From a virus, in IMG/VR virus record IMGVR_UViG_3300032307_000723, positions 32,001 to 96,000 of that record: a DNA stretch of 64,000 nucleotides; one strand, given 5' to 3'. The notes beneath the pieces were generated by a model, which was given only the letters and a program-made list of their open reading frames with translations, made no database searches and had not been told where the DNA came from. This document shows positions 1 through 64,000 of the stretch, one piece after another; positions within the stretch are counted from its first letter, which is position 1, and each line of letters opens with the position of its first letter. Made by a program: the position numbers and the translations under genes.

Positions 1-57
1 CCAGAGTAAAAAAACTTAATATTCTTCTATAACAATAAACAAAATAACTTTTGAAAA

Positions 58-243
58 ATGGAAACATTAGAAAAAATCAAAGCGTTAACTGAACAATTGT
101 CAGTAGATGCTACAAAATTCTACAACGGAAATAAAAGTGCTGGTACAAGAACTAGAAAATCTGCTCAAGAATTAAAAACATTACTACAAGAATTTAGAAT
201 TGAAATTCTTGAACATAGTAAAAACGGAAGTGCGAATGCATAA
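58..243 (+). CDS. Histone H1-like (Hc1-family) small DNA-binding protein
   Basis: 61 aa basic protein, GNKSAGTRTRKSAQELKTLLQEFR resembles Bacteroidota Hc1-like proteins. Confidence 0.6.
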   Translation: METLEKIKALTEQLSVDATKFYNGNKSAGTRTRKSAQELKTLLQEFRIEILEHSKNGSANA

Positions 244-421
244 ATTTGAATCAATATATCTTTTTATATTTGTGTTCACAATATTTGTGGTATTAAGACA
301 TATTGCAAAATTTGTAAGTGCCCTGTTATCAAGAGAACCAAAACAAATGGTTTACAATAACAGGGAACTTATTTTCCTTGGATTATCATTAAGTTATTTA
401 ATTACATACATATTACAATGA
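236..421 (+). CDS. Small membrane protein
   Basis: Two hydrophobic segments; ATG at 236 preferred over the ORF-track start at 200. Confidence 0.6.
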   Translation: MHKFESIYLFIFVFTIFVVLRHIAKFVSALLSREPKQMVYNNRELIFLGLSLSYLITYILQ

Positions 422-873
422 GTTTTTATAAAGAATTAGTGCCGTTTGTGCAATATATACATTCTGTTAGGAAGTTAGAAAACTATTTAAGTTTTGACAT
501 GGCTTTTCCTACTAAATGGTCAATACCTAAAAGTATTATTGATGAAGGTCAAGTTATTGGATTTAACTTAGATGACCAAAATTTAAAAGGAGTTACATTT
601 GTTGCCCAAATAAACGAAAGTGATGTTTCATTAATTTTAACTAAAATTGCCAAAATTATTAAGTTAAATAAGGAAAGAGAATTAAAAGAACAATTATTCA
701 AACAAACAATTGACCAACTAAAACAAACATTTGAAAAAAATGATTTGGATAAATTACAAAATCTATACTTTGATTTTGAAACAGATGCACCAAATTTAGA
801 ATTAGATGAGCAAAACGGACAGGAGTCAACAATTATTGAATTGGCTGACGAGCGAGACGAAGAAAGACAATAG
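418..873 (+). CDS. Hypothetical protein
   Basis: 151 aa ORF, ATGA overlap with upstream stop. Confidence 0.7.
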   Translation: MSFYKELVPFVQYIHSVRKLENYLSFDMAFPTKWSIPKSIIDEGQVIGFNLDDQNLKGVTFVAQINESDVSLILTKIAKIIKLNKERELKEQLFKQTIDQLKQTFEKNDLDKLQNLYFDFETDAPNLELDEQNGQESTIIELADERDEERQ

Positions 874-1000
874 AGAACTCGAAAATAGTAAGAAACGACT
901 TATTTGGGAGATTAAAAATATAAAGAAAGAGGAAATGTTCCCTCAACCAAAAAAATTATCATTATGGAAGAGAATAAAAGTACTCCTCTTGGGGAGTTAG
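806..1000 (+). CDS. Hypothetical protein
   Basis: 64 aa ORF in a co-oriented overlapping run. Confidence 0.55.
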   Translation: MSKTDRSQQLLNWLTSETKKDNRELENSKKRLIWEIKNIKKEEMFPQPKKLSLWKRIKVLLLGS

Positions 1001-1194
1001 AAAAACTAGCCTTAATTGCGGAATCTTGTCAAGCTATTTTTAGTGGTAAAGGTACCATAATATTTGAATTACCGAAAGGTGAATACACAAGTGTTATTAA
1101 TCATTTTAGGGAGATTGATAGACATCATGAACAATTTTCAATTGATATCTCCGGAACTGAGTTTCACTTTATTTTGAAGGAGGTAGAGAAGTAA
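964..1194 (+). CDS. Hypothetical protein
   Basis: 76 aa ORF in a co-oriented run. Confidence 0.6.
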   Translation: MEENKSTPLGELEKLALIAESCQAIFSGKGTIIFELPKGEYTSVINHFREIDRHHEQFSIDISGTEFHFILKEVEK

Positions 1195-1813
1195 ATTTTC
1201 TATACAATATTTTCTTATCAATACCATAAGATTCTAACATATTAAAAAGGTATTTTCTTTGAGCGGAGGAGTGGTCTTTAACAAAAAGACAATCTCCTCT
1301 TTTTATTTTAAAAAAATGAGATGATAAACAATCTATAAATCGTGATGATTCGGATTCTGATTTTAACGTGAAAAGGTTAATATTCTCATCCTCTTGAACT
1401 ATAATCTTATTATTGAGACTTGATATCATTTTTAAACCATCTCCCTTTAAATAGGTCTTTATTAGTTGTTGAGTGGTTATCCTTTTATTTTTGGTAAGGT
1501 CGTAAATCTTTTCTTCTTTTTTATAATGACCAATATTAAACAATGTCATTCCCTCATCTTCAAGAGTTACTTTGGTATTTCTACCATATTCATCGGTCAT
1601 GTAAACTGGTACTAACTGATTATCACTTAGTTCAACTAAACCTATTTCATATCTCACATCAACACCATTTTCAATTTCGACATTAAATAGAACATCGTTT
1701 GATTCTTTTAATAATTTGTCGTAATATTGTTTAGCTCGTGAAAATGTCACGAACTTATTTATAATTTTTTTACGTTTCTTATTTTTGAATAAGACAACAA
1801 GATAGTTTACCAT
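1169..1813 (-). CDS. Hypothetical protein
   Basis: Long ORF; start re-assigned to ATG at 1813 (MVNYLVVLF) to avoid overlap with dnaJ. Confidence 0.7.
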   Translation of the reverse strand: MVNYLVVLFKNKKRKKIINKFVTFSRAKQYYDKLLKESNDVLFNVEIENGVDVRYEIGLVELSDNQLVPVYMTDEYGRNTKVTLEDEGMTLFNIGHYKKEEKIYDLTKNKRITTQQLIKTYLKGDGLKMISSLNNKIIVQEDENINLFTLKSESESSRFIDCLSSHFFKIKRGDCLFVKDHSSAQRKYLFNMLESYGIDKKILYRKFTSLPPSK

Positions 1814-1815
1814 AT

Positions 1816-2742
1816 ATGAAAGATTACTACAAAATTTTAGAAGTTGAAGAGAAAGCTTCACAAGATGAGATAAAAAAGAGTTATCGTACTCTATCTAAGA
1901 AATATCACCCCGATGTAAATCCTGAGGGTGATGAGAAGTTTAAAGAGATTGCAGAGGCGTATGACAACATAGGTACTCCAGAAAAACGAGCTCAATACGA
2001 CCAAAACAAAAACAACCCATTTGCTAGAAATGGTGGGGGTTCTTCATTTGAAGAAATGTTTAATCAAATGTTTAATGGTGGTGGAGGTGCAAGACAACGA
2101 AGAAAATCAGTTCCTGATAAAATTGTTAAAGTACAAATAGACCCAATTGAATCTTATAGAGGTGTTGATAAAAAAATTCAATACATGAAAGAGACTCAAT
2201 GTGGTACTTGTAACGGAAGTGGTGGAGAAAGACAAATGTGTGGTACTTGTAACGGAGCAGGATTCCAACTCAAAACATTTGGTACTGGATTTATGGTACA
2301 ACAGATAAGACAAGCGTGTAATTCTTGTGGTGGCAGAGGATATACTTTAGTTCACAAATGTCATACTTGTAATGGTCGTGGTGGAAAAAATGAAATGGGT
2401 ATGGTTAATTTTAAATTACCTAAAGGTGTTGATAGTGGTCAGTATTTAAAATTAGAGAATTTTGGTGATTTTAGAGAGGGTGAAATTGGTGATTTAGTAA
2501 TTCAAATAGAAGTTATTGATAAAGATGGTTTTGAAAAAATAAATAATGATTTAATATATAACCTATTCCTTGATTTAGAAGGGGTAAGAGAAGATAAACT
2601 TAAAGTACCTCATCCTGATGGTGAATTAATGTTAAGTCAACCAAAAATATTTGACACCTCAAAACCGTTAAGATTAAAAGGTAAAGGATATAATGGTGGG
2701 GATATGTATGTTAAGTTAAATGTAAGATTTGAAAGACCTTAA
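1816..2742 (+). CDS. dnaJ: DnaJ-family co-chaperone
   Basis: J domain with HPD, G/F-rich linker, four CxxCxGxG zinc-finger repeats, C-terminal domain. Confidence 0.93.
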   Translation: MKDYYKILEVEEKASQDEIKKSYRTLSKKYHPDVNPEGDEKFKEIAEAYDNIGTPEKRAQYDQNKNNPFARNGGGSSFEEMFNQMFNGGGGARQRRKSVPDKIVKVQIDPIESYRGVDKKIQYMKETQCGTCNGSGGERQMCGTCNGAGFQLKTFGTGFMVQQIRQACNSCGGRGYTLVHKCHTCNGRGGKNEMGMVNFKLPKGVDSGQYLKLENFGDFREGEIGDLVIQIEVIDKDGFEKINNDLIYNLFLDLEGVREDKLKVPHPDGELMLSQPKIFDTSKPLRLKGKGYNGGDMYVKLNVRFERP

Positions 2743-2924
2743 AAAATAAGGTCTTTCAGTTTATTAAAAAGAACGATTGTTCCATATATCGATGAAAACA
2801 AAATGTAAAATCCTAAGATTATCATCCCAATTTGTTTTTTAGATACGCCTCTTTGTTTACATTTTTTACAACCTTGAGAATTAATCTCATTTTCTCCAAT
2901 AATTTGTCCTTCAACTATTTCCAT
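2739..2924 (-). CDS. Small membrane protein with CxxC motif
   Basis: GCKKCK followed by one TM helix; TATTTAT motif upstream on minus strand. Confidence 0.6.
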   Translation of the reverse strand: MEIVEGQIIGENEINSQGCKKCKQRGVSKKQIGMIILGFYILFSSIYGTIVLFNKLKDLIF

Positions 2925-3017
2925 TTTTTTTGATTTTTAATAAATATAAATAAAAAATAATTAAAGTGAAACTTGCTTTTTGGATTTTTATTTCGTATAA
3001 TTATAAAAAAATTAAAT

Positions 3018-3860
3018 ATGGCATTATCTTACATCGGTGGAAAATCAAAAATAGGTAAATGGATTGTACCATTTTACCATAAGGACATTGAAACATATAT
3101 TGAACCATTTGGTGGTATGTTTTGGTGTTTCTTTAACATGGACCTAACTCAATATCCAAATCTAAAAGAAGTTGTTTATAACGACTTTAATCCTTTAAAT
3201 TATAATTTATTTCAGTGTCTTCAAAATCCTGAAAGATTATTAGAGGAAATTAATAATATTCCTTGTCAACAAAAGGGAGAATCTCCAACACCGGATATCT
3301 ACAAAGAACAATTTATCAGGTTCCAATCTGAAATATTTGATGAAAATTTCAGCGTACAACCTTATGATTATGTTACGGCAGCAAAATATGCGTATGTTTT
3401 AACACAAGTCTTTAGTGGTTCAAAACCTGAAACAAGTTCATTTATTGACCTTAAAGGGAAATACAAATCAAAATATTTGACATTTAGAGATAAGTTATCA
3501 AATCCTAAATGGGTAGAACATTTTGTTAGAATTACTAAAGTTGAGAATATGGATTTTGAGACCTTGATTGCTAAATATGACTCACCAACAACGTACATTT
3601 ATTTGGACCCACCATATTGGAAAACTGAAAATTATTATTCTAATCATGACTTCGATAGTGGTGACCACCAAAGACTTGCAGATTGTATTAAGGAGATTCA
3701 ATCAAAGTGGTCTCTATCATATTACGATTTCCCTCAATTACATAGTTGGTTTCCACAAAACACTTATCGTTGGGAAGAAAAAGAATTTGCTAAAGCAGCT
3801 GCGGCAAAAAAAGGTGTAAAACAAAATTTAGGAAAAGAGCTGCTAATATTAAATTATTGA
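3018..3860 (+). CDS. Dam/D12-class N6-adenine DNA methyltransferase
   Basis: YIGGKS, YIEPFGG, VVYND and DPPY motifs; ATG at 3018. Confidence 0.88.
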   Translation: MALSYIGGKSKIGKWIVPFYHKDIETYIEPFGGMFWCFFNMDLTQYPNLKEVVYNDFNPLNYNLFQCLQNPERLLEEINNIPCQQKGESPTPDIYKEQFIRFQSEIFDENFSVQPYDYVTAAKYAYVLTQVFSGSKPETSSFIDLKGKYKSKYLTFRDKLSNPKWVEHFVRITKVENMDFETLIAKYDSPTTYIYLDPPYWKTENYYSNHDFDSGDHQRLADCIKEIQSKWSLSYYDFPQLHSWFPQNTYRWEEKEFAKAAAAKKGVKQNLGKELLILNY

Positions 3861-3902
3861 TTATATTTGCCTTCGATATATTTATAATTAAAATAGTTTA
3901 AG

Positions 3903-5222
3903 ATGAAATTTACACCATTATTAAAGTCAATAATTTTAGAACAGTCAAAGTTTGAATTTTTATCTAATAAGTACTTACAACCTAAGGTTAATAAAGAAGG
4001 TAAGAAGTTAAAACCAAAATTAACGCAACAAGAGTTAAATTCTTTTGTGGCCGCTGACCCAACGACTAGATTAAATAATGTTGATTTAGAAAATATGTCT
4101 CAAGATGACTTGGGAAAAATCAAAGCAGGTAAATATGTTGATTGGTTAGTTAACCAATATTTGAATATTAAAACTGAAAGACAACCTGGTGAGAACGGAT
4201 ATGAGCGTGAACTTAAAAATGCTAGAGAAACGTTCATGGAAGACCTTTATAAGGTGACGGATGATTTAAAGAAATTTGAGAGATTCAAAAATAAAATCAA
4301 AGGAGAAAAAGATATTAATAAATTAACTGCGGACCAATTATATGATGCGGTTAAAGATTTTGATTTGACTTTGGCAACTACAACTAAATCAGAAAGAAAA
4401 TCAGCAGAAGTTCATCCTGGTGCCAAAATGGTTTATGATGGTCCTAATTGGAGAGTTGTTGAGATTGAAGATAAGGGTCCGGTAGGTAAAGAGGCGGCTT
4501 GTTTCTACGGAGGTAATAACCAAGAGACAAGATGGTGTACTTCAACTCCGGGAACTGACCAATGGTTTAATCGTTATATTAAAGATGGGCCTTTATATGT
4601 GGTTTATAATCCTAATGATACGGATATAGCGCCAACAACAGGGTTACCTAAAAATAGATATCAATTCCATTTCCCATCGAATCAATTCATGGATAAGGAT
4701 GATAGAGACCAAAACTTAGTTCAGTTACTAACAGGTCCGATGGAAGACTTAAAAGAATTCTTCAAACCTGAGTTTGCTAAGGGACTTACAGTTGGTGGGG
4801 AAAAATTGGTTATTGATAGTTTCACTCATGGTGCGGTTGGTAAATTTATTGCATTGTATGGGTTAGATGATTTAATTAATAATTTACCTCAAACTCTTAA
4901 AGAATTCCAAATTCAAAATAGAGATAGTAAATCTGATATTATTATTAATATACCACAAGAAATTGGTAAATTTAAAGATTTAGAGATGATTATGTTAGAT
5001 AATTGTGTGGATAGTATTCCGGATTCTATTTGTGATTTACCTAATCTTAGATTTTTAGCGTTGATTAATAATCAAAGATTGAAATCAGTACCGGAATGTG
5101 TTGTTAATTTACCGTCGTTATTATTCCTTAACTTGAAAGGTAGTCCAAATGTTGAGGTACCTCAAAAGATTAGAGAAAAAGGGACCGACATGGGCGGTGG
5201 AATGTGGGACTTACAAGACTAA
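3903..5222 (+). CDS. GxxTxWCT-domain protein with C-terminal leucine-rich repeats
   Basis: ETRWCT...FNRY...GPLYV motif; C-terminus IPQEIGKFKDL/IPDSICDLPNLRFL/VPECVVNLPSLLFLNL typical LRR. Confidence 0.75.
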   Translation: MKFTPLLKSIILEQSKFEFLSNKYLQPKVNKEGKKLKPKLTQQELNSFVAADPTTRLNNVDLENMSQDDLGKIKAGKYVDWLVNQYLNIKTERQPGENGYERELKNARETFMEDLYKVTDDLKKFERFKNKIKGEKDINKLTADQLYDAVKDFDLTLATTTKSERKSAEVHPGAKMVYDGPNWRVVEIEDKGPVGKEAACFYGGNNQETRWCTSTPGTDQWFNRYIKDGPLYVVYNPNDTDIAPTTGLPKNRYQFHFPSNQFMDKDDRDQNLVQLLTGPMEDLKEFFKPEFAKGLTVGGEKLVIDSFTHGAVGKFIALYGLDDLINNLPQTLKEFQIQNRDSKSDIIINIPQEIGKFKDLEMIMLDNCVDSIPDSICDLPNLRFLALINNQRLKSVPECVVNLPSLLFLNLKGSPNVEVPQKIREKGTDMGGGMWDLQD

Positions 5223-5231
5223 TTAAAAAAT

Positions 5232-5579
5232 ATGAATGTAGATATAGAAGTTTATTTGAGTGGTATAGTTAAATTCTTTAAGGACAATCCAAAAGATTTG
5301 TTAAGTTTGGTACCGAAAGATAAAGAAGATGACTTCTACTTAATGTTGAGAAAATATTCTTGTGATAATCATGAAAAAGGTGAGGACTATGTCCTAACCC
5401 GAAATCAAATTCTTGAAATATGTGTCCAGCTGAATGACCCGAAAAAAGTTTTACAAGATGCAAAACTAATTGAGGTTGACGAGTTGGACGATTTAAAATC
5501 AAGATTAGATAAGGCACTCAAAGAAGAAGAATATGAGGAGGCTGCGAAACTCAGAGATAAGATAAAAGAAATTTCTTAA
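5232..5579 (+). CDS. Protein with C-terminal UVR (UvrB/C) coiled motif
   Basis: LDKALKEEEYEEAAKLRDKIKE. Confidence 0.7.
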   Translation: MNVDIEVYLSGIVKFFKDNPKDLLSLVPKDKEDDFYLMLRKYSCDNHEKGEDYVLTRNQILEICVQLNDPKKVLQDAKLIEVDELDDLKSRLDKALKEEEYEEAAKLRDKIKEIS

Positions 5580-5643
5580 AATTATAAAAAAAAAGGAGAA
5601 CAACATAGTTCTCCTTTTTTATTTTTTATTATCTTTGTCCCCT

Positions 5644-7317
5644 ATGAGACAAGAGATTTTAAAATACCAGTATGAAGAATACCTTACGATAACTCATAAG
5701 GATTCGAACCCTATTGATTATAGGGTACCTCAAACAATACCTACAGATTCTTGGTTGGATGATATATTTGATAATAAAACAGAAAGACCTGGTTCACCAC
5801 CTTCAACCAAAAGACCATTGTTCATTGTTGATACCATTCATAATAATGATGAGGAAAAATATGTTGAGAATTATGGTAATCCTATGTGTACTGTTAGGAA
5901 AGACTACGTAATGGTGGTAATCGAACGGGATGGGGATAAACTCGCTTTGAAATTATTTTATGGTGGGAAGTCGAGGACTAAAGGTACCTCATACTTTAGA
6001 GTTAAAAAGAATGTTGAATATATCACCGTGAATACAAAAACCGGTGATGTTTATAACGGGTACCTAAAAGGGTTTCAAAAAAAGAGAAACTATTCTAAAA
6101 AAGTTAGAAGAAATTATTTTTCGGATTGTTCTTTAGAAAGTATGAAATCTAAAATAAGGAATTATTTAGGGGTCTTTAAAATTGAGAACGCTACTTCAAT
6201 TGCTAGTGATTTTGTGAATGTCTTTATTGATGAGATTGATAAAAAACAATATGATAACCTAAAAATTGATGATAGGTTATTCAAATTTTATTTGGATAAA
6301 AGAAGTATTAAGTACCCTAATAATTTTGGCGCGTATAAAAATCATTTAATCGGACCGTCAATCAGAAAAAAACTTAAAAAGAATGGTGGTAAATTAGTTG
6401 ATGCATTTATGAGTGAACATAATTTACAAGGTAAGGTTTTGAAGAAATCATTACATGAATGTGAAAGAATTACTCTTGATTCTTATAATTATGCTCGAAA
6501 TGTTTTTGGGGGTGATAAGTTGAACCAAGATTCAGGGGTTATTGTTCCATTGTTGGAGTCCTTAACTCATGTTAATAATCCAACTGTGGGTGATAGGTTA
6601 AAAGAAGTTATGACATCTAGTGAAATGGATAGATACTATCGTGCTTTTAAAGAAGTGTTTGTTAATTCTAATATGGATACCTATACACTATCTGACCACG
6701 TTAGAATGTATTTAGAATTAAAACAATATGGTGTTGATGTTAAATGGAATGCGACTAATAGTACTGAATTCCATAATGAGCATTTAGATTGGACCGATAA
6801 AATATCTCATTATAGAAATGGAGCTTATACGAGAATTTATCCGGAGATTCTTCATGAATTATTGTCTAAGAATGTTGGTGAATACACTCCGGTTTTATTG
6901 ACCACATCTCAAGAATATAATGAAGAGAGTGCAACACAATCGAATTGTGTTAAAGGATATGTTGGAAGACCTGAGTCAATTATTGTTTCGTTAAGAAAAG
7001 ATAATGAACGTGCAACCATCGAATATAAAGTTAATTTAGTTAATGATGTTGTTACAATTAACAGAGTTCAATCTTTAGGTAAACGCAATCAGTCATTAGA
7101 TTCTAAATGGAATGATGTAATGTTGAGTTTAGATAATATAATGTTATCTTTCCTTAAACATAAAAATTTTGAATTAGTTAAGGTAATTAAAGAAAATGGT
7201 ATGGGTATGAAGATAAACTCAGATTCTAATTGGATTTTAAGTTCTTGGGGTTCAATGGTGTTACAATGGGATAATCCAATGATAAACGCCAATAATTATA
7301 ATGGGTTTTTTATATGA
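5644..7317 (+). CDS. PcfJ-like domain protein
   Basis: C-terminal EESATQSNCVKGYV...IVSLR...RATIE pattern; TAnnTTTG promoter at 5630-5637. Confidence 0.6.
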   Translation: MRQEILKYQYEEYLTITHKDSNPIDYRVPQTIPTDSWLDDIFDNKTERPGSPPSTKRPLFIVDTIHNNDEEKYVENYGNPMCTVRKDYVMVVIERDGDKLALKLFYGGKSRTKGTSYFRVKKNVEYITVNTKTGDVYNGYLKGFQKKRNYSKKVRRNYFSDCSLESMKSKIRNYLGVFKIENATSIASDFVNVFIDEIDKKQYDNLKIDDRLFKFYLDKRSIKYPNNFGAYKNHLIGPSIRKKLKKNGGKLVDAFMSEHNLQGKVLKKSLHECERITLDSYNYARNVFGGDKLNQDSGVIVPLLESLTHVNNPTVGDRLKEVMTSSEMDRYYRAFKEVFVNSNMDTYTLSDHVRMYLELKQYGVDVKWNATNSTEFHNEHLDWTDKISHYRNGAYTRIYPEILHELLSKNVGEYTPVLLTTSQEYNEESATQSNCVKGYVGRPESIIVSLRKDNERATIEYKVNLVNDVVTINRVQSLGKRNQSLDSKWNDVMLSLDNIMLSFLKHKNFELVKVIKENGMGMKINSDSNWILSSWGSMVLQWDNPMINANNYNGFFI

Positions 7318-7649
7318 CAAAATCAAATTACATTGAGAAAATAGAAAAAGGGAATAATGTTTATTTTTCTATTATGGACTTACCTAATGCAACTCCGGAG
7401 TTTTTAAAATTTATTTCAGAGAAATTTGCATTGATTCATAGTATTGCTGAGATGGGGCAAGATTTAAAAATTACTTACAAAGAAAAAATTTACTTAACAA
7501 AACAAGAATTTTATTTATATTTACTAATAACCGATGATGATATCCAAGTAAGAGTTTATTACCAACAAAAACAATTAGACGAACTTAGACTTATTATTGG
7601 ACAACTTTTAAAACAATCAAATTTATGGAAATTACAACAGAAGAATTAA
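7314..7649 (+). CDS. Hypothetical protein
   Basis: 111 aa ORF, ATGA overlap. Confidence 0.65.
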   Translation: MTKSNYIEKIEKGNNVYFSIMDLPNATPEFLKFISEKFALIHSIAEMGQDLKITYKEKIYLTKQEFYLYLLITDDDIQVRVYYQQKQLDELRLIIGQLLKQSNLWKLQQKN

Positions 7650-7945
7650 AACAAAAAATTGAAAATGGTGAGAAATTAGTAGTTGATTTCTGGGCCCCGT
7701 GGTGTGGACCATGTAAGATTATGAAACCTATCTTTGAGAAAGTGTCTCAAGAGTATAGAGATGATAACTCAGATGTTCAACTATACACATTAAATGTTGA
7801 AGAGAATAAAGAATTTGCTGCTGAGTTAGGGATTCGTGCTATTCCAACAGTTAAAACATTTGTGGGTGGGGAACAAAAATTCTCAAGTCCGGGTGTGTTA
7901 AGAGAGGATAGAATAAAAGAGTTGGCGACAGAATTATTAAATTAA
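7625..7945 (+). CDS. trxA: Thioredoxin
   Basis: VVDFWAPWCGPCK, IRAIPT cis-Pro motif. Confidence 0.92.
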   Translation: MEITTEELKQKIENGEKLVVDFWAPWCGPCKIMKPIFEKVSQEYRDDNSDVQLYTLNVEENKEFAAELGIRAIPTVKTFVGGEQKFSSPGVLREDRIKELATELLN

Positions 7946-7946
7946 T

Positions 7947-8246
7947 ATGAAAGATTTAAATGTTATAGTTTACACAATGAAGGGATGTCCATTCTGTATG
8001 GACTTTAAAGAATTACTTGTTAAAGAGGGTATTGAGTTCTTCGATAGAGATATTGATGATTACAAAGATGAGTATGAAGTTTATACTCAGATAACTGAAA
8101 ATGATATGATACCATCATTGTTAATTATTGAAGGGGATGATGCCAAATACGAGTCATTCTTATATGCCCCTGAAAGAAACTATAACGAATTAACTGAGGC
8201 GGTTGATATCATTAACCAACACAGAAAAAAAGTTGGTATTATCTAA
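7947..8246 (+). CDS. Glutaredoxin-like protein
   Basis: VIVYTMKGCPFC. Confidence 0.82.
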   Translation: MKDLNVIVYTMKGCPFCMDFKELLVKEGIEFFDRDIDDYKDEYEVYTQITENDMIPSLLIIEGDDAKYESFLYAPERNYNELTEAVDIINQHRKKVGII

Positions 8247-8998
8247 ACGATTACCAAATTTTTATTTATTTTTTTAATAAAATCATATTCTTCAAGTGGA
8301 TTGAGTAGTTCAAAACTCCAATCCACTTTTTTTAATTCTTTTTCTAACCAAGCCATATCAAAATTAAAAACATCTAAAATCGCTGAGGTTAATGTTTTGT
8401 CTATGAATGTTGAGTTAGATTGTCTTACTGAAAATATTGGTTCATCATTTTCAGTTTTATTTTTTGACATATTAAAAATAAGGGTGTTTACAGGATAGTT
8501 TGTAGGAATACTATAAAAGATATGTTTACCATAATAATAGTGTAACCTGCCTTGTCCTAATGAATAACCATAAGGAAATTCGGAAACAGATACCATATCT
8601 TCATCAGTTATTTCAGTAATCACGTAGTTATAGTCATACGATGATTTTTTATTTTCGTATGATTCAATTTGTTTGTGGTTGTATGAACAATTAGTACTAT
8701 TATGATAAACAAATTCAAAATCAGTTGGTTTATTCATTTTAACTTCATATTCGATTAAGTCTATAGTGTGAGATAATTTGATATCACCTATATTATCCTC
8801 ATATTTTTTAAGAAATTCGTTTAGTATTTCAGACAAATCTAATACTTGATTATAACTTGTTTTTCCTTTTATAATAAAAAAGTTTTTGCAATCAACAACT
8901 TTAATTGTTGACTCTTCATTGTGTGGTATTTTGGATAATATAAAATCCGCAAATAAATTAGTGATTAATATTCTACTCTCAGTATTTTTTAAAACCAT
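8243..8998 (-). CDS. Hypothetical protein (weak resemblance to S-adenosylmethionine synthetase N-terminal domain)
   Basis: 251 aa ORF; NLFADFIL..VVDC..IIKGKT resembles MAT N-terminus but catalytic motifs not evident. Confidence 0.55.
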   Translation of the reverse strand: MVLKNTESRILITNLFADFILSKIPHNEESTIKVVDCKNFFIIKGKTSYNQVLDLSEILNEFLKKYEDNIGDIKLSHTIDLIEYEVKMNKPTDFEFVYHNSTNCSYNHKQIESYENKKSSYDYNYVITEITDEDMVSVSEFPYGYSLGQGRLHYYYGKHIFYSIPTNYPVNTLIFNMSKNKTENDEPIFSVRQSNSTFIDKTLTSAILDVFNFDMAWLEKELKKVDWSFELLNPLEEYDFIKKINKNLVIV

Positions 8999-9123
8999 TG
9001 TAAATTATGATAAGTGTTTAATGTTTTGGAAATTATAGTAAAATTAAAAAATAAAACGAATAGTTATTAAATTGAAATAACCACATTCCTTCGTATTTAT
9101 AAGTTAAGTGAAACAAAGTTTTA

Positions 9124-11430
9124 ATGGCTAAAAATATATTAATAGTACCGAGTAATACAATTGCCCCTCAACCGGACAATATTCCTTATATTGATTTTGA
9201 GAACACTGGTTTAATCAAATTGAATGTTCGAGGTAATGGTGATATTGTATTTAGTAGCGCAACAGAAGATGAAGTACTTTTTATTAATGATAAGCAAGTA
9301 AAAACTGGAAATAATCTTAATGTAAAAGATTATTTTGCTGTTAACGGTACTCAAGTTATAAATGGTACAGGGAATTGGATTGGTCCGACAACTAATATTG
9401 CGGGTGCTCAAGGTCCTACGGGTGCGAAAGGGACTACAGGTGATGGAGGTGCAACGGGAAACACCGGTGCTCCGGGTGCTAATAGTGCGGTTTCAGGTGC
9501 TCCGGGTCCAACAGGCCCTACCGGTTCTCAAGGTCCAATAGGAAATAATGGAATTTCGGGTTCCACAGGTTCTATCGGTTCAACAGGACCAACAGGACCC
9601 AAAGGTTCTCAAGGAGCTACGGGTAATATAGGTTCACAAGGTCCAAAGGGGCCTCAAGGTTCTCAAGGACCAAAAGGGGCGACGGGACCAACCGGTAGTG
9701 CAGGGGCGACTGGTGATGCAGGACCTACAGGACCAAAAGGTTCTGTTGGAACAACAGGTGATGGAGGTGCTTCTACAGGATTTCCGGGATTTCCCGGACC
9801 ACAAGGTTCCCAAGGTTCTCAAGGAGTGCAAGGTTCTCAAGGGGCAACAGGAAATACAGGTGCTCAAGGACCTACAGGTGCTCAAGGTGCGACAGGTAAT
9901 ACAGGTGCCCAAGGAATTATTGGACCACAGGGTGCTCAAGGACTACAAGGTGCTCAAGGTGCGACAGGTAATACAGGTGCTCTTGGACCACAAGGAAACA
10001 CTGGTGCGACAGGATTTATAGGACCCACAGGTAATACAGGTGCTCAAGGACCTACGGGTGGTACAGGTGCTGCCGGCCCACAAGGAGCGACAGGAAATAC
10101 AGGAGCGGTAGGTCCAACAGGTAATACAGGATTTACAGGACCTACGGGTAATCCGGGGGCGACGGGACATACAGGTGCCCAAGGTCCACAAGGTCTACAA
10201 GGTGCTCAAGGGACTACAGGTCCTGTGGGTACTCAAGGAAGTAAAGGTCCACAAGGACCACAAGGAACTCAAGGTTCACAAGGTGCAACAGGATTTGTTG
10301 GACCTACCGGACCTACCGGACCCCAAGGATTACAAGGTTCTCAGGGAGCAACAGGAGAGAAAGGGCCAACTGGTGCCCAAGGTCCAAAAGGATTTACAGG
10401 GCCAACAGGACCCACCGGTAATACCGGAGCCCAAGGGCCTACAGGTCCTCAAGGTGCCCAAGGTCCTACAGGTGCAACAGGACCTGCCGGAGCTCAAGGG
10501 TCTCAAGGGGCGGTAGGAAATACGGGTGCTCAAGGAACTAAAGGTCCTCAAGGTCCTCAAGGTGCTCAAGGGGGTGCAGGTCCTCAAGGTGCACAAGGAG
10601 GTCAAGGTTCTCAAGGTTCTCAAGGTGGTCAAGGTTCTCAAGGTGCTCAAGGTGGTCAAGGTTCTCAAGGGGCTCCAAGACTTGGACCCCAAGGAAATCA
10701 AGGAGCTCCAGGTCCAGCAGGTGCTACAGGTGCTCAAGGTCCTCTAGGGGCTCAAGGAGCGACACAACCTACAGGCCCTCAAGGTGCCCAAGGTGCTCAA
10801 GGGTCTCAAGGGGCTTCAGGTACTGCGGCGGCTACTTGTACAACGGCTACATTAAATTATTGGAATGATTGTAGTGAACCGTGTGCCGGTTTTAAAGGGG
10901 GTACTATCACTTATTATCAACAAACAGGTTCAGGTGACCCTTATCCAACTTATAAATTTAGAACCCTTTCAAACTGTCAGAATAGTACGTGTGATTGGAA
11001 TACATATATACCAGTATCAGGGGCTAGAAACTTTTTTTGTACAATTTTAGACCCTGATTGTGGGTTTTTTGTTAACCAATATGATTGTTTTGCCTATTCG
11101 GATGTTAAACTTAAAGATGGTATAGAAACACTTGAAGGTGCGTTAGAAAACATTATGAAAATTAATGCGGTTGAATATGATTGGAATGAAAAATTAGGTC
11201 CTGACAGATATCAATTTTATTTAAATCAAGATAAATTACATACAATCGGTTTGATTGCTCAAAATGTTAGATTATATTATCCTGAAGCCGTAAGAATGAA
11301 TGATGATGGGTATTACTCTGTCGACTATCAAAAATTAAATTCAGTCTTAATTGAGGGTATCAAAGATTTACAATATGAGATAGATGAAATGGATAAAGAA
11401 CTAAACAAAATTGAATTAATACTTAGTTAA
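9124..11430 (+). CDS. Collagen-like fibre protein 1 with Cys-rich domain and S74-type chaperone
   Basis: Long Gly-X-Y tract, ~90 aa Cys-rich segment, then SDVKLKDGI...INAVEYDW...IGLIAQ...YSVDY. Confidence 0.88.
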
Positions 11431-13496
11431 TGGCGAATATTATTATATACCCACAAGGTAATGTTGGAAATACCGACCCTAACATAATTTTTGATGATGG
11501 GTCATCTAAGTTGCAATTTAATGTTAAGAATGGTTTCTTATCTCTATCGTCATCAACAATTAGTGATGGTGTTAATATCGGTCCTCAAAATGTTGTGGTT
11601 TCAGGTACTTCAATTACAGGACCAAGTGCTTCATTAGTTGTAGGTGGGGTTCAAATGATTAATAGTTCAGCCGTATGGGTTGGACCTCCTGAACCATTAA
11701 TAGGTTTCCAAGGTGCTCAAGGTGCTCAGGGAGCTAAAGGTAATACAGGTGCTCAAGGTGCTCAAGGTGCTCAAGGTCCCGTAGGGGCTCAAGGTTTTCA
11801 AGGTTTTACAGGACCTACAGGGTTTGTCGGACCACAAGGACCTCAAGGAGCGCAAGGAGCTCAAGGGTTTCAAGGTTCCACCGGACCAACAGGTGATACC
11901 GGAGTTCAAGGTGCTCAGGGTTCTGCGGGATTTACAGGGCCAACAGGAATTCCGGGAGAGGTTGGACCAACAGGTGATGCTGGTCTTACAGGTGCCCAAG
12001 GTTCTCAAGGTTCTCAAGGACCTACAGGTAATACAGGTGCTCAAGGGGCTAAAGGTCCACAGGGTGCTCAAGGACCTCAAGGAGCACAGGGGCCAAAAGG
12101 ATTTGTTGGACCTACAGGACCTACAGGACCACAAGGTAGTCAAGGTGCACAAGGTGTGAATGCCGGTGCCACAGGTCCACAAGGGTCTCAAGGTCCACAA
12201 GGGTCTCAAGGACCTACAAGTGGTGTTCAAGGTTCCCAAGGAGGTCAAGGTGCTCAAGGTTCCCAAGGTGCTCAAGGTGCTCAAGGTGCTGTTCAAGGTG
12301 CCCAAGGTTCTCAAGGTGCCCAAGGTTCCCAAGGTGCTCAAGGAGCTAATAGTAGTGTCCAAGGTGCTCAAGGTTCCCAAGGTGCTCAAGGTTCTCAAGG
12401 GGGTCAAGGTGCACAAGGTGCGGTTCAAGGTGCTCAAGGTGCTCAAGGTGTTCAAGGTGCTCAAGGTTCCCAAGGTGCTCAAGGTGCAAATGCAGGTGCT
12501 ACAGGACCTCAAGGTGCCCAAGGAGGACCAGGTGCTCCGGGTGCTCCCGGTACAAATTCCGTAGTTTCAGGTGCTCCGGGTCCAACAGGTCCTACCGGTG
12601 CTCAAGGAGCTCAGGGTGCAACACAAGGTGCACCTGGATTTACAGGACCTACAGGTAGCCAAGGTTCTCAAGGGGCGGGTAGTATTATTATGGGGGCAAC
12701 CGGACCACAAGGTTCTCAAGGGGCAACAGGTAATACAGGTGCTCAAGGTGCAAACGCTGGTGCACCGGGAGTTCCAGGTCCAACCGGAGCACAAGGTGCC
12801 CAAGGACCCGCAACCGCTCCCGGACCACAAGGTTTTCAAGGAAATCAAGGTGCCCAAGGAAACGTAGGAGTCGGTGGTGCTCCGGGTCCATCAGGTACCG
12901 TAGGACCACAAGGTGCTCAAGGGCCTAAAGGACCACAAGGTGCTCAAGGTCCTAAAGGGCCACAAGGTGCTCAAGGTCCTAAAGGACCACAAGGTGCTCA
13001 AAGTGCTCCGGGAGCTTCGGGGGCACAAGGAGCAACAGGTCCTCAAGGAGTGCAAGGTTCTCAAGGGCCACAAGGTTCCCAAGGTGCTCAAGGAGAACTT
13101 AGACAAGGTTCTCAAGGTTCACAAGGAGGTCAAGGGGCTCAAGGTGCTCCATCCGATAAAAGATTAAAAGATAATATAACACCAATGGTAAATGTTTTAG
13201 AGAAAACAACCCAAATTAAAGGTGTTATATTTGAATGGGATAGAGAACATAAAAAAATTAAAGATAATAAATCAATTGTATTCCAAGAGGCTTTCTCAGG
13301 TGATTCAATTGGCTTTATTGCTCAAGATTTAGAAAAAGTGGTACCTGAAATGGTATTTACGGATGATGAAGGTTGGAAAAGTGTTAGTTATGGTCAAATG
13401 GTTAGTTTAGGTATTGGAGGGATTCAAGAACAAAAAAGAAGAGTTGACTCAATATATGAAAGAATAAATAAATTAAAACAAATTACAGGTGTCTGA
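11430..13496 (+). CDS. Collagen-like fibre protein 2 with S74-type chaperone
   Basis: Gly-X-Y tract runs directly into [10 protein letters not shown]...IKGVIFEW...GFIAQDLE. Confidence 0.88.
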
Positions 13497-15504
13497 GAAT
13501 ATTATAATAACCCCGGGTAGTGGTACAATTGATTTTAATAGTTCACTTGGAATAGATACTATTTTTATTATAGAATCTGGTTCGTTAAAATTCAAACGAA
13601 GTACTACCACAATTTTCACTATTGATAACACTTATCCTAACTTTAGAGTGAGTACTAATGATGGATTATATGTTATTAACACTTTTATTAATAATTATGG
13701 TTCTTTAATTAATTCTACAGGATGGTTAGGAAATAGACAGCCAACAGGTGCTCAAGGTTCACAAGGTGCGGTCGGTTCACAAGGTGCTCAAGGTTCACAA
13801 GGTGCCGGTGGGGCTCAAGGTAATATTGGTCCACAAGGACCACAAGGACCACAGGGGTCACAAGGTGCAACAGGTCCACAAGGTTCTCAAGGACCTAAAG
13901 GTTCTCAAGGAGCGCAAGGAGTTCAAGGTTCTCAAGGTGCTCAAGGAGACCAAGGACCACAAGGACCACAAGGGCCACAAGGATTTCAAGGTTCTCAAGG
14001 TGCAAAAGGTGCTCAAGGTCCACAAGGGTCTCAAGGTTCGACAGGACCTACCGGAGGTCAAGGACCACAAGGTTCTCAAGGTGCCCAAGGAGGACAAGGT
14101 GCTCAAGGATTAACACCTGGTTCCACGGGTCCACAGGGTCCTCAGGGGGATACAGGTGCTACGGGTCCAAAAGGTGATACCGGGCCAATAGGAGGACAAG
14201 GTTCTCAGGGTGCAACAGGTGCAACAGGTGCAACAGGCCCAGCAGGAGCGACAGGTGCTCAAGGGACAACAGGTCCTACAGGCCCAAAAGGTAATACAGG
14301 TCCAACAGGTCCAACGGGTGCTCAAGGTACTCAGGGTGCAACAGGACCTACCGGAGGTACAGGGCCTCAAGGTTCTCAAGGTGCTGCGGGAGCTCAAGGT
14401 CCGAAAGGTCCAAATGGTCCAACAGGTGCCCAAGGACCTACCGGAGGTCAAGGTTCTCAAGGTTCTAAAGGACCAACCGGACCAACCGGACCTATCGGAC
14501 CAACAGGAGGACAAGGTTCTCAAGGTTTTACAGGATTTGATGGGAATGGAGGTTCACAAGGTGCTCAAGGAGCTGTCGGTGCACAAGGATTCCAAGGTTT
14601 TACAGGTCCTCCGGGGTTCGTTGGGCCAACAGGAGGACAAGGTGCTCAAGGTTCTCAAGGGCCAACAGGTCCAAAAGGAGACCAAGGACCAACAGGTCCA
14701 CAAGGTTCTCAAGGTGCAACAGGACCACAAGGTTCTCAAGGGGCACAAGGTTCTCAAGGAGGACAGGGGTCACAAGGAGCAGCAGGAACGGTTCAAGGTG
14801 CTCAAGGTCTTCAAGGTCCTAAAGGACCAAGTGGTCCTGACGGGGCTGGAGGTTCACAAGGTGCTCAAGGAGATGTCGGTGCACAAGGATTCCAAGGGCC
14901 AACAGGTTTTCCTTCTGTGTCTCCAGGGTCCCCAGGTGCTGCGGGAACTGTACAAGGGGCTCAAGGTGCTGCGGGAACTGTTCAAGGGTCTCAAGGTAAT
15001 CCCGGAGGGGTTCAAGGTGCTCAAGGTGCTGGACCACAAGGTGCTCAAGGTTCTCAAGGTGCGGGTCCAAAAGGAGCTCAAGGAGCCTCAGGGGCACAAG
15101 GTTCTCAAGGAGCTAAAGGTCCATTAGGACCAACAGGTGCTCAAGGTGCTACAGGAGCACAAGGTGCTACTCCATCTGATAGTAGAATGAAAAAAAATAT
15201 TAGACCAATTGAAGATTCATTAGAAAAAGTTTTGAAAATGAGAGGGGTTTCATTTATTTGGAATAAAAATGAAATAACACCAAATTACGGGAAAGACATT
15301 GGATTTATAGCACAAGAAGTTGCCCACGTATTACCTGAATTAGTTTTTAAAAGTAGTAAAGAAAATTCTCACTTTCAGGTTAAATATAATGATGTAATCG
15401 CCCTTTGTTTGGAGGCGATTAAAGAACAATCAAGGTTGATTGATTTAAAAGAAGAAAGATTAGAAAGGTTAGAAAATAAAGCAAAAGAAAAGGGACTTGT
15501 TTAA
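13489..15504 (+). CDS. Collagen-like fibre protein 3 with S74-type chaperone
   Basis: GTG start; Gly-X-Y tract runs directly into [10 protein letters not shown]...MRGVSFIW...GFIAQEV. Confidence 0.88.
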
Positions 15505-15519
15505 GGTCCCTTTTTTTTT
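15491..15519. terminator. Bidirectional intrinsic terminator
   Basis: AGGGAC/GTCCCT stem with T-run, between convergent genes. Confidence 0.75.
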
Positions 15520-16495
15520 ATATGTAATCACCAAATATTTCGTTGATGTTCTTGTCAATTTCACTTGAATTAGGATAATCAGGTGCCCAAACACTAAGAC
15601 ATTCACCATTTTCTTCAAGGATGTCAATAAAATTTCCAAAGTATTCTAAAGTTTGATTAGTTCCTTTATTATTATAAAGATAATCTCTGATTGGTTCATA
15701 GAAATTTATAATCGGCATTTCAAGTACTTCTATTTGAGTTTCTTTTTTATATGGGTGTGGTTTGTAAATGTATTTTCGTTTTTCAGTATCAAACATCTCA
15801 TCAAGTTTACCCCACACTTCTCTAAACACTGCGGTTTCATAAGCCATATTATATGCATTAGAGTGGATTGAGTTTAATTCACTATCTAATTCGCTCAAAT
15901 CATGGTCTAATAAATAACCCATGGTTTCTGAGTCTCTAACAACATATTCAACATTCACCATAGTTATGGTTGCGTATTCGGTATTTTGTGATGATGCAAT
16001 TTCACCAAGTAATTCAGTTTCCGGTTCGATTTGTACCCCTTCCAAATTTTTGATAATATAACTGTATAAGTATTTTAAGTTTTCTTCGTTAAGTTCTTCA
16101 ATAACATCTCTGTAAACATCATCAGTTGTGTCCCAATATCTGTCCCAATCAGCTTCTCCTAATAGTATTTCACGAATTGTATCCTGACTAATATCATTTC
16201 TACCTGCACAGAATAGTTTTGCCAAATCACTAGTATCGTTTAATTGTAGTACAGGAACCTCACCGTCAAATCTAACATCACTAATTTGTTTTGCAACTTC
16301 CTCTCTAAATTTCTCATTATTAGTTTGAGACAAATAATAAAGGTAATCATTTACCATATAATTCTCTTCCAAATCAAGGTCATCTATACGACCTCTTCTT
16401 TCGATTATTTTGAAAAAAGTTTCGGCATCGTTAAAATATTTTTCAACATCTAATTCGGTATTATTAAACGAATCTATTACATTATCTATATCCAT
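15518..16495 (-). CDS. Acidic hypothetical protein
   Basis: 325 aa D/E-rich ORF; TATTTAT upstream. Confidence 0.75.
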   Translation of the reverse strand: MDIDNVIDSFNNTELDVEKYFNDAETFFKIIERRGRIDDLDLEENYMVNDYLYYLSQTNNEKFREEVAKQISDVRFDGEVPVLQLNDTSDLAKLFCAGRNDISQDTIREILLGEADWDRYWDTTDDVYRDVIEELNEENLKYLYSYIIKNLEGVQIEPETELLGEIASSQNTEYATITMVNVEYVVRDSETMGYLLDHDLSELDSELNSIHSNAYNMAYETAVFREVWGKLDEMFDTEKRKYIYKPHPYKKETQIEVLEMPIINFYEPIRDYLYNNKGTNQTLEYFGNFIDILEENGECLSVWAPDYPNSSEIDKNINEIFGDYI

Positions 16496-16510
16496 ATGTA
16501 TAAATATAAA

Positions 16511-16538
16511 AAAAGGGACAAATTTAATGTCCCTTTTT
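16511..16538. terminator. Intrinsic terminator
   Basis: AAAAGGGACA/TGTCCCTTTT inverted repeat. Confidence 0.7.
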
Positions 16539-16560
16539 ATTTTTTTTTAACCCCTGAATA

Positions 16561-16722
16561 TTATTTTGATGTTTTATTTACATTGTAATACTTCTCAACC
16601 GTCTTTTTAATTGCTGATTTAATACTTTCTGTTTGTTGTTGTTTTACAGCTTGTGATTGTTGAATTTGAACGGCTTGTTGTTCAGGTGTTTGATTTTGCT
16701 TATTTTTGCATCCACATCCCAT
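16561..16722 (-). CDS. 53-aa MGCGCK-leader small protein (not in ORF track)
   Basis: Manual translation MGCGCKNKQNQTPEQQAVQIQQSQAVKQQQTESIKSAIKKTVEKYYNVNKTSK*; own TATTTAT motif upstream and terminator downstream. Confidence 0.7.
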   Translation of the reverse strand: MGCGCKNKQNQTPEQQAVQIQQSQAVKQQQTESIKSAIKKTVEKYYNVNKTSK

Positions 16723-16809
16723 ATTGATAAATTTTAATTGTTTATTACTATAAATAGTGATTATGATTCAATTATAATATAAAAACGATATTTATTAAAT
16801 AAAAGATTT

Positions 16810-18567
16810 ATGCAATTTTCAGAATTAATTATAGAAAGTAGAGTTGACGACTTTAAAATAAAACACGGGAAGAAATTTTCACCTCAAAATATTGGTAAAA
16901 TCATAAAAACAATTTCTCCAAAATATTTGGATTGGGTTGGTAAAGTTATGGATGATGTTAATTTTGATGAAAATTTTAAAACTTTGGTGACAGCATTAAA
17001 AAGGTTTGATGCAATTTCAACTAATTTACCATTAACAGATATTAATCAATACAAGACATTAAATGATTTAACAACTTCAATTAACACATATAATAATCGT
17101 GTTAGAAGGGATGTCAAAGAAGTTAAAGGTGGTAAAGTTGTATATGATGATGGAAGATTTTTTGTGGTAAATCCATTAAACTATGAATCATCGTGTTATT
17201 ATGGTAAGGGTACTAAATGGTGTACAGCGGCCGAAACAGATAGTCACTTTAAAAGATATAATGAAGATGGTAAGTTATTTTACATTATTGATAGAACCAA
17301 ACCTAGTAGTGACCCTAATTATAAAGTTGCGTTGTTAAAGAAATTTGATGGAGACATGTCATTTTACGACGCAGTTGATGAGAGAGTTGATTTTGATGGG
17401 GTGATTGGAAATGATAAGTTTCAAGAAATTATTGGTAGTGTTGATAAATTTTTACAAGAAGTTTATCCTGAACAATTGAAAATATATGCCGATGCAATTG
17501 CGGCCAAAAAAGAAAAAGAAAGGTTGGAGAAATTAAGGATTCAACAAGAAATGAGAGCGAAATACGATGAAGCTCAAGAAAATAGAGAATTAGGTTATTG
17601 GAGTGTTAGTTTTGATGAAATGCAATTAGAAGGTTTGAAGGCACATGCATTATTAAAATGGTTGGATGATTATGATGATATTGAGGTTAGACAACCGGAA
17701 GATAACTCCGAAATAATTAGATTGGAAACAGAGATTCAAAGATTGGATGATGAATATGATAATAGTGAAGACCCAAGACCGGAATTACTTGACCAAAAGT
17801 ACGAATTAGAAGATGAGTTAGAAGAATTAAAAAACAAGATTGATGTTTATAATATTCTTTCTACAGGTGAATATTATGAAATGACAGAATTTGAGGTATT
17901 AGATAATGCACATAGAAATAGGAGATATGCGGTTGGAACTGAAAGAGAGGTTAAACAAAGTGCATATGATTCGGTTGAAAACTTAATTGATGATATTGGG
18001 TATGAAGGATTTAGTCAGTCATTCTTGGAGGATTATATTGATACAGATGAACTTAAACGATTTGTATATGATTTTTATTATGAGGATGTGTATGAATCAC
18101 CTGAATCTTATTTAAATGATGACCAAAGAGAATTATCTGATTCTCAAGAAGACATGGTTAAAATTAAAGAAAAAACAATTAGTAAACTACAAGCTCAGAT
18201 TGAGTCATTAGAAAATCAAATAGGTGGTGACTATGATGACGAAATTTCAGAAAAAGTTGACGAACTTAATGATATGATTTCTGACTTGGAATATGAAATT
18301 GAAGAAATAAAAGAAAATCCTGAAGGTGATTTTTCAGAGGAATTAATGGAAAAAATAGTTGCAAGTAGGGTTGACGACGTGTTATATGACCCTGCTGATT
18401 GGATAAAAGGTTATGGTTTTGAACTTAAAAATTTTATTGACCAAGAAGCTTTCATCGAAGGGGTAATTGATGCTGATGGTTATGGGCATACACTTAACAG
18501 ATATGATGGTAGCGACGATGAAATTTCAGTTAATGGAACAACCTTTCACGTAATGAGAATTGACTAA
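16810..18567 (+). CDS. GxxTxWCT-domain protein with long acidic C-terminal region
   Basis: YGKGTKWCTAA...FKRY...LFYIID; D/E-rich coiled C-half. Confidence 0.75.
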   Translation: MQFSELIIESRVDDFKIKHGKKFSPQNIGKIIKTISPKYLDWVGKVMDDVNFDENFKTLVTALKRFDAISTNLPLTDINQYKTLNDLTTSINTYNNRVRRDVKEVKGGKVVYDDGRFFVVNPLNYESSCYYGKGTKWCTAAETDSHFKRYNEDGKLFYIIDRTKPSSDPNYKVALLKKFDGDMSFYDAVDERVDFDGVIGNDKFQEIIGSVDKFLQEVYPEQLKIYADAIAAKKEKERLEKLRIQQEMRAKYDEAQENRELGYWSVSFDEMQLEGLKAHALLKWLDDYDDIEVRQPEDNSEIIRLETEIQRLDDEYDNSEDPRPELLDQKYELEDELEELKNKIDVYNILSTGEYYEMTEFEVLDNAHRNRRYAVGTEREVKQSAYDSVENLIDDIGYEGFSQSFLEDYIDTDELKRFVYDFYYEDVYESPESYLNDDQRELSDSQEDMVKIKEKTISKLQAQIESLENQIGGDYDDEISEKVDELNDMISDLEYEIEEIKENPEGDFSEELMEKIVASRVDDVLYDPADWIKGYGFELKNFIDQEAFIEGVIDADGYGHTLNRYDGSDDEISVNGTTFHVMRID

Positions 18568-18593
18568 TTTTCTTTAATTAATATTATTATCTT

Positions 18594-19370
18594 ATGGGTA
18601 GAAAAAAGAAAATATCTTTCAAGTTAAATCCGGAATGGATGTTGAAAGAACCATTGGATTTTGAGTATAACAAATATACTTTATTAGATTATATTCAAAA
18701 GTGTGAAAAAGGGTTTGATAAGTTGGAAATATATCCTGACTTTGTTGAAATTTCTTTGCACTTAGCAAACTTGCAATCATTAGTTAAAGAAAATACATTA
18801 CTATTAACAAATAAGAAATTTGAATCTTGTGATGATGAGATTTTGGTTAAGGAACTTACACCTAAAAAACCAAGAGAATTAACTCAAGAGGAGGAAGAAG
18901 AGTTGGTAAAGACTTTAAAGTTTTCCAATTCAAGATTGTTTGATACATTCAATGTTGCAAAATCAATATGGAATTTAGCATACGATAACATAGACCTTTA
19001 TATAAAGAAAAACAGAAAAGGTATTGTTGCCGGTATTGGTTATGTTTTCTATTATGATAAAACTATTGATAAAATATTTTTATGGGAATATGAAATAAAG
19101 AAAGCCAAGGGTGACAACCATACTCATAAAACTTATTTGACCTTAATCTATGAAGGTCCTTATGATGAGAATACTATTCCTGAACTAATTGAAAAATATT
19201 CTACTTGGAATCAAACTGAACATTACAAACAACTCCCAATATTTGAAATCCAATCATCTCAAAATTTCCCAATGGATGCGACATTAGTTCCAATTATGAA
19301 ACGAAAAATTATGTCATACGTATTTCAAATTGTTAACACAGAAAAAATAAATAATTTTGACTTTGATTAA
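18594..19370 (+). CDS. Hypothetical protein
   Basis: 258 aa ORF. Confidence 0.75.
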   Translation: MGRKKKISFKLNPEWMLKEPLDFEYNKYTLLDYIQKCEKGFDKLEIYPDFVEISLHLANLQSLVKENTLLLTNKKFESCDDEILVKELTPKKPRELTQEEEEELVKTLKFSNSRLFDTFNVAKSIWNLAYDNIDLYIKKNRKGIVAGIGYVFYYDKTIDKIFLWEYEIKKAKGDNHTHKTYLTLIYEGPYDENTIPELIEKYSTWNQTEHYKQLPIFEIQSSQNFPMDATLVPIMKRKIMSYVFQIVNTEKINNFDFD

Positions 19371-19391
19371 TTATTTGTTTATAATTTCTTT

Positions 19392-19607
19392 GTGGGATTT
19401 AACAAAAGATACATAACAAAACAATCATCTTTAACGGCTCTCAACGATAATAGATTAAAACTCTATTATGGTCGAGCCGATGTGATGATATTTGAGGATG
19501 ACCTTAGTGAAATCATCTACGACTTATACTTGTCCGGGAAGACCGAACAGGAAATACTAAACATTATTAATTTAAACACGGAGAAAGAAATCGATGAAGT
19601 GCATTAA
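19392..19607 (+). CDS. Hypothetical protein
   Basis: 71 aa ORF, GTG start. Confidence 0.6.
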   Translation: MGFNKRYITKQSSLTALNDNRLKLYYGRADVMIFEDDLSEIIYDLYLSGKTEQEILNIINLNTEKEIDEVH

Positions 19608-19824
19608 AACAATCAAGAAAACCAACTCAAGAGAGATTGGAGAAGTAATCAGAACTGAAGAAAAAGATGCTGATTTAAAAGTTAGTACAGGTGTTTGGGC
19701 TTATTGTCCAAAAAGTGAGTGGAAAGCTCTTACTAGAAGAGTTAAACCTGTTTCTAAAAAAGAAACTGAAGAAGGGTCTGAAGATAAACCGGTTACCAAG
19801 AGAGGTAAGAATAGTATTCAGTAG
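19594..19824 (+). CDS. Hypothetical basic protein
   Basis: 76 aa ORF. Confidence 0.6.
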   Translation: MKCIKTIKKTNSREIGEVIRTEEKDADLKVSTGVWAYCPKSEWKALTRRVKPVSKKETEEGSEDKPVTKRGKNSIQ

Positions 19825-19829
19825 TCATC

Positions 19830-20048
19830 ATGAGTGGAGAAATGGTAAATAACCCACTTCATTATGGTGGTGCGGATAATCCTTATGAAGCCATCAAGGT
19901 TATTGAGGCTTGGGGGTTAGATTTTCATTTGGGTAATACAGTTAAGTATATTTCAAGAGCTGGTATTAAAAATCCTGATAAGGAGTTAGAGGACTTGAAG
20001 AAAGCTGCTTGGTATCTTCAAAGACGAATCGATAATTTAACAAAATGA
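19830..20048 (+). CDS. DUF3310-like phage protein
   Basis: VNNPLHY...FHLGNTVKYISRAG.K...EDLKKAAWYL. Confidence 0.8.
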   Translation: MSGEMVNNPLHYGGADNPYEAIKVIEAWGLDFHLGNTVKYISRAGIKNPDKELEDLKKAAWYLQRRIDNLTK

Positions 20049-20491
20049 TTTATTATTTAATCGGACAACCTCATGCTGGTAAGACCACATTGTCTAAATT
20101 GTTGAAACAACATTTATTTCCTCAAAATATTATCCAAATAGATGGAGACGATATCAGAGATATTTTTCAAAACAAAGATTATTCTGAAGACGGAAGACGA
20201 AAAAATATTCAAAGAGCTCAAGACATTGCGATGTTTTTAAATGAAAAAGGTGTTAATGTAATTATTTCTTTAGTTTCACCTTATAAAGATTTGAGGGATG
20301 ACCTAAAGTTTAAAAGTAATGTTATTGAAATTTATGTTCATACTGATGATATCCGTGGTAGAGAAAATTTTCATGTTGAAAACTATGAGAAACCGACTGA
20401 AAATTATATTGATATTGACACTACTGGTGTTTCAGAATTTACATCACTTGGAGAATTAATTACTAAAATTAGTGAATATGGAAATAAATAG
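20045..20491 (+). CDS. Adenylyl-sulfate (APS) kinase-like P-loop protein
   Basis: GQPHAGKTT, IDGDDIR, YSEDGRRKNI, VIISLVSPY. Confidence 0.82.
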   Translation: MIYYLIGQPHAGKTTLSKLLKQHLFPQNIIQIDGDDIRDIFQNKDYSEDGRRKNIQRAQDIAMFLNEKGVNVIISLVSPYKDLRDDLKFKSNVIEIYVHTDDIRGRENFHVENYEKPTENYIDIDTTGVSEFTSLGELITKISEYGNK

Positions 20492-20687
20492 AGAGGAACC
20501 GGAAATACAATTTTACCTTGCTTATTATATGGACAATGGTGAAGTTGATGAAAATGGGAATATGGACATTAAAATGAAAACCGCGGTAATTCCTATACGA
20601 TTAAAAGAAAAGTTTTTAGAAAAATTTAAGGATAATCCAAATCCGACAAAAAAAGAAATCTTTAATTTTTTAGATAGTCATGAGTAA
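20472..20687 (+). CDS. Hypothetical protein
   Basis: 71 aa ORF overlapping neighbours by a few codons. Confidence 0.5.
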   Translation: MNMEINREEPEIQFYLAYYMDNGEVDENGNMDIKMKTAVIPIRLKEKFLEKFKDNPNPTKKEIFNFLDSHE

Positions 20688-21090
20688 TTGGGAAAGAAAG
20701 ACACACGTACAAGCAGCATTTGCATCATCATCTTCAAGTAAGAAGTATTCTATGTTTGTAGGAAGATGGCAACCATGGCACCATGGACACAGAGCTTTGA
20801 TTGACCAACAACTTGAACGAGGTAAGAACATATTACTTTGTGTGAGAGATGTTGAGATTGATGATAAGAATCCATTTTCAACTGAATGGGTTGTTGAGAA
20901 CTTAAACAATGAGTTGAAAGATTTAATTGACGAAGGTCGATTGGTAATTCAAGTTATTCCGGATATTGATAGTATTAATATTGGTAGAGGTGTTGGGTAT
21001 GATGTGATAGAACATTTACCACCTGATGAGATTAAGAATATTTCTGCAACCAAGATTAGAGAACAAATGAAAAAGGATGGTAAGTTATGA
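20680..21090 (+). CDS. HIGH-motif nucleotidyltransferase (cytidylyltransferase-like)
   Basis: FVGRWQPWHHGH, NPF, ISATKIR. Confidence 0.8.
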   Translation: MSNWERKTHVQAAFASSSSSKKYSMFVGRWQPWHHGHRALIDQQLERGKNILLCVRDVEIDDKNPFSTEWVVENLNNELKDLIDEGRLVIQVIPDIDSINIGRGVGYDVIEHLPPDEIKNISATKIREQMKKDGKL

Positions 21091-21389
21091 GAGTAACGGT
21101 TGATATTGATGAATACGCGGAAAATGCGGTTCTATTGGATGGTTTAGAAGAGGCAATCGTTGGGATTGTTGAGGACTTTGGTTCTCCGGGGAGAAAGATG
21201 TTGTATTCAAAACAAGGAATATTAAACATCCTACAAGAAAGAGATTTAATGACTATGGGTGAGGCTGAAGAGTTTTACGATTATAATATATTAGGATTAC
21301 ACGCAGGTGAACAAAACGCGGTGTTTTTGGATTTAGAAATAACACCAATAAAAAAAGAAGATGGTTGGGAATACCAATTAAAAGAATAA
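21087..21389 (+). CDS. Hypothetical phage protein
   Basis: LLDGLEEAIVG...EAEEFYDYNILG. Confidence 0.7.
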   Translation: MRVTVDIDEYAENAVLLDGLEEAIVGIVEDFGSPGRKMLYSKQGILNILQERDLMTMGEAEEFYDYNILGLHAGEQNAVFLDLEITPIKKEDGWEYQLKE

Positions 21390-21390
21390 T

Positions 21391-21960
21391 ATGGCAAATA
21401 CAATGACAACTTATGTTAAGATTGTGAATCTTAACGAAGAAACGTTTGGTAAACTTAAAGATATATTTGAGACTGAAGGTGAAAATAGTTCAGAAGTTAA
21501 TGTAGTGAATCATTTTAATAAATTATTTAGAACTGAATTCAATAATACTGACAACTATATGAATAGAGAATGGATGGATGAAAACATTGGTTCAAAATGG
21601 ATTAAGATTGAATTTGGAGATGTTGAGTACACACCTGAAGTTGACTTGATTATTGAAACCGCATGGAATGTACCAACCGAGTATCTTCAAAAAGTGGTTG
21701 AAGTAATGAATGAAGTTGATAAGGATATTGTTGCTTATGGTACCTATGAAGATGAAGGGTATTCTCCTGTAGGTGCTTTTGTTTATGGATATGATTATGA
21801 TGATATTGAAGATTATGATGAGGTTGACTCGGGACGTATGTGGGAAGACGATGATTATAATGAAGAAATTTATAGTGAGTTATATTCACTTAGAGATGGT
21901 TTATATGAATCATATCTTGAAGTAAAAAAAGAAAGAGAAGAAGATGATAGAAACGGGTAA
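21391..21960 (+). CDS. Acidic hypothetical protein
   Basis: 189 aa ORF. Confidence 0.7.
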   Translation: MANTMTTYVKIVNLNEETFGKLKDIFETEGENSSEVNVVNHFNKLFRTEFNNTDNYMNREWMDENIGSKWIKIEFGDVEYTPEVDLIIETAWNVPTEYLQKVVEVMNEVDKDIVAYGTYEDEGYSPVGAFVYGYDYDDIEDYDEVDSGRMWEDDDYNEEIYSELYSLRDGLYESYLEVKKEREEDDRNG

Positions 21961-22795
21961 GATTATTAATGGAGATTGTGTTGAGGTTATGAAGACCTTA
22001 CCTGAAGGTAGTGTTGATTTAATCGTTACATCTCCACCATACAATGCCAACATCAAGTATGATGAATATGACGATGGGTTATCAATGGAGGAGTATTGGG
22101 ATTTCACAATCAATTGGTTGAGTGAAGCTTTCCGTGTGTTAAAAGATGATGGAAGGGTTGCAATAAATGTTCCAATTGAAATGAATGTTCAAGAACGTGG
22201 TGGTAGAATATTATTCAATGCTGAATTTTGGATGAAGATGAAAGAGGTTGGATTTCAATTCTTTGGAATGGTTGACCTTACTGAAGATTCTCCACATAGA
22301 GTTAGACAGACGGCTTGGGGTTCTTGGATGAGTGCTAGTAGTCCTTATATCTATAACCCGAAAGAATGTGTGATACTAGCTTATAAGAAATCAAAAAAGA
22401 AATTGAATAAGGGTGAATCACAATGGGAAGGTAGTCATACTAAAATAACATTGGAAGATGGGACTTTAAAAGATAAAGTTATTTATGATGATGACGATAA
22501 AAAAGAGTTTATGAATTTAGTTTTTGGTAGATGGGAATATTTTGCGGATACTAAATCATTAACTAAAGCAACCTTTTCAATGGACATCCCATCAAAGGCG
22601 ATTAAGATTTTAAGTTATAAAAATGATATTGTTCTTGACCCTTTTATGGGTAGTGGAACTACTGCGGTTAGTGCTGAATTATTAGGTCGTAGATGGTTGG
22701 GAATAGAATATAGTTCAAACTATGTTGAGATAGCAACGAATAGGATTAAACATTTTATTGAGGAGAGGAATCAAACTGAATTAGAATTAGAATAG
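21944..22795 (+). CDS. Beta-class N4-C/N6-A DNA methyltransferase
   Basis: GDC, VDLIVTSPPY before VLDPFMGSGTT. Confidence 0.9.
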   Translation: MIETGKIINGDCVEVMKTLPEGSVDLIVTSPPYNANIKYDEYDDGLSMEEYWDFTINWLSEAFRVLKDDGRVAINVPIEMNVQERGGRILFNAEFWMKMKEVGFQFFGMVDLTEDSPHRVRQTAWGSWMSASSPYIYNPKECVILAYKKSKKKLNKGESQWEGSHTKITLEDGTLKDKVIYDDDDKKEFMNLVFGRWEYFADTKSLTKATFSMDIPSKAIKILSYKNDIVLDPFMGSGTTAVSAELLGRRWLGIEYSSNYVEIATNRIKHFIEERNQTELELE

Positions 22796-22821
22796 AAAAG
22801 GGTCTTATGACCCTTTTTTTT
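22796..22821 (+). terminator. Intrinsic terminator
   Basis: AAAAGGGTC/GACCCTTTT stem and T-run. Confidence 0.7.
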
Positions 22822-22854
22822 GTTAGTAGTGATATTTATAAATAAAACATTAAA

Positions 22855-23889
22855 ATGTCAGATATTATTATAACAGAATCCCAACTCAAAACCATTCAAG
22901 AATTTTATGATGAAAATGGTCAACTATTAAATGAAGAATGGTGGAATACTATTGGAGACGTTGTTGGTATTTTTGACCCAACAGGATTAGTGGATTTAGT
23001 AAATGGTCTTGATTATATAAGACAAGGGGAATATTTCTTTGGTTTCTTATCTATGATTGCGATAATTCCATATGCAGGAGATGTTATTGCAAAACCTCTT
23101 ATGGGTGTGTCAAAAGGTAGTAAAGCAATGAGAGGTGTAAGTGAAGCCATGGGTATTATAAAAAAAGGTGGTAGTACTGCTGAGGCTAGTAGGTTATTAG
23201 CGAACGCAGGAAAATCATCTCCATTGTTTGCTAAACTATTAAATACTTCAATAAGTTGGGGTGGAAAATTAAAAGAAATAGTTGATAGAATTCCTGGTGG
23301 AAGTTTAACAAGTGGTTTAAGAAAAACTATAATGGATTGGATAGACCTTTTTATAAGTGGCGCTAGACAAAGTAAGAGGACAGGTAAGATTACCGCTAAT
23401 TTTGCTAAAAAAGTTAAGGCAGCTGACCCTGCAACCGCAACCGCTTTAATGAAACAATTACAAAGTCAATTAACAAAAAGTAGTAGAACTTTTAGGGATT
23501 TCAAACTTGCGGACCCTGGTTTTATGAGTAAATATGTTTGGCCAGGTCTTTCATTTAGAAACAGAAATTTAATGGCGTTAATGAGAAGAACTAAGTTTTA
23601 TGCGGGACTATTAGATTATGTTGGTGTTGCAAATTTTGTTGGGCCGGAAGAGTTATCACAACAAATGGGGGAAGAAAATTTACAGAAAAAAATTACTGAA
23701 TATTCTCAAACACCGGAAGGTCAAAAAAATTGGACAGAAGATATGTCTTCAGCAAACATGAGTCAAGAAAATCCAACACCACAAACAAACACAACAACAT
23801 CAAGTGATGGTGATATTAATGACGACCCATTTTCTAAAATGTTTAAAAAGATGTTAATAGGTCAATTAAACCCAATACCGGGAATGTAA
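22855..23889 (+). CDS. IITE-leader protein with pre-toxin TG-like domain
   Basis: MSDIIITESQL leader; DVVGIFDPTGLVDLVNG...G.YF.GFLSMIAIIPYAGD. Confidence 0.65.
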   Translation: MSDIIITESQLKTIQEFYDENGQLLNEEWWNTIGDVVGIFDPTGLVDLVNGLDYIRQGEYFFGFLSMIAIIPYAGDVIAKPLMGVSKGSKAMRGVSEAMGIIKKGGSTAEASRLLANAGKSSPLFAKLLNTSISWGGKLKEIVDRIPGGSLTSGLRKTIMDWIDLFISGARQSKRTGKITANFAKKVKAADPATATALMKQLQSQLTKSSRTFRDFKLADPGFMSKYVWPGLSFRNRNLMALMRRTKFYAGLLDYVGVANFVGPEELSQQMGEENLQKKITEYSQTPEGQKNWTEDMSSANMSQENPTPQTNTTTSSDGDINDDPFSKMFKKMLIGQLNPIPGM

Positions 23890-23902
23890 TAAATAAAAAA
23901 TT

Positions 23903-24274
23903 ATGAAAGAAGAAATAATATTAAAACTAGTACAAGTACAAGTCCAATTTAAATTTATGCATTGGCAAACAACTGGTGATGCCAAACACAGAGCGTATGG
24001 TGACATTTATGATACATTAGGGGATTTAATTGATAATTTTACAGAATCTATGATGGGAAAATATGGTAGACCTGAATTTGAATCAGAGTTCTCACTTATG
24101 TTCCAAGATTTAAAATCATTAAGTTTACAAAATTTTATGGATGGGATTACTGATTTTTTAGTTTCAATTACTGAAATGTTAGACCCAAAATACGACACCG
24201 ACCTTTTAAATTTAAGAGATGAGATGTTGGCGGCAATTAATAAACTAAAATACTTACTTACATTAAAATCATAA
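23903..24274 (+). CDS. Ferritin/Dps-like four-helix protein (DUF5856-like)
   Basis: HWQT...HRAYGDIYD...D.F.E..MGKYGR...NLRDEML...KYLLTL. Confidence 0.78.
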   Translation: MKEEIILKLVQVQVQFKFMHWQTTGDAKHRAYGDIYDTLGDLIDNFTESMMGKYGRPEFESEFSLMFQDLKSLSLQNFMDGITDFLVSITEMLDPKYDTDLLNLRDEMLAAINKLKYLLTLKS

Positions 24275-24275
24275 T

Positions 24276-24623
24276 ATGGCAAAGATTATAAGATTAACAG
24301 AATCTGATTTAAATAGAATTGTTAAAAGAGTTATCGAAGAACAAATGAATCAACAAAAAGCGGTTGATGTTCAAATGGAAAAAATTAAACCTGAAATGGG
24401 TGGTAAATATTGTTTTGGTGACCCAAAACGACTTCAGTCAGCTTATGGTTACAATGTTAAATTACTTAAGGTTAAATCGGGTGATACATTAAGTGGTATT
24501 GCTTCAAAACACCCTGGAGTAACAAGTGTTGACGACCTTATTAGAATTAATAAGGGTTGTGCATTAACTAAAGGTTTGAAGAGTGGTGATGTACTTGCCA
24601 TTGTGATTATGCCTGAAATGTAA
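24276..24623 (+). CDS. LTE-leader protein with LysM domain
   Basis: MAKIIRLTESDLNRIVKRVIEE leader; VKSGDTLSGIASKH...DLIRIN...LKSGDVL. Confidence 0.78.
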   Translation: MAKIIRLTESDLNRIVKRVIEEQMNQQKAVDVQMEKIKPEMGGKYCFGDPKRLQSAYGYNVKLLKVKSGDTLSGIASKHPGVTSVDDLIRINKGCALTKGLKSGDVLAIVIMPEM

Positions 24624-24624
24624 T

Positions 24625-26028
24625 ATGAAAAAACTAATAAAAGAAAGTGGTATCAGGGACATAAAAAAATTGTCCCAACGATACCCTAAAGCCGAAATAT
24701 ATTTTCACCAAGATTTAGATGGGGTTACCACGGCAATTGCAATGAAGAAATACCTTGAAGATAATGGTATTAATGTTGTGGATGCTCACGTTATTCAATA
24801 TGGGGATAAAGAGTTCTCTGTAAAGAAGAATGATGCTCAAGGTGACACTATGCCGGTCTTAGTTGATTTTGCTCACGGAAAACCAATGTTTGTTATCCAT
24901 ACAGACCATCACGATAGACAAGCAGGTGCTGAAGATACTAAATCAACTTCTTTTAGACAATCTCGTTCAAATGTTGAAACAATTTCTCAAATAGTTTCAC
25001 CGAAAGAATTGTTTCCTTCTTCTGATATCTTACTAATATCAACCGTGGACTCAGCGGACTTTGCGAAACATGACATCTCACCTGATGAGGTTGTGAATTA
25101 TTTGTTTAGATTTGATAAAGAGAAACCATTACAGAGAAACAAAATGTTATTGGGGTTTGTTGTTAACAAACTCATATTGGCGTTCAAAAACAAACCGGGA
25201 TTTTTAGAAGGTTTAGTTATGAATTCGGAGCCATCATTAATGTCTATCCTTACAAATATTAAGGAATGGATGACAAAAACAAATGCCGTTAAACCGGAAC
25301 TATTACAAAAAAATGCAGAAGACTATAAAACATCGATGCAAGGATATCCAAATGTCAGCGACAACATTATCTTCCAATATGGTGGGGGTAGCATGTTCAA
25401 GCCTGGGTCTTATGATAGATACACCCCATTTAGAAATAATCCTGAAGCAGACTTTCTTATTATGGCGTGGCCATTGGGTCTTGTTCAAGCATCTTGTAAC
25501 CCATTCAAGAAAGAACGAGAACTTAAAGGGGTTAACTTGGGTGAAATTGCCCAAGAAGTTTTATCGAAATGGGAGGACCAATTAAAAACTAGGGATATAC
25601 CTTTATCAACTATCAAATGGGTAAGTGAGACAGGGGTAGGTCCTGAGAGCGTTGGGTTCACATTTAAAGATTTCAAAGCATTATATGGGGATAAGTTTAA
25701 ATCGATTGATAATGGAGAAAAAGCGTTGAAACACATTCAACAAATGATGGAAGTTCCATTTTCAGAATTGAGTGAAGAACATCGAGCAATGTTGGATAAG
25801 ATTACCATCAATGCTTGGGAATTGATTCAGGCTAATTCAGGAGGTCACAAATGTATTACGAATATTTCAGGGTTGAATTATCTTGGAAGAAGTACTCGAC
25901 CACCAAAAGGAAGTCATCGATATAATGAATCAGATGATTCACCGACAGTGAAGTTCACAAAAATGATTGCAGGTCAATTACAAAAAGTATTAAAAGAGAA
26001 AATACAACAATCGAAGGGTGATAATTAG
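24625..26028 (+). CDS. DHH-family phosphoesterase-like protein
   Basis: FHQDLDG, VLVDF, HTDHH, STVDSAD, GGH motifs. Confidence 0.7.
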   Translation: MKKLIKESGIRDIKKLSQRYPKAEIYFHQDLDGVTTAIAMKKYLEDNGINVVDAHVIQYGDKEFSVKKNDAQGDTMPVLVDFAHGKPMFVIHTDHHDRQAGAEDTKSTSFRQSRSNVETISQIVSPKELFPSSDILLISTVDSADFAKHDISPDEVVNYLFRFDKEKPLQRNKMLLGFVVNKLILAFKNKPGFLEGLVMNSEPSLMSILTNIKEWMTKTNAVKPELLQKNAEDYKTSMQGYPNVSDNIIFQYGGGSMFKPGSYDRYTPFRNNPEADFLIMAWPLGLVQASCNPFKKERELKGVNLGEIAQEVLSKWEDQLKTRDIPLSTIKWVSETGVGPESVGFTFKDFKALYGDKFKSIDNGEKALKHIQQMMEVPFSELSEEHRAMLDKITINAWELIQANSGGHKCITNISGLNYLGRSTRPPKGSHRYNESDDSPTVKFTKMIAGQLQKVLKEKIQQSKGDN

Positions 26029-26372
26029 AATAAGTATTCTATAACATCACCCGCTTCGATGTTTAAAAATTCACAAGTACCACCTTCAAGTTCGAGTACG
26101 ATATTACCGTTACCACAATAACTTGGACATTCTTCACTTTCACATGGTGGACAATTATGGTGGATATTTACGATAACATTATTACGGATAATAATAATAT
26201 CCAAAGGGATGATACAATTCTTCATCCAAAAACATTGTTTGTTACCTCCCATTAGGAATAACAAACCTTCGAAAGATTTGTCAAACGTTTTTCCCATCAT
26301 GCCAATGGCTTGGGAGCTCTTATCAGTAAGAGTTTTGACTTTGAAAATATTTTGATTAATTTTAACATTCAT
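26025..26372 (-). CDS. DUF192-family protein
   Basis: GMM...GLLF...FWMKNCIIPLDIIII...VLELEGG. Confidence 0.82.
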   Translation of the reverse strand: MNVKINQNIFKVKTLTDKSSQAIGMMGKTFDKSFEGLLFLMGGNKQCFWMKNCIIPLDIIIIRNNVIVNIHHNCPPCESEECPSYCGNGNIVLELEGGTCEFLNIEAGDVIEYLF

Positions 26373-26384
26373 AACAATAAATAT

Positions 26385-26807
26385 ATGGGAATTAAAAGGT
26401 ATGTCGGAGTTTTAGTAAAATGTGGTAATAAAGTTTTACTATGTAAGAGAAACGCTAAGGGTCCATATCCAGGTATGTGGTCATTACCCGGTGGTCATCT
26501 TGAAAAAAATGAGACCACCTTGGATTGTGCAAAGAGAGAATTCTTTGAGGAAACTGATATAGATATTGATGATATGGATTTAACTTTCGTTGGTGTTGTC
26601 CCAAGAACAAGTCGTGATGGAAGAGAAATTAGAGGGATTATGTATGTTTATCAATTGGATGTGGATAAAGAATTGGAGCCTGACTTAGATAACGCTATGG
26701 ATGGTGAAGAACATACTGATTGGGAATACTTTACCAGTAATCAGGTGAAACCGGAGAAGACCGGAGTGAAACTACACAAACTCATTACACACGTAATGGA
26801 AAAATAA
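26385..26807 (+). CDS. NUDIX hydrolase
   Basis: WSLPGGHLEKNETTLDCAKREFFEETDI Nudix box; ATG at 26385. Confidence 0.88.
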   Translation: MGIKRYVGVLVKCGNKVLLCKRNAKGPYPGMWSLPGGHLEKNETTLDCAKREFFEETDIDIDDMDLTFVGVVPRTSRDGREIRGIMYVYQLDVDKELEPDLDNAMDGEEHTDWEYFTSNQVKPEKTGVKLHKLITHVMEK

Positions 26808-26870
26808 TTTAATTTTTATTTGGCAATACCAAAATTAGTTGTATCTTTGTACTCACAAAACGGTAGAGAT

Positions 26871-27125
26871 ATGGCTAAAGAGAAATTATACAGAAGTGTT
26901 TACGGAGAATACCTTTATCTATTTAATTGGATTGGTGGGGGATTTAATGATGTTTGGGCTCCGAGTAAGAGAGAGGCATATGCCAAGGTCATGAGAGAAC
27001 AAAAAGTTCACGAAAAGAAATATCCAACACACGTTAAGTTGAGACCTGATTATAAGTCAATGAGAAAATGTACTTATTCTCAGTATCAAGCACAAAACCG
27101 AATGGGTTGGATGATGAGTATGTAA
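26871..27125 (+). CDS. Hypothetical protein
   Basis: ATG at 26871 downstream of TAnnTTTG box 26842-26849. Confidence 0.65.
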   Translation: MAKEKLYRSVYGEYLYLFNWIGGGFNDVWAPSKREAYAKVMREQKVHEKKYPTHVKLRPDYKSMRKCTYSQYQAQNRMGWMMSM

Positions 27126-27280
27126 AAACTACTTGAGTAAGCGGGAGTGGTCAATCAACAACCCGAAGAAGGTTCAGGTAAAACTATATTTAAAAGAGGA
27201 CGGCCGAGCCTATAATAGAGTAAGTAGGAAGTTAATGTTTTTTAGGAAGATTGAGTCAGTTTTTAACATTAACGAAACAT

Positions 27281-27382
27281 AGTCAGGAGACCATTGGTTG
27301 GTATCACCTCCCCAAGGTTGAGTAACGGTAAGGCCGACTCTTTATGGCAAAGACGGAACAGGTTCGAATCCTGTCCTGACTA
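27281..27382 (+). ncRNA. Atypical tRNA-like RNA with enlarged core (102 nt)
   Basis: Acceptor AGTCAGG/CCTGACT, canonical T arm ACAGG-TTCGAAT-CCTGT, D-like arm ACC-ATTGGTT-GGT; no canonical anticodon loop; ~36 nt extra region; no encoded CCA. Confidence 0.75.
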
Positions 27383-27536
27383 CAAATTAAAAAAAAAATA
27401 ACAAAGGTATTGACTTTTGGTGATGTTAGGAGATATTTATATTCTCACGGTTCGAGAGAACCAAAACACCCCAACAAAAGTTTCATAAAAAATTTGGTAG
27501 TATCAAAACTATTACTTACCTTTGTGAAACATATAT

Positions 27537-27585
27537 CCCACAGATGTATGTTCGAGAGAATTTATGTGTGTGGGTTTTTTTTTTC
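27537..27585 (+). terminator. Hairpin with GAGA tetraloop followed by T-run
   Basis: CCCACA/TGTGGG outer stem, TTC-GAGA-GAA apex, long T-run. Confidence 0.55.
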
Positions 27586-27629
27586 AAAAAAAAAGTGTTA
27601 AAGTTTTTGACAAATCAAAATAAATGTTT

Positions 27630-27637
27630 TACCTTTG
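27630..27637 (+). promoter_or_regulatory. Bacteroidota-type -7 box driving the tRNA-like RNA cluster
   Basis: TACCTTTG with upstream TTTTTGACA. Confidence 0.65.
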
Positions 27638-27675
27638 TCGAAGAAATAAAGTTCATAAAAATATTGAAAGATTGG

Positions 27676-27748
27676 TGTGGGTGTCGTGTCGAGGTTTCAA
27701 ATCCCTCCGGATTTATCCGTAGCTCAGGTGGTAGAGCATACACCCACA
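27676..27748 (+). ncRNA. Circularly permuted tRNA-like RNA (YrlA/Y-RNA-like architecture)
   Basis: Order: stem strand TGTGGGTGT, V loop, T arm GAGG(T)TTCAAAT(C)CCTC, closed acceptor hairpin CGGAT-TT-ATCCG, TA-GCTC-AGGTGGTA-GAGC D arm, complementary strand ACACCCACA. Confidence 0.75.
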
Positions 27749-27759
27749 TTTTTTTATAT

Positions 27760-27834
27760 GACTACGATAGCTCAGCGGGTAGAGCAATCATTGGGAACAA
27801 TGGTGTGCCGGTGGTTCGATTCCATCTCTAGTCA
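27760..27834 (+). ncRNA. tRNA-like RNA with GNRA tetraloop in place of anticodon loop
   Basis: GACTA(C)GA/TCTAGTC acceptor with bulge, TA-GCTC-AGCGGGTA-GAGC D arm, ATCATTG-GGAA-CAATGGT arm, GGTGG-TTCGATT-CCATC T arm. Confidence 0.78.
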
Positions 27835-27846
27835 CAAATAGATTAC

Positions 27847-27964
27847 TCTGTGATAAGATAGCAGATAGACCTATTACAGCAGACTATCCCGACGGGAGTG
27901 CGAGTTTTAGGTAGTAAAGAATGGGTGACCTACGAATTTGTAAATCTTAAGGTCTTATCACAGA
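27847..27964 (+). ncRNA. Unidentified structured RNA (~118 nt)
   Basis: 12-bp closing stem TCTGTGATAAGA/TCTTATCACAGA; inner TCCC/GGGA and TAGGT/ACCTA stems; no ORF. Confidence 0.55.
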
Positions 27965-27990
27965 TTAAAAAAAAAAGTTTTATAGAGTTC

Positions 27991-28018
27991 TTGACAAATA
28001 GAAATTATGTGTTATACT
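27991..28018 (+). promoter_or_regulatory. Promoter for the large ncRNA
   Basis: TTGACA-16 nt-TATACT with TG extension. Confidence 0.7.
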
Positions 28019-28029
28019 TATAAAACAAA

Positions 28030-28910
28030 TTAGGGAAACCTAATACGTTCTTAGAAATTTTAGATTATCCATATAGTACTTCGGTATTATAAAAACGATA
28101 ATGGGTGGTATATCATCCTTAAATAAACCGGGAAACCGGGATAAAGTGAATCTGTTGTGTTGACAGGTTTGCGGTCTCAGAAATGGGACTCGAGTATACA
28201 AGTCGGATATCACCTGACCTTCAGTATTGAGGGCAACGCTTTAGAGAAAGTGGTTGGGTGACCGGGCGATGTGGGTCGTCAGGTTGAGGAGGGAACTCCA
28301 ATAAGAATAACCGATAGGAACCAAACAAGAAATTAGGTCATCCAACTTAGTAATTGTGGGTTCCAATATCAGAGAGGACTTAAAACCGAAAGGTATGATA
28401 GAGAACGAGTGGTGTCGCTACTATCCTTACAAAACATCTACCAAGGTGTCAGTTTGAAGTAATCTTAAAATATGAGAGTGGGGACACTCTACCGAGTAGA
28501 TTAGTATTTTGTTGTTCAAAAGATAACGAAGCTTACGACAGACCTCTACTTGGACACATCCACGACACATTTAACTTATAGGATATTTTAAGTAAAACTA
28601 AAAGATACATAAGCAAAAGTGTCTGTCAGGTATCATCGACAAGGTGACTACATAGTAACGAGCCGTTCGTTGCACAGGATGACCGCAAGTCTGAATGTAT
28701 TCTTACGAAAAACCTCTAAGGAGTCGAATCCCGAGTCAGTCCGCAAGATTGAAGAGAGTTGAATAATAAGAGAGTAGATGATATCTCAAGGAGTAATTGG
28801 TCTAACCAATTGTCACTGAGAATTACCATTCAAAAGATGGTGGAAAAGAAGGGAAACTATAATCCTTCCGAAGATTCTTAATAACACGAGTATTCTCATC
28901 GTATTAGCCA
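28030..28910 (+). ncRNA. GOLLD-like large structured RNA (~0.88 kb)
   Basis: No ORF, raised GC, many tetraloop hairpins (TATAGTAC-TTCG-GTATTATA, CCGG-GAAA-CCGG, GTCTCA-GAAA-TGGGAC, GGAG-GGAA-CTCC, ACC-GAAA-GGT, GAGTG-GGGA-CACTC, two GCAA loops); 3' region GAGTAG..TCTCAAGGAGT..GTCACTGAG..TCAAAAG..GAAGGG..AATCCTTC recalls GOLLD; adjacent to tRNA-like genes; own promoter and terminator. Confidence 0.7.
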
Positions 28911-28912
28911 AA

Positions 28913-28945
28913 GAGGTGTTACATTAATTTGTAACACCTTTTTTT
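28913..28945 (+). terminator. Intrinsic terminator ending the large ncRNA
   Basis: AGGTGTTACA/TGTAACACCT stem plus T-run. Confidence 0.8.
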
Positions 28946-28977
28946 GTTTATATGAATTTTTATATTATATTTGCATC

Positions 28978-29259
28978 ATGAGAAAAGTAAAAACAAAAGA
29001 TTCGGAAAGAATCTATACCGGACAATTTCGTAAAAAAAGAGTATTATCAATCTTTCCATTTATTATTATGGATGGAATAAAAAGTGATTTCCATTGGACC
29101 GGAAAATGGTTCCAATATGTTACGGTCAAACAACAAAAGATAAAAGACCGTTATTTGGAGTTCAATGAAGGGAATTACCAAAATTATTGGGGTAAATGGG
29201 AGACAACTTGGGTTTTTACCAAAATTATGAAAAATGAACAAGTCAATAAACATTATTAA
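28978..29259 (+). CDS. Hypothetical protein
   Basis: 93 aa ORF behind TATATTTG box 28966-28973. Confidence 0.65.
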   Translation: MRKVKTKDSERIYTGQFRKKRVLSIFPFIIMDGIKSDFHWTGKWFQYVTVKQQKIKDRYLEFNEGNYQNYWGKWETTWVFTKIMKNEQVNKHY

Positions 29260-29671
29260 TAAGAAAGCCAGATTTGAATATGAATTTCTACAGACTGAGA
29301 TTTGCGGTATTCAATTGGTAGGTTCTGAGGTTAAGTCAATCCGTCAGGGAAAAGTATCCATATCTGAAGGGTATTGTTATTTCAAAGATGGTGAGTTATT
29401 CGTAAAGGGTATGAATATATCTGACTACGGGTTTGGTTCATTTCATGAGACCGTTAGGGACCGTAAGTTATTATTAAAACGAAAAGAGTTGAATGAATTG
29501 GAATCAAAACTTATCAACGGACTTACCATTGTTCCTCATAGAGTGTTTCTTAATGGTAAAGGATTGATTAAAATGGAGATTGTTCTTGCTAAAGGTAAAA
29601 AGATTCACGATAAAAGAGAAAGTATTAAATCTCGAGACATTGACCGGGATATGAAAAGAGTTCAACTATGA
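29234..29671 (+). CDS. smpB: SsrA-binding protein SmpB
   Basis: NKKARFEY, GIQLVGSEVKSIR, RDRKLLL, LTIVP, KMEIVLAKGKKIHDKRESIK. Confidence 0.93.
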   Translation: MNKSINIINKKARFEYEFLQTEICGIQLVGSEVKSIRQGKVSISEGYCYFKDGELFVKGMNISDYGFGSFHETVRDRKLLLKRKELNELESKLINGLTIVPHRVFLNGKGLIKMEIVLAKGKKIHDKRESIKSRDIDRDMKRVQL

Positions 29672-30555
29672 ATGTAATTTGGGTTGCTGAAGACATTAAA
29701 AAAGATGGTACGTTTAAACAAAGTAAACCGGAACTAATGTGTACGGTTTCTTGTGTTTTATTCGTGAAACATTATTATCCGGAATTTAAAAGAATATTTT
29801 TTGTGGATGATTTCACCAAAGAATATTATAATCAATTTGGTATTTTAGAATTGTTTGATGAGGTTAACGATACCTTATTGAATGAACCGATTGATATTGA
29901 TAAAGAAATATTTTGGGCGGCTAGTAAAATTATGGCACAAAGAATAACTCCCGGGCCAACCATTACATTTGATTTAGATTTTAGGATTTATGATGACATA
30001 TCTAAATTAGGTGTGTTTGATGGAGATGTAAGTTGTTTGTGGTTAGAAGAAATTAATAACGAGTTTTATGGGAAACCGGAGAATCTCTTAAAATACCCAA
30101 ATTTAAAATGGGATTTTAATTGGACAGACAATGCTCTGAATGTTTCATTTCTTTATTTGAAAGATGAAGACTTCAAGAATAGATATTGTGATTTGGCGTT
30201 AGAGTTCATGAAATCATCATATGGTAGAATCCCCAAAAATTTAGATAGAGTACAGAACAATAAGTTTATATTGTTTATTGAACAATATATGTTATATCAG
30301 TTGTGTTTAAGTCATAATCAGAAGGTAAAATTATTGATAGATGATTTCTATCCGATTAAAGACAATATCGTGAGCGGGTGTGGTGTTAATATGAGTACTT
30401 GTTGTAATCATTTTTACCATTTTGGAGACCATAAAAAATTGATGGAGATAGATAACGAGTTCTATTGGAATGAAGTTAACCTATGTTACGAAATCACAAA
30501 TAAAAATATTAGTGATGAATATGGGCTAAATGTATTTAATAAAATTTATAATTAA
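29668..30555 (+). CDS. Putative nucleotide-sugar transferase-like protein (DUF6734-like)
   Basis: IFWAASKI...TFDLDF DxD-type motif. Confidence 0.55.
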   Translation: MNVIWVAEDIKKDGTFKQSKPELMCTVSCVLFVKHYYPEFKRIFFVDDFTKEYYNQFGILELFDEVNDTLLNEPIDIDKEIFWAASKIMAQRITPGPTITFDLDFRIYDDISKLGVFDGDVSCLWLEEINNEFYGKPENLLKYPNLKWDFNWTDNALNVSFLYLKDEDFKNRYCDLALEFMKSSYGRIPKNLDRVQNNKFILFIEQYMLYQLCLSHNQKVKLLIDDFYPIKDNIVSGCGVNMSTCCNHFYHFGDHKKLMEIDNEFYWNEVNLCYEITNKNISDEYGLNVFNKIYN

Positions 30556-30578
30556 GTGATAAATAACTAATTATAGTA

Positions 30579-31097
30579 ATGAAAGTTACTTGTGGGTTAA
30601 CATATTATTATGAGGATTTTATTACTATTGAAGAACAAAGATTCTTAAGTGAATGGGTATTAAATAATGAAGAAAATTTAATTCCAAATCCAACGGGACC
30701 ATATCGTAAAAGAAAAGTATTAAATAAATTACCGGACTATCCAAACATTTTAACTGAATTAAAAGAAAGAATTATACGATTGGAGAATCTTAATATTTCA
30801 GAAGATATTATAACAAATGGTGACCAAGATATTGTTAGTGTTCAACGAAATATGGGAATGGTTCCGGAACATATTGATTATGATAGGATTGAAGGGTATT
30901 ATTTGAGGAGATATAATATATTTGTTTCTTTACCTGAAGAAGGTGGATTACCCGTATATGATGGGAAGGTTATTGAGTTGAAGGAAAGATGTGTGTTGAA
31001 AGTAGATGCTGGATTAATATCCCATTCGACTACTAAAATAAATGGTGAGATACCTCGTATAATGTTATCTTATGGTTTTAATATAAAAAGAATATAA
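30579..31097 (+). CDS. 2OG-Fe(II) oxygenase
   Basis: HID (HxD), EEGG, distal H (SHST), R (RIMLSYG). Confidence 0.78.
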   Translation: MKVTCGLTYYYEDFITIEEQRFLSEWVLNNEENLIPNPTGPYRKRKVLNKLPDYPNILTELKERIIRLENLNISEDIITNGDQDIVSVQRNMGMVPEHIDYDRIEGYYLRRYNIFVSLPEEGGLPVYDGKVIELKERCVLKVDAGLISHSTTKINGEIPRIMLSYGFNIKRI

Positions 31098-31154
31098 TTT
31101 TATTTGTGAGTTTGTAAAAAATGATTATCTTTGTCCCAATAAAAAGATATAAAA

Positions 31155-31433
31155 ATGGAATTACCTAATTTTAATGTTAAGATTCAAAGTGAGAAGTTTG
31201 GAGTTTTGTTAAATGAAAATTTTTTTGACAGAACTCAGTTCAAAATATTTATCAGTATGGTTCAAGGGTCTATTGAATTAAAAAATGATTTTACATTTTT
31301 TAACGGGAATGATTTTTTGGTTCATATTCCTCACAAATATTTAATTGAATCTATTGTAACAACAAGTATGGATTTATCATTGACATTAACTGAGCACATG
31401 GCTAAAAAAATGAAATTAGAAGAATCTATTTGA
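31155..31433 (+). CDS. Hypothetical protein
   Basis: 92 aa ORF behind TATCTTTG box 31126-31133. Confidence 0.7.
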   Translation: MELPNFNVKIQSEKFGVLLNENFFDRTQFKIFISMVQGSIELKNDFTFFNGNDFLVHIPHKYLIESIVTTSMDLSLTLTEHMAKKMKLEESI

Positions 31434-31490
31434 TTTCCAAGTTAGATTAAACTTGGTGGTGGAGTCGGTACAAACTAGTACAGACCTAAA

Positions 31491-31519
31491 AAAAGGGACA
31501 TTTAGTCCCTTTTTTTTTT
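31491..31519. terminator. Bidirectional terminator
   Basis: AAAAGGGAC/GTCCCTTTT between convergent genes. Confidence 0.75.
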
Positions 31520-32015
31520 ATTGTTGTCTATCAAACCAAATCCCAAATCCACAATTTTCCCTGATAAAATCAAAACATTCGTCTCTTATGTTGTCAATCA
31601 TTTCATCAAATTCACCCCATTCACCCATTCCTAAATTTTCGTAAATTTCATCCATGTTTGAATCATACTCTTCACCATTTTCATCAACCCCGGTTAATCT
31701 ATTATCACCCCAACTCCAATCAATAAGAACTGCGTCTCCGGTTTCGTCTAAATCAATTCTTGATTGATGTATCTCAAGGTAAATATAATTGCGATTCTCA
31801 CTATCCAAAGGTACTCTAATCCCTTTTCCGTCTTTGTTTAGTTTGGAAAGTGCTCTCTCAGTAAATTCATTAGCTTTTATTTCTCCAACTTCTTTTATCA
31901 AATCAGGTAAAAAATTATCTAAATCATAATCCATCGACCTGGCTATTGACATTGTATTGGGACTAGGATATCCCATCTTATTCATTACTTTTAAAAATCT
32001 ATTTAACTCACTCAT
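31518..32015 (-). CDS. Hypothetical protein
   Basis: 165 aa ORF. Confidence 0.7.
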   Translation of the reverse strand: MSELNRFLKVMNKMGYPSPNTMSIARSMDYDLDNFLPDLIKEVGEIKANEFTERALSKLNKDGKGIRVPLDSENRNYIYLEIHQSRIDLDETGDAVLIDWSWGDNRLTGVDENGEEYDSNMDEIYENLGMGEWGEFDEMIDNIRDECFDFIRENCGFGIWFDRQQ

Positions 32016-32029
32016 TTGTTTTAATACTA

Positions 32030-32881
32030 TCAGCTAAAATTACTCAGGTTTTGAAATGGTATATTAATAACAACCATACCATTTTGAGTTATTTTAAGTT
32101 TAGGGTTATCATCGTGTCCAAAACAATAGACCTCATTGGCATTAAATCCTTTTTTGAACTCAAGATAATTATCATCACCATAATACTTAATAACTAAGTA
32201 ATTGTTTTCTTGATGATAATTTTCGGTTGTTGTTATTGGTACCAAAGTATTTTCAAATTCAATTGATTCTTGATTTAACTTTTTATTCCAACTTGCAATA
32301 ACTTCTATTTCGTAATTCCAATCATCAGTTTCAATCTCACCGATTTCATCACATTCTTGACAAGGTTCAATTCTACTTCCATAACATTCAGGACATTCTT
32401 CAACAGTATTACCATGACATGAAGAACAAGTCCTAAGACCATCACCATTACAATCCCAACATGATTCTTCTTCATTATCAGGGTCAATACCACTACCATT
32501 ACAGGTATCACAAGCAACTTCTCCGGTTGCGTCACATTCTTCACAAGGAGCTTCTCCAGTTCCATCACAGGTATTACATTCAACTTGTCCATCTCCTGCA
32601 CAAACTTCACATAATTCACGGTGATTAGACCCATCACTAAATAACATGTATAGGAATATTAAATCGTTTAGTATTTCTTCTCCTAATTCAAAAGATTGTG
32701 TTTTTTTATATGAGTAGATTAGAAATGTTAATTTAATGATGTTTTCTCCACCTATTATTTCAAAATAATCCAATTGTTTCTTTGACAAAGTTATCAATTC
32801 ATCATAGACATCTTGAGGTGTCTCAGAATATTTTACAATATCTTCAAGTCTAATAGCAATTTTTTTTAATTTTTCGTTCAT
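32030..32881 (-). CDS. Protein with tandem CxxCxGxG (DnaJ-type) zinc-finger repeats
   Basis: CEVCAGDG, CNTCDGTG, CEECDATG, CDTCNGSG, CWDCNGDG, CSSCHGN, CPECYGS, CQECDEIG. Confidence 0.8.
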   Translation of the reverse strand: MNEKLKKIAIRLEDIVKYSETPQDVYDELITLSKKQLDYFEIIGGENIIKLTFLIYSYKKTQSFELGEEILNDLIFLYMLFSDGSNHRELCEVCAGDGQVECNTCDGTGEAPCEECDATGEVACDTCNGSGIDPDNEEESCWDCNGDGLRTCSSCHGNTVEECPECYGSRIEPCQECDEIGEIETDDWNYEIEVIASWNKKLNQESIEFENTLVPITTTENYHQENNYLVIKYYGDDNYLEFKKGFNANEVYCFGHDDNPKLKITQNGMVVINIPFQNLSNFS

Positions 32882-32959
32882 ATTATGTTAAATATTAACA
32901 ATAAATAGATTTGTTTTAGGAAAGATATTAATTATATTTTTATTATAAACTCGTATAAT

Positions 32960-33247
32960 ATGTCAATTAAAATTAAAATCACAGAAGAAGAAATTTTGAG
33001 TAAACCAAATGACTCTGAATTAGGGTCATACATTAGATATAAATACTTGGTTCAAAAGGACTCATTAAAACAAGAGAAGGATGTGTTATCTCTTGGACAA
33101 ATACCCGATGACGAACCGGAGAGATGTTTGGTTTGTGGTGAATTCACACCATACACTAAAGACACTCATGTTGATTTTAGGGTGGGTTATATTAGAGGGG
33201 CTGGTCAAGGATGTTACACACCAATAAAATGTGAAAAAAATAATTAA
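32960..33247 (+). CDS. Hypothetical protein with Cys motifs
   Basis: ERCLVCG...RVGYIRGAGQGC. Confidence 0.65.
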   Translation: MSIKIKITEEEILSKPNDSELGSYIRYKYLVQKDSLKQEKDVLSLGQIPDDEPERCLVCGEFTPYTKDTHVDFRVGYIRGAGQGCYTPIKCEKNN

Positions 33248-33305
33248 ATTGTTTTGTGGTTTAAATTAATTCCTTATCTTTGTACTCAATAAAAACCACT
33301 ACCAT

Positions 33306-34040
33306 ATGTCACACACTACCATTTCAAAAGTTCGTAATTATCAAGGAAACAATTCATTTGTAAATAAAATGAAAGATGTTGTTAACAAATACGGTTCATT
33401 AACCGTTAAACAAGTTGAAGCAGTTGAAAAATGTCTTAAATCTACTGCGGTTGTTGAGACTAAAGAATTACCTGAAGACGTTAAGAGAATTGTTGATTAC
33501 GTAGGTGAGAACTCTTTTGTTAAAGAGATTGGTTCTAAGTTCAAAAAGTATGGTACTTTAACTGAGAAACAAATCTCAGCAGCAATTAACCAAATTCAAA
33601 AAGAAGAGGATAAAGAAAGAACGATTCGTATGAATTGGCCGACAATCGGTGAGACAATTAAAATCACTCGTAAAGTTGGGGAAGAGTTGAAAAAAACTTA
33701 TGACCTTCAATTCAATCCTATCTTACTTGATATTACAAGATTGAAAGCAGTTAGTCCTAAAGCAGTTCAGTTTGTCGGTAAGATGACTGTTAACCGAGGT
33801 AAAGTTTGTACTTGTTGTGGTAGAACCCTGACTGATGAGTTCTCAATGTTAACCGGAATTGGTAGATTATGTGCAAAACACATCGGGGTTGAATATATCA
33901 CTGACCGAAGTCAAGCTGATAGATTCCGTAACGAATACCTTGACAGAGTTGAGGAAATTGGTGAGATGGAGTTTTGGATTCCAAAATCACAAATTGTGAA
34001 GTGGGACGGAATTACAGAGAAAATTTTAAGAACAATGTAA
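33306..34040 (+). CDS. Hypothetical protein with DUF6011-like zinc ribbon
   Basis: CTCCGRTLTDEFSMLTGIGRLCAK; TATCTTTG box 33275-33282. Confidence 0.65.
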   Translation: MSHTTISKVRNYQGNNSFVNKMKDVVNKYGSLTVKQVEAVEKCLKSTAVVETKELPEDVKRIVDYVGENSFVKEIGSKFKKYGTLTEKQISAAINQIQKEEDKERTIRMNWPTIGETIKITRKVGEELKKTYDLQFNPILLDITRLKAVSPKAVQFVGKMTVNRGKVCTCCGRTLTDEFSMLTGIGRLCAKHIGVEYITDRSQADRFRNEYLDRVEEIGEMEFWIPKSQIVKWDGITEKILRTM

Positions 34041-34050
34041 ATTATAGGGT

Positions 34051-34383
34051 ATGAGTGGAGGAGCTTTTAATTATGACCAATACAAGATTGGTTATATGGT
34101 TGACCAAATAGAGGAGACGGTGGTAAAGAACGGGGTCGAGAAGACCCCGGAAGACCTAAAAAATGAAGGTTGGAGAGACCCTGATTGGTATAAAAAATAC
34201 CCGGAGGATTTGTTCCATTACAAATATCCTGATGAGGTTATTGAGAAAATGAAGGAAGGTATTGAAGTTCTTAAGAGAGCTCAGATATATGCTCAAAGAA
34301 TTGATTGGTTGTTATCGGGTGATGATGGTGAGGAATCATTCTTGAGAAGATTGGAAGAAGAGTTAAATGAATTAAACAAATAG
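34051..34383 (+). CDS. Hypothetical phage protein
   Basis: MSGGAFNY...RIDWLLSGDDGEESF. Confidence 0.7.
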   Translation: MSGGAFNYDQYKIGYMVDQIEETVVKNGVEKTPEDLKNEGWRDPDWYKKYPEDLFHYKYPDEVIEKMKEGIEVLKRAQIYAQRIDWLLSGDDGEESFLRRLEEELNELNK

Positions 34384-34385
34384 TT

Positions 34386-34625
34386 ATGGGAAAAATTGAT
34401 AATACTGAGTTAGAGTTTTATTTTTTTATGAAAGGTCAATCAGGGTCATTTCATACAAACCTATTCAAGACGATTATGAGTGCCGATTTTGGTAATCAAT
34501 ATAAACTTGCATTCGGTTTTCCGGATGAGGTTACGGTTGTCCAAAGATATCAGAAAGAAGATGGTTATTGGGAATCACTACAAGATAAATTCGAAAAGAA
34601 ATTTAATGAAAACAAAGAAGCCTAG
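34386..34625 (+). CDS. Hypothetical protein
   Basis: 79 aa ORF. Confidence 0.65.
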   Translation: MGKIDNTELEFYFFMKGQSGSFHTNLFKTIMSADFGNQYKLAFGFPDEVTVVQRYQKEDGYWESLQDKFEKKFNENKEA

Positions 34626-35853
34626 TGCGATAGTTTACGGGTGGCATAAAGAAGGGGAAGAGATATTAGTTTCGGATGTTTATTTTCAAGAAGGGTTAGA
34701 GGATGAAGTAATAGTTTATTCTCTACCCTATACTGATGCTGTATTGGAAGACTATTCAAAGTATCAACCGGATTTAATTATATCAATTAATCAAGATATT
34801 AATGTTCCTCACGAATACCTTAAAAATAAACATATTAATGTCGAGGAACCATTACCTGATAATATTATTGCGAATATTATAGTATGTCAGGCGGTGTTTA
34901 AATCTTGTGAGGTTAATCGACCAAGGTTTTCTGTTTTTACACCTGTATATAAAACTGGTGAAAGGATTTTTAGAACCTATGAAGGATTAAAGAACCAAGT
35001 GTTTGATAATTGGGAATGGATTGTTGTTGATGATTCTCCTGACGAAGAAACTTGGAAATTACTAAAAGAAATATCAAATAATGATTATCGAGTTAAACTA
35101 CATAGAATTTATCCATTGTCCGGTGGTAACATTGGATTAGTTAAACATAGGGCGGCTATGTTGGGTGAGGGAGATTGGTTAGTAGAACTTGACCATGACG
35201 ACTATCTTACCAACGAATGTTTATTAACTTGTAATGACGCTATTGAAAAATTCCCTGATGGTAAATTCATATACACAAATTGTGCTGAAATTTACGATGA
35301 TGGTGAACCAAAATACTACGACCACGATTGGACCGGTAATTGGTATGCGAGAGAAGATAACTATTTTGATTTTGGATACGCAGGACACTCTTGGGTGAAT
35401 GTAGATGGTATTGATAGACTTGCTCATCACTACCCGGATATTAATCCATTAACTATTAGATATAACATTAGTATGCCAAACCACGCTAGAATGTGGGAAA
35501 GAAAATTGTATCATGAAATTGGTGGGCACAATACTAAAACTCCGGTTGCGGATGATTTGGAAATTATTATAAGAAGTTTTTTGAATACAAGGATGATTCA
35601 TGTAAAAAAAGTGTTATACTTACAATACAACAATAAAAATAGTACGGTGGATAATAATGCCAACGACATTAACCGAAGAGCCCGATTAATTCGTGATTAT
35701 TACGACAAGGCTATTCATAACCGAATTATAGAACTAGGATTTCATGATTGGAATTGGATAGAAGAGGATGAACATTCTCAAAAATATCAAAACCGATGTC
35801 CAATTAGAAAGTACTATGACGAAGAACAAGTAATGAATTACATTTATGAATAA
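34606..35853 (+). CDS. Glycosyltransferase family 2
   Basis: FSVFTPVY, WEWIVVDDS, LVELDHDD, ADDLE; ATG at 34606. Confidence 0.85.
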   Translation: MKTKKPSAIVYGWHKEGEEILVSDVYFQEGLEDEVIVYSLPYTDAVLEDYSKYQPDLIISINQDINVPHEYLKNKHINVEEPLPDNIIANIIVCQAVFKSCEVNRPRFSVFTPVYKTGERIFRTYEGLKNQVFDNWEWIVVDDSPDEETWKLLKEISNNDYRVKLHRIYPLSGGNIGLVKHRAAMLGEGDWLVELDHDDYLTNECLLTCNDAIEKFPDGKFIYTNCAEIYDDGEPKYYDHDWTGNWYAREDNYFDFGYAGHSWVNVDGIDRLAHHYPDINPLTIRYNISMPNHARMWERKLYHEIGGHNTKTPVADDLEIIIRSFLNTRMIHVKKVLYLQYNNKNSTVDNNANDINRRARLIRDYYDKAIHNRIIELGFHDWNWIEEDEHSQKYQNRCPIRKYYDEEQVMNYIYE

Positions 35854-37003
35854 AAAAACAAGAATTTGTTTAAATGCAATGGTTGGTAATGAAGCCAAAA
35901 CCATAACAAGAATGTTGGAGTCCGTTGTTCCACACATTGACTATTACGTAATTCAATGTAATGGTAAAGAAGATAACACTCGAGAAATTATTGACAATTT
36001 CTTCAAGGAGAAAAACATTCCGGGTTATACTTACGAAACCGAATGGAATTTCCCTGGATTCAACAGAGACCATACACTTCAAGAGTGTTTGAGAGCTGAC
36101 CACCAATGTGATTGGATTCTTAGAATGGATGCTGATGAAAGACTTCATGTTGATGATAACTTTGATTGGAGTGTTCTTGATGACACGTCAGTTGATAGTT
36201 ATAATATCACTGCTCAGGCGGGAGATACAAGATATTTCAGAACTTGGTTTTGGAATGCTAAACGACCTTGGTTTTTCCAACATGATAAAAGACATGAAAC
36301 AATTCATTTGCCTGAAATTGGAGAAGGGTTTACGAGATTTAACATGCCTTACGGGTTTAGACATTTGGTCTCTCAAGATGGTGAGACTTGGGATGTCCCA
36401 AGAAAATTTCTTAAAGATGCTTTAGAATTAGAAATTGATAAAGTTGTTGGGTATAAAGTATTAGACGACCATTATCATTTATGGTATCTTGCTAAGAGTT
36501 ATGCAGATTGTTATGGTAATCCAAATGAATTACCTTTTGGTCAAACTCATTCAGAAGAATACGCTAGAAGGTCTATATGGTATTTTAGTAGATATTTTGA
36601 AGTATCTCATAATTGGGATGGGAATGGAGTTCCCGAAAGAGAAGATGAAATGGGATATTTTGCGTTAATATTGATGGCTCAGGCATATGACTTTATGAAA
36701 GAGTATGAAAAATCAAAAAATCATTACATGGCCGCTGAGTTATTCATTAAAGACAGAAATGAACATTTATTATATCATTGTTTTTCATTGGAACAACAAG
36801 GTAAATACGATGAAATTTTACCTATAATTGATAGAATGAGTATTCCTGAAAAAATTAATCCATTCCCAAATAGGACCTTTTTAATTGAAGACAGAGCTTA
36901 CCTTAACACAAGTAATTTTTTAAATGAATATAAATCAAATATTCAAAGAAGAATGAGTGAACATAGAGTAAATATGGATAGTGTAACATTTGATTTTAAA
37001 TAA
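35846..37003 (+). CDS. Glycosyltransferase family 2 with TPR-like C-terminus
   Basis: ICLNAMVGNEAKTI, WILRMDADE, HE motif, helical tail. Confidence 0.8.
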   Translation: MNKKTRICLNAMVGNEAKTITRMLESVVPHIDYYVIQCNGKEDNTREIIDNFFKEKNIPGYTYETEWNFPGFNRDHTLQECLRADHQCDWILRMDADERLHVDDNFDWSVLDDTSVDSYNITAQAGDTRYFRTWFWNAKRPWFFQHDKRHETIHLPEIGEGFTRFNMPYGFRHLVSQDGETWDVPRKFLKDALELEIDKVVGYKVLDDHYHLWYLAKSYADCYGNPNELPFGQTHSEEYARRSIWYFSRYFEVSHNWDGNGVPEREDEMGYFALILMAQAYDFMKEYEKSKNHYMAAELFIKDRNEHLLYHCFSLEQQGKYDEILPIIDRMSIPEKINPFPNRTFLIEDRAYLNTSNFLNEYKSNIQRRMSEHRVNMDSVTFDFK

Positions 37004-37005
37004 GA

Positions 37006-38121
37006 TTGAAAACAAAACCAAAATATGATTATTTGATAGTTGGAGCCGGAATATTCGGCTCTACTTGTGCGTATGAATTAACTAAACGAGGTAAAAAATG
37101 TTTAGTTATTGACAAGAGAGATGTAATTGGTGGGAATTGTTATACCGAGAATGTGGATGGTATTCACGTTCATAAGTATGGGGCACATATTTTTCACACC
37201 AATGATAAACATTTGTGGGATTATGTGAATCAGTTTACAGAGTTTAGACAATACACTCATAATGTGATTGCCAATTATAAAAATAAGATGTTTACATTAC
37301 CTTTTAATATGTGGACATTCAACCAACTATGGAATGTTAATGAGCCTGAAGAGGCCAAACAAATTCTAATGAGCCAAACATATTCCGGTGAAATAACAAA
37401 TCTTGAGGAACAAGCCTTATCAATGGTTGGTAAAGATGTTTATGAAAAACTAATTAAAGGTTATACTGAGAAACAATGGAATCGACCTTGTGATGAGTTA
37501 CCTTCATCAATAATTAAAAGAATTCCGGTTAGGTTTACTTGGGATAGTAATTATTTCAGTGATAAATATGTTGGAATGCCGGTTGGGGGTTACACTCAAA
37601 TATTTGAAAAAATGTTAGAAGGTTGTGATGTGATGTTGAATACCAATTACTTCCAAGACCAACTATCATTTGATTTGATGGCTGATACGACAATATACAC
37701 CGGACCAATAGATACATTCTTTGGGTACAAATATGGTAAATTAGAATATCGTAGTTTAAATTGGGTAACCAAAAAACTTGAACAGGATAACTTTCAGGGT
37801 GTTCCGGTTATGAATTACACAGATAATGAAACACCATTCACAAGAATATTGGAGCATAAATGGTTTGACCCACAGAACCAAAAGGGTACAATTGTTAGTT
37901 ACGAATATCCAACAGATTACGATGGTACCAACGAACCATATTATCCAATTAGAGACAATAAAAACGTTGAAGTATATGAGAAGTATAAAGATTTAACTAA
38001 GTCACTTAAAACTCACATATTTGGTGGTAGATTGGGTTCCTATGTTTATTATGATATGCATCAAGTAATTGCACAAGCGTTAAAACTAATCAAGGACCTT
38101 GACAACACAGAAACAAAATAA
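37006..38121 (+). CDS. glf: UDP-galactopyranose mutase
   Basis: DYLIVGAGIFG, IGGNCY, HKYGAHIFHT, KGYTEKQW, YTGPID, EPYYP, FGGRLGSYVYYDMHQVI. Confidence 0.95.
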   Translation: MKTKPKYDYLIVGAGIFGSTCAYELTKRGKKCLVIDKRDVIGGNCYTENVDGIHVHKYGAHIFHTNDKHLWDYVNQFTEFRQYTHNVIANYKNKMFTLPFNMWTFNQLWNVNEPEEAKQILMSQTYSGEITNLEEQALSMVGKDVYEKLIKGYTEKQWNRPCDELPSSIIKRIPVRFTWDSNYFSDKYVGMPVGGYTQIFEKMLEGCDVMLNTNYFQDQLSFDLMADTTIYTGPIDTFFGYKYGKLEYRSLNWVTKKLEQDNFQGVPVMNYTDNETPFTRILEHKWFDPQNQKGTIVSYEYPTDYDGTNEPYYPIRDNKNVEVYEKYKDLTKSLKTHIFGGRLGSYVYYDMHQVIAQALKLIKDLDNTETK

Positions 38122-38144
38122 TATAATTAAATAAAACTTAAGAG

Positions 38145-38582
38145 ATGAACATCAAGAAAGCGTTAAAAGAGAAAAATAGAATAGTAAAAGAAATCCAAGA
38201 CCTACAACTTAGAGTTGTTACTTATAACTCAATTGAGGTTGGGAATAAGAGACCATATTCTGTTAGAGAATCATTGGAATTACTTAATGAAAAAAGTAAT
38301 GAGTTAGTGGAACTTAAAACAAAAATCCACGTAGCGAACGCACCAATCTATAAACATATTTTTAGATTGTCGGAATTAAAATCTATGATTACAAGAATTA
38401 AAAACTTGGATTGTAATGAAGGGATTGTTCAAGATTACTACTCAAGAAATCGTGAGACACCAACAGTGAAAGAGACGGAAATCTCAATTGTTGAGAGAGA
38501 TGAGATGGTTAAACATATGGAAAACCAAATTGAGGAGATTCAAGATATCTTAGATAATCATAATCAAGTCACTGAAATTTAA
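38145..38582 (+). CDS. Coiled-coil hypothetical protein
   Basis: 145 aa helical ORF. Confidence 0.7.
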   Translation: MNIKKALKEKNRIVKEIQDLQLRVVTYNSIEVGNKRPYSVRESLELLNEKSNELVELKTKIHVANAPIYKHIFRLSELKSMITRIKNLDCNEGIVQDYYSRNRETPTVKETEISIVERDEMVKHMENQIEEIQDILDNHNQVTEI

Positions 38583-38583
38583 T

Positions 38584-38772
38584 ATGTGTGGTGATGTTGA
38601 ATTTGACAAATGTGATTTTTGCCATGAAGAGAAACCGGTTGAGAGAACTTATCTAAGACCAACCAAATATGTTAAGCCGGAAACCCCTGAGGAATATTTG
38701 AAGTTGTATAACGAAGGTGGATATTTCATCATCGTTAAAACTTGTTTCGAGTGTGGGGTTCCTAAAGTATAG
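38584..38772 (+). CDS. Small zinc-ribbon protein
   Basis: CDFC...CFECG. Confidence 0.6.
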   Translation: MCGDVEFDKCDFCHEEKPVERTYLRPTKYVKPETPEEYLKLYNEGGYFIIVKTCFECGVPKV

Positions 38773-39004
38773 TTCAGTGTCCGGAAGGGATTTAATGTAA
38801 TGTAATATTGACTATCAATATTAAACATACAGACAATTATGGAGCATCGACGTTTTGATGATGATAAAGTATTCAAGCCTCAAGATTCAGCAGTTCAACA
38901 TTAGTTTATCAAACCTTAAAACTCTTTTTAACTTACTTATTGAACTTCCAACCTGACTATAACTTAACCCTCGAGAAATCGGGGGTTTTGTATATTTATA
39001 TGTT

Positions 39005-39406
39005 ATGAAAGTATGTTTAAAAGGTATGAAGAGCTTTCCTGTTGAAGGTGGGGAAGAATTAGTTAAGAGTTTCTGTGAGTTTTTACAATCACAAGTACCT
39101 CTGACTAATGATATTACCGTAGAATTTTTAGATACTCGACAAGGGTCAATGACCACAGGTGTTAGATATCCTGGTAATAAGATTCAGGTTTTATCTTCCG
39201 GTCGATTACCAATTGATGTATTGAGAACTTTATCTCATGAATGGATACACGAATTCCAAACTCAAAAACTTGGGGTTGATGATAGTAAACCGATTCAAGA
39301 TATTGGAGGACCTGAAGAAAATATGTGTAATGTTCTAACAGGTATCTTTATCAAACAATTTGAACAAAATAATTCTGAATTTGAAGGTATATTATACAAT
39401 GAATAA
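39005..39406 (+). CDS. HExxH zincin-like metallopeptidase domain protein
   Basis: LRTLSHEWIHEFQ. Confidence 0.65.
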   Translation: MKVCLKGMKSFPVEGGEELVKSFCEFLQSQVPLTNDITVEFLDTRQGSMTTGVRYPGNKIQVLSSGRLPIDVLRTLSHEWIHEFQTQKLGVDDSKPIQDIGGPEENMCNVLTGIFIKQFEQNNSEFEGILYNE

Positions 39407-39407
39407 T

Positions 39408-40577
39408 TTATTCTTCGGGTTTGTATCTTCTTGAAATCGAATGAGTCCAAGTTTTAGTAGTACCACCATCCGGATTTGATGAAACCAAATTGTCAATAAT
39501 TTTAGGGTCAGACATTGATTTGAAAAATTCATTATCTCGATATTGATTGTAACTAAAAGTGATTCTTTTTAATCTTGGGTATCTTTTTACTGATAAATCA
39601 TCTGATTGTTTTTTAAACAACCAATATGGTATTTTAAAATATTGAAACCCTTCTTTACCTTCTACCGGACCTAATATTTCTACTTGTGATTTTGGTAATT
39701 TAACTTTATGTATTTTTATATTGTAAGGGTCGGCACCATCCATATAGATACCTTTACCTGTTAAAATCTCTTTAACATTTAATAATTCAATCATTTTATC
39801 TGTTTCATCATAAATGGTGTAAGCTCCAATTATTGATTTATCATCAGGATTATAAACATTTTTATAAAAGTCAGGAGTTATTTCCTTAGGTTCGTCAATT
39901 GATTCTTCCTCTTGTTCTCTAATTTCTTCATCATTAGATGTGTCATTCCAATCAATTGTATTGTCTTCATTGTCAGACATTTTAGGTGGGATTGGTGGGT
40001 TTAATAAAAATTTATCATTAACCCATTTTCGCAATTCATTTTCAACGAAGTATTCAGGTACCTCTTCATCATCCGGTTTTTCACTTGCAACATTTGCAAT
40101 GTGTTTGGCGAACTTAACTTTATACCTATCGTCTAACATTGTCATTAGTCCGTCTGATATAAAAAATATTTTAGTTAGAGGGTCTGATAAATTAATTTCA
40201 CCTTCTGCAATTTTGAAAGATTTTAGAATTGCTTTGCCCCAAAATGTTTTATAGTTATCTGTTTCAACTAAACTTGGTGCTAGTATTTTATTTGCTGCTC
40301 GTACTGCTCCTGCGATTGCACCTGCAATAAATAATTGTGGTACGAACCAAGGGAGTAAACGTATAGTTGCTTTCACACCACCCTCACCAACGTGTTTGAA
40401 TATTCTTCTCTTAGTAGCACTATCAACTAAAGCTTTAAGTTGTCCAAATGTAATTTTACCTTGTGCTTTACAGAACTTTTCACTATCACAAATATTCTTG
40501 ACAGCGGTTTTAGATGGTTCCACATCTTCTATAATTCTTTGGAGTTGAGACTCACTTACAATATAATTTTTATTCAT
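39408..40577 (-). CDS. IVSE-leader hypothetical protein
   Basis: MNKNYIVSESQLQRIIE leader; TATTTAT at 40582-40588 (minus). Confidence 0.75.
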   Translation of the reverse strand: MNKNYIVSESQLQRIIEDVEPSKTAVKNICDSEKFCKAQGKITFGQLKALVDSATKRRIFKHVGEGGVKATIRLLPWFVPQLFIAGAIAGAVRAANKILAPSLVETDNYKTFWGKAILKSFKIAEGEINLSDPLTKIFFISDGLMTMLDDRYKVKFAKHIANVASEKPDDEEVPEYFVENELRKWVNDKFLLNPPIPPKMSDNEDNTIDWNDTSNDEEIREQEEESIDEPKEITPDFYKNVYNPDDKSIIGAYTIYDETDKMIELLNVKEILTGKGIYMDGADPYNIKIHKVKLPKSQVEILGPVEGKEGFQYFKIPYWLFKKQSDDLSVKRYPRLKRITFSYNQYRDNEFFKSMSDPKIIDNLVSSNPDGGTTKTWTHSISRRYKPEE

Positions 40578-40656
40578 AACAATAAATATAACTCATGATG
40601 GTATTGGTAAATCAAATTTTAATTCATATCTTTGTATCCAATATTAATACAATTAT

Positions 40657-41550
40657 ATGTCAAGATTAGATAAACTTAAAGAACAACATCCGGAACTAAA
40701 TATGTCGGTTATGGATGTATTAGGTAAAATAGACCCTACAAACACTTACAAATATATGGAATTCTTGATTAAGAAATTCAAAGAGTTCTATTCTGAATAC
40801 GATGATTGGTCAATTGGATTAGGGATTGAAATGATGGGTAGTGATAATATGGATGCGTTGAATGAGTTTGAAAGGCACGCCAAGGCAAATAGAATCACCA
40901 ATCCGGATATTAGTCAATATAAAGATTTTAATCAAATCAATGACGCAGTTAAAGAAGCTGAGGAAAAAGTTAGATTGAAGGAACTTGAGAAACAAGTTAT
41001 CAAACTTTATGATGATGATGAATGGTCTGTTGTTATTCCATTGAGTTATGAGGCGTCTAAAACATATGGTGCCAATACTAAATGGTGTACTACACAAGAA
41101 AGATATTGGAATGACTATTACAAGACATATAAGTTAATCTACATTCAAAATAAAAAGACGAATGAGAAATACGCAGTTTCAAGACATTGGGAGGATAATA
41201 AAAAAGTTCAGGCTTGGATGTCTAATGACAATGAAACAAGTCCAATGTTACTTCCACTACCAATTGAGGTTATGAGTGTTATTCTTTGTGAGGTTAATAA
41301 GACAGATACTATATTTGAACTTCAATCTAAACATAACATTGTTGAAGGTACTAAATCTAAAAAAGAGGGTAGACCTGATTATTTTGATGTAGATTCTTAT
41401 GACAACCAATATAGTCGTAATGACGTGGAAATGGAAGCACTACGACGTAACATTTATGCTCCTTATGTATCAAATAATAGTTGGGGGTTTGAGAATAATG
41501 ATGGTTTAAGTATGAGAGATATAATAAGGAGATTAACCACTACTGATTAA
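40657..41550 (+). CDS. GxxTxWCT-domain protein
   Basis: ASKTYGANTKWCTT...YWNDY...LIYI. Confidence 0.75.
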   Translation: MSRLDKLKEQHPELNMSVMDVLGKIDPTNTYKYMEFLIKKFKEFYSEYDDWSIGLGIEMMGSDNMDALNEFERHAKANRITNPDISQYKDFNQINDAVKEAEEKVRLKELEKQVIKLYDDDEWSVVIPLSYEASKTYGANTKWCTTQERYWNDYYKTYKLIYIQNKKTNEKYAVSRHWEDNKKVQAWMSNDNETSPMLLPLPIEVMSVILCEVNKTDTIFELQSKHNIVEGTKSKKEGRPDYFDVDSYDNQYSRNDVEMEALRRNIYAPYVSNNSWGFENNDGLSMRDIIRRLTTTD

Positions 41551-41562
41551 AAAAATATAGAT

Positions 41563-42156
41563 ATGGGATGTGATATACATTTGTTTAGTGAAAAGAAAAA
41601 AAGCGTAAATGGTGTTGAAAAATGGGTCAATGCTGACCATTGGACGATAAACCCTTATTTTGGGACTGACGAATATGAGTCAGAGTTAGAGTTAGTGTCA
41701 ATATATCGTAATAGAAATTACAATTTATTTAATATTCTTGCTGAGGTTAGAGGTAATGGACCTTCGATATCCCAACCAAGAGGATTACCGGATGATGTCT
41801 CAGATGTTGTGAAAAAAGAATCAGACCGATGGGATGGTGATGGACATAGTCATAGTTATTTTACACTTGCTGAGTTGAAAAAATACTATGAAGCTAATTC
41901 CCATACCTCACATAATGGGTTCCTTAGTGAAAGACAAAAAAAGGAATTGGATGAAGATGGTAAGGCACCATACAGTTGGGTTGAATGGTCAGGTCCTGAT
42001 TTGGAATATAGAGAATGGAAAGAGGATTCTCCGTTAAAACAACTTGTTGAAAAGGTAGATGAAAGAATGAGGGATGAGTTTTGGATTAGTAAAGACGATG
42101 AAGACACCTCAAAGTTTGATGAGAAGTTTAGAATTGTGTTTTGGTTTGATAATTAA
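41563..42156 (+). CDS. Hypothetical phage protein
   Basis: MGCDIH...RNYNLFNILAEVR...PRGLPDD...HSHSYFTLAEL. Confidence 0.75.
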   Translation: MGCDIHLFSEKKKSVNGVEKWVNADHWTINPYFGTDEYESELELVSIYRNRNYNLFNILAEVRGNGPSISQPRGLPDDVSDVVKKESDRWDGDGHSHSYFTLAELKKYYEANSHTSHNGFLSERQKKELDEDGKAPYSWVEWSGPDLEYREWKEDSPLKQLVEKVDERMRDEFWISKDDEDTSKFDEKFRIVFWFDN

Positions 42157-42164
42157 AAAAAAAT

Positions 42165-42500
42165 ATGGAAAAAAGATTAGGTAAAATAGAATCTGTGAGT
42201 TTCGGTCTTGGTGGATATCAAGGGGCGATGTTAGGACTTCATGTTACATTAAGTAATGGAGGTTGGGGTGTTGGAGACTCAAACGCTCATTGGGATTCAG
42301 AACAGGTAAAATGGTCAGAAAATACCAAATGGTCTGAGGAAGACCGAGACGGTTGGTATGCTGAAATTATGAGATATGTCTCAAAGTTATTGAAGGATGC
42401 CAAGGTTGATTCAGTTGATAAATTAAAAGGGAAACCGGTTGAGGTTACCTTTGATGGTAATCAATTAAAAGAATGGAGAATATTAACAGAAGTATTATGA
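42165..42500 (+). CDS. Hypothetical phage protein
   Basis: 111 aa ORF. Confidence 0.7.
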   Translation: MEKRLGKIESVSFGLGGYQGAMLGLHVTLSNGGWGVGDSNAHWDSEQVKWSENTKWSEEDRDGWYAEIMRYVSKLLKDAKVDSVDKLKGKPVEVTFDGNQLKEWRILTEVL

Positions 42501-42895
42501 AAAGAGGAATAACTGCCAGTACATTTGATTTACTTCACGCGGGTCATATCCTGATGTTGAAGGAGGCAAAATCGGTTTGTGATTATCTTATTGTTGCGTT
42601 ACAGGTTGACCCGACAATTGATAGACCGGAAAAGAATAAACCAATTCAATCTTATTATGAGAGATGGGTTCAAGTATCTGCGGTTAAATATGTTGATGAG
42701 ATTATCCCATATGCCACTGAAGAAGAATTAAGAACTATATTACAGAACTACGAAATTGATATTAGAATTTTGGGTGATGAATATTACGATAGATATTTCA
42801 CAGGTAATGATTTACAGATGGAATATCACTACAATAAGAGGACACACGGGTATAGTTCAACAGAATTAAGAAAAAGAATAAAAAGTTTGGAGTAA
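42497..42895 (+). CDS. Glycerol-3-phosphate cytidylyltransferase-like (TagD-like)
   Basis: STFDLLHAGH, LIVAL, ER, GDEY, RTHGYSST. Confidence 0.85.
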   Translation: MKRGITASTFDLLHAGHILMLKEAKSVCDYLIVALQVDPTIDRPEKNKPIQSYYERWVQVSAVKYVDEIIPYATEEELRTILQNYEIDIRILGDEYYDRYFTGNDLQMEYHYNKRTHGYSSTELRKRIKSLE

Positions 42896-42917
42896 TCCAA
42901 ACTTTTTTTATATCTTT

Positions 42918-43121
42918 GTGGAAAATAATAATATGTTTTACGATGATTTTGAGGTAGGTGATACTATCGGGTATGATGAGAATTGGGACGGTAGAAAGAC
43001 AGGTAGGATGATAGAGCATGTATTAACTGAAGTGTCTTTGAGAGATATCAAGATATGGGAAAAGGAATATAACGAACATAACATGAGAATAATTAAAAAA
43101 CATAAAGAGGAAAACATATGA
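42918..43121 (+). CDS. Hypothetical protein
   Basis: 67 aa ORF behind TATCTTTG box. Confidence 0.55.
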   Translation: MENNNMFYDDFEVGDTIGYDENWDGRKTGRMIEHVLTEVSLRDIKIWEKEYNEHNMRIIKKHKEENI

Positions 43122-43621
43122 TAGTATTGGGAATTATTTTAGGAGCTATTTTAACCATTTTATTGGCGATTGTTGTTGGTGATTATATTCAAAGTAAAAA
43201 CAGAAAGAATAAATGTAAGAATTGGCAAATTGGGGATAAACTTATTTTAAACCGAGGGGATTATCGTCGTGAATTAGAGAAAAATAATGTTGAATACGCG
43301 ATTCTTAAGGGTTGGTCTTTAACTGATTTATACATTAATTGTGGAGATGACTTTGTTCATAAAGTGTCTTGGAGTTGTTTAGATAATAATAAATCTGCAA
43401 ATTGGAGACAGAACTATGAAGAAGCCAAAAAGGTTATGGGGTGTGACCCTCAATTCCCAAACGGAGTTGGTACTTCTTCAACATCAAAGGGTGACGTTAA
43501 CGGGAAACCAATTGAGGTATTGAGTGAAATTGAGTGTGAGGTTCAACTGAAGTTAGCGATTGAAAAAGAAGACTATACTTTGGCGGACAAACTTAGAAAA
43601 CGATTAGAAAAATTTAGATAA
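43118..43621 (+). CDS. Membrane-anchored protein with C-terminal UVR motif
   Basis: N-terminal TM; LKLAIEKEDYTLADKLRKRLE. Confidence 0.7.
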   Translation: MIVLGIILGAILTILLAIVVGDYIQSKNRKNKCKNWQIGDKLILNRGDYRRELEKNNVEYAILKGWSLTDLYINCGDDFVHKVSWSCLDNNKSANWRQNYEEAKKVMGCDPQFPNGVGTSSTSKGDVNGKPIEVLSEIECEVQLKLAIEKEDYTLADKLRKRLEKFR

Positions 43622-43622
43622 G

Positions 43623-44129
43623 ATGAGAGAGTGGTGTATAGAACAACATAGAAAAACGAATCATATGTATGATGTGTATCTTCCATATGAGTTCCATTTA
43701 AGAATGGTGAACAATGTGTATAAAGACTTTCGACATTTATTGGATGAAGAATTGAATGATTATTGTGGTAAAGCTGTTTGGGGTCATGACTTAATTGAGG
43801 ACTGTAGAGTATCTTATAATGATGTGAAGAACCATTTAGATGAAGGTGCGGCTGATATTATTTACGCAGTTACCAACGACAAAGGTAAGAATCGTAAAGA
43901 GAGAGCCGGTGTGAAATACTATGAAGGAATCCGTAAAACTCCGGGAGCCGTGTTTGTAAAACTATGTGATAGAATTGCGAATGTTCAGTATGGTAAGATG
44001 ACTAAATCTCGTATGTTTGAGATGTATAAAAACGAAAACTCAGATTTTGAACAATATTTAGGTCGTTACACCTCAAACAAGGACCTGGAACCAATGTTTG
44101 TTTATTTAAAAAACCTATTCAATGAGTAA
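43623..44129 (+). CDS. HD-domain hydrolase, RelA/SpoT hydrolase-like (stand-alone)
   Basis: PYEFHL, HDLIEDC, VKLCDRIANV. Confidence 0.75.
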   Translation: MREWCIEQHRKTNHMYDVYLPYEFHLRMVNNVYKDFRHLLDEELNDYCGKAVWGHDLIEDCRVSYNDVKNHLDEGAADIIYAVTNDKGKNRKERAGVKYYEGIRKTPGAVFVKLCDRIANVQYGKMTKSRMFEMYKNENSDFEQYLGRYTSNKDLEPMFVYLKNLFNE

Positions 44130-44634
44130 GATTGTTAAAATATTCAATGAGTTAATTCATCAAAAACTATCATCGCAATTTGGTGAGGTTTTATTGGATT
44201 GTAAGTTAATTGGTAGAAATGGCGGGATTGGTGATTATCGATATGACTTGTTGTTTATTTTTGATAGTGAATATAATAATCCGAGTATACAACTTGAAAG
44301 TGTTTTAAGAACCTGTGACGAGCTATTTGATTGGATTGATTTAAGTTTTAGTACTAACCTCAGTATTGTTATAATGCATAAGTTTGGTAGAAACCAACAT
44401 TATAGTTATTTTGAGTTAATTGATGAGTTATGTAGACGTAATAGTTATTTTTCTTTTCATGAGTCAATGAGACATCCGAGGTATAAAGAGTATCAGGAAT
44501 GGAAACTTAATAAAGAACGTGAAGAAAGAAGAAGAAGTGCTTGGGAGATGGAGATGGGAAGAATAACAAGAAATGATTTAATGCAACAAACAAGAATGAC
44601 CGAATCAAGAAAAAAGAAGTTTTTATTTTGGTAA
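44122..44634 (+). CDS. Hypothetical protein
   Basis: 170 aa ORF. Confidence 0.6.
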   Translation: MSKIVKIFNELIHQKLSSQFGEVLLDCKLIGRNGGIGDYRYDLLFIFDSEYNNPSIQLESVLRTCDELFDWIDLSFSTNLSIVIMHKFGRNQHYSYFELIDELCRRNSYFSFHESMRHPRYKEYQEWKLNKEREERRRSAWEMEMGRITRNDLMQQTRMTESRKKKFLFW

Positions 44635-44673
44635 ATCAAAATAAAGGATTATCTTTGTTGAAAATAAATTGAT

Positions 44674-45405
44674 ATGTTTAAATTTTACGAAGTCGGAGGG
44701 AAAGTTAGGGATGAGATTTTAGGTCTTGAGTCTAAGGATGTGGATTATGTTGCGGTTCCAAGTGACAAATTACTTCAGGACTTTGACACTGCGGAATCAA
44801 TGTTCTCAATGTTGGAACAATATTTAAGAGATGAGAAGTTTGAAATCTTTTTAGTTACCGCAGATTGTTTTACAATTAGAGCTAAGTTCCCAAAAGACCA
44901 CAAGTATAGTGGTGTCGCAGACTTTGTTATGGCTCGAAAAGAGATTGGATATATCGAAGGTACAAGAACACCAATCGTTAAACCGGGGACATTATATGAT
45001 GACCTTGAGAGAAGGGATTTTACCTTGAATGCATTGGCAAAAGATGAAGATGGGAAAATCATCGACTTCTTCAACGGACTTGAAGATTTGAAGAATAAGT
45101 ATTTGATAACTCCATTACCAATTCATCAGACATTTAATGACGACCCTCTTAGAATTTTGAGGGCAATTAGATTCTCAATTACAAAAGGATTTACAATTCC
45201 TATGAGAATGGCACTTGTCATAGAATCGTACAACTACGATGAAAAGATGGGTGTTGTTTCAACAGAAAGAATTAGAGAGGAATTATTCAAGTGTTTTAAA
45301 CATGACACTTTGGAAACATTAAAAGTTCTTAATGAATTTCCATTACTGAAAAATTACATCTTCAAGGATAAAGGATTATGGTTAAAACCAACAATGGAGC
45401 AATAA
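44674..45405 (+). CDS. tRNA nucleotidyltransferase / poly(A) polymerase family (CCA-adding-like, compact)
   Basis: VGGKVRD, KDVDY, DLERRDFTLNA, FNDDPLRILRAIRF, ERIREE. Confidence 0.88.
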   Translation: MFKFYEVGGKVRDEILGLESKDVDYVAVPSDKLLQDFDTAESMFSMLEQYLRDEKFEIFLVTADCFTIRAKFPKDHKYSGVADFVMARKEIGYIEGTRTPIVKPGTLYDDLERRDFTLNALAKDEDGKIIDFFNGLEDLKNKYLITPLPIHQTFNDDPLRILRAIRFSITKGFTIPMRMALVIESYNYDEKMGVVSTERIREELFKCFKHDTLETLKVLNEFPLLKNYIFKDKGLWLKPTMEQ

Positions 45406-45418
45406 AAATAAATAAGAT

Positions 45419-46174
45419 ATGAAATCAATAGAACAATCAATCCAAGAAATTAAAGACTTTAATTTCTTGGATTCATCACAAGAACAAATAGAGAAAATTC
45501 TCCCAACATTTGGTATGAATAATGAACAGACTTTTGAAATGCCCATGGAATTTGAAAAATACATGGGGTGGGGAATAAAGTTTTGGCAATACCCAAATCA
45601 ATTGAGTAAATTTATAGAGTTTATAAAAGGTAAGGAAATAAATTCTTATCTTGAAATTGGGGCTAGATGGGGTGGTACATTTATATTAATCAGTGAGGTT
45701 TTACGTCAAACTAATCCACATATCGCAGCTTTTGCAAATGACTTCATAGAACCATCTGAAATATTACATACTTACCAACATAAATTTGATTCAAATAGAT
45801 TTACTTACTTACAAAAGAATTCTAATGATATAGGTCTTTATGAAGATTTAAGTTCAATGGTTATGAAACCTAATCCACAAGTAGATATGGTTTTTATTGA
45901 TGGTTGTCATTTATATTGGTGTGTAAAAGAAGATTATCAGAGAGCATTAAATTTTGGTGCAAAATATATAATATTTCATGATATTGTTAGTCAATCTAGC
46001 CCGGCAACCAAAGCGGCTTGGGATGATATTAAAAAGAAACATAAAAAAACATTTGAATTTACTGACCAATATGATTCAGTTAAGGGTAAATACTTAGGTA
46101 TTGGGGTTATTGAAGTAACTAAAGAAGATGATTGTTTTCCATTTTATAAAGAATATTATCCACATTTATTTTAA
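45419..46174 (+). CDS. Class I SAM-dependent methyltransferase (glycan/small-molecule type)
   Basis: YLEIGARWGG, DMVFIDGCHLY, IFHDI. Confidence 0.78.
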   Translation: MKSIEQSIQEIKDFNFLDSSQEQIEKILPTFGMNNEQTFEMPMEFEKYMGWGIKFWQYPNQLSKFIEFIKGKEINSYLEIGARWGGTFILISEVLRQTNPHIAAFANDFIEPSEILHTYQHKFDSNRFTYLQKNSNDIGLYEDLSSMVMKPNPQVDMVFIDGCHLYWCVKEDYQRALNFGAKYIIFHDIVSQSSPATKAAWDDIKKKHKKTFEFTDQYDSVKGKYLGIGVIEVTKEDDCFPFYKEYYPHLF

Positions 46175-46232
46175 CATTAGCTGAGTGGTTTAATAAATAA
46201 AAAATGATTACATTTGTATTATAAAAAAAAAT

Positions 46233-46439
46233 ATGGAAGAAAAATTTGGGGCGTTTATGTTAATGGTATTAATGTTGGTCGTGTTAGGAATTTTAATGGC
46301 TTGGCCTGTTCAAATATTGTGGAACTTATGTTTGATTCATGCAATTGATGGATTAAATCCAATTACCTTTTGGCAAGCATTAGGGATTAACATATTATGT
46401 TCTATTTTATTTAAAAATTCAACAACTTCAAAAGATTAG
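46233..46439 (+). CDS. Small membrane protein
   Basis: Hydrophobic; ITFWQALG motif. Confidence 0.7.
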   Translation: MEEKFGAFMLMVLMLVVLGILMAWPVQILWNLCLIHAIDGLNPITFWQALGINILCSILFKNSTTSKD

Positions 46440-46444
46440 GAATT

Positions 46445-46894
46445 ATGAAAAGAATATACTTAGATGATGTAAGAACTCCAATCGATAAAGATTGGGTTGT
46501 TGTGAGAAGTTACGAAGAGTTTGTTGAGAAAGTTAATGAGATTGGTTTGCATAATATTGAAACCATTTCATTGGACCATGACTTGGGTGATACTGCGATG
46601 AAAGAATATTTCGACAATGTATCTCCAAACTATACCTTGGACTATAATAACATTCACGAGAAGACCGGATATGATGCAATAAAATTCTTAGTATCATTAT
46701 TCTACAATACTAATGTGGAAAGATTCAACATGAGTAGAAGAGAAAGAAAGGAACATGAGTTTATTTTTCCAAAAGTATATGTTCACTCAGCCAATCCAAT
46801 TGGGTCAGCAAACATTATTGGGTATTGTAATAATTTCTTGATGAATGAAGGACAAGACCAAACCTGTGTAAGAGTAAAAATAGAACATACATAA
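46445..46894 (+). CDS. Cyclic-phosphate-processing receiver-like domain protein
   Basis: IYLDDVR.P, ISLDHDLG, TGYD, VHSANPIG. Confidence 0.7.
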   Translation: MKRIYLDDVRTPIDKDWVVVRSYEEFVEKVNEIGLHNIETISLDHDLGDTAMKEYFDNVSPNYTLDYNNIHEKTGYDAIKFLVSLFYNTNVERFNMSRRERKEHEFIFPKVYVHSANPIGSANIIGYCNNFLMNEGQDQTCVRVKIEHT

Positions 46895-46895
46895 T

Positions 46896-47276
46896 ATGAA
46901 AGGAAGATTAAATAAATTAGCGAAAGGATGGGTTGTAGAATATATTTTACCGGGACCACCATTTGTTGGAGAATTACCATTATTAATGGATGAAACAACA
47001 TTTCCAAAGGACAGAGAATTATTTGTTGTTGGTAGTGAGGTTAGTTTCAAAATCGTTGAACAGTGGGAGGTTGGTGACTTCGATATGGAAGGTATTGTTG
47101 AATATGCTGAGATTGTACCGGAAGTTAAGGAAGAAGAACCTTATGACTATTGGAAAGAAAGATGTTTGGCAGCGGAGAAGTTTATTGACTTATCTCCTTG
47201 TGACCCTGATATTTACGATGACCAATTAATCGCTCATGGTGAATGGGTTGCAATAAAAAACAAACAAACAAATTAA
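46896..47276 (+). CDS. Hypothetical protein
   Basis: 126 aa ORF. Confidence 0.65.
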   Translation: MKGRLNKLAKGWVVEYILPGPPFVGELPLLMDETTFPKDRELFVVGSEVSFKIVEQWEVGDFDMEGIVEYAEIVPEVKEEEPYDYWKERCLAAEKFIDLSPCDPDIYDDQLIAHGEWVAIKNKQTN

Positions 47277-47663
47277 ATGGAGAATTTTAAAAAGTATTTC
47301 GAGTTCGGTGGAACTATCTCAGGGTTAAATTATTTCTTGAGACAATTATTAACATCATTAGTCGCTTTTATTGGTGGATTTACCCTAGGGTATGGTATGG
47401 GAAGTGATAGTATAGGGTTGATTACATTAGGTATGGTGATATTATCACCGGCTGTGTGGATGTCATTCGCAACTATCTATAAAAGATGTGAGGCGTTATT
47501 TCCCGGACAAGCATCATCATATACTTCAGGTATTGTAATTTTACAGGTGTTAAGTCAATTTATGGGAGAAACCGCCTTGAGTGGATTAACATCACTAATA
47601 TTACTCGTTATTGGGTTGTATTTAATATTCAAGAATTCAAATATTGTTGAACATAACGGATAA
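47277..47663 (+). CDS. DUF805-like membrane protein
   Basis: FEFGGTISGLNYFL, several TM helices, KRC motif. Confidence 0.65.
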   Translation: MENFKKYFEFGGTISGLNYFLRQLLTSLVAFIGGFTLGYGMGSDSIGLITLGMVILSPAVWMSFATIYKRCEALFPGQASSYTSGIVILQVLSQFMGETALSGLTSLILLVIGLYLIFKNSNIVEHNG

Positions 47664-47664
47664 C

Positions 47665-47692
47665 AAAAAAGAGGACTTAGTCCTCTTTTTTT
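47665..47692. terminator. Bidirectional terminator
   Basis: A6-GAGGAC/GTCCTC-T7 between convergent genes. Confidence 0.78.
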
Positions 47693-48300
47693 ATGTCATA
47701 ATAAAATGAATCTGTATCTTCACTAACCCATCGGTCTGATTGGTTTTCAACTGATGGTAGGTCTGTATCAACTTTAAATTGTTTTAAGTTCTCAGGTAAT
47801 TTTTTTGTCACGAAATTACTATCTTTCCAAAAGATTCTGTTATTAGGTTGACATAATAAATAACCATCATCTGCTTGGAATATGTGACCACATTTATAAT
47901 CACTTGGTTCATCACTATAAGGATTATTAAACCAATCTATTGTGAACATATAAGTTGCCCACACTTTGGTTCCATCTCTTAATACAATTTCTGCTCTATG
48001 ATATGCTAAAAAATCATATTCAATTACAGTTGCGTTTTCTGAGAAACAATCCCAAAGTTGTTTATAATTGAACGGGATGTCATTAGTTGGTTCCTTTACG
48101 TATATTTCCGAGATTGGAACTCTACTTCGAACCATTCCATCGTCTGTCATTACATGGAATGTTAATATAACTCCGGCAACGGATTGAATACCAAAACAAT
48201 AAACATTCAAAAATGTGTCGTGGTCTTCATTATTTTTGGTTAGATGAGATTTTCTCACTAATCCTTTAAAGCTGGGTATGTTTAAATTTAATTTACTCAT
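47677..48300 (-). CDS. Hypothetical phage protein
   Basis: 207 aa ORF; QLWDCFS, YMFTIDW, HKC-like YKCGH, QPNNRIFW. Confidence 0.78.
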   Translation of the reverse strand: MSKLNLNIPSFKGLVRKSHLTKNNEDHDTFLNVYCFGIQSVAGVILTFHVMTDDGMVRSRVPISEIYVKEPTNDIPFNYKQLWDCFSENATVIEYDFLAYHRAEIVLRDGTKVWATYMFTIDWFNNPYSDEPSDYKCGHIFQADDGYLLCQPNNRIFWKDSNFVTKKLPENLKQFKVDTDLPSVENQSDRWVSEDTDSFYYDIKKED

Positions 48301-48354
48301 AATGGTAAATCTAATTCAATTTGTTATCTTTGTAAACTTAAGGTATTTATTATT

Positions 48355-48939
48355 ATGAAAGAATTGATTAGAAAAGTATTAATGGAAGAGGTTAGTCGAC
48401 GTTTCACTTCAGGAACTTCAGAAAAACGGAATTTTATTATTAAACGATTGGAAGAATTATTATCTGAAGCAACAAGAGTTATTCCACCACTTGAAGAGAA
48501 TTATGGGATACATAATGAGGAATGGTGTAAAAATGGTAAGGTTGTAATGGAGGCTCGTTATCATGTGGATGAGGATACTGATGAATTTTTCTCAGGTGAT
48601 TTGTTTATCGACCAAGATGTGATTGAGTTTTTATCCAAAATGTTGCAGGTTAGAAAACCCTTTATACTTAATGTTGTTACTGAATGGTATGATGAAAATT
48701 ACGCTAGTAAGTTTGGACCTGAAGTTAATCATCCGGAGTTTGAGATTTTTGAAACATTTGAAACAGATGCTAAACGTAAATGTTATCAGATGATTAATAT
48801 GGATGGCATTAGTAGAGACGAAATGGTTGATTATTTAGATAAGGAAACTGCTTATAGAAGAAAAGAATTAGAAGAATTACCTGATAATGAACTAAAAAGT
48901 AGATATAGAAGTGTTTATAACTCACGATTAAATAGATAA
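48355..48939 (+). CDS. LMEE-leader hypothetical protein
   Basis: MKELIRKVLMEE leader; TATTTAT 48344-48350. Confidence 0.75.
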   Translation: MKELIRKVLMEEVSRRFTSGTSEKRNFIIKRLEELLSEATRVIPPLEENYGIHNEEWCKNGKVVMEARYHVDEDTDEFFSGDLFIDQDVIEFLSKMLQVRKPFILNVVTEWYDENYASKFGPEVNHPEFEIFETFETDAKRKCYQMINMDGISRDEMVDYLDKETAYRRKELEELPDNELKSRYRSVYNSRLNR

Positions 48940-48952
48940 AAACAAACCCCAC

Positions 48953-49279
48953 CTAATTGGCGGGGTTTTCTTTATCATATACCCATTTCCTTTTCATTCC
49001 GGAGTTGTCGTATCGATAACAAATATTTTTATCTTCAAAAACAAAGTTGATATCCATCATCATTGTCTCATCATATAATCCGGAGAATTTTATTATAGTT
49101 CCAACTTCTTTTTTAACTTCAAGATATTTTTTCCATCGAATTTGTTTATTGACTAAAAATAGGTAAGTCCAAAATTTGTAGTCGGTGAAAGAACCGTCAA
49201 TACATCCCATTAATTTAATAATATCAGGGTGACTCCGGACAATAGCCTTATCAATTATTTTCATAATCTGTTTGTCCAT
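48953..49279 (-). CDS. Hypothetical protein
   Basis: 108 aa ORF. Confidence 0.6.
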   Translation of the reverse strand: MDKQIMKIIDKAIVRSHPDIIKLMGCIDGSFTDYKFWTYLFLVNKQIRWKKYLEVKKEVGTIIKFSGLYDETMMMDINFVFEDKNICYRYDNSGMKRKWVYDKENPAN

Positions 49280-49548
49280 TACGCCATATTTTTTAATACT
49301 GAGTTGATGATATCTATGGACTCCTTATCTTGTTTGGTCTTAACCTTTTTATTCTTCAAGAATTCCAGTGACTCCAATAATTCTTCTTTTTTAGTTACGG
49401 GTTTTTGTTGAGGTTTTGCGATAGAAACATTACCATATTCAAGGTTGGATTTAATTTCCGGTCTGAATATGGTTTCATAAAGTTTAATTGATTCATCTGT
49501 ATTCTTAACAATTAAACGAATAACTAAAAGTGTAAGTAATTTTCTCAT
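49279..49548 (-). CDS. Hypothetical protein
   Basis: 89 aa ORF; TACCTTTG box at 49553-49560 (minus). Confidence 0.65.
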   Translation of the reverse strand: MRKLLTLLVIRLIVKNTDESIKLYETIFRPEIKSNLEYGNVSIAKPQQKPVTKKEELLESLEFLKNKKVKTKQDKESIDIINSVLKNMA

Positions 49549-49611
49549 ACGACAAAGGTATGGAAATGTTTTATCTTATACAAAAAAAAACGAAGATAAA
49601 TTATCTTCGTT

Positions 49612-49902
49612 TTATATAATTTGATGTTTTTGCCAAAAGTCTTTAATATGTTCGTAAAAGTTATTACGAATGTATTGTTTTATTTGATTTCTAAATATGA
49701 TATAGTTATCACCATCAATATTAGATTCGTTAGCCATTTCTACTGCGACAGCATCCGAGATATGTAAGATTAGATGGTCTAAAGGTACAAAATATAAATC
49801 ATTTTGAAGTTTCGCCATCATAAGTTGATTGTCGACTCTTTTTTTCATATCTGACTCTCGTCTGAGTAATCTATATTGGTTTTCTGTTATAATGTATTTC
49901 AT
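49612..49902 (-). CDS. MKYIITE-family protein
   Basis: MKYIITENQYRLL. Confidence 0.8.
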   Translation of the reverse strand: MKYIITENQYRLLRRESDMKKRVDNQLMMAKLQNDLYFVPLDHLILHISDAVAVEMANESNIDGDNYIIFRNQIKQYIRNNFYEHIKDFWQKHQII

Positions 49903-49903
49903 A

Positions 49904-50275
49904 TTACCATTGAGGGTTTGTATTTAGATTAACTACTTCATATTTTATGTCAATCGGTAGTCCGGTTGATTTTCTAATGTTATATTGTAATTCATATATG
50001 AAGTCAGAGTAATCTTTATATCTCATAAAATTATACATGATGTTAATTTTAAGGATTATCTTTGGGTTATGTTCGGATGGTAATGTTTCGGCATCGGTTA
50101 CGGTTATGTATTCGATACTAAATATTGAATCACACATAATATAATCGTTTTCATCGTCATTACATATATCTTGAATTTCTTTGAACTCCCTATTGATTAG
50201 TTCTTGGAAGACTTGAAGTCGTTTGTTACCTTCAACAATGGTTTTATATTGTGATTCAGTTATAATGTATTTCAT
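49904..50275 (-). CDS. MKYIITE-family protein
   Basis: MKYIITESQYKTI. Confidence 0.8.
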   Translation of the reverse strand: MKYIITESQYKTIVEGNKRLQVFQELINREFKEIQDICNDDENDYIMCDSIFSIEYITVTDAETLPSEHNPKIILKINIMYNFMRYKDYSDFIYELQYNIRKSTGLPIDIKYEVVNLNTNPQW

Positions 50276-50276
50276 A

Positions 50277-50645
50277 TTAAATAAAATCGTCAGTTATTTG
50301 GTTTACAATTAATCCTGTATTCTCTTCAAACCATTTCTTAAACACGGGTTTCCAAATATCACCAAATAATGAGTTTAATTGTTGGCTAACCTTAGGATAA
50401 ATTGATAGTAAAGGGCATTTATAATTATAAAGATGACCATCTTCAGAGCCATTTATAATTTCATTATCTGCGTTACATCCATAATAAATGTAAGAATCAA
50501 CATCATTGATAAAAAAAACAAGGTCACCCCATCTATCAACATCTTCTTGATAACTATCGGTCCACCCATAATCCGGATAAAAGTTCTCATCCAAATAACT
50601 AATGATGGCGCTCTCTAATTTGCTTTCAGTGATAATGTATTTCAT
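50277..50645 (-). CDS. MKYIITE-family protein
   Basis: MKYIITESKLESAI; start moved to 50645. Confidence 0.8.
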   Translation of the reverse strand: MKYIITESKLESAIISYLDENFYPDYGWTDSYQEDVDRWGDLVFFINDVDSYIYYGCNADNEIINGSEDGHLYNYKCPLLSIYPKVSQQLNSLFGDIWKPVFKKWFEENTGLIVNQITDDFI

Positions 50646-50646
50646 C

Positions 50647-51036
50647 TTAGTCGTAGTATTCTTCATCTTCATCTTCATCTTCATCATCGTAGTAATAGGT
50701 ATCAGAATTTGATAACCATTCAAAATCGTGAATGTCTACGTTCAAATCATATTTTTGGTTAAACCAATTTATAATTGAGTTTATTGAGTCTTCACTACTC
50801 AACCCAAATAATTGAGCGATTTTTGTAACCAAATCATCTGAAATAGAAATGGATGGATAAGATTTATCAGGGTATGTTAATGAGTGTTGGATTTCATAAC
50901 GAATAACATCATTACCATGTTTCCCATCAGTAATATTAAATTCTCCGTCACCAATATCTGATGTGTCTAATCCTCGGTTATCCAAATATATGGAAACAAA
51001 GTTATTAATTTTTGATTCTTTTATGATGTATTTCAT
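50647..51036 (-). CDS. MKYIITE-family protein
   Basis: MKYIIKESKINNFV; acidic tail. Confidence 0.8.
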   Translation of the reverse strand: MKYIIKESKINNFVSIYLDNRGLDTSDIGDGEFNITDGKHGNDVIRYEIQHSLTYPDKSYPSISISDDLVTKIAQLFGLSSEDSINSIINWFNQKYDLNVDIHDFEWLSNSDTYYYDDEDEDEDEEYYD

Positions 51037-51058
51037 AATTTATAAATAGTTCATGGAT

Positions 51059-51430
51059 TTAATCTATGAAACCTAATGACCTATCATCAATAGTTTCATG
51101 AGTATAACTTTCATACCAATTAATTAATATGTTATGTGTCTCTCGATGGGTCAATCCAAATAATGACATAGTTTTAAGATAGAATGGTTTATTAACCATT
51201 AAAACTCTTTCAGTCGGACATTCTTCATCTTCTCCTTCATCTCCAATACAATCTTCATTTTCAAATGCTTCAAATATTGCATCTTCGGGAAATTGTGATT
51301 CACTTTTAAAGAATAATCGTGTCATATCGCCCCATTCAGGGTCAGTATAATCGGCAATCTCCCAATCAATATCACTAAGATATTTGAATATGATATTATT
51401 TAATCTACTTTCAGTTATAATGTATTTCAT
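51059..51430 (-). CDS. MKYIITE-family protein
   Basis: MKYIITESRLNNII. Confidence 0.8.
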   Translation of the reverse strand: MKYIITESRLNNIIFKYLSDIDWEIADYTDPEWGDMTRLFFKSESQFPEDAIFEAFENEDCIGDEGEDEECPTERVLMVNKPFYLKTMSLFGLTHRETHNILINWYESYTHETIDDRSLGFID

Positions 51431-51431
51431 A

Positions 51432-51755
51432 TTATTTACATCTTGTATTATAGTATTTCACTAAGTATTTTCCAAATTTATCAACGAAGTAATAGTAGAG
51501 TGTGTCTTTATCTTTTGGTGACATCGTTTTACCATATTCATTTGAGAAATAATCAGAAGAAAGTTCCACCAAATTATCACAAGCGTCAGATACAAAATCA
51601 CCAATACTATTATAATCACATATATTACTCATATCATCAAGAACTCCCCATTCCAAATCATTCATCATGTTTTCAAATGGAAGTCTTCTACGAAATTCAG
51701 ACGATAAATTTTCATTTAGTAATTTGTATTGTGATTCGGTTATAATATATCTCAT
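51432..51755 (-). CDS. MKYIITE-family protein
   Basis: MRYIITESQYKLL. Confidence 0.8.
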   Translation of the reverse strand: MRYIITESQYKLLNENLSSEFRRRLPFENMMNDLEWGVLDDMSNICDYNSIGDFVSDACDNLVELSSDYFSNEYGKTMSPKDKDTLYYYFVDKFGKYLVKYYNTRCK

Positions 51756-52069
51756 TATCTTCCATAAATTTTGTGAACCTCAATCCCATAATTGTCCAAA
51801 AACCACTTCTCCATTATTGTTTTGGACCTAATCCAACCTAAATCAAAAACATTTTCAAGGTGGTTTACAATATGTTCTTTAAGTCCCGGTATTTCAATAT
51901 ACAAATTACCTGAATCTGTGGCATAATAAAAAATTACCTTATTGTTTTCATTAACAAAATGTTTTAGATAAAGTCTTGGTTCATCAATTTCTTTCAATCC
52001 ACCAAAAAAACCTCCAATATATTTGGAAATGAACTTATCTAATTGGTTTTCGGTTATAATATATTTCAT
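51755..52069 (-). CDS. MKYIITE-family protein
   Basis: MKYIITENQLDKFI; start moved to 52069. Confidence 0.8.
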   Translation of the reverse strand: MKYIITENQLDKFISKYIGGFFGGLKEIDEPRLYLKHFVNENNKVIFYYATDSGNLYIEIPGLKEHIVNHLENVFDLGWIRSKTIMEKWFLDNYGIEVHKIYGR

Positions 52070-52070
52070 C

Positions 52071-52442
52071 TTAGCTAACTGTTTTAACCGGTAAATCAAA
52101 ATTTTTCATAAACCAATTTTTAAATGGTTCGTGCCACATATCACCAAAATAACCGTTTAATTTTCTCTCATATTCATACTGAACACCAACCATTGGACAG
52201 ATAGTTCTAGCAAAACTTCCTGGGTTAAAGTAATCACATTCGTGCCAATAAAAACATCCTTCATCTTCCCCCTCGTAATCACCTATGTAAAACACAACCC
52301 GATTAACATCATCCCATTCTTCACCTGTCTCTAAATCATAATCTAAAGGGTGTGTCCAATTAATATCATCGATGTTGAAAAGTTCATCTAAGTAATTGGT
52401 TATTGTTTCGTCCAATTTACTTTCGGTTATAATGTATTTCAT
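52071..52442 (-). CDS. MKYIITE-family protein
   Basis: MKYIITESKLDETI. Confidence 0.8.
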   Translation of the reverse strand: MKYIITESKLDETITNYLDELFNIDDINWTHPLDYDLETGEEWDDVNRVVFYIGDYEGEDEGCFYWHECDYFNPGSFARTICPMVGVQYEYERKLNGYFGDMWHEPFKNWFMKNFDLPVKTVS

Positions 52443-52513
52443 AATTTATAAATAGTTGACGAAATAAAAAAGGGGTTGGGGATTTAACGCCAGCCACCAC
52501 ACAACAGATTATG

Positions 52514-53236
52514 TTATTGAATTAATTTCCATTCATTATCGTGGGTAAGAACAAGAGCGGAGAAGTTTTCCACCCAATCACCTGAATTATAATATTTGAT
52601 TCCGTTAATTTCTTTAATAGCGGGGATATGAATATGACCACAAATAACTCCATTACAATTAAGGGTTTTGGCGTAATCACAGGCATTAATCTCAAAGTCA
52701 TTAATGAATGACAATGCTTTCTTAAAGTTTTCTTTAATTACTTTAGAGATACTATAATATGGTTTACCGGTGAATTCTCTATACTTGTTGTACCAAGTAT
52801 TAATTCTAAGTGCGAGGTCATACCCAATGGAACCAATCTGAGTAAGTAATTTATATTTGGTTGTGATATCAATCTTATCACCATGAAACACAAGGTATTT
52901 TTTATCATCAACATTAAGGATATACTCATCCATGAACTTAATGTTTCCAAGTCCGGATGAATATAAATCTTTCACATCATTATCGTGGTTCCCTCTGATA
53001 TAAATAATCTCGGTGTTACGGGACATATCCAATAGTTTAATCACCACTTTCATATGTTTATTCTTCCACTTGCTCCCACGATTAAGGGCATCAATATCAA
53101 CAATGTCTCCGTTAAGGATAAGGACATCCGTTTTAATAGATTCGAGGAATTCAAGAATACGTTTTGGTTTACTATCCGTCATACCCAAATGTAGGTCGGA
53201 CAATACAACACACTTATACCCAATAGTTGTGGTCAT
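52514..53236 (-). CDS. Calcineurin-like metallophosphoesterase (UDP-2,3-diacylglucosamine hydrolase-like)
   Basis: SDLHLG, LNGDIVD, GNHD, FHGD, CGHIH, NSGDWVE. Confidence 0.88.
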   Translation of the reverse strand: MTTTIGYKCVVLSDLHLGMTDSKPKRILEFLESIKTDVLILNGDIVDIDALNRGSKWKNKHMKVVIKLLDMSRNTEIIYIRGNHDNDVKDLYSSGLGNIKFMDEYILNVDDKKYLVFHGDKIDITTKYKLLTQIGSIGYDLALRINTWYNKYREFTGKPYYSISKVIKENFKKALSFINDFEINACDYAKTLNCNGVICGHIHIPAIKEINGIKYYNSGDWVENFSALVLTHDNEWKLIQ

Positions 53237-53912
53237 CTTTAAAGAACTCAGGATTATATTTATTTTTTTCAGAAAGATACGCCATCTTAATCATATACCA
53301 TAAACCTTTTTTTCTAAAACGTCTATCAGTTGTGAACACTATATCATCTGACACATGAAATTTATGAGAAAATACTTTCATACTAAGATGAAAGTCCTCG
53401 GCAAATTTATCTTCATTATCAAATCCGCCAAGTCTTTTAAACTCAGAGGTTTTAAATAACATAAATCCACCAATTGCGCATGGGGTACTTTTCATAAATT
53501 TATTTCTATAGAACTCAAAGATGGGGAATACAAATGAATAAAACCCTTCAACTCTGAATTTGGTTGTAAGAAGAGTTAGTTGTCTATTCTTCATTTCTTT
53601 AATTGAGTTTGATATTGTGAATGGGTTTTGTAAGAAGATGTCGGCATCCAAGAATAATACATATGGGGTCTTAACCAATTCAGCTCCGTTGTTTCTTGCA
53701 ACACTCGGTAAACCACCGTCGATAATTTTAATTCTTAATTTTGTGTATTTTCCTGATTTAATGACCTCACGGGTATTATCATCAGAACAATCGGCAATAA
53801 TTACTTGAGTGCCATAGATACTATATTGTTTATTAAGTAAGGTAAGTGTTTTGTCTATAATCTCGCTCTCATTCTTAGAGGGGATTACAATAGTTAGTTT
53901 GTGTTTAATCAT
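53214..53912 (-). CDS. Glycosyltransferase family 2
   Basis: TIVIPSKNE, IIAD, ARNNGA, LFLDAD, EDFHL; ATG at 53912. Confidence 0.88.
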   Translation of the reverse strand: MIKHKLTIVIPSKNESEIIDKTLTLLNKQYSIYGTQVIIADCSDDNTREVIKSGKYTKLRIKIIDGGLPSVARNNGAELVKTPYVLFLDADIFLQNPFTISNSIKEMKNRQLTLLTTKFRVEGFYSFVFPIFEFYRNKFMKSTPCAIGGFMLFKTSEFKRLGGFDNEDKFAEDFHLSMKVFSHKFHVSDDIVFTTDRRFRKKGLWYMIKMAYLSEKNKYNPEFFKDDHNYWV

Positions 53913-54076
53913 AGATACAAATATAGTGATAAATACCTTAATAATCAAATACATGGAAAAAGGGATTTATATTACCAAAATATGTAATAATCTTCATTAT
54001 TACCGAAATGTGTAATATCGGTCCTGAGCCTCATTAGAAAGGTGGGGTTTTTTATTCTACAGAGTATTTATTAGTA

Positions 54077-55066
54077 ATGAAAAAATTATCAACAATAGCG
54101 GAACAATCCAACGAGCCAGCACTAAGAATAATCACCAAATTATTCAAGGTGTTAGATGAGGAAAAGAAAAAGAATAGAACAAGAGCGTCTTTATTAGAGG
54201 TTATTAAACGTATGTCTCCATATTTTGGAATACCTAAAGGGTTTGAACAATATGTTTTGGAGTTATATATGTTAAATTACAGAAAAGATGGTGACTATTC
54301 AAATCTAACAAAGGAGAACTTTGTTGACCCAAGAAAACAAAGTGGGAAGGTTGTGTCAAATCCAAAGGCACAATTATACACAATTGCTCAATTACCATTT
54401 AGGGGTTCAAATATGGAAGGATATTGGACTGAAGACCCAAAAGGTGTTCCATACTATAAAGTTACATCATACGGATGGTACCCGATTTACATATTCAAAG
54501 ATGATAAGTGGTATGAGGTAACACAAAACTATTCTTCATCCACGGCTAGACAAAAGAGTAACGCCAATCCTGTACTATGGAGTGATGAATTATATGATAG
54601 TGTATACACATTAACTGCTGAGGAAATGAAATTATTAGAGAGGGGTTATAGTCACGAGGATGTAATGAAGAATAAGGTACAGAAATTAAAAAGTCTCCAA
54701 CCTGAATTATCAAAGAGAAAGAAAACGGCAAAGACATATGGTTATAGGGGATTAAATCCGGACAACTATGTACCAAATACAAATATAAAGTTCCAAGTTA
54801 AGAACATAGATGTGGAAGATGACAAAGCCATCGTGGATATAGATATTTATGATGTTGTCAACAGAGAAGGTGGAAGACAAGTGGATACACCACAAAACTA
54901 TTTAAAGGGTGAAATTCCTGACCTTACTCCGGCCAAGGTGGAAGATGCCATCAGAATCAAAATGAGGGGAGAATTAAGAGACTATATCGGTAGGAGATTT
55001 AGATGGGTTGCTGAAGACCCAAAAGGGGCAAAAATAGAGTTTAGGTTTAATCATTTAAAACAATAA
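54077..55066 (+). CDS. Hypothetical protein (IAE leader)
   Basis: 329 aa; TATTTAT 54065-54071. Confidence 0.75.
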   Translation: MKKLSTIAEQSNEPALRIITKLFKVLDEEKKKNRTRASLLEVIKRMSPYFGIPKGFEQYVLELYMLNYRKDGDYSNLTKENFVDPRKQSGKVVSNPKAQLYTIAQLPFRGSNMEGYWTEDPKGVPYYKVTSYGWYPIYIFKDDKWYEVTQNYSSSTARQKSNANPVLWSDELYDSVYTLTAEEMKLLERGYSHEDVMKNKVQKLKSLQPELSKRKKTAKTYGYRGLNPDNYVPNTNIKFQVKNIDVEDDKAIVDIDIYDVVNREGGRQVDTPQNYLKGEIPDLTPAKVEDAIRIKMRGELRDYIGRRFRWVAEDPKGAKIEFRFNHLKQ

Positions 55067-55068
55067 GT

Positions 55069-56025
55069 ATGAATTTACAAGAGAACATACAGAGAATAAA
55101 ACAGGTGATGGGACTTCTTACAGAAGAAGAAAATCAACCTGCAACAAAAGGAGTTAATCACGGAGTTGTAATTAAGCAGCCATATCAACAAGGTCAAGAA
55201 GGAGAACAATTAAATAGTTTTATAATCGGGGTTACTCATTTTGATGAAAAAAACCCTGTATACTTAGAACTTGATGATATTGACCCTTCAATTATTAATG
55301 ATATAAAACAAGTTGCAACAAACTGTGGGTATTATTATGAGGGTGTGGGTGGAGACGACCTAAAGAACATCGAAAGATTCTTCAAAGAAGAATTAGGGTT
55401 AAATGTTACCGAAAAGATGAGAAAAGGAAGTTACGAACCAAAGATAGATAATGAGCAACCCGACAAAAAGTATTTCATGTATACTTTTTTTTCTAATGGG
55501 AATGCTGTGGATGAGAAAACTAAAGCACAATTAGACGGAATCAACCAAGATAAAATTTTATTAGACCAACTTTCCATATTAAAAAATAGCGGTCAAAAAA
55601 TAAATTCAATTTATGACTTAATTAAGTTTGGTGATGGGTCAAAGTTATTTTGGGATGGTAGTTTATCTTTTAATGATGAGGATAAAGACTGGTTTATTAA
55701 ACAAATACAAGGAACTCCTAACACACAAAATGTAATGGAGTTACTAAAAAGTGCACCAACACCTGAAAATATTAGAAAATTTATTCAGAGTGGGTTTGAT
55801 GTTATGTGGGGGAATTTTGATTCAAAAACGGATAATTTTGGGTACGAACAAGATATAAATAAAACTAAGAATTTATTGACCAAGATGGCAGAAATTGCCA
55901 CACAAAAAAGAAGAGAATACATTAAAAACAATCTTGTTTGTGGGATTTATTTTATAGGTGAAGGACACATAAAATCTTGGCAAGAACAATTTGTGGGTAC
56001 ACAAGTATTTAAAAAAACAAAATAA
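55069..56025 (+). CDS. MNLQENI-leader protein
   Basis: MNLQENIQRIKQVMGLLTEEE then unrelated globular region (IIGVTH..YYYEG). Confidence 0.78.
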   Translation: MNLQENIQRIKQVMGLLTEEENQPATKGVNHGVVIKQPYQQGQEGEQLNSFIIGVTHFDEKNPVYLELDDIDPSIINDIKQVATNCGYYYEGVGGDDLKNIERFFKEELGLNVTEKMRKGSYEPKIDNEQPDKKYFMYTFFSNGNAVDEKTKAQLDGINQDKILLDQLSILKNSGQKINSIYDLIKFGDGSKLFWDGSLSFNDEDKDWFIKQIQGTPNTQNVMELLKSAPTPENIRKFIQSGFDVMWGNFDSKTDNFGYEQDINKTKNLLTKMAEIATQKRREYIKNNLVCGIYFIGEGHIKSWQEQFVGTQVFKKTK

Positions 56026-56684
56026 TGAACTTAAACGAGAATATACAGAGAATCAAAGAAATGATGGGACTTGTTACCGAAGAAGAACAAAAGTCTTATG
56101 AAAGTAAACCTATTGTATTAATAGGTCCACAAGGAACGGGAAAATCAACCACAGCAGAGGCACTTGCTAAAAAACTTGGTATACCATTAATCACAACGGA
56201 TATGTTAATGATTGATGAAAAATACGAGGAAATGTGTAAAAATGAACCGGAAGTTGAGGTTGAGATTACACGAGTTAAAGGTGGGGGAATAAATTATTCA
56301 TCAAACAAAGAATACGAGTTTTGTGTAATGAATAAGATATTTGATAATTATGATAATCAAAAAATAGTCCTTGATGTGGGAGGTTCACATGCAAAGTGGG
56401 ATGACAAACATTCCGAAAGAATGCAAGAATTATTTAATTCAACACCAAATATTTTTATATTCAATGTTAGTGATGATGAAGATGAAACTTACGAATTCTT
56501 GAAAAAAAGAAGAGAAGGTAGAGGAGAACCAATATCACCTGAAAATGAAGTTAAGTTCAGAAATATTATAAGTGATTTAAATAATTTTTATAGAGGTACA
56601 CAAAAAATATCAATTATTGACAAAGATAAGAAATCAAAAACAACCGATGAGTTGGTTGATGAAATAATTACAAAATTAACATAG
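56025..56684 (+). CDS. MNLQENI-leader protein with P-loop NMP/shikimate-kinase-like domain
   Basis: MNLNENIQRIKEMMGLVTEEE; IVLIGPQGTGKST, LAKKLG.P.ITTD. Confidence 0.8.
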   Translation: MNLNENIQRIKEMMGLVTEEEQKSYESKPIVLIGPQGTGKSTTAEALAKKLGIPLITTDMLMIDEKYEEMCKNEPEVEVEITRVKGGGINYSSNKEYEFCVMNKIFDNYDNQKIVLDVGGSHAKWDDKHSERMQELFNSTPNIFIFNVSDDEDETYEFLKKRREGRGEPISPENEVKFRNIISDLNNFYRGTQKISIIDKDKKSKTTDELVDEIITKLT

Positions 56685-57103
56685 TGAAATTATACGAAGA
56701 CATACATAAGATACAATCAATGATGGGGGTTATAACTGAAGACAATAAGAATAATGTTATACGAAAAATGGTTGATTCTCTTGGATTAAAAACTACCATC
56801 CAAATGGTGGGGGATTATTATGCAATTGAACCATATTTAACGGATGTTGATAAAGTTAACTACATTAAAGATAGAGTTTCAGAATTAGGTAGAGGTGGTA
56901 TTAGTTTCCATGATATGGATGAAGACTCAATTCTTGTTTATAAAAATGGTAATGAAGTAAAACAAATTGAATTCTTAGGTAAAGATAGAGCATATATTAA
57001 CTCTTACTATCGTAACGCACTTGTGGGTGATGAAAGAGTTCCATATGAAGATTTACCGGGACAAATAATTGATGAGTTAACTGAGATATTAATCAATAAG
57101 TAA
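56684..57103 (+). CDS. MNLQENI-leader protein, paralog group A
   Basis: GTG start; ITEDNK..IRKMVDSLG..MVGDY. Confidence 0.75.
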   Translation: MKLYEDIHKIQSMMGVITEDNKNNVIRKMVDSLGLKTTIQMVGDYYAIEPYLTDVDKVNYIKDRVSELGRGGISFHDMDEDSILVYKNGNEVKQIEFLGKDRAYINSYYRNALVGDERVPYEDLPGQIIDELTEILINK

Positions 57104-57106
57104 GAG

Positions 57107-57469
57107 ATGAATCTACAGGAGAACATAGAAAGAATTAGAGAAATGATGGGAATGGATAATCCTCGTCATACTTTCAATATACAGAAACTTGTTGACGATA
57201 ATATTATTTTTGTTACAATGCCAGGTGATGGTCAGGGTGGTATTGCCGAACCAAATTGGGAAGGTGATTGTAGTGTACTTACATTAGACAACTTAACTGG
57301 CGAAGAAATTGAATTAAATCCGTGGAGATTGGAAGCAATCAAACAACCTTTACCCGATTGTATTCCATATGTACAAGATAGACAAAATGATTGGAGTGAT
57401 GAGAAATATTATCAAGTAATCAACTCTATAGAAAAAAATGGAGGGGATGTCAATAATTACATAATATGA
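57107..57469 (+). CDS. MNLQENI-leader protein
   Basis: MNLQENIERIREMMG. Confidence 0.75.
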   Translation: MNLQENIERIREMMGMDNPRHTFNIQKLVDDNIIFVTMPGDGQGGIAEPNWEGDCSVLTLDNLTGEEIELNPWRLEAIKQPLPDCIPYVQDRQNDWSDEKYYQVINSIEKNGGDVNNYII

Positions 57470-57903
57470 ATTTACAAGAGAACATAGAAAGAATACACGA
57501 GATAATGGGCGGGGTTATAACTGAAGACAAAATGGATAAGGTTATAAAGAACATGATTGATAGTGTAGGGATAGAAAGTACATTTAAAATGGTGGGTGAC
57601 TACGATGTGGTGGAGAAATATTTTACAGATGAAGATAAGATTAATTATATTAAAGACCAATTTCATAAAATAAATGATGGTAATTTTTTTAGTCTTGAAC
57701 AAATATGGCAAAAACCAATTCAACTTGAAATACAAGAAGACGGGGTAAAGAGAGTTCAAATAGAGGGATTAAGTGAAAACCATGTGTCCGTTGTCAAATA
57801 TAAGTTTAATGGTTCACCTATGAAGTATTATTCAAAATATGAAGTATTATCTTCGGAGACAATAGATAAATTATTTAGAATGATGTTAGGTCAATACATT
57901 TAG
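57466..57903 (+). CDS. MNLQENI-leader protein, paralog group A
   Basis: MNLQENIERIHEIMG; ITEDK..IKNMIDSVG..MVGDY. Confidence 0.78.
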   Translation: MNLQENIERIHEIMGGVITEDKMDKVIKNMIDSVGIESTFKMVGDYDVVEKYFTDEDKINYIKDQFHKINDGNFFSLEQIWQKPIQLEIQEDGVKRVQIEGLSENHVSVVKYKFNGSPMKYYSKYEVLSSETIDKLFRMMLGQYI

Positions 57904-57905
57904 AT

Positions 57906-58208
57906 ATGAACTTAAAACAGGCCATAAGAAGAATATTAAGGGAAGAAGTTAACACCACAAATTATATCAGAAGAAGATATAATTGTATGGATGAATATAT
58001 AACAAAATTAGAAAATGGGGAAGAAAGTCTTCCAATAAGAAGAGGACAATTAGATTGGACTACTTACCAAATAATGATAACCGCTTTTATAAGAAGTAAT
58101 TGTCAAGACGATAATGGGTATTATGACCCAAATTTACATTCAAATATTATGGATATATTTGGTGATAGACTATATCAATGGTATTATAAAAATAATATTA
58201 AGTTATGA
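57906..58208 (+). CDS. MNLKQ..ILREE-leader protein
   Basis: MNLKQAIRRILREE. Confidence 0.75.
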   Translation: MNLKQAIRRILREEVNTTNYIRRRYNCMDEYITKLENGEESLPIRRGQLDWTTYQIMITAFIRSNCQDDNGYYDPNLHSNIMDIFGDRLYQWYYKNNIKL

Positions 58209-58618
58209 ACTTAAAACAAACCATAAGAAGAATATTAAGGGAAGAGTTATATTCTCCTGCAAGTGATGAATACACACCGGGGAAATTCATTGTTCACAAA
58301 TCAAGTCCTGTATGGAGGGAGAACATAGAACTTACCGGACTACAAGTATCGGTGGGGGATTGTTATCAACAGCACGTAGGTGGAGATGAAGAATGTAAAG
58401 AATCCATATTCGCCACAGATTCATTAGATGAAAGAGATATGTTTGATTCTACTTATGATGATGACATTTGGGTAATAGATACTGAATGTGCGGGAGTTAC
58501 ATGGTACAAAGATAAACATTTTGATGGGGGTGATTACAAACATCATATAGTTACCTTCGAGAATATATCACCTGAGTGTATTAAACTAATGCATAAAGGA
58601 ACGGGGAAAAGTTATTAA
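58205..58618 (+). CDS. MNLKQ..ILREE-leader protein with possible ADP-ribosyltransferase-like fold
   Basis: VHKS..RENIELTGL, SIFAT, IWVIDT, ISPECIKL. Confidence 0.6.
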   Translation: MNLKQTIRRILREELYSPASDEYTPGKFIVHKSSPVWRENIELTGLQVSVGDCYQQHVGGDEECKESIFATDSLDERDMFDSTYDDDIWVIDTECAGVTWYKDKHFDGGDYKHHIVTFENISPECIKLMHKGTGKSY

Positions 58619-58619
58619 T

Positions 58620-59054
58620 ATGAGATTACAAGAGAATATACAGAGAATTAAACAGATAATGATTAAAGAAGATAAGGTACCATTAATTAAAAAAATGATT
58701 GATGATATTGGTCTTAAGAACACATTTAAGATGGTGGGGGATTACGACAAACTTGACCCCTACTTAACAGATTCTGATAAGATTAACTTTATTGAGAACA
58801 GTGTTTACAGATTATCAGAGGAAATGGAAACTGTTCTCGTCGGTTTTGCCCTTCAAATTATTGGAGAAAACCCGATTCATTATGGTGAACAAGATGGGGA
58901 ATTACATCTAATAGAATCTTTGTTTCCCAAATATGTGGAAGTTGATTATTATAGTGACAATATGGACACTTATTTAGGTGACTATAATGTTAGGTATGGT
59001 AGTTTACCCACACAGGTATTAGATAAAATATTTAGAATGTTATTAGATAAGTAA
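58620..59054 (+). CDS. MNLQENI-leader protein, paralog group A
   Basis: MRLQENIQRIKQIM; IKKMIDDIG..MVGDY. Confidence 0.78.
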   Translation: MRLQENIQRIKQIMIKEDKVPLIKKMIDDIGLKNTFKMVGDYDKLDPYLTDSDKINFIENSVYRLSEEMETVLVGFALQIIGENPIHYGEQDGELHLIESLFPKYVEVDYYSDNMDTYLGDYNVRYGSLPTQVLDKIFRMLLDK

Positions 59055-59055
59055 T

Positions 59056-59511
59056 ATGGATTTACAAGAGAATATAAGTAGAATACAATCAATGATGGGT
59101 CTTATAACTGAAGACAAAGATTCATTGACTAAAAAAATGATTGATGAACTTGGGGTAATGGCAACCATTAACTTAATGGGGGGTTTTGATTATTCTATGG
59201 AAGATTATATATCCAAGGAAAATAAAATTAAATTCATTAAAGAGGTTGTAGAAAAACTTTGTGAAAAGTACGACGATGTAGAGGTCGCTCAGTATAATCT
59301 TAATGGTAAACAAGTACAATATGATGAAGAAGAAGGTGAGAAACAAATGATAGAATATTATAGACCGGAATTTGTTATCGTAGAAAGATATAAATATGGT
59401 GAAGAAGATGTATACGATGACTACTATCTCGGGTCATTTGAAGTTCCATATGAAGAATTAAGTCATAGTTTAATAAATGAAATTTTCCATTTAATGTTAG
59501 AAGAAATATAA
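59056..59511 (+). CDS. MNLQENI-leader protein, paralog group A
   Basis: MDLQENISRIQSMMG; ITEDK..KKMIDELG. Confidence 0.78.
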   Translation: MDLQENISRIQSMMGLITEDKDSLTKKMIDELGVMATINLMGGFDYSMEDYISKENKIKFIKEVVEKLCEKYDDVEVAQYNLNGKQVQYDEEEGEKQMIEYYRPEFVIVERYKYGEEDVYDDYYLGSFEVPYEELSHSLINEIFHLMLEEI

Positions 59512-59516
59512 AGAAT

Positions 59517-59544
59517 AACCCTCACTATAATGGTGGGGGTTTTT
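59517..59544 (+). terminator. Intrinsic terminator (family also at 48945, 54028, 61847, 62533)
   Basis: AACCCTCAC/GTGGGGGTT stem with T-run. Confidence 0.7.
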
Positions 59545-59552
59545 AATTAAAA

Positions 59553-59989
59553 GGGGGTCGGGGGATAACGCCTCGGACCATATGAAAGATTATCTTGTTA
59601 AAGAGTACATCTTTTCCACTTCCTCAAAATAGGCATAATGAAGAGGGGAAATTCTTCTTAAAGTTAAATTGTAATGCTCCTTAAACCAATCATACAGAAT
59701 CCATTGTTTGGTGTGAGATTCTAACCCAAAAAAAGAATCCAAGAATTCCCAAAGATATTCACTTACACCAATCTTTTCATATTCGGGGTTGTATTCAAAA
59801 ATAACCTTACCATTTTTCATAAAGAATATCAAATCATTATACTCTTTAGTTCTAAATTCTTCTAAATCACTATACTTAGAGTTAAGGTATTTGATTACCA
59901 TTTTCTCCATTTGACTTTCTGTAATAATGTATTTCATATTAAATAAATATAAGGGGTCGGGGATTAACGCATCGGACCATATGAAAGAT
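59553..59989. repeat. ~38-bp direct repeats flanking one MKYIITE gene
   Basis: GGGGTCGGGG..TAACGC.TCGGACCATATGAAAGAT at 59553-59590 and 59953-59989; degenerate copy at 52472-52511. Confidence 0.8.
59590..59937 (-). CDS. MKYIITE-family protein
   Basis: MKYIITESQMEKMV; start moved to 59937. Confidence 0.8.
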   Translation of the reverse strand: MKYIITESQMEKMVIKYLNSKYSDLEEFRTKEYNDLIFFMKNGKVIFEYNPEYEKIGVSEYLWEFLDSFFGLESHTKQWILYDWFKEHYNLTLRRISPLHYAYFEEVEKMYSLTR

Positions 59990-60821
59990 ATATCAGTAAG
60001 GGAAAATACTAAACGATTAAACCATTCGTTCATACCTATGTTCCGTTTCACTCCACTCCGGATTCACTCATAGTTTCATCCTTTACTATTTTACATTTTA
60101 CTATACATAGTCAATAGTCTAATCTCCCCGCCTGTTGTGGGGTCCCCGCCTAACGACAAGACAATAAACGAAGTGGTGATTAGTAATCCGGTGAGTGTTC
60201 ATTATTAAAGGATGTTCATTTACAATGAACAATAGAATGAAATGAACAATGAGAGGATAATATAATAAGTTATGTTCCATATCAAGATAGTCAGGTTTCA
60301 CCTCACAGGAATGATATGAATAATAACTTTCCCACTTCTTACCACCTACGACTTGTCTTTCTTCGAAGGGACATATAATGGTCGATTAATGGTCCATTAA
60401 GTAGTATCGGTTCCCTCGTTGAGGTTATAAAAGTCCTCTTATAGGTTCCCTAAAGGGAACTCCCGGCGTTCTGTACTACTCTTAACTCTTTTTGCCAGGT
60501 TTTATATATAGTAAAAAATTACCTCTCACACTATCAGGAGGGGGAAAAAAGTGGTCTTTACACTATAACCAGCCACGAATCGGTGGTAAAATGTGGGAGA
60601 CTTTCCCATTCAATGGCGGGGAAAAAGTGGGTAAAGGGATTATCCCCTATCGCGAGCTCCCCTGACATTTTGACAAATCCAAGAAAAATGGTCATAACTT
60701 ATTAACAATGTACAACTTTTTTTATCAACTGACATAGCGTCAGGACCATTCCCCGCCTGTAACTATCTTTATTTTTATACGTTCCATAACTATACTTAAT
60801 GGTACCAACACAAAATGACAC

Positions 60822-61136
60822 ATGGACAATTTAATATTCAACATAGATAGGATGGATGAGAACAAGATTCGAATAATCATTTCAGATGAGAACATCATCC
60901 AAAAGGGGATTTTATATTTCGAGAGAGTAAAGGTGGGGTTCAATAGAAAACCCATAAGTATGAACTCATGGGCATGTATAGATGCGAAGGTGGAAGGTCT
61001 CTACGACATGGGCGGGGACTTCACCTCATTAGACATTCTAAACAAATGTCAGTTATTAATATCTTCTTTGGTTTCTGTTAATGAACATATCGTAGATGGC
61101 CATAACAAACCAACCGATGATAAGGGCTCTAAGTAA
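60822..61136 (+). CDS. Hypothetical protein
   Basis: 104 aa ORF. Confidence 0.6.
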   Translation: MDNLIFNIDRMDENKIRIIISDENIIQKGILYFERVKVGFNRKPISMNSWACIDAKVEGLYDMGGDFTSLDILNKCQLLISSLVSVNEHIVDGHNKPTDDKGSK

Positions 61137-61424
61137 ATTTCTCATAGTTAATAAATATATTTGACTACAAAGATACACCAAATTATGGAATCCACAAACA
61201 ATTCCGGATTTTATTACGAATTATTTTCAGAACCTTATAGGGTCCATTATCATATTCTCAGTAATGGGCGGGGTTTATATAAAAAAATATAAAGCGCTGT
61301 GGAGTCTACTCTTCCACCTTCCGGTCCGCCCCCTGTTGGGTTGATTACCAATTCAGTGATACAAAGGTACGAATTAATAATGACCCCGCCAAACAATTTA
61401 ACATTTGTTTAAGTATTTATTATC

Positions 61425-61814
61425 ATGATAACACCGGAAGAAGTAGAACAATCATATGTGTTCAAAATAGTAAGACGAGCATTAATACAAGAGTACCCAT
61501 GGATAACAGAAGTTAAAGTGGACAAGGATGACTATGACAATTATAAACACAATATATTCTTGGACGTATATATTGACCCACATGTGTTGGGGGAAGAATA
61601 TGATTGGGATGTGGCCCGATGGGTGGAACCCGGATACTCATCATCATCGGTGGGGATGTTCTTTAGGGGAAGACATGAATCATACTCCGATGTTACACAA
61701 GAAGTTAATGACTTCATGTTAAGAGTATGTCACTCCCCCGCCATTCCGGATGAACTAAGATTACCAAAACCTAAGGATGACTTTGTAGTTGGTTCCTACA
61801 TATCAAAACAATAA
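61425..61814 (+). CDS. Hypothetical protein
   Basis: 129 aa ORF; TATTTAT 61414-61420. Confidence 0.7.
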   Translation: MITPEEVEQSYVFKIVRRALIQEYPWITEVKVDKDDYDNYKHNIFLDVYIDPHVLGEEYDWDVARWVEPGYSSSSVGMFFRGRHESYSDVTQEVNDFMLRVCHSPAIPDELRLPKPKDDFVVGSYISKQ

Positions 61815-62088
61815 ATGACATCCTGTCAAAACCAAGACACTATCATAACCCTCACTATATTGGTGGGGGTTATTTATTAACAACCGGAGGGAGGGTATGT
61901 TGATAACTATTCATATCTCCCTCCCATACCCCCTACATGGGGCGGGGTACCCCCTCCCCCCTCCCGTATCCCCCCTTACTATAGTGTCAAAATGTCATAT
62001 AGGGGGGATAATCCCCTGAATAAAATAAAAATATTTTTGGGAAAAATTTGTCCCCCTCCCTAAAGGGAAGGAGGATATATTTATCAAT

Positions 62089-62379
62089 ATGGAATATAGT
62101 ATAACTGAAAATAGATTACGAAAACTTTTCGTAAATTATATGAATTCACAATATGATTTAAGGTATGATAAATCTACCCGGGAGTTTGTGGGTAAGGACG
62201 GGGAGATATTCGGATATCTCTTATTCAATACACTGGAATATAAATCTAAACATTTTTACTATGGGGATTATAAAACAGAGTACTTATTAAACGGAATGTT
62301 TGGGGAACTCACCAATGAGTTATTACTTCATTATTTTAGAGAAAGATTTCCGGATGTAACTATTGACGGAATAGAATAG
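62089..62379 (+). CDS. MKYIITE-family-like protein
   Basis: MEYSITENRLRKLF; shares LNGMFG...YF...F.DV.I tail pattern. Confidence 0.72.
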   Translation: MEYSITENRLRKLFVNYMNSQYDLRYDKSTREFVGKDGEIFGYLLFNTLEYKSKHFYYGDYKTEYLLNGMFGELTNELLLHYFRERFPDVTIDGIE

Positions 62380-62453
62380 ACCCCTCCTGTTGATAATCCG
62401 GGGGAGTTCGTTTATATTTATAATAAAAGGATAAACAATTAAATAATTTTGGT

Positions 62454-62525
62454 ATGAGAGAAATTTGTAATTTCATCAGTAGAGTAACCTCCGGGAGAAT
62501 ATGTTTCGGATGGTGTAAAAAGTAA
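62454..62525 (+). CDS. 23-aa Cys-containing peptide (not in ORF track)
   Basis: MREICNFISRVTSGRICFGWCKK*; TATTTAT at 62415-62421 and terminator at 62533-62560. Confidence 0.5.
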   Translation: MREICNFISRVTSGRICFGWCKK

Positions 62526-62698
62526 GACATTCAACCCCTCCCTTCAAGGTGGGGTTTTTTATTTTCTGTAAACACGACCCCCTTTTTTATTTTACCCCTT
62601 CAATGACAAAAAAAATTTTTGGAAAATTTTCATGAAATATGGAATAATACTTTACTGGTAAATTTTCTAGTATTATCTTTATACAAAAAAATATAACT

Positions 62699-63106
62699 AT
62701 GGAAGAGAAATTAGAATTACTTATGGATAGTGAGTATAAGGGTGAGTTAATCGAAATGATTAATAATTTGTATAATGAGAAATATCCTCAACGAGTACAG
62801 ACCAAGAGATATGGTTTTAATGTTGGGGGGACTTTATTTGTTAACCCCACAACAAATGAGAATTACTTAAATGTGATTCGTCATTTTGAGGGTGTTGTTG
62901 GTTTTGGAGTATTCTCTAAGGTATTGAAGAATTATGTAAGGGATAGTTATGATTCATTCCCGGATTCTTATAAGGGGGCCAATCAGGTTGTTAAGATTAG
63001 TAACTTTTATCTTACCACAAAAACAACTACGGATATGAAGATTAGTCATATAAAATCTTTGGGTGAGTATTTGGATATTCCGGTTGATGTTGTTCCTATG
63101 TCATAG
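62699..63106 (+). CDS. Hypothetical protein
   Basis: 135 aa ORF. Confidence 0.7.
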   Translation: MEEKLELLMDSEYKGELIEMINNLYNEKYPQRVQTKRYGFNVGGTLFVNPTTNENYLNVIRHFEGVVGFGVFSKVLKNYVRDSYDSFPDSYKGANQVVKISNFYLTTKTTTDMKISHIKSLGEYLDIPVDVVPMS

Positions 63107-63122
63107 GCGGGGTTATTCATAT

Positions 63123-63817
63123 ACCGCGTCGTCCGGTCTCACTTCGTTCGAGGGAATCCCAGCCCTTTTTTTTAATTTATTTTTTTTTATTATTGTAAAA
63201 AAAAAATTATGTCAGAGAAAGTAATAACTAAACAGTCGGAATATTATTTGGAGTTTTTAAAGTCTAACCCTATTAAAGGATATGAATACAAATATTTTAG
63301 TGAGGAACATGATGATGACGGTAAGTCAAAAATTGTTTTAACATTAAATGTTGATTGTGAAACTTATGTATTTGGGGAAAATAATAGGGAAGAGATTTTA
63401 GAAGAAATGGAAAAATTACCATATGATGTTTTTGGTTATGATTCTCAATTTATTTCTTTGAAGATTGTTAATAAAGATAAATTTTTTGATAACCATATAA
63501 TTCCATTAAAAAAGTATTTGAAGGAATCGTTAATTGGTGGGGAAATAAAAACAATTAATTTTTATCGTAGAAAGGGTAGTGAGATTTATCCTCCCGAGGT
63601 TTCTATTTCTATTAAACCTGATATGCTAAGTACTGAATGGACGAATACTTCCATTAAATTAAAAACATTATTAAATTCTTATTGTAATAAAAATCATTTT
63701 AACAATTTAGAATTTATTACTCCTATGAGTTCTTATGAAAATTATTTGTACGGGGGGTAATTCGTACACCGCGTCGTCCGGACTCACTTCGTTCGAGGGA
63801 ATCCCAGCCCTTTTTTT
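63123..63817. repeat. 50-bp direct repeats flanking one gene
   Basis: ACCGCGTCGTCCGG(T/A)CTCACTTCGTTCGAGGGAATCCCAGCCCTTTTTTT at 63123-63172 and 63768-63817, one mismatch. Confidence 0.9.
63209..63760 (+). CDS. Hypothetical protein
   Basis: 183 aa ORF. Confidence 0.7.
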   Translation: MSEKVITKQSEYYLEFLKSNPIKGYEYKYFSEEHDDDGKSKIVLTLNVDCETYVFGENNREEILEEMEKLPYDVFGYDSQFISLKIVNKDKFFDNHIIPLKKYLKESLIGGEIKTINFYRRKGSEIYPPEVSISIKPDMLSTEWTNTSIKLKTLLNSYCNKNHFNNLEFITPMSSYENYLYGG

Positions 63818-63860
63818 GGTAATGTGGAAATCATTTTATATCTTTGTAAAAAAAATAGTT

Positions 63861-64000
63861 ATGGTAAATAAGGTGTTTATGGTTTTGGGATTAATTCTTC
63901 TTATAGGGGGGAATATTTTATCCTATGTGTATAATGGAAGAATGTTATACACAATGACAAATGTTTGTTTTGTTTTGATGATAGTTTTAAATTTCTATAA
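63861..64000 (+). CDS. Small membrane protein, truncated by window end
   Basis: MVNKVFMVLGLILLIGGNILSYV...; TATCTTTG box 63839-63846. Confidence 0.55.
   Translation, partial: MVNKVFMVLGLILLIGGNILSYVYNGRMLYTMTNVCFVLMIVLNFY

Follow-up and report, generated by a model that had tools for sequence, protein, structure and literature searches.

Non-decoding tRNA-like RNAs beside a GOLLD RNA and smpB in a freshwater jumbo phage

General features of the locus

The DNA analyzed here is a window of 64,000 nt, corresponding to positions 32,001–96,000 of a viral record of 117.6 kb which represents approximately 40% of a complete genome. The phage is a freshwater (lake) jumbo phage with a genome of ~300 kb, and the clade to which it belongs probably has its hosts among the Bacteroidota. 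A block on the plus strand of the window carries an anticodon-less tRNA-like RNA (E1), a short unit with promoter-like sites, a permuted tRNA-like module (E2), a tRNA body with a capped arm (E3), a multi-stem RNA (E4) and a GOLLD RNA, followed by a small gene and smpB. A first-pass annotation had described three tRNA-shaped RNAs with neither a canonical anticodon loop nor an encoded CCA, a structured RNA of 118 nt, a GOLLD-like RNA of ~0.88 kb and smpB one small gene further on, and each of these was recovered at the same position (by the scores and folds given below). It had also reported neither a tmRNA nor an ordinary tRNA in the window, an absence which was found to extend to the whole 117.6-kb record (Rfam and ARAGORN for tRNAs; Rfam, a clade-specific HMM and blastn for tmRNA). 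Complete relatives have 13–26 matches to the tRNA model each, most of them scoring 45–71 bits, in a separate island; the tRNA-like RNAs adjoining GOLLD in these genomes score 27–40 bits.

The order E2, E3, E4 and GOLLD is the same in related phages. In the 40 loci whose sequence reaches 3 kb or more upstream of smpB, GOLLD is present in 37, E2 together with E3 in 29, an E1-family element in 24 and E4 in 16. The E2–E3–(E4)–GOLLD order is fixed in all 29 loci having E2 and E3, and the element order is kept across phages whose SmpB proteins diverge by up to about 23%. Strong matches to E2 and E3 were found only adjoining the GOLLD of this clade. E2/E3 are missing from eight clade loci that do have GOLLD, smpB and a tmRNA, and at thirteen other GOLLD loci the nearby tRNAs are only ordinary ones. 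The earlier idea of a dedicated phage RNA module holds insofar as the tRNA mimics, GOLLD and smpB are conserved together across the clade and travel in a fixed order, with covariation in the RNAs, but the mimics E1, E2 and E3 are three separate, unrelated conserved families and not one set.

The tRNA-like RNAs E1, E2, and E3

E1 (27281..27382, plus strand) is an anticodon-less tRNA-like RNA of 102 nt which belongs to a tRNA-Leu-derived phage family. Its 7-bp acceptor stem (AGTCAGG/CCTGACT) and its T arm (ACAGG-TTCGAAT-CCTGT) are perfect and are followed by the tail ACAA, yet it reaches only 17.4 bits with RF00005 (cut-off 29), and it lacks a canonical anticodon arm (5-bp stem, 7-nt loop, U33 and a three-base anticodon). 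Copies with 91–99% identity occur in many relatives. Alignment A4 contains two compensatory changes. The wider family comprises at least 165 distinct variants, the acceptor and T stems being perfect in 165; its members share constant acceptor, D and T arms and have a hypervariable stretch where the anticodon domain would be. A canonical anticodon arm was found in six of the 165 members, compared with 5.4 expected by chance. Most members are not called by ARAGORN, and the rest are reported as tRNAs with scattered or two- or four-base 'anticodons'. The inserts gave no Rfam match, and 78 of them fell into 71 clusters with a mean folding z of −0.85. The notion that they are conserved structured cargo was rejected on this z value, on the near absence of recurrence and on an only slight enrichment of GNRA loops (29 against 22.7 expected), which together make a weak signal.

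The family occurs in more than 100 other viral contigs. GOLLD is present at one of the 118 loci fetched, on which count a general association of the two was dismissed, and in 56 of the 118 ARAGORN found no tRNA around the family member. The 25-nt 3' end of the family was detected in only 16 contigs among ~185,000 species genomes. Between their D and T arms these contigs carry stretches that all differ and are unrelated to one another, for which reason they look like mis-binned phage DNA and not host tRNA genes, and mimicry of one host tRNA was discarded on the same observation. The strict identity of this 25-nt end of E1 across very different phages could reflect a recent spread of the tRNA-Leu lineage rather than selection by a partner. 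In being phage-encoded, tRNA-associated and non-decoding, the family, which is known here from sequence, resembles RNAC and RNAD of phage T4, stable products of that phage's tRNA region which were never assigned a role (PMC3014915). It differs from these RNAs, which were compared by description, in its tRNA-Leu-type scaffold and in its occurrence in metagenomic phages, many of them probably phages of Bacteroidota.

E2 (27664..27760, core 27675–27749, plus strand) is a YrlA-type, circularly permuted tRNA-like module, in which the parts follow the order closing stem, T arm, sealed acceptor hairpin, D arm and closing stem. It aligns end to end with the YrlA model RF02553 (38 bits, E = 4.5e-6; the E2 of the related locus L018 gives 34 bits), both scores being below the cut-off of 69 bits, and as a tRNA it gives no match to RF00005. 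Its folding z is −2.8. Of the 19 pairs in alignment A1 (14 sequences), four have compensatory changes, and three of these four belong to the closing stem; this covariation indicates that the anticodon stem has been opened into the closing stem. The permuted tRNA-like domain, consisting of T arm, closed acceptor-like stem and D arm, is thus present. Like YrlA (RF02553; PMC4201824), E2 holds its T arm, sealed acceptor-like hairpin and D arm within a long stem; unlike YrlA, it has no recognizable Ro60-binding strand and stays under the model's cut-off. A phage-encoded Ro60 was rejected as its partner, no TROVE match being found in G000, G001, G002, G003, and G005 (four near-complete to complete relatives among them). 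Host Ro60 was rejected as a general partner, as TROVE was found in only 11 of 151 genomes (a tally that includes the unpublished genome G098) sampled from the class of a Chitinophagia MAG with an E1-family element; TROVE was also absent from the five MAGs, all incomplete, carrying E1-family elements.

E3 (27760..27835, plus strand) has the body of a tRNA, with an anticodon arm that consists of a 7-bp helix closed at its tip by GGAA, a GNRA tetraloop. With 30.2 bits it lies barely above the RF00005 cut-off of 29, and ARAGORN assigns it a 4-base 'anticodon'. The acceptor stem has one defect in the window. Compensatory changes affect 12 of the 29 pairs in alignment A3, in all 16 sequences of which the arm ends in GAAA or GGAA; the D-loop hairpin covaries as well. 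E3 starts 0–12 nt past the closing stem of E2 in the window and in most relatives with both elements, and it ends ~10 nt before E4.

None of the three mimics has an encoded CCA, their tails reading ACAA and CACAA, and G3:U70 is absent from all of them, the third acceptor pair being U-A in E1 and E3 (Rfam register). The tmRNA model RF00023 gave no match up to E = 10 across 26800–33600, a range covering E1–E3. A two-piece or permuted tmRNA called by ARAGORN within E1–E3 at its 80% threshold (27289–27922) was rejected, as its tag is nonsense and the acceptor of E2 is sealed. What the mimics keep is the tRNA 'top half', that is the acceptor/T minihelix and the D/T elbow, with the anticodon loop replaced by a GNRA-capped helix in E3, by a hypervariable insert in the E1 family and, in E2, through a circular permutation after which the anticodon stem serves as the closing stem. 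Their conservation and covariation across the ~300-kb phage clade support the view that E1–E3 are non-decoding genes and not decayed pseudo-tRNAs.

E4, promoters, and leaders

Between E1 and E2 lies a short unit (27400..27595, plus strand) composed of a promoter-like site (27410–27437), a GAGA-capped hairpin, a second promoter-like site of Bacteroidota type and a strong hairpin followed by a T-run (about 27536–27590). Its folding z is −4.2, and it is 96% conserved, only in the closest subclade (L001–L004). The promoter and leader of the E2–E3–E4 unit follow at 27607..27661 (plus strand), with TTGACA at 27607–27612, TACCTTTG at 27630–27637 and a boxA-like GTTCATAAAAA in the leader at 27651–27661. 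The −7 element of this promoter fits the Bacteroidota consensus TANNTTTGY (PMC12632263), and the whole block is kept in 10 of 11 relatives. A promoter scan of the plus strand returned no promoter-like site between 27437 and 27991.

E4 (27847..27964, plus strand) is a conserved multi-stem RNA of 118 nt closed by a 13-bp helix. It has a folding z of −3.1, with none of 200 shuffles folding as well, and no Rfam match up to E = 10. It is 94–98% identical in L001, L007, L013, and L026; in L005, L018, and L040 the inner hairpin gives way to a far longer insert (~130 nt net).

The GOLLD RNA

The GOLLD RNA (about 28025–28945, plus strand, ~0.9 kb) consists of a variable 5' domain, a conserved 3' domain and an intrinsic terminator with a 14-bp stem (28910–28943). 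The 3' domain matches Rfam RF02032 at 28492–28902 with 304.8 bits (cut-off 150 bits) over model positions 1–416 of 416, and the 5' half shares 72–96% identity with relatives and 73% with a 634-kb phage which also has the 3' domain. A promoter and leader of its own were located at 27991..28057 (plus strand): the promoter (27991–28018) scores 11/12 and has an extended −10 (TG), and it is followed by a GAAA-capped boxB-like hairpin (28030–28043) and a boxA-like CGTTCTTAGAAA (28046–28057). The leader is kept in 17 relatives, and the stem of its hairpin covaries. GOLLD is a textbook member of its family and its own transcription unit.

With its 305-bit 3' domain, variable 5' domain, length, phage context and nearby tRNA-type genes, the RNA itself does not differ from GOLLD RF02032. 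The difference lies in its neighbors, which here are non-decoding tRNA-like RNAs, whereas ordinary tRNAs stand beside known GOLLD RNAs. In this clade GOLLD is then followed by smpB and a convergent tmRNA, an arrangement which was not found in the literature examined. The env-38 GOLLD has been found by cryo-EM to form a 14-mer homo-oligomeric nanocage, a property known for env-38 alone, and in the same work tRNAs were proposed as possible cargo and a ribosome pull-down was cited (10.1101/2024.12.08.627333).

smpB and tmRNA

The smpB gene (29234–29671, plus strand) encodes a canonical protein of 145 aa with a basic C-terminal tail in the translation, matching Pfam PF01668 with 162.6 bits (7e-48; residues 8–143, profile positions 3–140 of 143). 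Its start is overlapped by a small gene (28978–29259, plus strand) for a product of 93 aa which has no match in Pfam or PHROG. This product is found with 54–63% identity directly upstream of smpB in L011, L012, L019, and L026 (tblastn), and because it is kept there in four relatives it is regarded as the product of a real gene. Exactly one smpB is present in each of G000–G003 and G005, and that of the window is 70–89% identical to the smpB of relatives with an adjacent tmRNA.

Of 44 related loci, 38 have a canonical tmRNA next to smpB in convergent orientation; the six without one beside smpB are L001–L004, which form the subclade of the window, and two outgroup loci. The tmRNAs of the clade have G3:U70 and a standard tRNA-like domain, CCA being encoded in five of ten. 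A tmRNA was found in all five near-complete to complete relatives, and smpB, GOLLD and a full-length tmRNA match each occur exactly once in every complete relative. In the closest complete relative (G001) the tmRNA is located at 218 kb and smpB at 23.5 kb, ~195 kb apart, and neither blastn nor tblastx matched the tmRNA region of this genome to G000. That the window itself might have a divergent tmRNA downstream of smpB, where relatives have theirs, was rejected, as Rfam at E up to 10 over 29600–33600, the clade HMM and blastn of the whole record were all empty.

The partner of smpB is likely to be the phage's own canonical tmRNA, as is the case in the relatives and as we infer for this genome. 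In the subclade of the window the tmRNA has moved, judging from the relatives, to a distant tRNA island, which here would lie outside the incomplete record. A normal tmRNA as the explanation of smpB, which the first-pass annotation had named as the outcome that would undo its proposal, largely applies, being found in the relatives but not in the ~40%-complete record. As with the tmRNA and SmpB of huge phages (PMC7162821), smpB is canonical here and the one-piece canonical tmRNA of the relatives adjoins it; the subclade of the window differs in that its tmRNA is not adjacent and would be outside the sequenced part of the genome.

Possible roles of the locus

The explanation that we favor, which taken as a whole has roughly an even chance of being correct, is that the locus is a stable-RNA island assembled from independent modules travelling together, in which smpB is partnered by tmRNA and the mimics, being neither SmpB ligands nor a replacement for tmRNA, are tRNA bodies that occupy tRNA-binding proteins. 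Judging from the conserved motifs, the mimics would owe their transcription to host-type promoters and follow rrn-like boxB/boxA leaders, with E2, E3 and E4 forming a single precursor. They would be excised by RNase P and RNase Z, and CCA would probably be added by the phage nucleotidyltransferase. Our best guess is that the products are stable, tRNA-processed bodies which, if abundant, non-decoding and without an anticodon loop to cut, would most likely occupy tRNA-binding proteins, for example through competitive inhibition of host tRNA-targeting nucleases. It has been proposed that YrlA's tRNA-like portion escapes cleavage by an anticodon nuclease, which it may competitively inhibit (PMC7790460).

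A further-reaching version of this reading is possible, if doubtful. The E1 family would be an undescribed and widespread tRNA-Leu-derived class of phage RNAs, its acceptor, D and T arms preserved nearly to the letter and its anticodon and variable arms exchanged for any sequence other than an anticodon loop, which, together with E2 and E3, provides three independent 'uncleavable tRNA bodies', mass-produced behind rRNA-style antitermination leaders and jamming host tRNA-directed defence; or else its members would be leucine carriers for a non-decoding purpose. LeuRS ignores the anticodon, so the E1 family could carry leucine without decoding. To our knowledge, the function of GOLLD has been open since 2009, and RNAC and RNAD of T4 are still unexplained. 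The clade offers a defined and conserved neighborhood of non-decoding tRNA bodies, GOLLD, smpB, convergent tmRNA, host-type promoters and rRNA-like leaders, where several hypotheses can be tested with a handful of RNAs, among them a link between GOLLD and translation and the inhibition of tRNA-targeting defences by tRNA bodies. Large and easy to find, the tRNA-Leu-scaffold family is also relevant to phage annotation, given the ARAGORN calls described above.

The decoy role is one of several that fit the anatomy, and the position of E3 between E2 and E4 is explained equally well by a processing or scaffold role, although as an account of the elements we consider the latter rather unlikely. The tRNA-like elements would then serve neighboring RNAs (the non-coding E2 and E4, perhaps mRNAs) by supplying cleavage sites for RNase P and RNase Z along with stable ends, and would be functionless after cleavage, in parallel with the tRNA-cluster precursors of T4, whose tRNA region yields RNAC and RNAD (PMC3014915). 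The close spacing of E3 to both neighbors and the single promoter and leader of E2–E3–E4 would agree with this, as would the E1 family, in which conservation is confined to the minihelix and elbow, the parts required by RNase P and RNase Z. However, nearly half of the E1-family loci (56 of 118) have no ARAGORN tRNA around them, and the GNRA cap and covarying D-loop hairpin of E3 exceed the needs of a cleavage signal. E2, tRNA-like as it is, has no free acceptor end and so cannot itself serve as punctuation.

GNRA loops are well-known modules for tertiary contacts, and the tetraloop of E3 might dock into a helix or receptor of GOLLD, in which case E2, E3 and possibly E4 would be cofactors or cargo of a nanocage. 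The fixed order in 29 of 29 loci and the restriction of strong E2/E3 matches to the GOLLD of this clade point in this direction, as do the tRNA cargo suggested and the ribosome pull-down cited in the cryo-EM paper (10.1101/2024.12.08.627333). The co-occurrence, however, comes entirely from one clade and amounts to a single evolutionary observation; the eight clade loci with GOLLD, smpB and tmRNA lack E2/E3, ordinary tRNAs are the only ones near GOLLD at the thirteen further loci, and inspection by eye revealed no convincing GNRA-receptor motif in GOLLD or E1. Such an accessory role is considered quite improbable.

SmpB binds the anticodon-less tRNA-like domain in tmRNA, and the first-pass annotation had put it forward as a possible partner of the mimics. 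With the mimic, GOLLD and smpB genes adjacent in a 117.6-kb record lacking a tmRNA, all three could be pictured as one machine, with SmpB binding the mimics instead of the missing tmRNA. This proposal did not hold up and is now highly improbable: tmRNA adjoins smpB in 38 of 44 relatives, G001 has its one tmRNA elsewhere and the record is only 40% complete. The mimics, moreover, lack the G3:U70 alanine identity pair, a full helix stands in E3 and E1 where SmpB would have its seat, and only one of the 118 other viral-contig loci fetched for the E1 family has GOLLD.

Decay of a tRNA island into functionless pseudo-tRNAs, to which the low tRNA-model scores (17–30 bits), the acceptor-stem defect of E3 in the window and the almost unconstrained E1-family inserts (mean z −0.85, 71 unique clusters from 78) might point, has very little probability, being largely refuted by the covariation (compensatory changes in E1, in four of the 19 E2 pairs and in 12 of the 29 E3 pairs) and opposed also by the perfect acceptor and T stems in 165 variants, the constant element order despite SmpB divergence and the dedicated conserved promoters and leaders.

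Enzymes elsewhere in the window

A CCA-adding-like enzyme previously noted at 44674 is indeed a tRNA nucleotidyltransferase (44674–45405, plus strand; phrog_24229, 3e-60; Pfam PolyA_pol head domain, 1.7e-18). The supposed SpoT-like hydrolase at 43623 is instead an HD-domain metal-dependent phosphohydrolase (43623–44129, plus strand; phrog_990, 2e-20; no Pfam match). Both enzymes likely serve in the maturation and repair of CCA-less phage tRNAs, tRNA-like RNAs and tmRNA.

Locus architecture and tRNA content

Relatives of the phage were recruited via SmpB, giving 74 viral loci, among which L001–L044 and L048 form one clade with complete genomes of 282–322 kb. Where at least 3 kb of sequence was available upstream of smpB (40 SmpB loci), GOLLD was found at 37 loci, the tRNA-shaped RNAs E2 and E3 at 29, at least one element of the E1 family at 24 and the structured RNA E4 at 16. 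The order was invariable, namely (E1 family), E2, E3, (E4), GOLLD, smpB, and one conserved promoter is common to E2, E3 and E4. As all of these loci belong to a single clade, the co-occurrence amounts to one evolutionary observation and not many.

The first-pass annotation had described the window as devoid of ordinary tRNAs and tmRNA, and this was borne out. The window covers positions 32001–96000 of an IMG/VR viral record. E3 was the only tRNA-like gene called by ARAGORN and Rfam, both within the window and across the entire source record, and no tmRNA was found in either (record length 117.6 kb; CheckV completeness ~40%). Complete relatives possess an ordinary tRNA complement in full at other genomic positions, with 13–26 tRNA-model matches, most of them scoring 45–71 bits.

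Three families of non-decoding tRNA-shaped RNAs

E1, E2 and E3 are members of three different families. In E1 (27281–27382) the acceptor stem (AGTCAGG/CCTGACT) and the T arm are both perfect; one small hairpin is D-like, and further hairpins stand in place of the anticodon and variable arms. Two compensatory changes occur among the close homologues of E1. Throughout its family, a hypervariable stretch is enclosed by the same acceptor and T arm and, in most members, by a D arm of the tRNA-Leu type; the elements measure 54–195 nt and occur in 1–5 copies per locus within the clade. Such an element is also present on over 120 other stretches of viral contigs among the matches listed, and on 16 contigs of metagenome-assembled genomes (MAGs). 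ARAGORN returned tRNA calls for 35 of the 165 distinct members, with scattered anticodons, and a purpose-built scan found a canonical anticodon arm in six of the 165 (5.4 expected from shuffles); three of these six read Leu-UAA and resemble real tRNA-Leu genes. Because the scaffold is kept while canonical anticodon arms stay at shuffle level, the family is, judging by sequence, a phage tRNA-Leu lineage whose decoding half has been repeatedly replaced. Almost every insert is unique (71 clusters among 78), and the inserts fold only slightly more stably than their shuffles (mean z −0.85). The family has no tie to GOLLD, which was present at one of 118 further E1-family loci among the matches listed. 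The MAG contigs with E1-family elements (L147–L162) bear labels such as Neisseriaceae, Mycobacterium, Rhizobium, Helicobacteraceae and Clavibacter, and the short ones assigned to very unlikely taxa are probably mis-binned phage contigs; labels on the longer ones are Chitinophagia, Sediminibacterium, Flavobacterium and Bacteroidia.

E2 (27664–27760) was aligned end to end by the Rfam YrlA model at 38 bits (E 4.5e-6; cut-off 69). The two are alike in a permuted module consisting of a T arm, a sealed acceptor hairpin and a D arm within a long closing stem, whereas the Ro60-binding strand is not recognisable in E2. Among E2 homologues (alignment A1, n = 14), compensatory changes were observed at three closing-stem positions and one T-stem position, and the sealed hairpin varies in length with its pairing kept. 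No gene for a TROVE protein is present in the window's record or in four relatives with complete or near-complete genomes. TROVE was detected in only 11 of 151 genomes (a tally that takes in the unpublished genome G098) drawn from the class to which a Chitinophagia MAG bearing an E1-family element belongs.

E3 (27760–27835; tRNA model 30.2 bits) has a normal D arm, variable loop and T arm, while its anticodon arm is a 7-bp helix with a GGAA cap. In an alignment of 16 homologues (A3), 12 of 29 pairs were changed on both sides with pairing kept, and the tip of the arm at the anticodon position is GAAA or GGAA in all members; in relatives, E3 has a covarying hairpin inserted within the D loop. 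This fold, which cannot decode, is on comparative grounds under selection. E4 (27847–27964), an RNA with several stems, hardly varies and is unmatched in Rfam. In its long form, seen in some relatives (L005:4748–4991; L018:3943–4187; L040:3608–3852), a much longer structured insert takes the place of the inner hairpin (~130 nt net gain), between flanks that both hardly change.

GOLLD and its leader

The identity of GOLLD is unambiguous, with its conserved 3′ domain (28492–28902) matching all 416 positions of RF02032 at 304.8 bits. A strong promoter with an extended −10 (27991–28018; 11/12) and a 14-bp terminator (28910–28943) bound an RNA of ~0.9 kb. The 5′ half is 72–96% conserved among relatives; a 634-kb phage with a GOLLD 3′ domain at the matching locus shares 73% identity with it.

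The GOLLD leader contains a covarying, GAAA-capped hairpin (28030–28043) followed by a boxA-like element, CGTTCTTAGAAA (28046–28057), at the position of which one relative has GTTCTTTAACA. The E2-E3-E4 unit has a boxA-like element of its own, GTTCATAAAAA (27651–27661); the E. coli boxA is UGCUCUUUAACAA. Leader elements occur at matching positions 3′ of the GOLLD and E2-E3-E4 promoters in L001–L048. The hairpin and boxA-like elements are reminiscent of the boxB/boxA leaders associated with antitermination in rRNA operons, and leaders of this type would suit long untranslated RNAs.

smpB and the tmRNA

The window's smpB (29234–29671) is a canonical one, scoring 162.6 bits against PF01668. Between it and GOLLD lies a small gene (28978–29259), which is considered real because its product is conserved (54–63% protein identity) at the same position in four relatives. 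Directly 3′ of smpB, the window has a ~1.4-kb block (29668–31100) that is extra relative to its closest relative, L003, and carries genes for a DUF6734 protein of 295 aa and for a protein of 172 aa (phrog_13746).

In relatives, a full-length tmRNA (Rfam, 62–105 bits) lies 0.1–1.5 kb downstream of smpB on the opposite strand, and a clade-specific HMM placed a tmRNA beside smpB in 38 of the 44 loci with enough downstream sequence. The other six are two outgroup loci and L001–L004, the window's own subclade (89% identity). The closest complete relative, G001 (309 kb), which belongs to this subclade, has a single smpB at 23.5 kb, a single GOLLD at 24 kb and a single full-length tmRNA match at 218.1 kb (50.6 bits), 10–25 kb from an island of canonical tRNAs. 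Neither blastn nor tblastx matched this tmRNA region to the window's record, which by extrapolation from synteny would span roughly 279–309 kb and 1–87 kb of G001. Given that synteny, the likeliest explanation for the missing tmRNA is an incomplete sequence combined with a rearrangement.

A G3:U70 pair is present in the tmRNAs of the clade, whose tRNA-like domain is of the standard type, with CCA encoded in five of ten. ARAGORN picks up two of the ten that Rfam finds (among L007, L018, L030, L031, L035, L036, L079 and L080), and in both cases it reads a long tag with VA instead of AA at the end (e.g. GNILDKMSAIGLIRAEEVVVA). It is already known that huge phages encode tmRNA and SmpB (PMC7162821). 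On 13 other viral contigs with the GOLLD motif (L088, L094, L096, L100, L101, L105, L112, L113, L119, L125, L133, L137 and L142), the clade's tmRNA lies 0.3–4 kb from GOLLD and smpB is unmatched in the stored stretch, so the GOLLD-tmRNA pairing may predate the insertion of smpB. Thirteen further GOLLD loci have ordinary tRNAs only.

Possible function of the tRNA-shaped RNAs

The E1, E2 and E3 families retain the minihelix and elbow, lack the anticodon loop, and have dedicated conserved promoters and leaders. The window also encodes a tRNA nucleotidyltransferase, with the head domain only, and an HD phosphohydrolase, as separate genes 0.5 kb apart (within 43623–45405). As the HD domain is fused to the nucleotidyltransferase in E. 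coli Cca, these may be a split version of a Cca-type enzyme. RNase P, RNase Z and CCA addition would mature the tRNA-shaped RNAs into stable tRNA bodies, which could bind tRNA-recognising proteins while being neither decoded nor cut at the anticodon. Such binding would accord with a design, arrived at three times independently, in which the body is kept and the loop removed; taken together with the modular annotation, it has roughly even odds. The idea has been published for YrlA, whose tRNA-like domain escapes cleavage by a DNA-damage-induced anticodon nuclease and might act as a competitive inhibitor of that enzyme (PMC7790460).

The main rival to protein binding is that the tRNA-shaped elements are processing and stability handles only, for which the T4 tRNA cluster yielding RNAC and RNAD is a precedent (PMC3014915). 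It is also possible that they are GOLLD accessories, a reading that depends on a single clade; the authors of the GOLLD cryo-EM study speculated on tRNA cargo and cited a ribosome pull-down (10.1101/2024.12.08.627333). The earlier proposal that SmpB partners the mimics in a genome without tmRNA is unlikely, as a tmRNA adjoins smpB in most loci, that of G001 lies elsewhere in the genome and E1–E3 have no alanine identity features. Pseudo-tRNAs are likewise improbable, with double-sided changes preserving the pairing of E3.

Of the components, GOLLD, phage smpB and tmRNA, modules of the YrlA type and stable phage RNAs resembling tRNAs belong to kinds already described. Apparently undescribed in the literature searched are the family built on a tRNA-Leu scaffold, the GNRA-capped one, and the arrangement of GOLLD, smpB and convergent tmRNA with rRNA-style leaders.

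Probable host

In relatives (L001–L048), the RNA-gene promoters have the form TTG...N19...TAnnTTTG and lie ~40 nt 5′ of GOLLD and of E2 (e.g. L005:5010–5050). Because this form fits the −33/−7 promoter consensus of Bacteroidota (PMC12632263), the host is probably a member of that phylum. The window's own GOLLD promoter has drifted from the Bacteroidota type to a sigma-70-like TTGACA/TATACT. The G+C content at 10000–16000, a region spanning three large ORFs (9124–11430, 11430–13496 and 13489–15504), is 45–47%, compared with ~30% elsewhere in the window.

Follow-up and report, generated by a model that had tools for sequence, protein, structure and literature searches.

A tRNA-shaped gene that lacks an ordinary anticodon loop raises the question of whether it is a gene at all and, if so, what it could be for. 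The case considered here lies in a stretch of 64,000 nt (the window) taken from an IMG/VR record of 117,613 bases (CheckV completeness 40%), which covers part of the ~300-kb genome of a giant freshwater (jumbo) phage. ARAGORN called one gene, at 27760-27835 on the + strand, and returned it as 'tRNA-???' with a 4-nt 'anticodon' (ggaa). Neither the window nor the rest of the 117.6-kb record gave any other tRNA call. The earlier note on this locus had described the same gene as a tRNA whose anticodon loop is replaced by a GNRA tetraloop.

Fold and parts of the tRNA-like gene

The Rfam tRNA model (RF00005) recognised the element by a narrow margin (30.2 bits against a gathering score of 29), and its ViennaRNA minimum-energy fold was a cloverleaf. 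The parts are as follows.

27760..27835 (+): tRNA-like gene of tRNA-Phe descent, 76 nt including A73 (27834) and the next C (27835); from ARAGORN, the Rfam tRNA model, the cloverleaf fold, synteny with a 91-nt homologue and the Phe type of the nearest tRNAs
27760..27767 (+): acceptor 5′ strand, 8 nt, with C27765 bulged; from the fold, the bulge being also present in contig L161
27770..27785 (+): D arm with a normal 8-nt loop, AGCGGGTA (G18 G19, U20, A21); from the sequence and the fold
27787..27804 (+): 18-nt anticodon arm, a 5-bp stem (ATCAT/ATGGT) with the 8-nt loop TGGGAACA (27792-27799); from the fold, the 8-nt length being common to syntenic relatives
27795..27797 (+): the triplet GAA (Phe anticodon), occupying positions 4-6 of the loop; invariant in the family described below
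27805..27826 (+): variable loop GTGCC (5 nt) and T arm (GGTGG / TTCGATT / CCATC); from comparison with tRNA-array members
27827..27833 (+): acceptor 3′ strand; from the fold

In the acceptor stem, G27760-A27764 and G27766-A27767 paired with 27827-27833 to give seven pairs, leaving C27765 out. The anticodon loop can zip, with T27792-A27799 and G27793-C27798 forming around GGAA (27794-27797), and the zipped arm of the minimum-energy fold consisted of seven contiguous pairs capped by these four bases. The window copy therefore has the G-N-R-A sequence, the Watson-Crick closure and the helix of a GNRA hairpin. The architecture proposed from the letters alone, namely canonical D arm, variable loop and T arm, an 18-nt anticodon arm of 7 bp under a GGAA cap and a bulged C in the acceptor stem, was thus recovered in full. 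The nucleotides that make tertiary contacts in tRNA were also present (U8, A14, G18 G19, T54-A58, C56 and the Levitt pair 15:48). A73 was present and CCA was not encoded, and the D loop was without the 14-19-nt hairpin found in relatives. The fold energy was by itself not significant (z = -1.44, 18/200 shuffles equally stable), as is usual for tRNAs. The reality of the element is, in our assessment, a matter of comparative evidence and not of fold energy.

An independent copy and syntenic homologues

Metagenome contigs were scanned for the D arm plus the 18-nt arm of the element. This recovered a second copy on contig L161 (Ga0105104_10182939), from another metagenome, with 98.8% identity over 168 nt, upstream neighbour included. 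The L161 copy has the same bulged C, and its 8-nt loop (TGGGAACC) differs from that of the window by one base, a change that breaks the seventh pair (T-A) and retains the G-C pair and GGAA.

Relatives were reached through the SmpB gene that lies 1.4 kb downstream (PF01668 search, 74 loci). A GOLLD RNA was found just upstream of SmpB in all 12 of the relatives' loci that were scanned with Rfam. Moreover, 29 related jumbo-phage loci contained a tRNA-like of 91-93 nt, on the same strand and 580-1100 nt upstream of the conserved GOLLD domain. Searching with the element alone (nhmmer) gave only marginal matches in relatives, and homology was therefore argued from synteny. When the window was compared with its closest relative (L008), 27586-27759 matched at 94% and 27833-28998 at 79%, and the slot between these flanks was occupied by the 91-nt homologue in L008 and by the tRNA-like in the window. 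The syntenic homologues have the 18-nt arm and an 8-nt loop (e.g. AACGAAAG, CCCGAAAG, TCTGAAAA), and carry an extra hairpin in the D loop. As MAFFT misplaced the window copy relative to the 91-nt forms, the sequences were parsed part by part. Across 18 distinct syntenic homologues, 97.4% of cloverleaf cells were paired and 10 pairs had changed on both sides; none of 500 shuffles did as well (0/500), and slid controls were 44-53% paired.

These data bear on whether the element could be an assembly error or a tRNA-Phe pseudogene in decay, for which one could cite the Rfam score barely over threshold, the failure of ARAGORN to assign an isotype and the irregular acceptor stem. However, the same gene occurs in an independent contig, the acceptor, anticodon and T stems show compensatory changes across relatives, and the tertiary-interaction nucleotides are all intact. 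The same slot is filled in the 29 related loci, and random indels or broken stems were not seen in the relatives. This explanation, already disfavoured, is scarcely credible. The earlier note had suggested that the structure was selected rather than a product of random decay, and had named a sequencing error, or one recent insertion into a normal 7-nt loop still present in close relatives, as what would speak against it. The conserved, intact tRNA shape and its covariation bear out the first view. Because L161 carries the same gene and the syntenic relatives have 8-nt loops, neither a sequencing error nor a recent accident is the origin of the element.

Blastn of 27300-28950 against 50,697 GenBank phages gave three weak partial matches, none over the element. 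The exact 18-mer of the anticodon arm was found at five loci in IMG/VR (L003-L007), all of them chance matches inside coding sequence. A model built from the 91-nt relatives (R1) was rejected as proof of kinship, with the window copy scoring 42.7 bits and a genuine tRNA-Met 51. Lastly, D-loop hairpins of 14-19 nt, some of them capped by UUCG, are inserted at the same point in several distinct Phe-like lineages (L144, L105, L092, L119 and the 91-nt clade, e.g. L019 1152-1243).

Phe ancestry and the anticodon loop across the family

To place the tRNA body, the element was compared with 232 distinct ARAGORN tRNAs from phage loci, those of 70-80 nt being scored. The closest were 76-nt Phe-like sequences with 8-nt loops, followed by canonical tRNA-Phe. 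The variable loop and T arm were identical (22/22) to those of three members found in tRNA arrays (L148, L150, L152), and matched a fourth (L123) at 21/22 positions. Judged by GAA, A73 and the Phe-type body, the scaffold is of the tRNA-Phe lineage. The main identity elements for PheRS are G34, A35 and A36; the element also has A73, U20, G44, U45, U59 and U60, which we take to be identity elements of the E. coli enzyme. It is like canonical bacterial and phage tRNA-Phe(GAA) in its D arm, GTGYC variable loop, TTCGAnn T loop, A73 and GAA. It is unlike canonical tRNA-Phe in its 8-nt, U33-less, zippable loop, in the C at the position-37 equivalent and in the bulged acceptor C.

IMG/VR was scanned for the family with the pattern GGTAGAGCA, 18 nt, GTGYC, 5 nt, TTCGA, which gave 79 loci. 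Removing ordinary tRNAs with an extra base elsewhere, and adding the window copy and L161, left 43 distinct sequences with 8-nt loops. GAA occupied loop positions 4-6 in 43/43, a figure to be read with the 8-nt length and GAA as partly ascertained, since outside the syntenic clade the pattern fixed the 18-nt arm and the Phe-like scaffold. Position 7 was A in 39/43, and positions 1-3 and 8 varied freely. The stems were maintained (206/215 cells paired in the anticodon stem, 207/215 in the T stem), with stem sequences almost wholly different among members. A U directly 5′ of GAA, in the place of U33, was seen in 9/43 and was absent from the other 34, window copy included. By comparison, of 184 ordinary tRNAs (distinct sequences) taken from these phage loci as a control, 179 (97%) have U33 and 182 have a purine at position 37. 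Across the family all four letters are found just 5′ of GAA, and there is no conserved quadruplet.

In the family a length of 76 nt, with one additional base where the T and acceptor stems meet, is common, and many of these members sit inside large tRNA arrays. The arrays of L094, L107 and L152 also hold a normal, 74-nt tRNA-Phe, as does the array of the complete 309-kb relative G001. No canonical tRNA-Phe was called in the main arrays examined of two further complete relatives (G002 and G004). The canonical scaffold with a 17-nt arm is itself common in IMG/VR (>112 loci). A scan of cellular genomes (one each from 185,579 bacterial and archaeal species) for the same scaffold with an 18-nt arm gave 30 matches, and every GAA-bearing one keeps CTGAA, that is, U33. 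In the collections searched the U33-less form is thus phage-only. The literature that could be searched gave no account of tRNA-Phe derivatives that form a conserved family in which the loop has 8 nt, U33 is lost and GAA does not vary.

Could such a gene nevertheless be a working tRNA-Phe with an expanded loop, either a nuclease-resistant spare that reads UUC/UUU or a +1 frameshift decoder of the quadruplet UUCC? The invariant GAA, the A that mostly follows it, A73 and the Phe-type body are all in keeping with this, as are the position of many members within tRNA arrays and the lack of a canonical tRNA-Phe call in the G002 and G004 arrays. In known +1 suppressors U33 and a purine at 37 are retained, and the extra base lies in or 3′ of the anticodon. 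The family shares with them an anticodon loop one nucleotide larger, and tRNAs with 8-nt loops can function (SufB2, 10.1101/2020.12.31.424971). Unlike these suppressors, however, the family has its extra base 5′ of GAA, has mostly lost U33 and leaves the flanking bases free, the fourth base being A, C, G or U. Phage tRNAs with altered anticodon loops evade host anticodon nucleases (PMC10264068; PMC11555353); PMC10264068 speaks neither of U33 or position 33 nor of loop size or insertions. Like these tRNAs, the element is a phage-encoded paralogue that departs from the host type chiefly in its anticodon loop. Nuclease-escaping phage tRNAs reportedly keep 7-nt loops and still decode, and we know of no nuclease specific for tRNA-Phe.

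A decoding tRNA has a 7-nt loop with U33 and a purine at 37, whereas the window loop has 8 nt, with G before GAA and C after it. The rarity of U33 against its near-universal presence in ordinary tRNAs of the same loci, the sequestration of the window loop in a 7-bp helix, the missing quadruplet, the bulged acceptor stem and the canonical tRNA-Phe alongside in L094, L107, L152 and G001 all count against a decoding role, which we consider quite improbable. On account of the 8-nt loop, the loss of U33 and R37, the zipped helix, the acceptor bulge and the normal tRNA-Phe that co-exists in several relatives, the element should not decode normally. In G002 and G004 a decoding role may apply, because their main arrays lack a canonical tRNA-Phe and because GAA with the next A is also what a decoding tRNA-Phe keeps.

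We also asked how far the GNRA cap extends through the family. The pair N3:N8, which would close a GAAA tetraloop, could form in 30/43 members, compared with ~41% expected from base composition, and in members from tRNA arrays these bases were G.A, C.A or A.A. In the clade linked to GOLLD the closing pair was CG in 13, UA in 3, UG in 1 and other in 1, although RNAalifold did not predict it there. In the window copy, in L161 and in L092 position 7 is C or G instead of A, and GGAA forms one register earlier. Because GAA is found in 43/43 and the closing pair is possible in only 30, the GNRA cap does not appear to define the family. The family-wide invariant is, on this comparison, GAA(A) rather than a closed GNRA cap, and closure would be a trait of the window copy and the GOLLD-linked clade. 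The claim that a GNRA tetraloop has replaced the anticodon loop therefore stands in part: the canonical loop is gone, but the loop TGG-GAA-CA retains the Phe anticodon, and closure is typical only of the GOLLD-linked clade.

Further ARAGORN '???' calls with 2-nt or 4-nt 'anticodons' were seen at L094 6679, L107 10374 and 10477, L127 3232, L152 6462, L157 7994 and 8550, L144 4754 and L087 9458. Such calls occur in jumbo-phage arrays, so loops of other than 7 nt are found outside the Phe-like gene too. A leader that is structured and conserved in the tRNA-array clade (…GGGAAACTCG…CGAGAG…, GTTGAC…GTCAAC) lies ~100 nt upstream of the Phe-like gene (L085, L088, L117, L127, L148, L157), and L127 also has a freshwater-1 RNA (RF02979) at 1101-1162.

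The RNA neighbourhood and possible roles

The element is one of several structured RNAs in a non-coding block of the window. The features around it are as follows.

27607..27635 (+): likely promoter of the unit (TTGACA, 17 nt, TACCTT), assigned as the sole + strand promoter-like site before the tRNA-like and because the same TTGACA...TACCTTTGT motif recurs upstream of GOLLD in relatives
27664..27760 (+): YrlA-like permuted tRNA mimic, core 27676-27748; Rfam YrlA (RF02553) 38 bits, E 4e-6, below the gathering score of 69
27847-27964 (+): 118-nt module, then an A-run, downstream of the tRNA-like
27991-28018 (+): strong GOLLD promoter (TTGACA, 16 nt, TGnTATACT), 11/12 matches, extended -10
27991-28950 (+): full GOLLD unit including the variable 5′ domain
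28492-28902 (+): GOLLD 3′ domain, Rfam 304.8 bits
28910-28943 (+): GOLLD terminator, 14-bp stem
29234-29671 (+): SmpB gene, 162 bits

The YrlA-like RNA lies 4 nt upstream of the tRNA-like in the window, and a spacer of 4-12 nt is found in most relatives. The tandem is conserved in L012, L028 and L037, and in L008 and L014 with a gap of ~140 nt. On the + strand of the window there was no promoter-like site between the two RNAs, and the T-run that separates them is not conserved, relatives having other A/U-rich spacers. Because of these two observations we infer that the YrlA-like RNA and the tRNA-like form one transcript. The tRNA-like domain of YrlA, a bacterial Y RNA, is a non-decoding tRNA mimic (RF02553; Chen et al. 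PMC4201824). The element differs from it in that it is not permuted, has open acceptor ends and an anticodon arm, and does not match RF02553; the weak YrlA match covers the upstream neighbour (27664-27760) instead.

This arrangement could be taken to mean that the element is a processing handle only, a form of tRNA punctuation whose shape recruits RNase P and RNase Z to free the YrlA-like RNA upstream and the 118-nt module downstream, with the anticodon arm irrelevant. The absence of a promoter of its own, the short spacer after the YrlA-like RNA, the interchangeable small RNA modules downstream and the acceptor and T arms as the best conserved parts are consistent with such a role. tRNA-like processing signals are known from MALAT1 (mascRNA) and from the stable RNAs species 1 and 2 in the T4 tRNA cluster. 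The element is like these in having a tRNA shape without a decoding loop in a non-coding transcript, presumably cut by RNase P and RNase Z. However, mascRNA and the T4 species preserve no specific anticodon triplet, and processing of the element is itself presumed. A handle alone leaves unexplained the invariance of GAA amid complete turnover of the anticodon stem, the fixed 18-nt arm of the syntenic clade and the same loop in array members flanked by ordinary tRNAs. We consider it decidedly improbable.

What separates the tRNA-like from the GOLLD promoter is a patchwork of small structured modules that replace one another in relatives, among them the 118-nt module (CTGTGATAAG...CTTATCACAG), one with a T-arm-like GTTGGTTCGATTCCAAC and one with GGATGGAACTACGAATTT. 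Such modules were also seen in L161 (189-305, reverse strand), which has two of them in tandem, and downstream of the tRNA-like in L083, L093 and others.

The element ends at 27835, ~150 nt before the GOLLD promoter, and because it lies upstream of that promoter it is beside GOLLD and not inside the GOLLD transcript or linker. Islands of tRNAs have been described around GOLLD, and tRNAs within its linker; a Met-tRNA lies upstream of the env-38 GOLLD, and mycobacterial GOLLD contains a tRNA-Phe or a pseudo-tRNA (Kretsch et al. 10.1101/2024.12.08.627333; PMC12990946; Behra et al. PMC6582537). As a tRNA-shaped gene next to GOLLD in a phage, the element is like these GOLLD-associated tRNAs and pseudo-tRNAs, but unlike those of the J13/15 linker it is upstream of GOLLD's own promoter.

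The closeness of GOLLD invites the idea that the element is a GNRA docking module, in which a closed GGAA or GAAA cap docks in a receptor in GOLLD or another neighbouring RNA, and the tRNA-like is a ligand or cargo of the GOLLD nanocage. A tRNA-Phe would have been recruited since its loop, CU-GAAA-A, already has GAAA. In its favour, 42/43 members can present GAAA (39) or GGAA (3: the window copy, L161 and L092), the closing pair is mostly CG in the GOLLD-linked clade, and that clade keeps its same-strand position 580-1100 nt upstream of the GOLLD 3′ domain. Moreover, the window copy has a thermodynamically solid 7-bp helix under GGAA, GOLLD cages use tetraloop-receptor contacts, and tRNA cargo has been proposed for them. 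Against it stand the restriction of a pairable N3:N8 to 30/43 members, the mismatches of array members and the failure of RNAalifold to predict the pair. The N and R of GNRA are invariant, which resembles a read-out of sequence more than a generic tetraloop. The 11-nt GAAA receptor (CCUAAG...UAUGG) was not found in 27100-29000. In addition, 6-mers complementary to the loop occurred in GOLLD at chance level and did not covary with it, and the GOLLD hairpin that they touch was identical in loci with different loops. Finally, as GOLLD has its own promoter, it and the tRNA-like would not be one RNA. Taken together, we regard docking as unlikely.

We lean towards reading the element as a conserved mimic of tRNA-Phe that undergoes tRNA-type processing but does not decode, and in which GAA is retained for recognition by a partner, for instance PheRS, a nuclease or an RNA. 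A partner that reads GAA is called for because the triplet survives full turnover of the surrounding stem and loop. The mimic would be transcribed from the 27607-27635 promoter jointly with the YrlA-like RNA, cut by RNase P at 27759/27760 and trimmed by RNase Z or a 3′ exonuclease after A27834. CCA would then be added by a CCA-adding enzyme, for which the phage has a candidate, a short (243 aa) PolyA_pol/CCA-type nucleotidyltransferase at 44674-45405 (+), 17 kb downstream of the non-coding block. Since the tRNA body is under selection, the element most plausibly meets the tRNA-handling enzymes (RNase P, RNase Z, the CCA-adding enzyme and modification enzymes). GAA would be the handle by which a reader of the Phe anticodon recognises the element. 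For this reader PheRS is the simplest candidate, with a host anticodon-directed nuclease (a decoy role) or an RNA partner as alternatives. The acceptor bulge might impair the processing and charging that this model assumes. Neither PheRS (PF01409), an L/F-transferase (PF03588) nor another enzyme that uses Phe-tRNA was found in the 117-kb record (~40% complete).

A bolder form of the mimic reading, which we hold to be unlikely, would have a dedicated, non-decoding tRNA-Phe mimic present GAA on a rigid or closed arm and act with the YrlA-like mimic, the long-arm tRNA-like described below and the GOLLD nanocage. It would serve the cage as cargo or ligand, or else act as a sponge or decoy that occupies a host factor recognising the Phe anticodon (either PheRS or some anticodon nuclease not yet known). 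If true, this would give GOLLD its first defined RNA partner. GOLLD is among the largest bacterial and phage RNAs and forms nanocages, and the company of tRNAs is the only recurring clue to its role. In a clade of ~300-kb phages, a tRNA-Phe derivative sits between a Y-RNA-like mimic and GOLLD, which turns a vague association into concrete questions: whether the element is excised, receives a CCA tail, is charged with Phe, binds GOLLD or protects from tRNA-directed defence. More generally, 'tRNA-???' calls in phage tRNA arrays can be conserved genes and not junk.

The neighbouring SmpB gene raised the candidate of a tmRNA tRNA-like domain, which was rejected as the element has a full anticodon arm and C3:G70, not G3:U70. 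In most relatives scanned a tmRNA lies on the opposite strand, 0.5-2 kb downstream of SmpB (e.g. L018 6918-7312). The 117-kb record (~40% complete) gave no tmRNA match at E <= 1, and in the window a DUF6734 gene follows SmpB where most scanned relatives have the tmRNA.

Several further features of the window were recorded. A third tRNA-shaped RNA of ~102 nt lies at 27281-27383 (+), with 17.4 bits to the Rfam tRNA model and 18.5 bits to R1. It is of a second recurring class (AGTCAGG...CCTGACTAC acceptor, long extra arm) that was also seen at L008 2122 and 3718, L033 2223 and L038 806. The 1.9-kb non-coding block contains 13 GNRA-capped hairpins. Two hairpins of the GGTTC-GAGA-GAACC type, with GAGA tetraloops, are found at 27450-27467 and 27550-27565 (+), the latter inside a terminator-like stem followed by a T-run. 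Just upstream of the block, 24625-26807 (+) encodes a DHH-family phosphoesterase-like protein (weak, 24 bits) and a NUDIX hydrolase. Lastly, 9600-14760 (-) contains long runs of TTGAGAACCTTGAGCACC-like 9-nt periodic repeats, which suggests a collagen-like (Gly-X-Y) repeat protein.

Follow-up and report, generated by a model that had tools for sequence, protein, structure and literature searches.

Eight adjacent phage genes that begin with nearly the same seven codons and then encode largely dissimilar proteins raise the question of what their shared beginning is for. The genes occupy positions 49,612 to 52,442 of the window, i.e., the whole 64,000-nucleotide stretch that was analysed, which comes from an uncultured, giant, lake-derived jumbo phage of the T4 superfamily with a genome of about 300 kb. 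The sequence at hand is a 40% fragment of this genome, and the host probably belongs to the Bacteroidota.

As originally predicted, the eight genes lie in tandem on the minus strand (52442 to 49612), encode proteins of 96-129 residues and all start M-[KR]-Y-I-I-[TK]-E. Intergenic spacing from g1 to g8 was 1, -1, 1, 22, 1, 1 and 1 nt; stop and start codons abut and no Shine-Dalgarno sequence was found at the array gene starts. The predicted near-identity of the first 20 nucleotides was confirmed by reading all starts directly, the eight copies having 89.6% nucleotide identity over 21 nt. A scan for the 20-nt consensus that allowed 3 mismatches at most gave 8 matches in the window compared with 0.05 expected, 7 of them in the array and one in a solitary copy at 59937, the g6 copy being beyond the mismatch limit. 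The array consists of two putative late-type promoter units with one shared terminator, as follows (LFG-WF stands for the C-terminal pattern L..FG....WF):

52447..52454, minus strand: TATTTATA, putative late-type promoter motif at leaderless spacing, 4 nt upstream of the ATG of g1
52071..52442, minus strand: g1, 123 aa, leader and LFG-WF family body, net charge -17
51755..52069, minus strand: g2, 104 aa, leader and LFG-WF family body
51432..51755, minus strand: g3, 107 aa, leader MRYIITE and unrelated body
51059..51430, minus strand: g4, 123 aa, leader and LFG-WF family body, net charge -18
51041..51048, minus strand: TATTTATA again, here 4 nt upstream of the ATG of g5
50647..51036, minus strand: g5, 129 aa, leader MKYIIKE and LFG-WF body with acidic Asp/Glu tail, net charge -22
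50277..50645, minus strand: g6, 122 aa, leader and LFG-WF body, the nearest of g1's paralogues at 40% identity
49904..50275, minus strand: g7, 123 aa, leader and unrelated body
49612..49902, minus strand: g8, 96 aa, leader and three-helix-bundle body (AF2 model)
49587..49613, minus strand: intrinsic-terminator-like hairpin, 12 pairs and a T run, which closes the array

Genes with the same or another leader were also present elsewhere in the window:

48355..48939, plus strand: probable distant LFG-WF member with a different leader (IRKVLMEE-type)
55069..59511, plus strand: another array close by, nine or ten genes whose leaders are of a second class, likewise ending [IL]-x-E
58205..58618, plus strand: ADP-ribosyltransferase (ART)-fold gene with the second leader class
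59590..59937, minus strand: solitary family member, leader as in the array, 37-nt direct repeats on both sides
62089..62379, plus strand: solitary family member with variant leader MEYSITE

The faint C-terminal pattern that had been noticed in several of these proteins is real. A profile of the bodies, built with the leader columns removed, found g1, g2, g4, g5, g6, the solitary genes at 59590 and 62089 and a further two copies on other parts of the contig, all at E <= 3e-9, and gave no match to g3, g7 and g8; the gene at 48355, to which the pattern had also been ascribed, matched only weakly (E 1.8e-4). The description of these genes as hypervariable was overstated, for the divergence exists (paralogues are 18-40% identical) but orthologues in related phages are 50-90% identical, and targeted hypervariability of the diversity-generating type was set aside because of this stability. 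As judged by sequence comparison, the array bodies are old, diverged paralogues. No hit above cut-off was obtained from Pfam or PHROGs with any of the eight bodies or with either of the two solitary copies. In the AF2 model of g1 (pLDDT 92.8), leader residues 1-6 form a coil of low pLDDT, as they do in the model of a fusion protein, and helix 1 begins at Glu7; this model had no fold match in the PDB (Foldseek best E 0.47; VIA-align against 48,161 chains, best Z 3.8), which is no proof of a new fold. The product of the gene at 58205-58618, by comparison, was matched by Foldseek to Tpt1/KptA (probability 1.00, E 8e-4 to 4e-3) and more weakly to other ART toxins, the model of this domain having a pLDDT of about 90; the gene has 209 homologues. 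One cargo in the neighbouring second-leader array is a P-loop kinase. Four of the array bodies are strongly acidic, with net charges of -13 to -22, which makes them a poor fit to proteins embedded in packed DNA; as small acidic proteins, the bodies could be anti-defence factors.

The leader is selected as a peptide, is conserved only at N-termini and is portable across unrelated bodies. The 132 unique proteins with an MKYIITE-type leader, from 61 viral loci, fell into 45 body clusters, with cargoes that included thioredoxin, an ART-fold domain and a three-helix bundle, and a profile search of public metagenomes placed the size of the family at no less than 905 clusters at 50% identity. Leaders are interchangeable, as the ART-fold cargo (56% identity) was found with either leader class; in relatives, the homologue of 58205-58618 has a leader of the MKYIITE type and forms one protein with a g8-like body. 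The g8 body itself is 75% identical to the C-terminus of L029:5774-6652, in which it stands behind an ART-fold domain with a decayed internal leader still in place. Among internal copies of the leader in tandem-domain proteins, the MKY part had decayed while helix 1 was kept in 7 of 10, and only between 2 and 4 of these 7 still had the cleavage motif, which counts against capsid targeting. Of the N-terminal copies, 140 of 149 had [ILV]-x-E in register, and Glu7 was invariant in 140 sequences with a mean column identity of 17%.

The last three residues of the leader (I5-T6-E7) conform, as had been pointed out, to the (L/I)-x-E motif of the T4 prohead protease gp21. (I/L)-x-E is a short and common motif that in its loosest form was only 1.8-fold enriched; within the first 25 residues the core motif was 20 times denser than outside them. 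Other leader classes, quite different in nucleotides, have the same [IL]-x-E ending, and in multi-domain relatives, in which a g7-like body is the last domain, L-x-E or I-[LI]-K-E is present at every domain junction.

A prohead protease gene is absent from the 40% fragment at hand. The three complete, approximately 300-kb relatives with the leader, of which G001 is a close one, each have a Peptidase_S77 match that exceeds the curated cut-off, and in one of the three a flanking gene is 93% identical. An S77 protease of the lineage is encoded at L064:1369-2085, minus strand. In the head module of the relatives, an acidic scaffold gene adjoins the protease gene, a gp23-type capsid gene is present, and the capsid propeptide region contains I-N-E/A (the slash marks the predicted cut) within the interval homologous to the T4 cut. 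Beyond these phages, GenBank phage records yielded no match, either to the array by blastn or to g1 and the best representative of the family by tblastn. Flavobacterium phage immuto, the closest cultured relative by capsid protein, has no family member, the leader strings looked for did not occur in the papers searched, and a Protein Atlas search returned unnamed viral clusters only.

The leader genes also share a promoter motif with head genes. An 18-nt stretch at 51034-51051 is identical to that at 52440-52457, and the motif TATTTATA occurs upstream of g1, g5, the tail-fibre gene and at least ten other leader genes; in the three complete relatives it likewise precedes the genes for the prohead protease and the scaffold. 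Its assignment as a late promoter is by association and is to be read as putative. On this assignment, 24 leader genes on the contig were in late-type units and 0 in early-type units, the remaining genes being divided 81 to 57 (Fisher P 1.3e-5); the same enrichment was weaker in G001 (P 0.06). The T4 late promoter TATAAATA was upstream of one gene only, the enriched motif being TATTTATA, and a scan for the sigma-70 consensus was uninformative (90 sites versus 95 expected).

We think it, on balance, somewhat probable that the array is a greatly expanded capsid-targeting and clip-off tag system of the T4 kind. By analogy with T4, late-transcribed cassettes would each encode a small protein with a portable, seven-residue address tag, and this tag would bind the assembling prohead core as the T4 capsid targeting sequence does. 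A T4-type (Peptidase_S77) prohead protease would then cut after Glu7 (I-T-E/S) and remove the tag, and the mature protein would be retained in the head and enter the host along with the DNA.

In T4, the cleavage site of gp21 follows L/I-X-E, and targeting requires no more than the first 10 residues of IPIII (PMC9026906). The tags of IPI, IPII, IPIII and Alt are cut by gp21 and the T-even loci are described as polymorphic (PMC9026906; PMC3012670, citing Repoila et al. 1994 and Mullaney & Black 1996). According to PMC3012670 (citing Repoila et al. 1994), the T-even internal proteins are diverse and share no conserved part but the targeting sequence. The present system resembles that of T4 in having a short N-terminal peptide, ending (I/L)-x-E, on otherwise unrelated small proteins, in the varying content of the locus among relatives and in the presence of an ART-fold protein among the tagged cargoes, as is Alt in T4. 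Genes for a protease of the gp21 type, an acidic scaffold and a capsid protein of the gp23 type are moreover present in the lineage, which was counted in favour of capsid targeting. It differs from T4 in the length of the leader (7 residues as opposed to 10), the coexistence of several leader classes, the strong acidity of many bodies, a genome of about 300 kb, a host that is probably one of the Bacteroidota and a count of roughly 25 or more tagged genes per 117 kb as opposed to a handful. The dozens of cargoes per phage, compared with T4's handful, speak against the capsid-targeting explanation. To our knowledge, the leader bears no resemblance to the T4 capsid targeting sequence. The bodies fell into no Pfam or PHROG family, and there was no tblastn match in GenBank phages. 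Since no homology of leader or bodies to their T4 counterparts was found, the system can at most be functionally analogous to that of T4.

The giant phages phiKZ, 201phi2-1 and SPN3US also have head and ejection proteins with propeptides that are cut by gp21-like proteases (PMC9026906, PMC10052503). These phages are comparable in that a diverged gp21 homologue cleaves many different internal head proteins after a Glu, within a very large capsid. In contrast with the present system, however, cleavage follows S/A/G-x-E, propeptides are long and dissimilar instead of one short shared tag, and the proteases match the Pfam S77 model less clearly than do those of this lineage.

That the heptapeptide is an N-terminal tag for a target other than the prohead core, such as the tail or baseplate, a phage chaperone or hub protein or, in the manner of an N-degron, a protease adaptor for timed degradation, seems to us unlikely. 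Such a tag could equally well be a positional, portable and unstructured N-terminal peptide, and acidic bodies suit cytoplasmic effectors at least as well as proteins embedded in DNA. The order of Met, a basic residue and three hydrophobic residues resembles one class of ClpX N-terminal signals. A tag of this sort would, however, leave unexplained the [IL]-x-E ending of all leader classes and its invariant Glu, the recurrence of the cleavage motif at domain junctions and the promoter motif shared with head genes.

Less credible again, and in our view improbable, is the explanation that the conserved start is chiefly an mRNA or translation element, i.e., an A/U-rich start for leaderless or termination-reinitiation translation in a host without Shine-Dalgarno sequences, with the peptide as a by-product. 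The nucleotide identity of the eight starts exceeds the 83.4 +/- 1.9% expected from peptide and codon usage (P about 0.0008), codons are biased at Tyr3 (TAC, 58% versus 25% in the background) and Ile5 (ATA, 76% versus 32%), and the absence of Shine-Dalgarno sequences, the abutting stop and start codons and the leaderless spacing at g1 and g5 are all as such an element would have them; the codon bias may thus leave room for a role at the mRNA level. Against this, the third base of Thr6 is free, matching background codon usage, and the bias at Tyr3 is toward C and not U. Substitutions in the leader are conservative in protein (Y to I, F, V or L; T to S, K or N) and require several base changes, and the other leader classes differ in nucleotides but share [IL]-x-E with the invariant Glu7. 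The notion that there is no signal at all and that the shared start is an inherited N-terminal segment of one paralogue family's fold has in its favour that 5 of the 8 bodies are of one family and that helix 1 after the leader belongs to the fold, but it is very improbable and largely refuted by leaders that occur on unrelated folds and 45 body clusters, are unstructured in models, are swapped on the same cargo and decay when internal.

The capsid-targeting explanation includes an account of how the array changes. Invariance of the array among relatives had been named in the original prediction as a finding that would tell against it; in the comparison with relatives, content, order and location of the array all differed and blocks of homology broke at leaders. 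Thus, G001 has 3 genes where the source phage has 8, and of the eight only g7 is common to both, its orthologue in G001 being at the corresponding position. Orthologues of g1 (52-90% identity) were found at four different genomic sites in relatives, those of g2 (82-90% identity) occurred in L080 and L081, both of which have the gene order g1-g3-g2, and those of g3 showed 59-64% identity. Nucleotide homology between relatives runs from the ATG to 27-57 nt inside the next leader. Tag codons, sometimes with the adjacent upstream promoter motif, would constitute a short repeat at every gene start, and recombination between such repeats would permute, move, add and delete cassettes, giving different sets in related phages. 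The proposal that the conserved leader DNA serves as a recombination handle holds in part: there is modest extra similarity at the DNA level, but because the Thr codon varies freely the repeat is mostly a by-product of peptide conservation.

Comparable cassettes, with a promoter and a stem-loop (PeSL), account for modular shuffling in the hyperplastic regions of T4-type phages (PMC2839356, PMC4122927). There too, short repeats flank small non-essential ORFs and repeat recombination permutes, inserts and deletes genes among close relatives. The array repeat differs in being mostly coding (leader codons), its promoter is of the putative late and not the early type, and promoter motifs are present at 2 of 8 genes, with one terminator in place of a stem-loop per cassette.

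A broader scheme, which we put forward tentatively and regard as rather doubtful, is that these phages use a multi-class peptide address code, in which interchangeable leaders ending in the head-protease motif would deliver dozens of swapped effectors per capsid, the same motif would separate the domains of polyprotein-like cargoes and leader codons would act as genome-wide recombination seams. Should the tag not be a capsid address, an N-terminal signal so conserved and so widespread would still need explaining. If it is one, the proteins that uncultured giant phages send into their hosts could be recognised in sequence data by a seven-residue motif, and this would give a large catalogue of candidate first-strike effectors that includes an ART-fold enzyme and a domain with a confident model but no PDB counterpart. 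The array would then also be an example of a coding repeat that drives exchange of gene cassettes, and the tag could be used as a minimal packaging signal for the engineering of Bacteroidota phages.

The original prediction of eight head-to-tail small genes with a common leader was borne out on the minus strand between 52442 and 49612 (genes g1 to g8 in that order), where proteins of 123, 104, 107, 123, 129, 122, 123 and 96 aa are encoded with intergenic gaps of 1, -1, 1, 22, 1, 1 and 1 nt. All eight proteins begin with M-[KR]-Y-I-I-[TK]-E, and the 20-nt leader consensus matched 8 times in the window as opposed to 0.05 times expected, these matches being seven array copies and a solitary copy at 59937, with the g6 copy beyond the mismatch limit. 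Because an 18-nt stretch containing the promoter motif TATTTATA is identical ahead of g1 and g5, and a hairpin of 12 pairs with a T run lies 3' of g8, the array looks like two promoter units with a single closing terminator. A GAT/GAA repeat (window 50647-50723) codes for the Asp/Glu-rich, acidic tail of g5; read in another frame, it becomes a Met-Lys run and gives g6 a spurious upstream extension. Repeats around the solitary leader gene are like a cassette-insertion footprint, and a different repeat stands after each of two consecutive genes:

59590-59937, solitary leader gene, flanked by 37-nt direct repeats (59554-59590 and 59953-59989, 92% identical)
63104-63172 and 63749-63817, 69-nt GC-rich repeat, 91% identical, with a terminator-like hairpin plus T run at its end

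Variability of the array among relatives, as originally proposed, was evident from its content in the close complete relative G001, from the contexts of g1 and from gene order, which is g1-g3-g2 in the related loci L080 and L081. The syntenic site of G001 holds a 6-kb insert and only three leader genes; inside the insert are three paralogues of another small-gene family with its own common N-terminus (MITDKF type):

G001 303000-309177 joined to 1-12000 (stretches L068 and L069), joined coordinates 4290-6415, paralogues of the MITDKF type in the 6-kb insert

Among g1-g8, g7 alone has an orthologue at this site, and the g8 body occurs at another place in G001, inverted and fused. Orthologues of g1 (52-90% identity) were noted in at least four different genomic contexts. 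Blocks of nucleotide homology start at the ATG and stop 27-57 nt into the leader of the following gene, and otherwise unrelated sites are linked by many 25-50-nt matches that cover the leader only. Leader codons would act as seams for cassette recombination. Promoter/stem-loop (PeSL) shuffling in T4-type phages shows similar cassette behaviour (PMC2839356), but here the repeat is coding.

The T4 prohead protease gp21 cleaves after L/I-X-E, and the ten N-terminal residues of IPIII are enough to direct a protein to the capsid (PMC9026906). Among the internal proteins of T-even phages, which are diverse, the targeting sequence alone is conserved (PMC3012670). Residues I5-T6-E7 of the leader match the gp21 motif, as do the endings of other leader classes. 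Within the first 25 residues, a stricter core motif reaches 20 times its density at other positions; on this contig it marks 22-25 of the 175 ORFs, and in G001 about 30 of 419. In the complete relatives, a Peptidase_S77 prohead protease scored above the curated cut-off in a T4-like head module, which also encodes a gp23-type capsid protein; a very acidic scaffold-like gene adjoins the protease gene in this lineage. The relatives' capsid protein keeps an N-terminal propeptide region, and the stretch homologous to that of the T4 cut holds I-N-E followed by A. Multi-domain relatives are built in series from an ART-fold domain, a short beta module and bodies resembling g8 or g7, with L-x-E or I-[LI]-K-E at every domain junction; protease-cut polyproteins would show such motifs, which are suggestive only. 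The beta module (low-confidence model) is always preceded by L-x-E and followed by I-[LI]-K-E. Four G001 genes are candidate head-protein genes with a leader class of their own:

L029:5774-6652, L052:6872-7729, L051:3075-3947 and L069:7114-7986 (related loci), lysine-rich beta module of ~50 aa between domains of multi-domain leader proteins
G001 192136-196899 (L149), four genes 3' of the capsid gene, common N-terminal motif ending L-H-E-S or T-E-E-E, under TATTTATA motifs

As in T4, the leader would be an address tag that is later clipped. This reading is weakened mainly by the brevity of the motif and the acidity of the bodies, four of which have net charges of -13 to -22, and a tag for some other partner, or for timed degradation, is a less likely alternative.

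With one DNA pattern, 61 stretches were recovered from viral contigs, carrying 132 unique leader proteins (57-292 aa) with 45 body clusters. Cargoes included a thioredoxin behind an MKYIITE-type leader, a P-loop kinase behind the leader class of the neighbouring array, and an ART-fold protein whose leader differs between phages: MKYIITE-type in some, second-class in the window phage. In the family alignment, Glu7 never varies, and Lys2 and Ile5 are each conserved in over 90% of sequences, at a mean column identity of 17%; in 7 of 10 cases among tandem-domain proteins, the internal copy lacks the MKY part and keeps helix 1. These comparisons mark the leader as an N-terminal peptide signal that is portable between proteins. 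The leader strings matched nothing in the papers searched. Besides peptide selection, some signal remains at the DNA level: Tyr3 is encoded by TAC and Ile5 by ATA more often than background usage predicts, and identity among the eight array copies over 21 nt is 89.6%, versus 83.4 +/- 1.9% expected. With this signal on one side, and conservative leader substitutions and background codon usage at the third base of Thr6 on the other, an mRNA or translation element is a distinctly improbable account of the leader.

The C-terminal pattern L..FG....WF noted originally was real in five of the eight genes (g1, g2, g4, g5 and g6). A body-only family profile, from which leader columns had been removed before searching, matched these five, the solitary copies at 59590 and 62089 and two further contig copies (E <= 3e-9), and 48355 weakly, and did not match g3, g7 or g8. 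A family profile retrieved 905 representatives of 50% identity clusters from 1.84 billion proteins, and every named family member is annotated 'hypothetical'. An AlphaFold2 model of g1 from 140 family sequences (pLDDT 92.8, pTM 0.83) has residues 1-6 as low-confidence coil and helix 1 starting at Glu7, and is without a solved relative by Foldseek (best E 0.47) or by an exhaustive comparison with VIA-align (best Z 3.8). The g8 body, predicted as a three-helix bundle, forms the C-terminus of ~290-aa proteins in relatives, whose N-terminal domain shares 56% identity with window gene 58205-58618 and is predicted to adopt an ADP-ribosyltransferase fold (Foldseek match to Tpt1/KptA, probability 1.00). 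Plain paralogy is a very unlikely explanation of the common start.

The window spans bases 32001-96000 of an IMG/VR record of 117,613 bp, which is 40% complete by CheckV, implying a genome of about 300 kb; three complete relatives measure 294-309 kb. Between G001 and the window, a flanking gene is 93% identical in protein and flanking DNA 84% identical. The host is likely a member of the Bacteroidota, since no Shine-Dalgarno sites were seen ahead of genes, about 30 genes are preceded by TAnnTTTG, the Bacteroidota -7 promoter element, and the nearest cultured phages by capsid protein are Flavobacterium phages (42.5% identity). Contig-wide, two promoter-like motif classes were noted, each 13-25 nt or exactly 3-4 nt from the ATG (3-4 or 13-22 nt for TATTTATA), the short spacing of both suggesting leaderless mRNAs. 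Examples of the motifs, with other features noted in the window, are:

28978, 49279 and 64952, examples of TAnnTTTG
52442, 51036 and 39005, examples of TATTTATA
9124-15504 (+), island of 45% GC (genome 30% GC) formed by three long genes for collagen-like tail fibres
27760-27835, tRNA-like gene before the GOLLD RNA, ARAGORN anticodon loop 'ggaa'
28492-28902 (+), full-length GOLLD RNA (Rfam RF02032, 304.8 bits)

Enriched tenfold upstream of genes, TATTTATA precedes g1, g5, the collagen-like tail-fibre gene and ten or more further leader genes. In three relatives, it also lies ahead of the protease gene, the scaffold gene and much of the head module, whose head-assembly genes lack TAnnTTTG. From these associations we infer a late motif. 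By a crude operon assignment, 24 leader genes fell in TATTTATA units and 0 in TAnnTTTG units, as opposed to 81 and 57 other genes (P 1.3e-5); the trend was weaker in G001 (P 0.06).

On balance, we lean towards a tag of the same kind as the address-and-clip tag of T4 that would operate on a much larger scale, with its codons serving as recombination seams.
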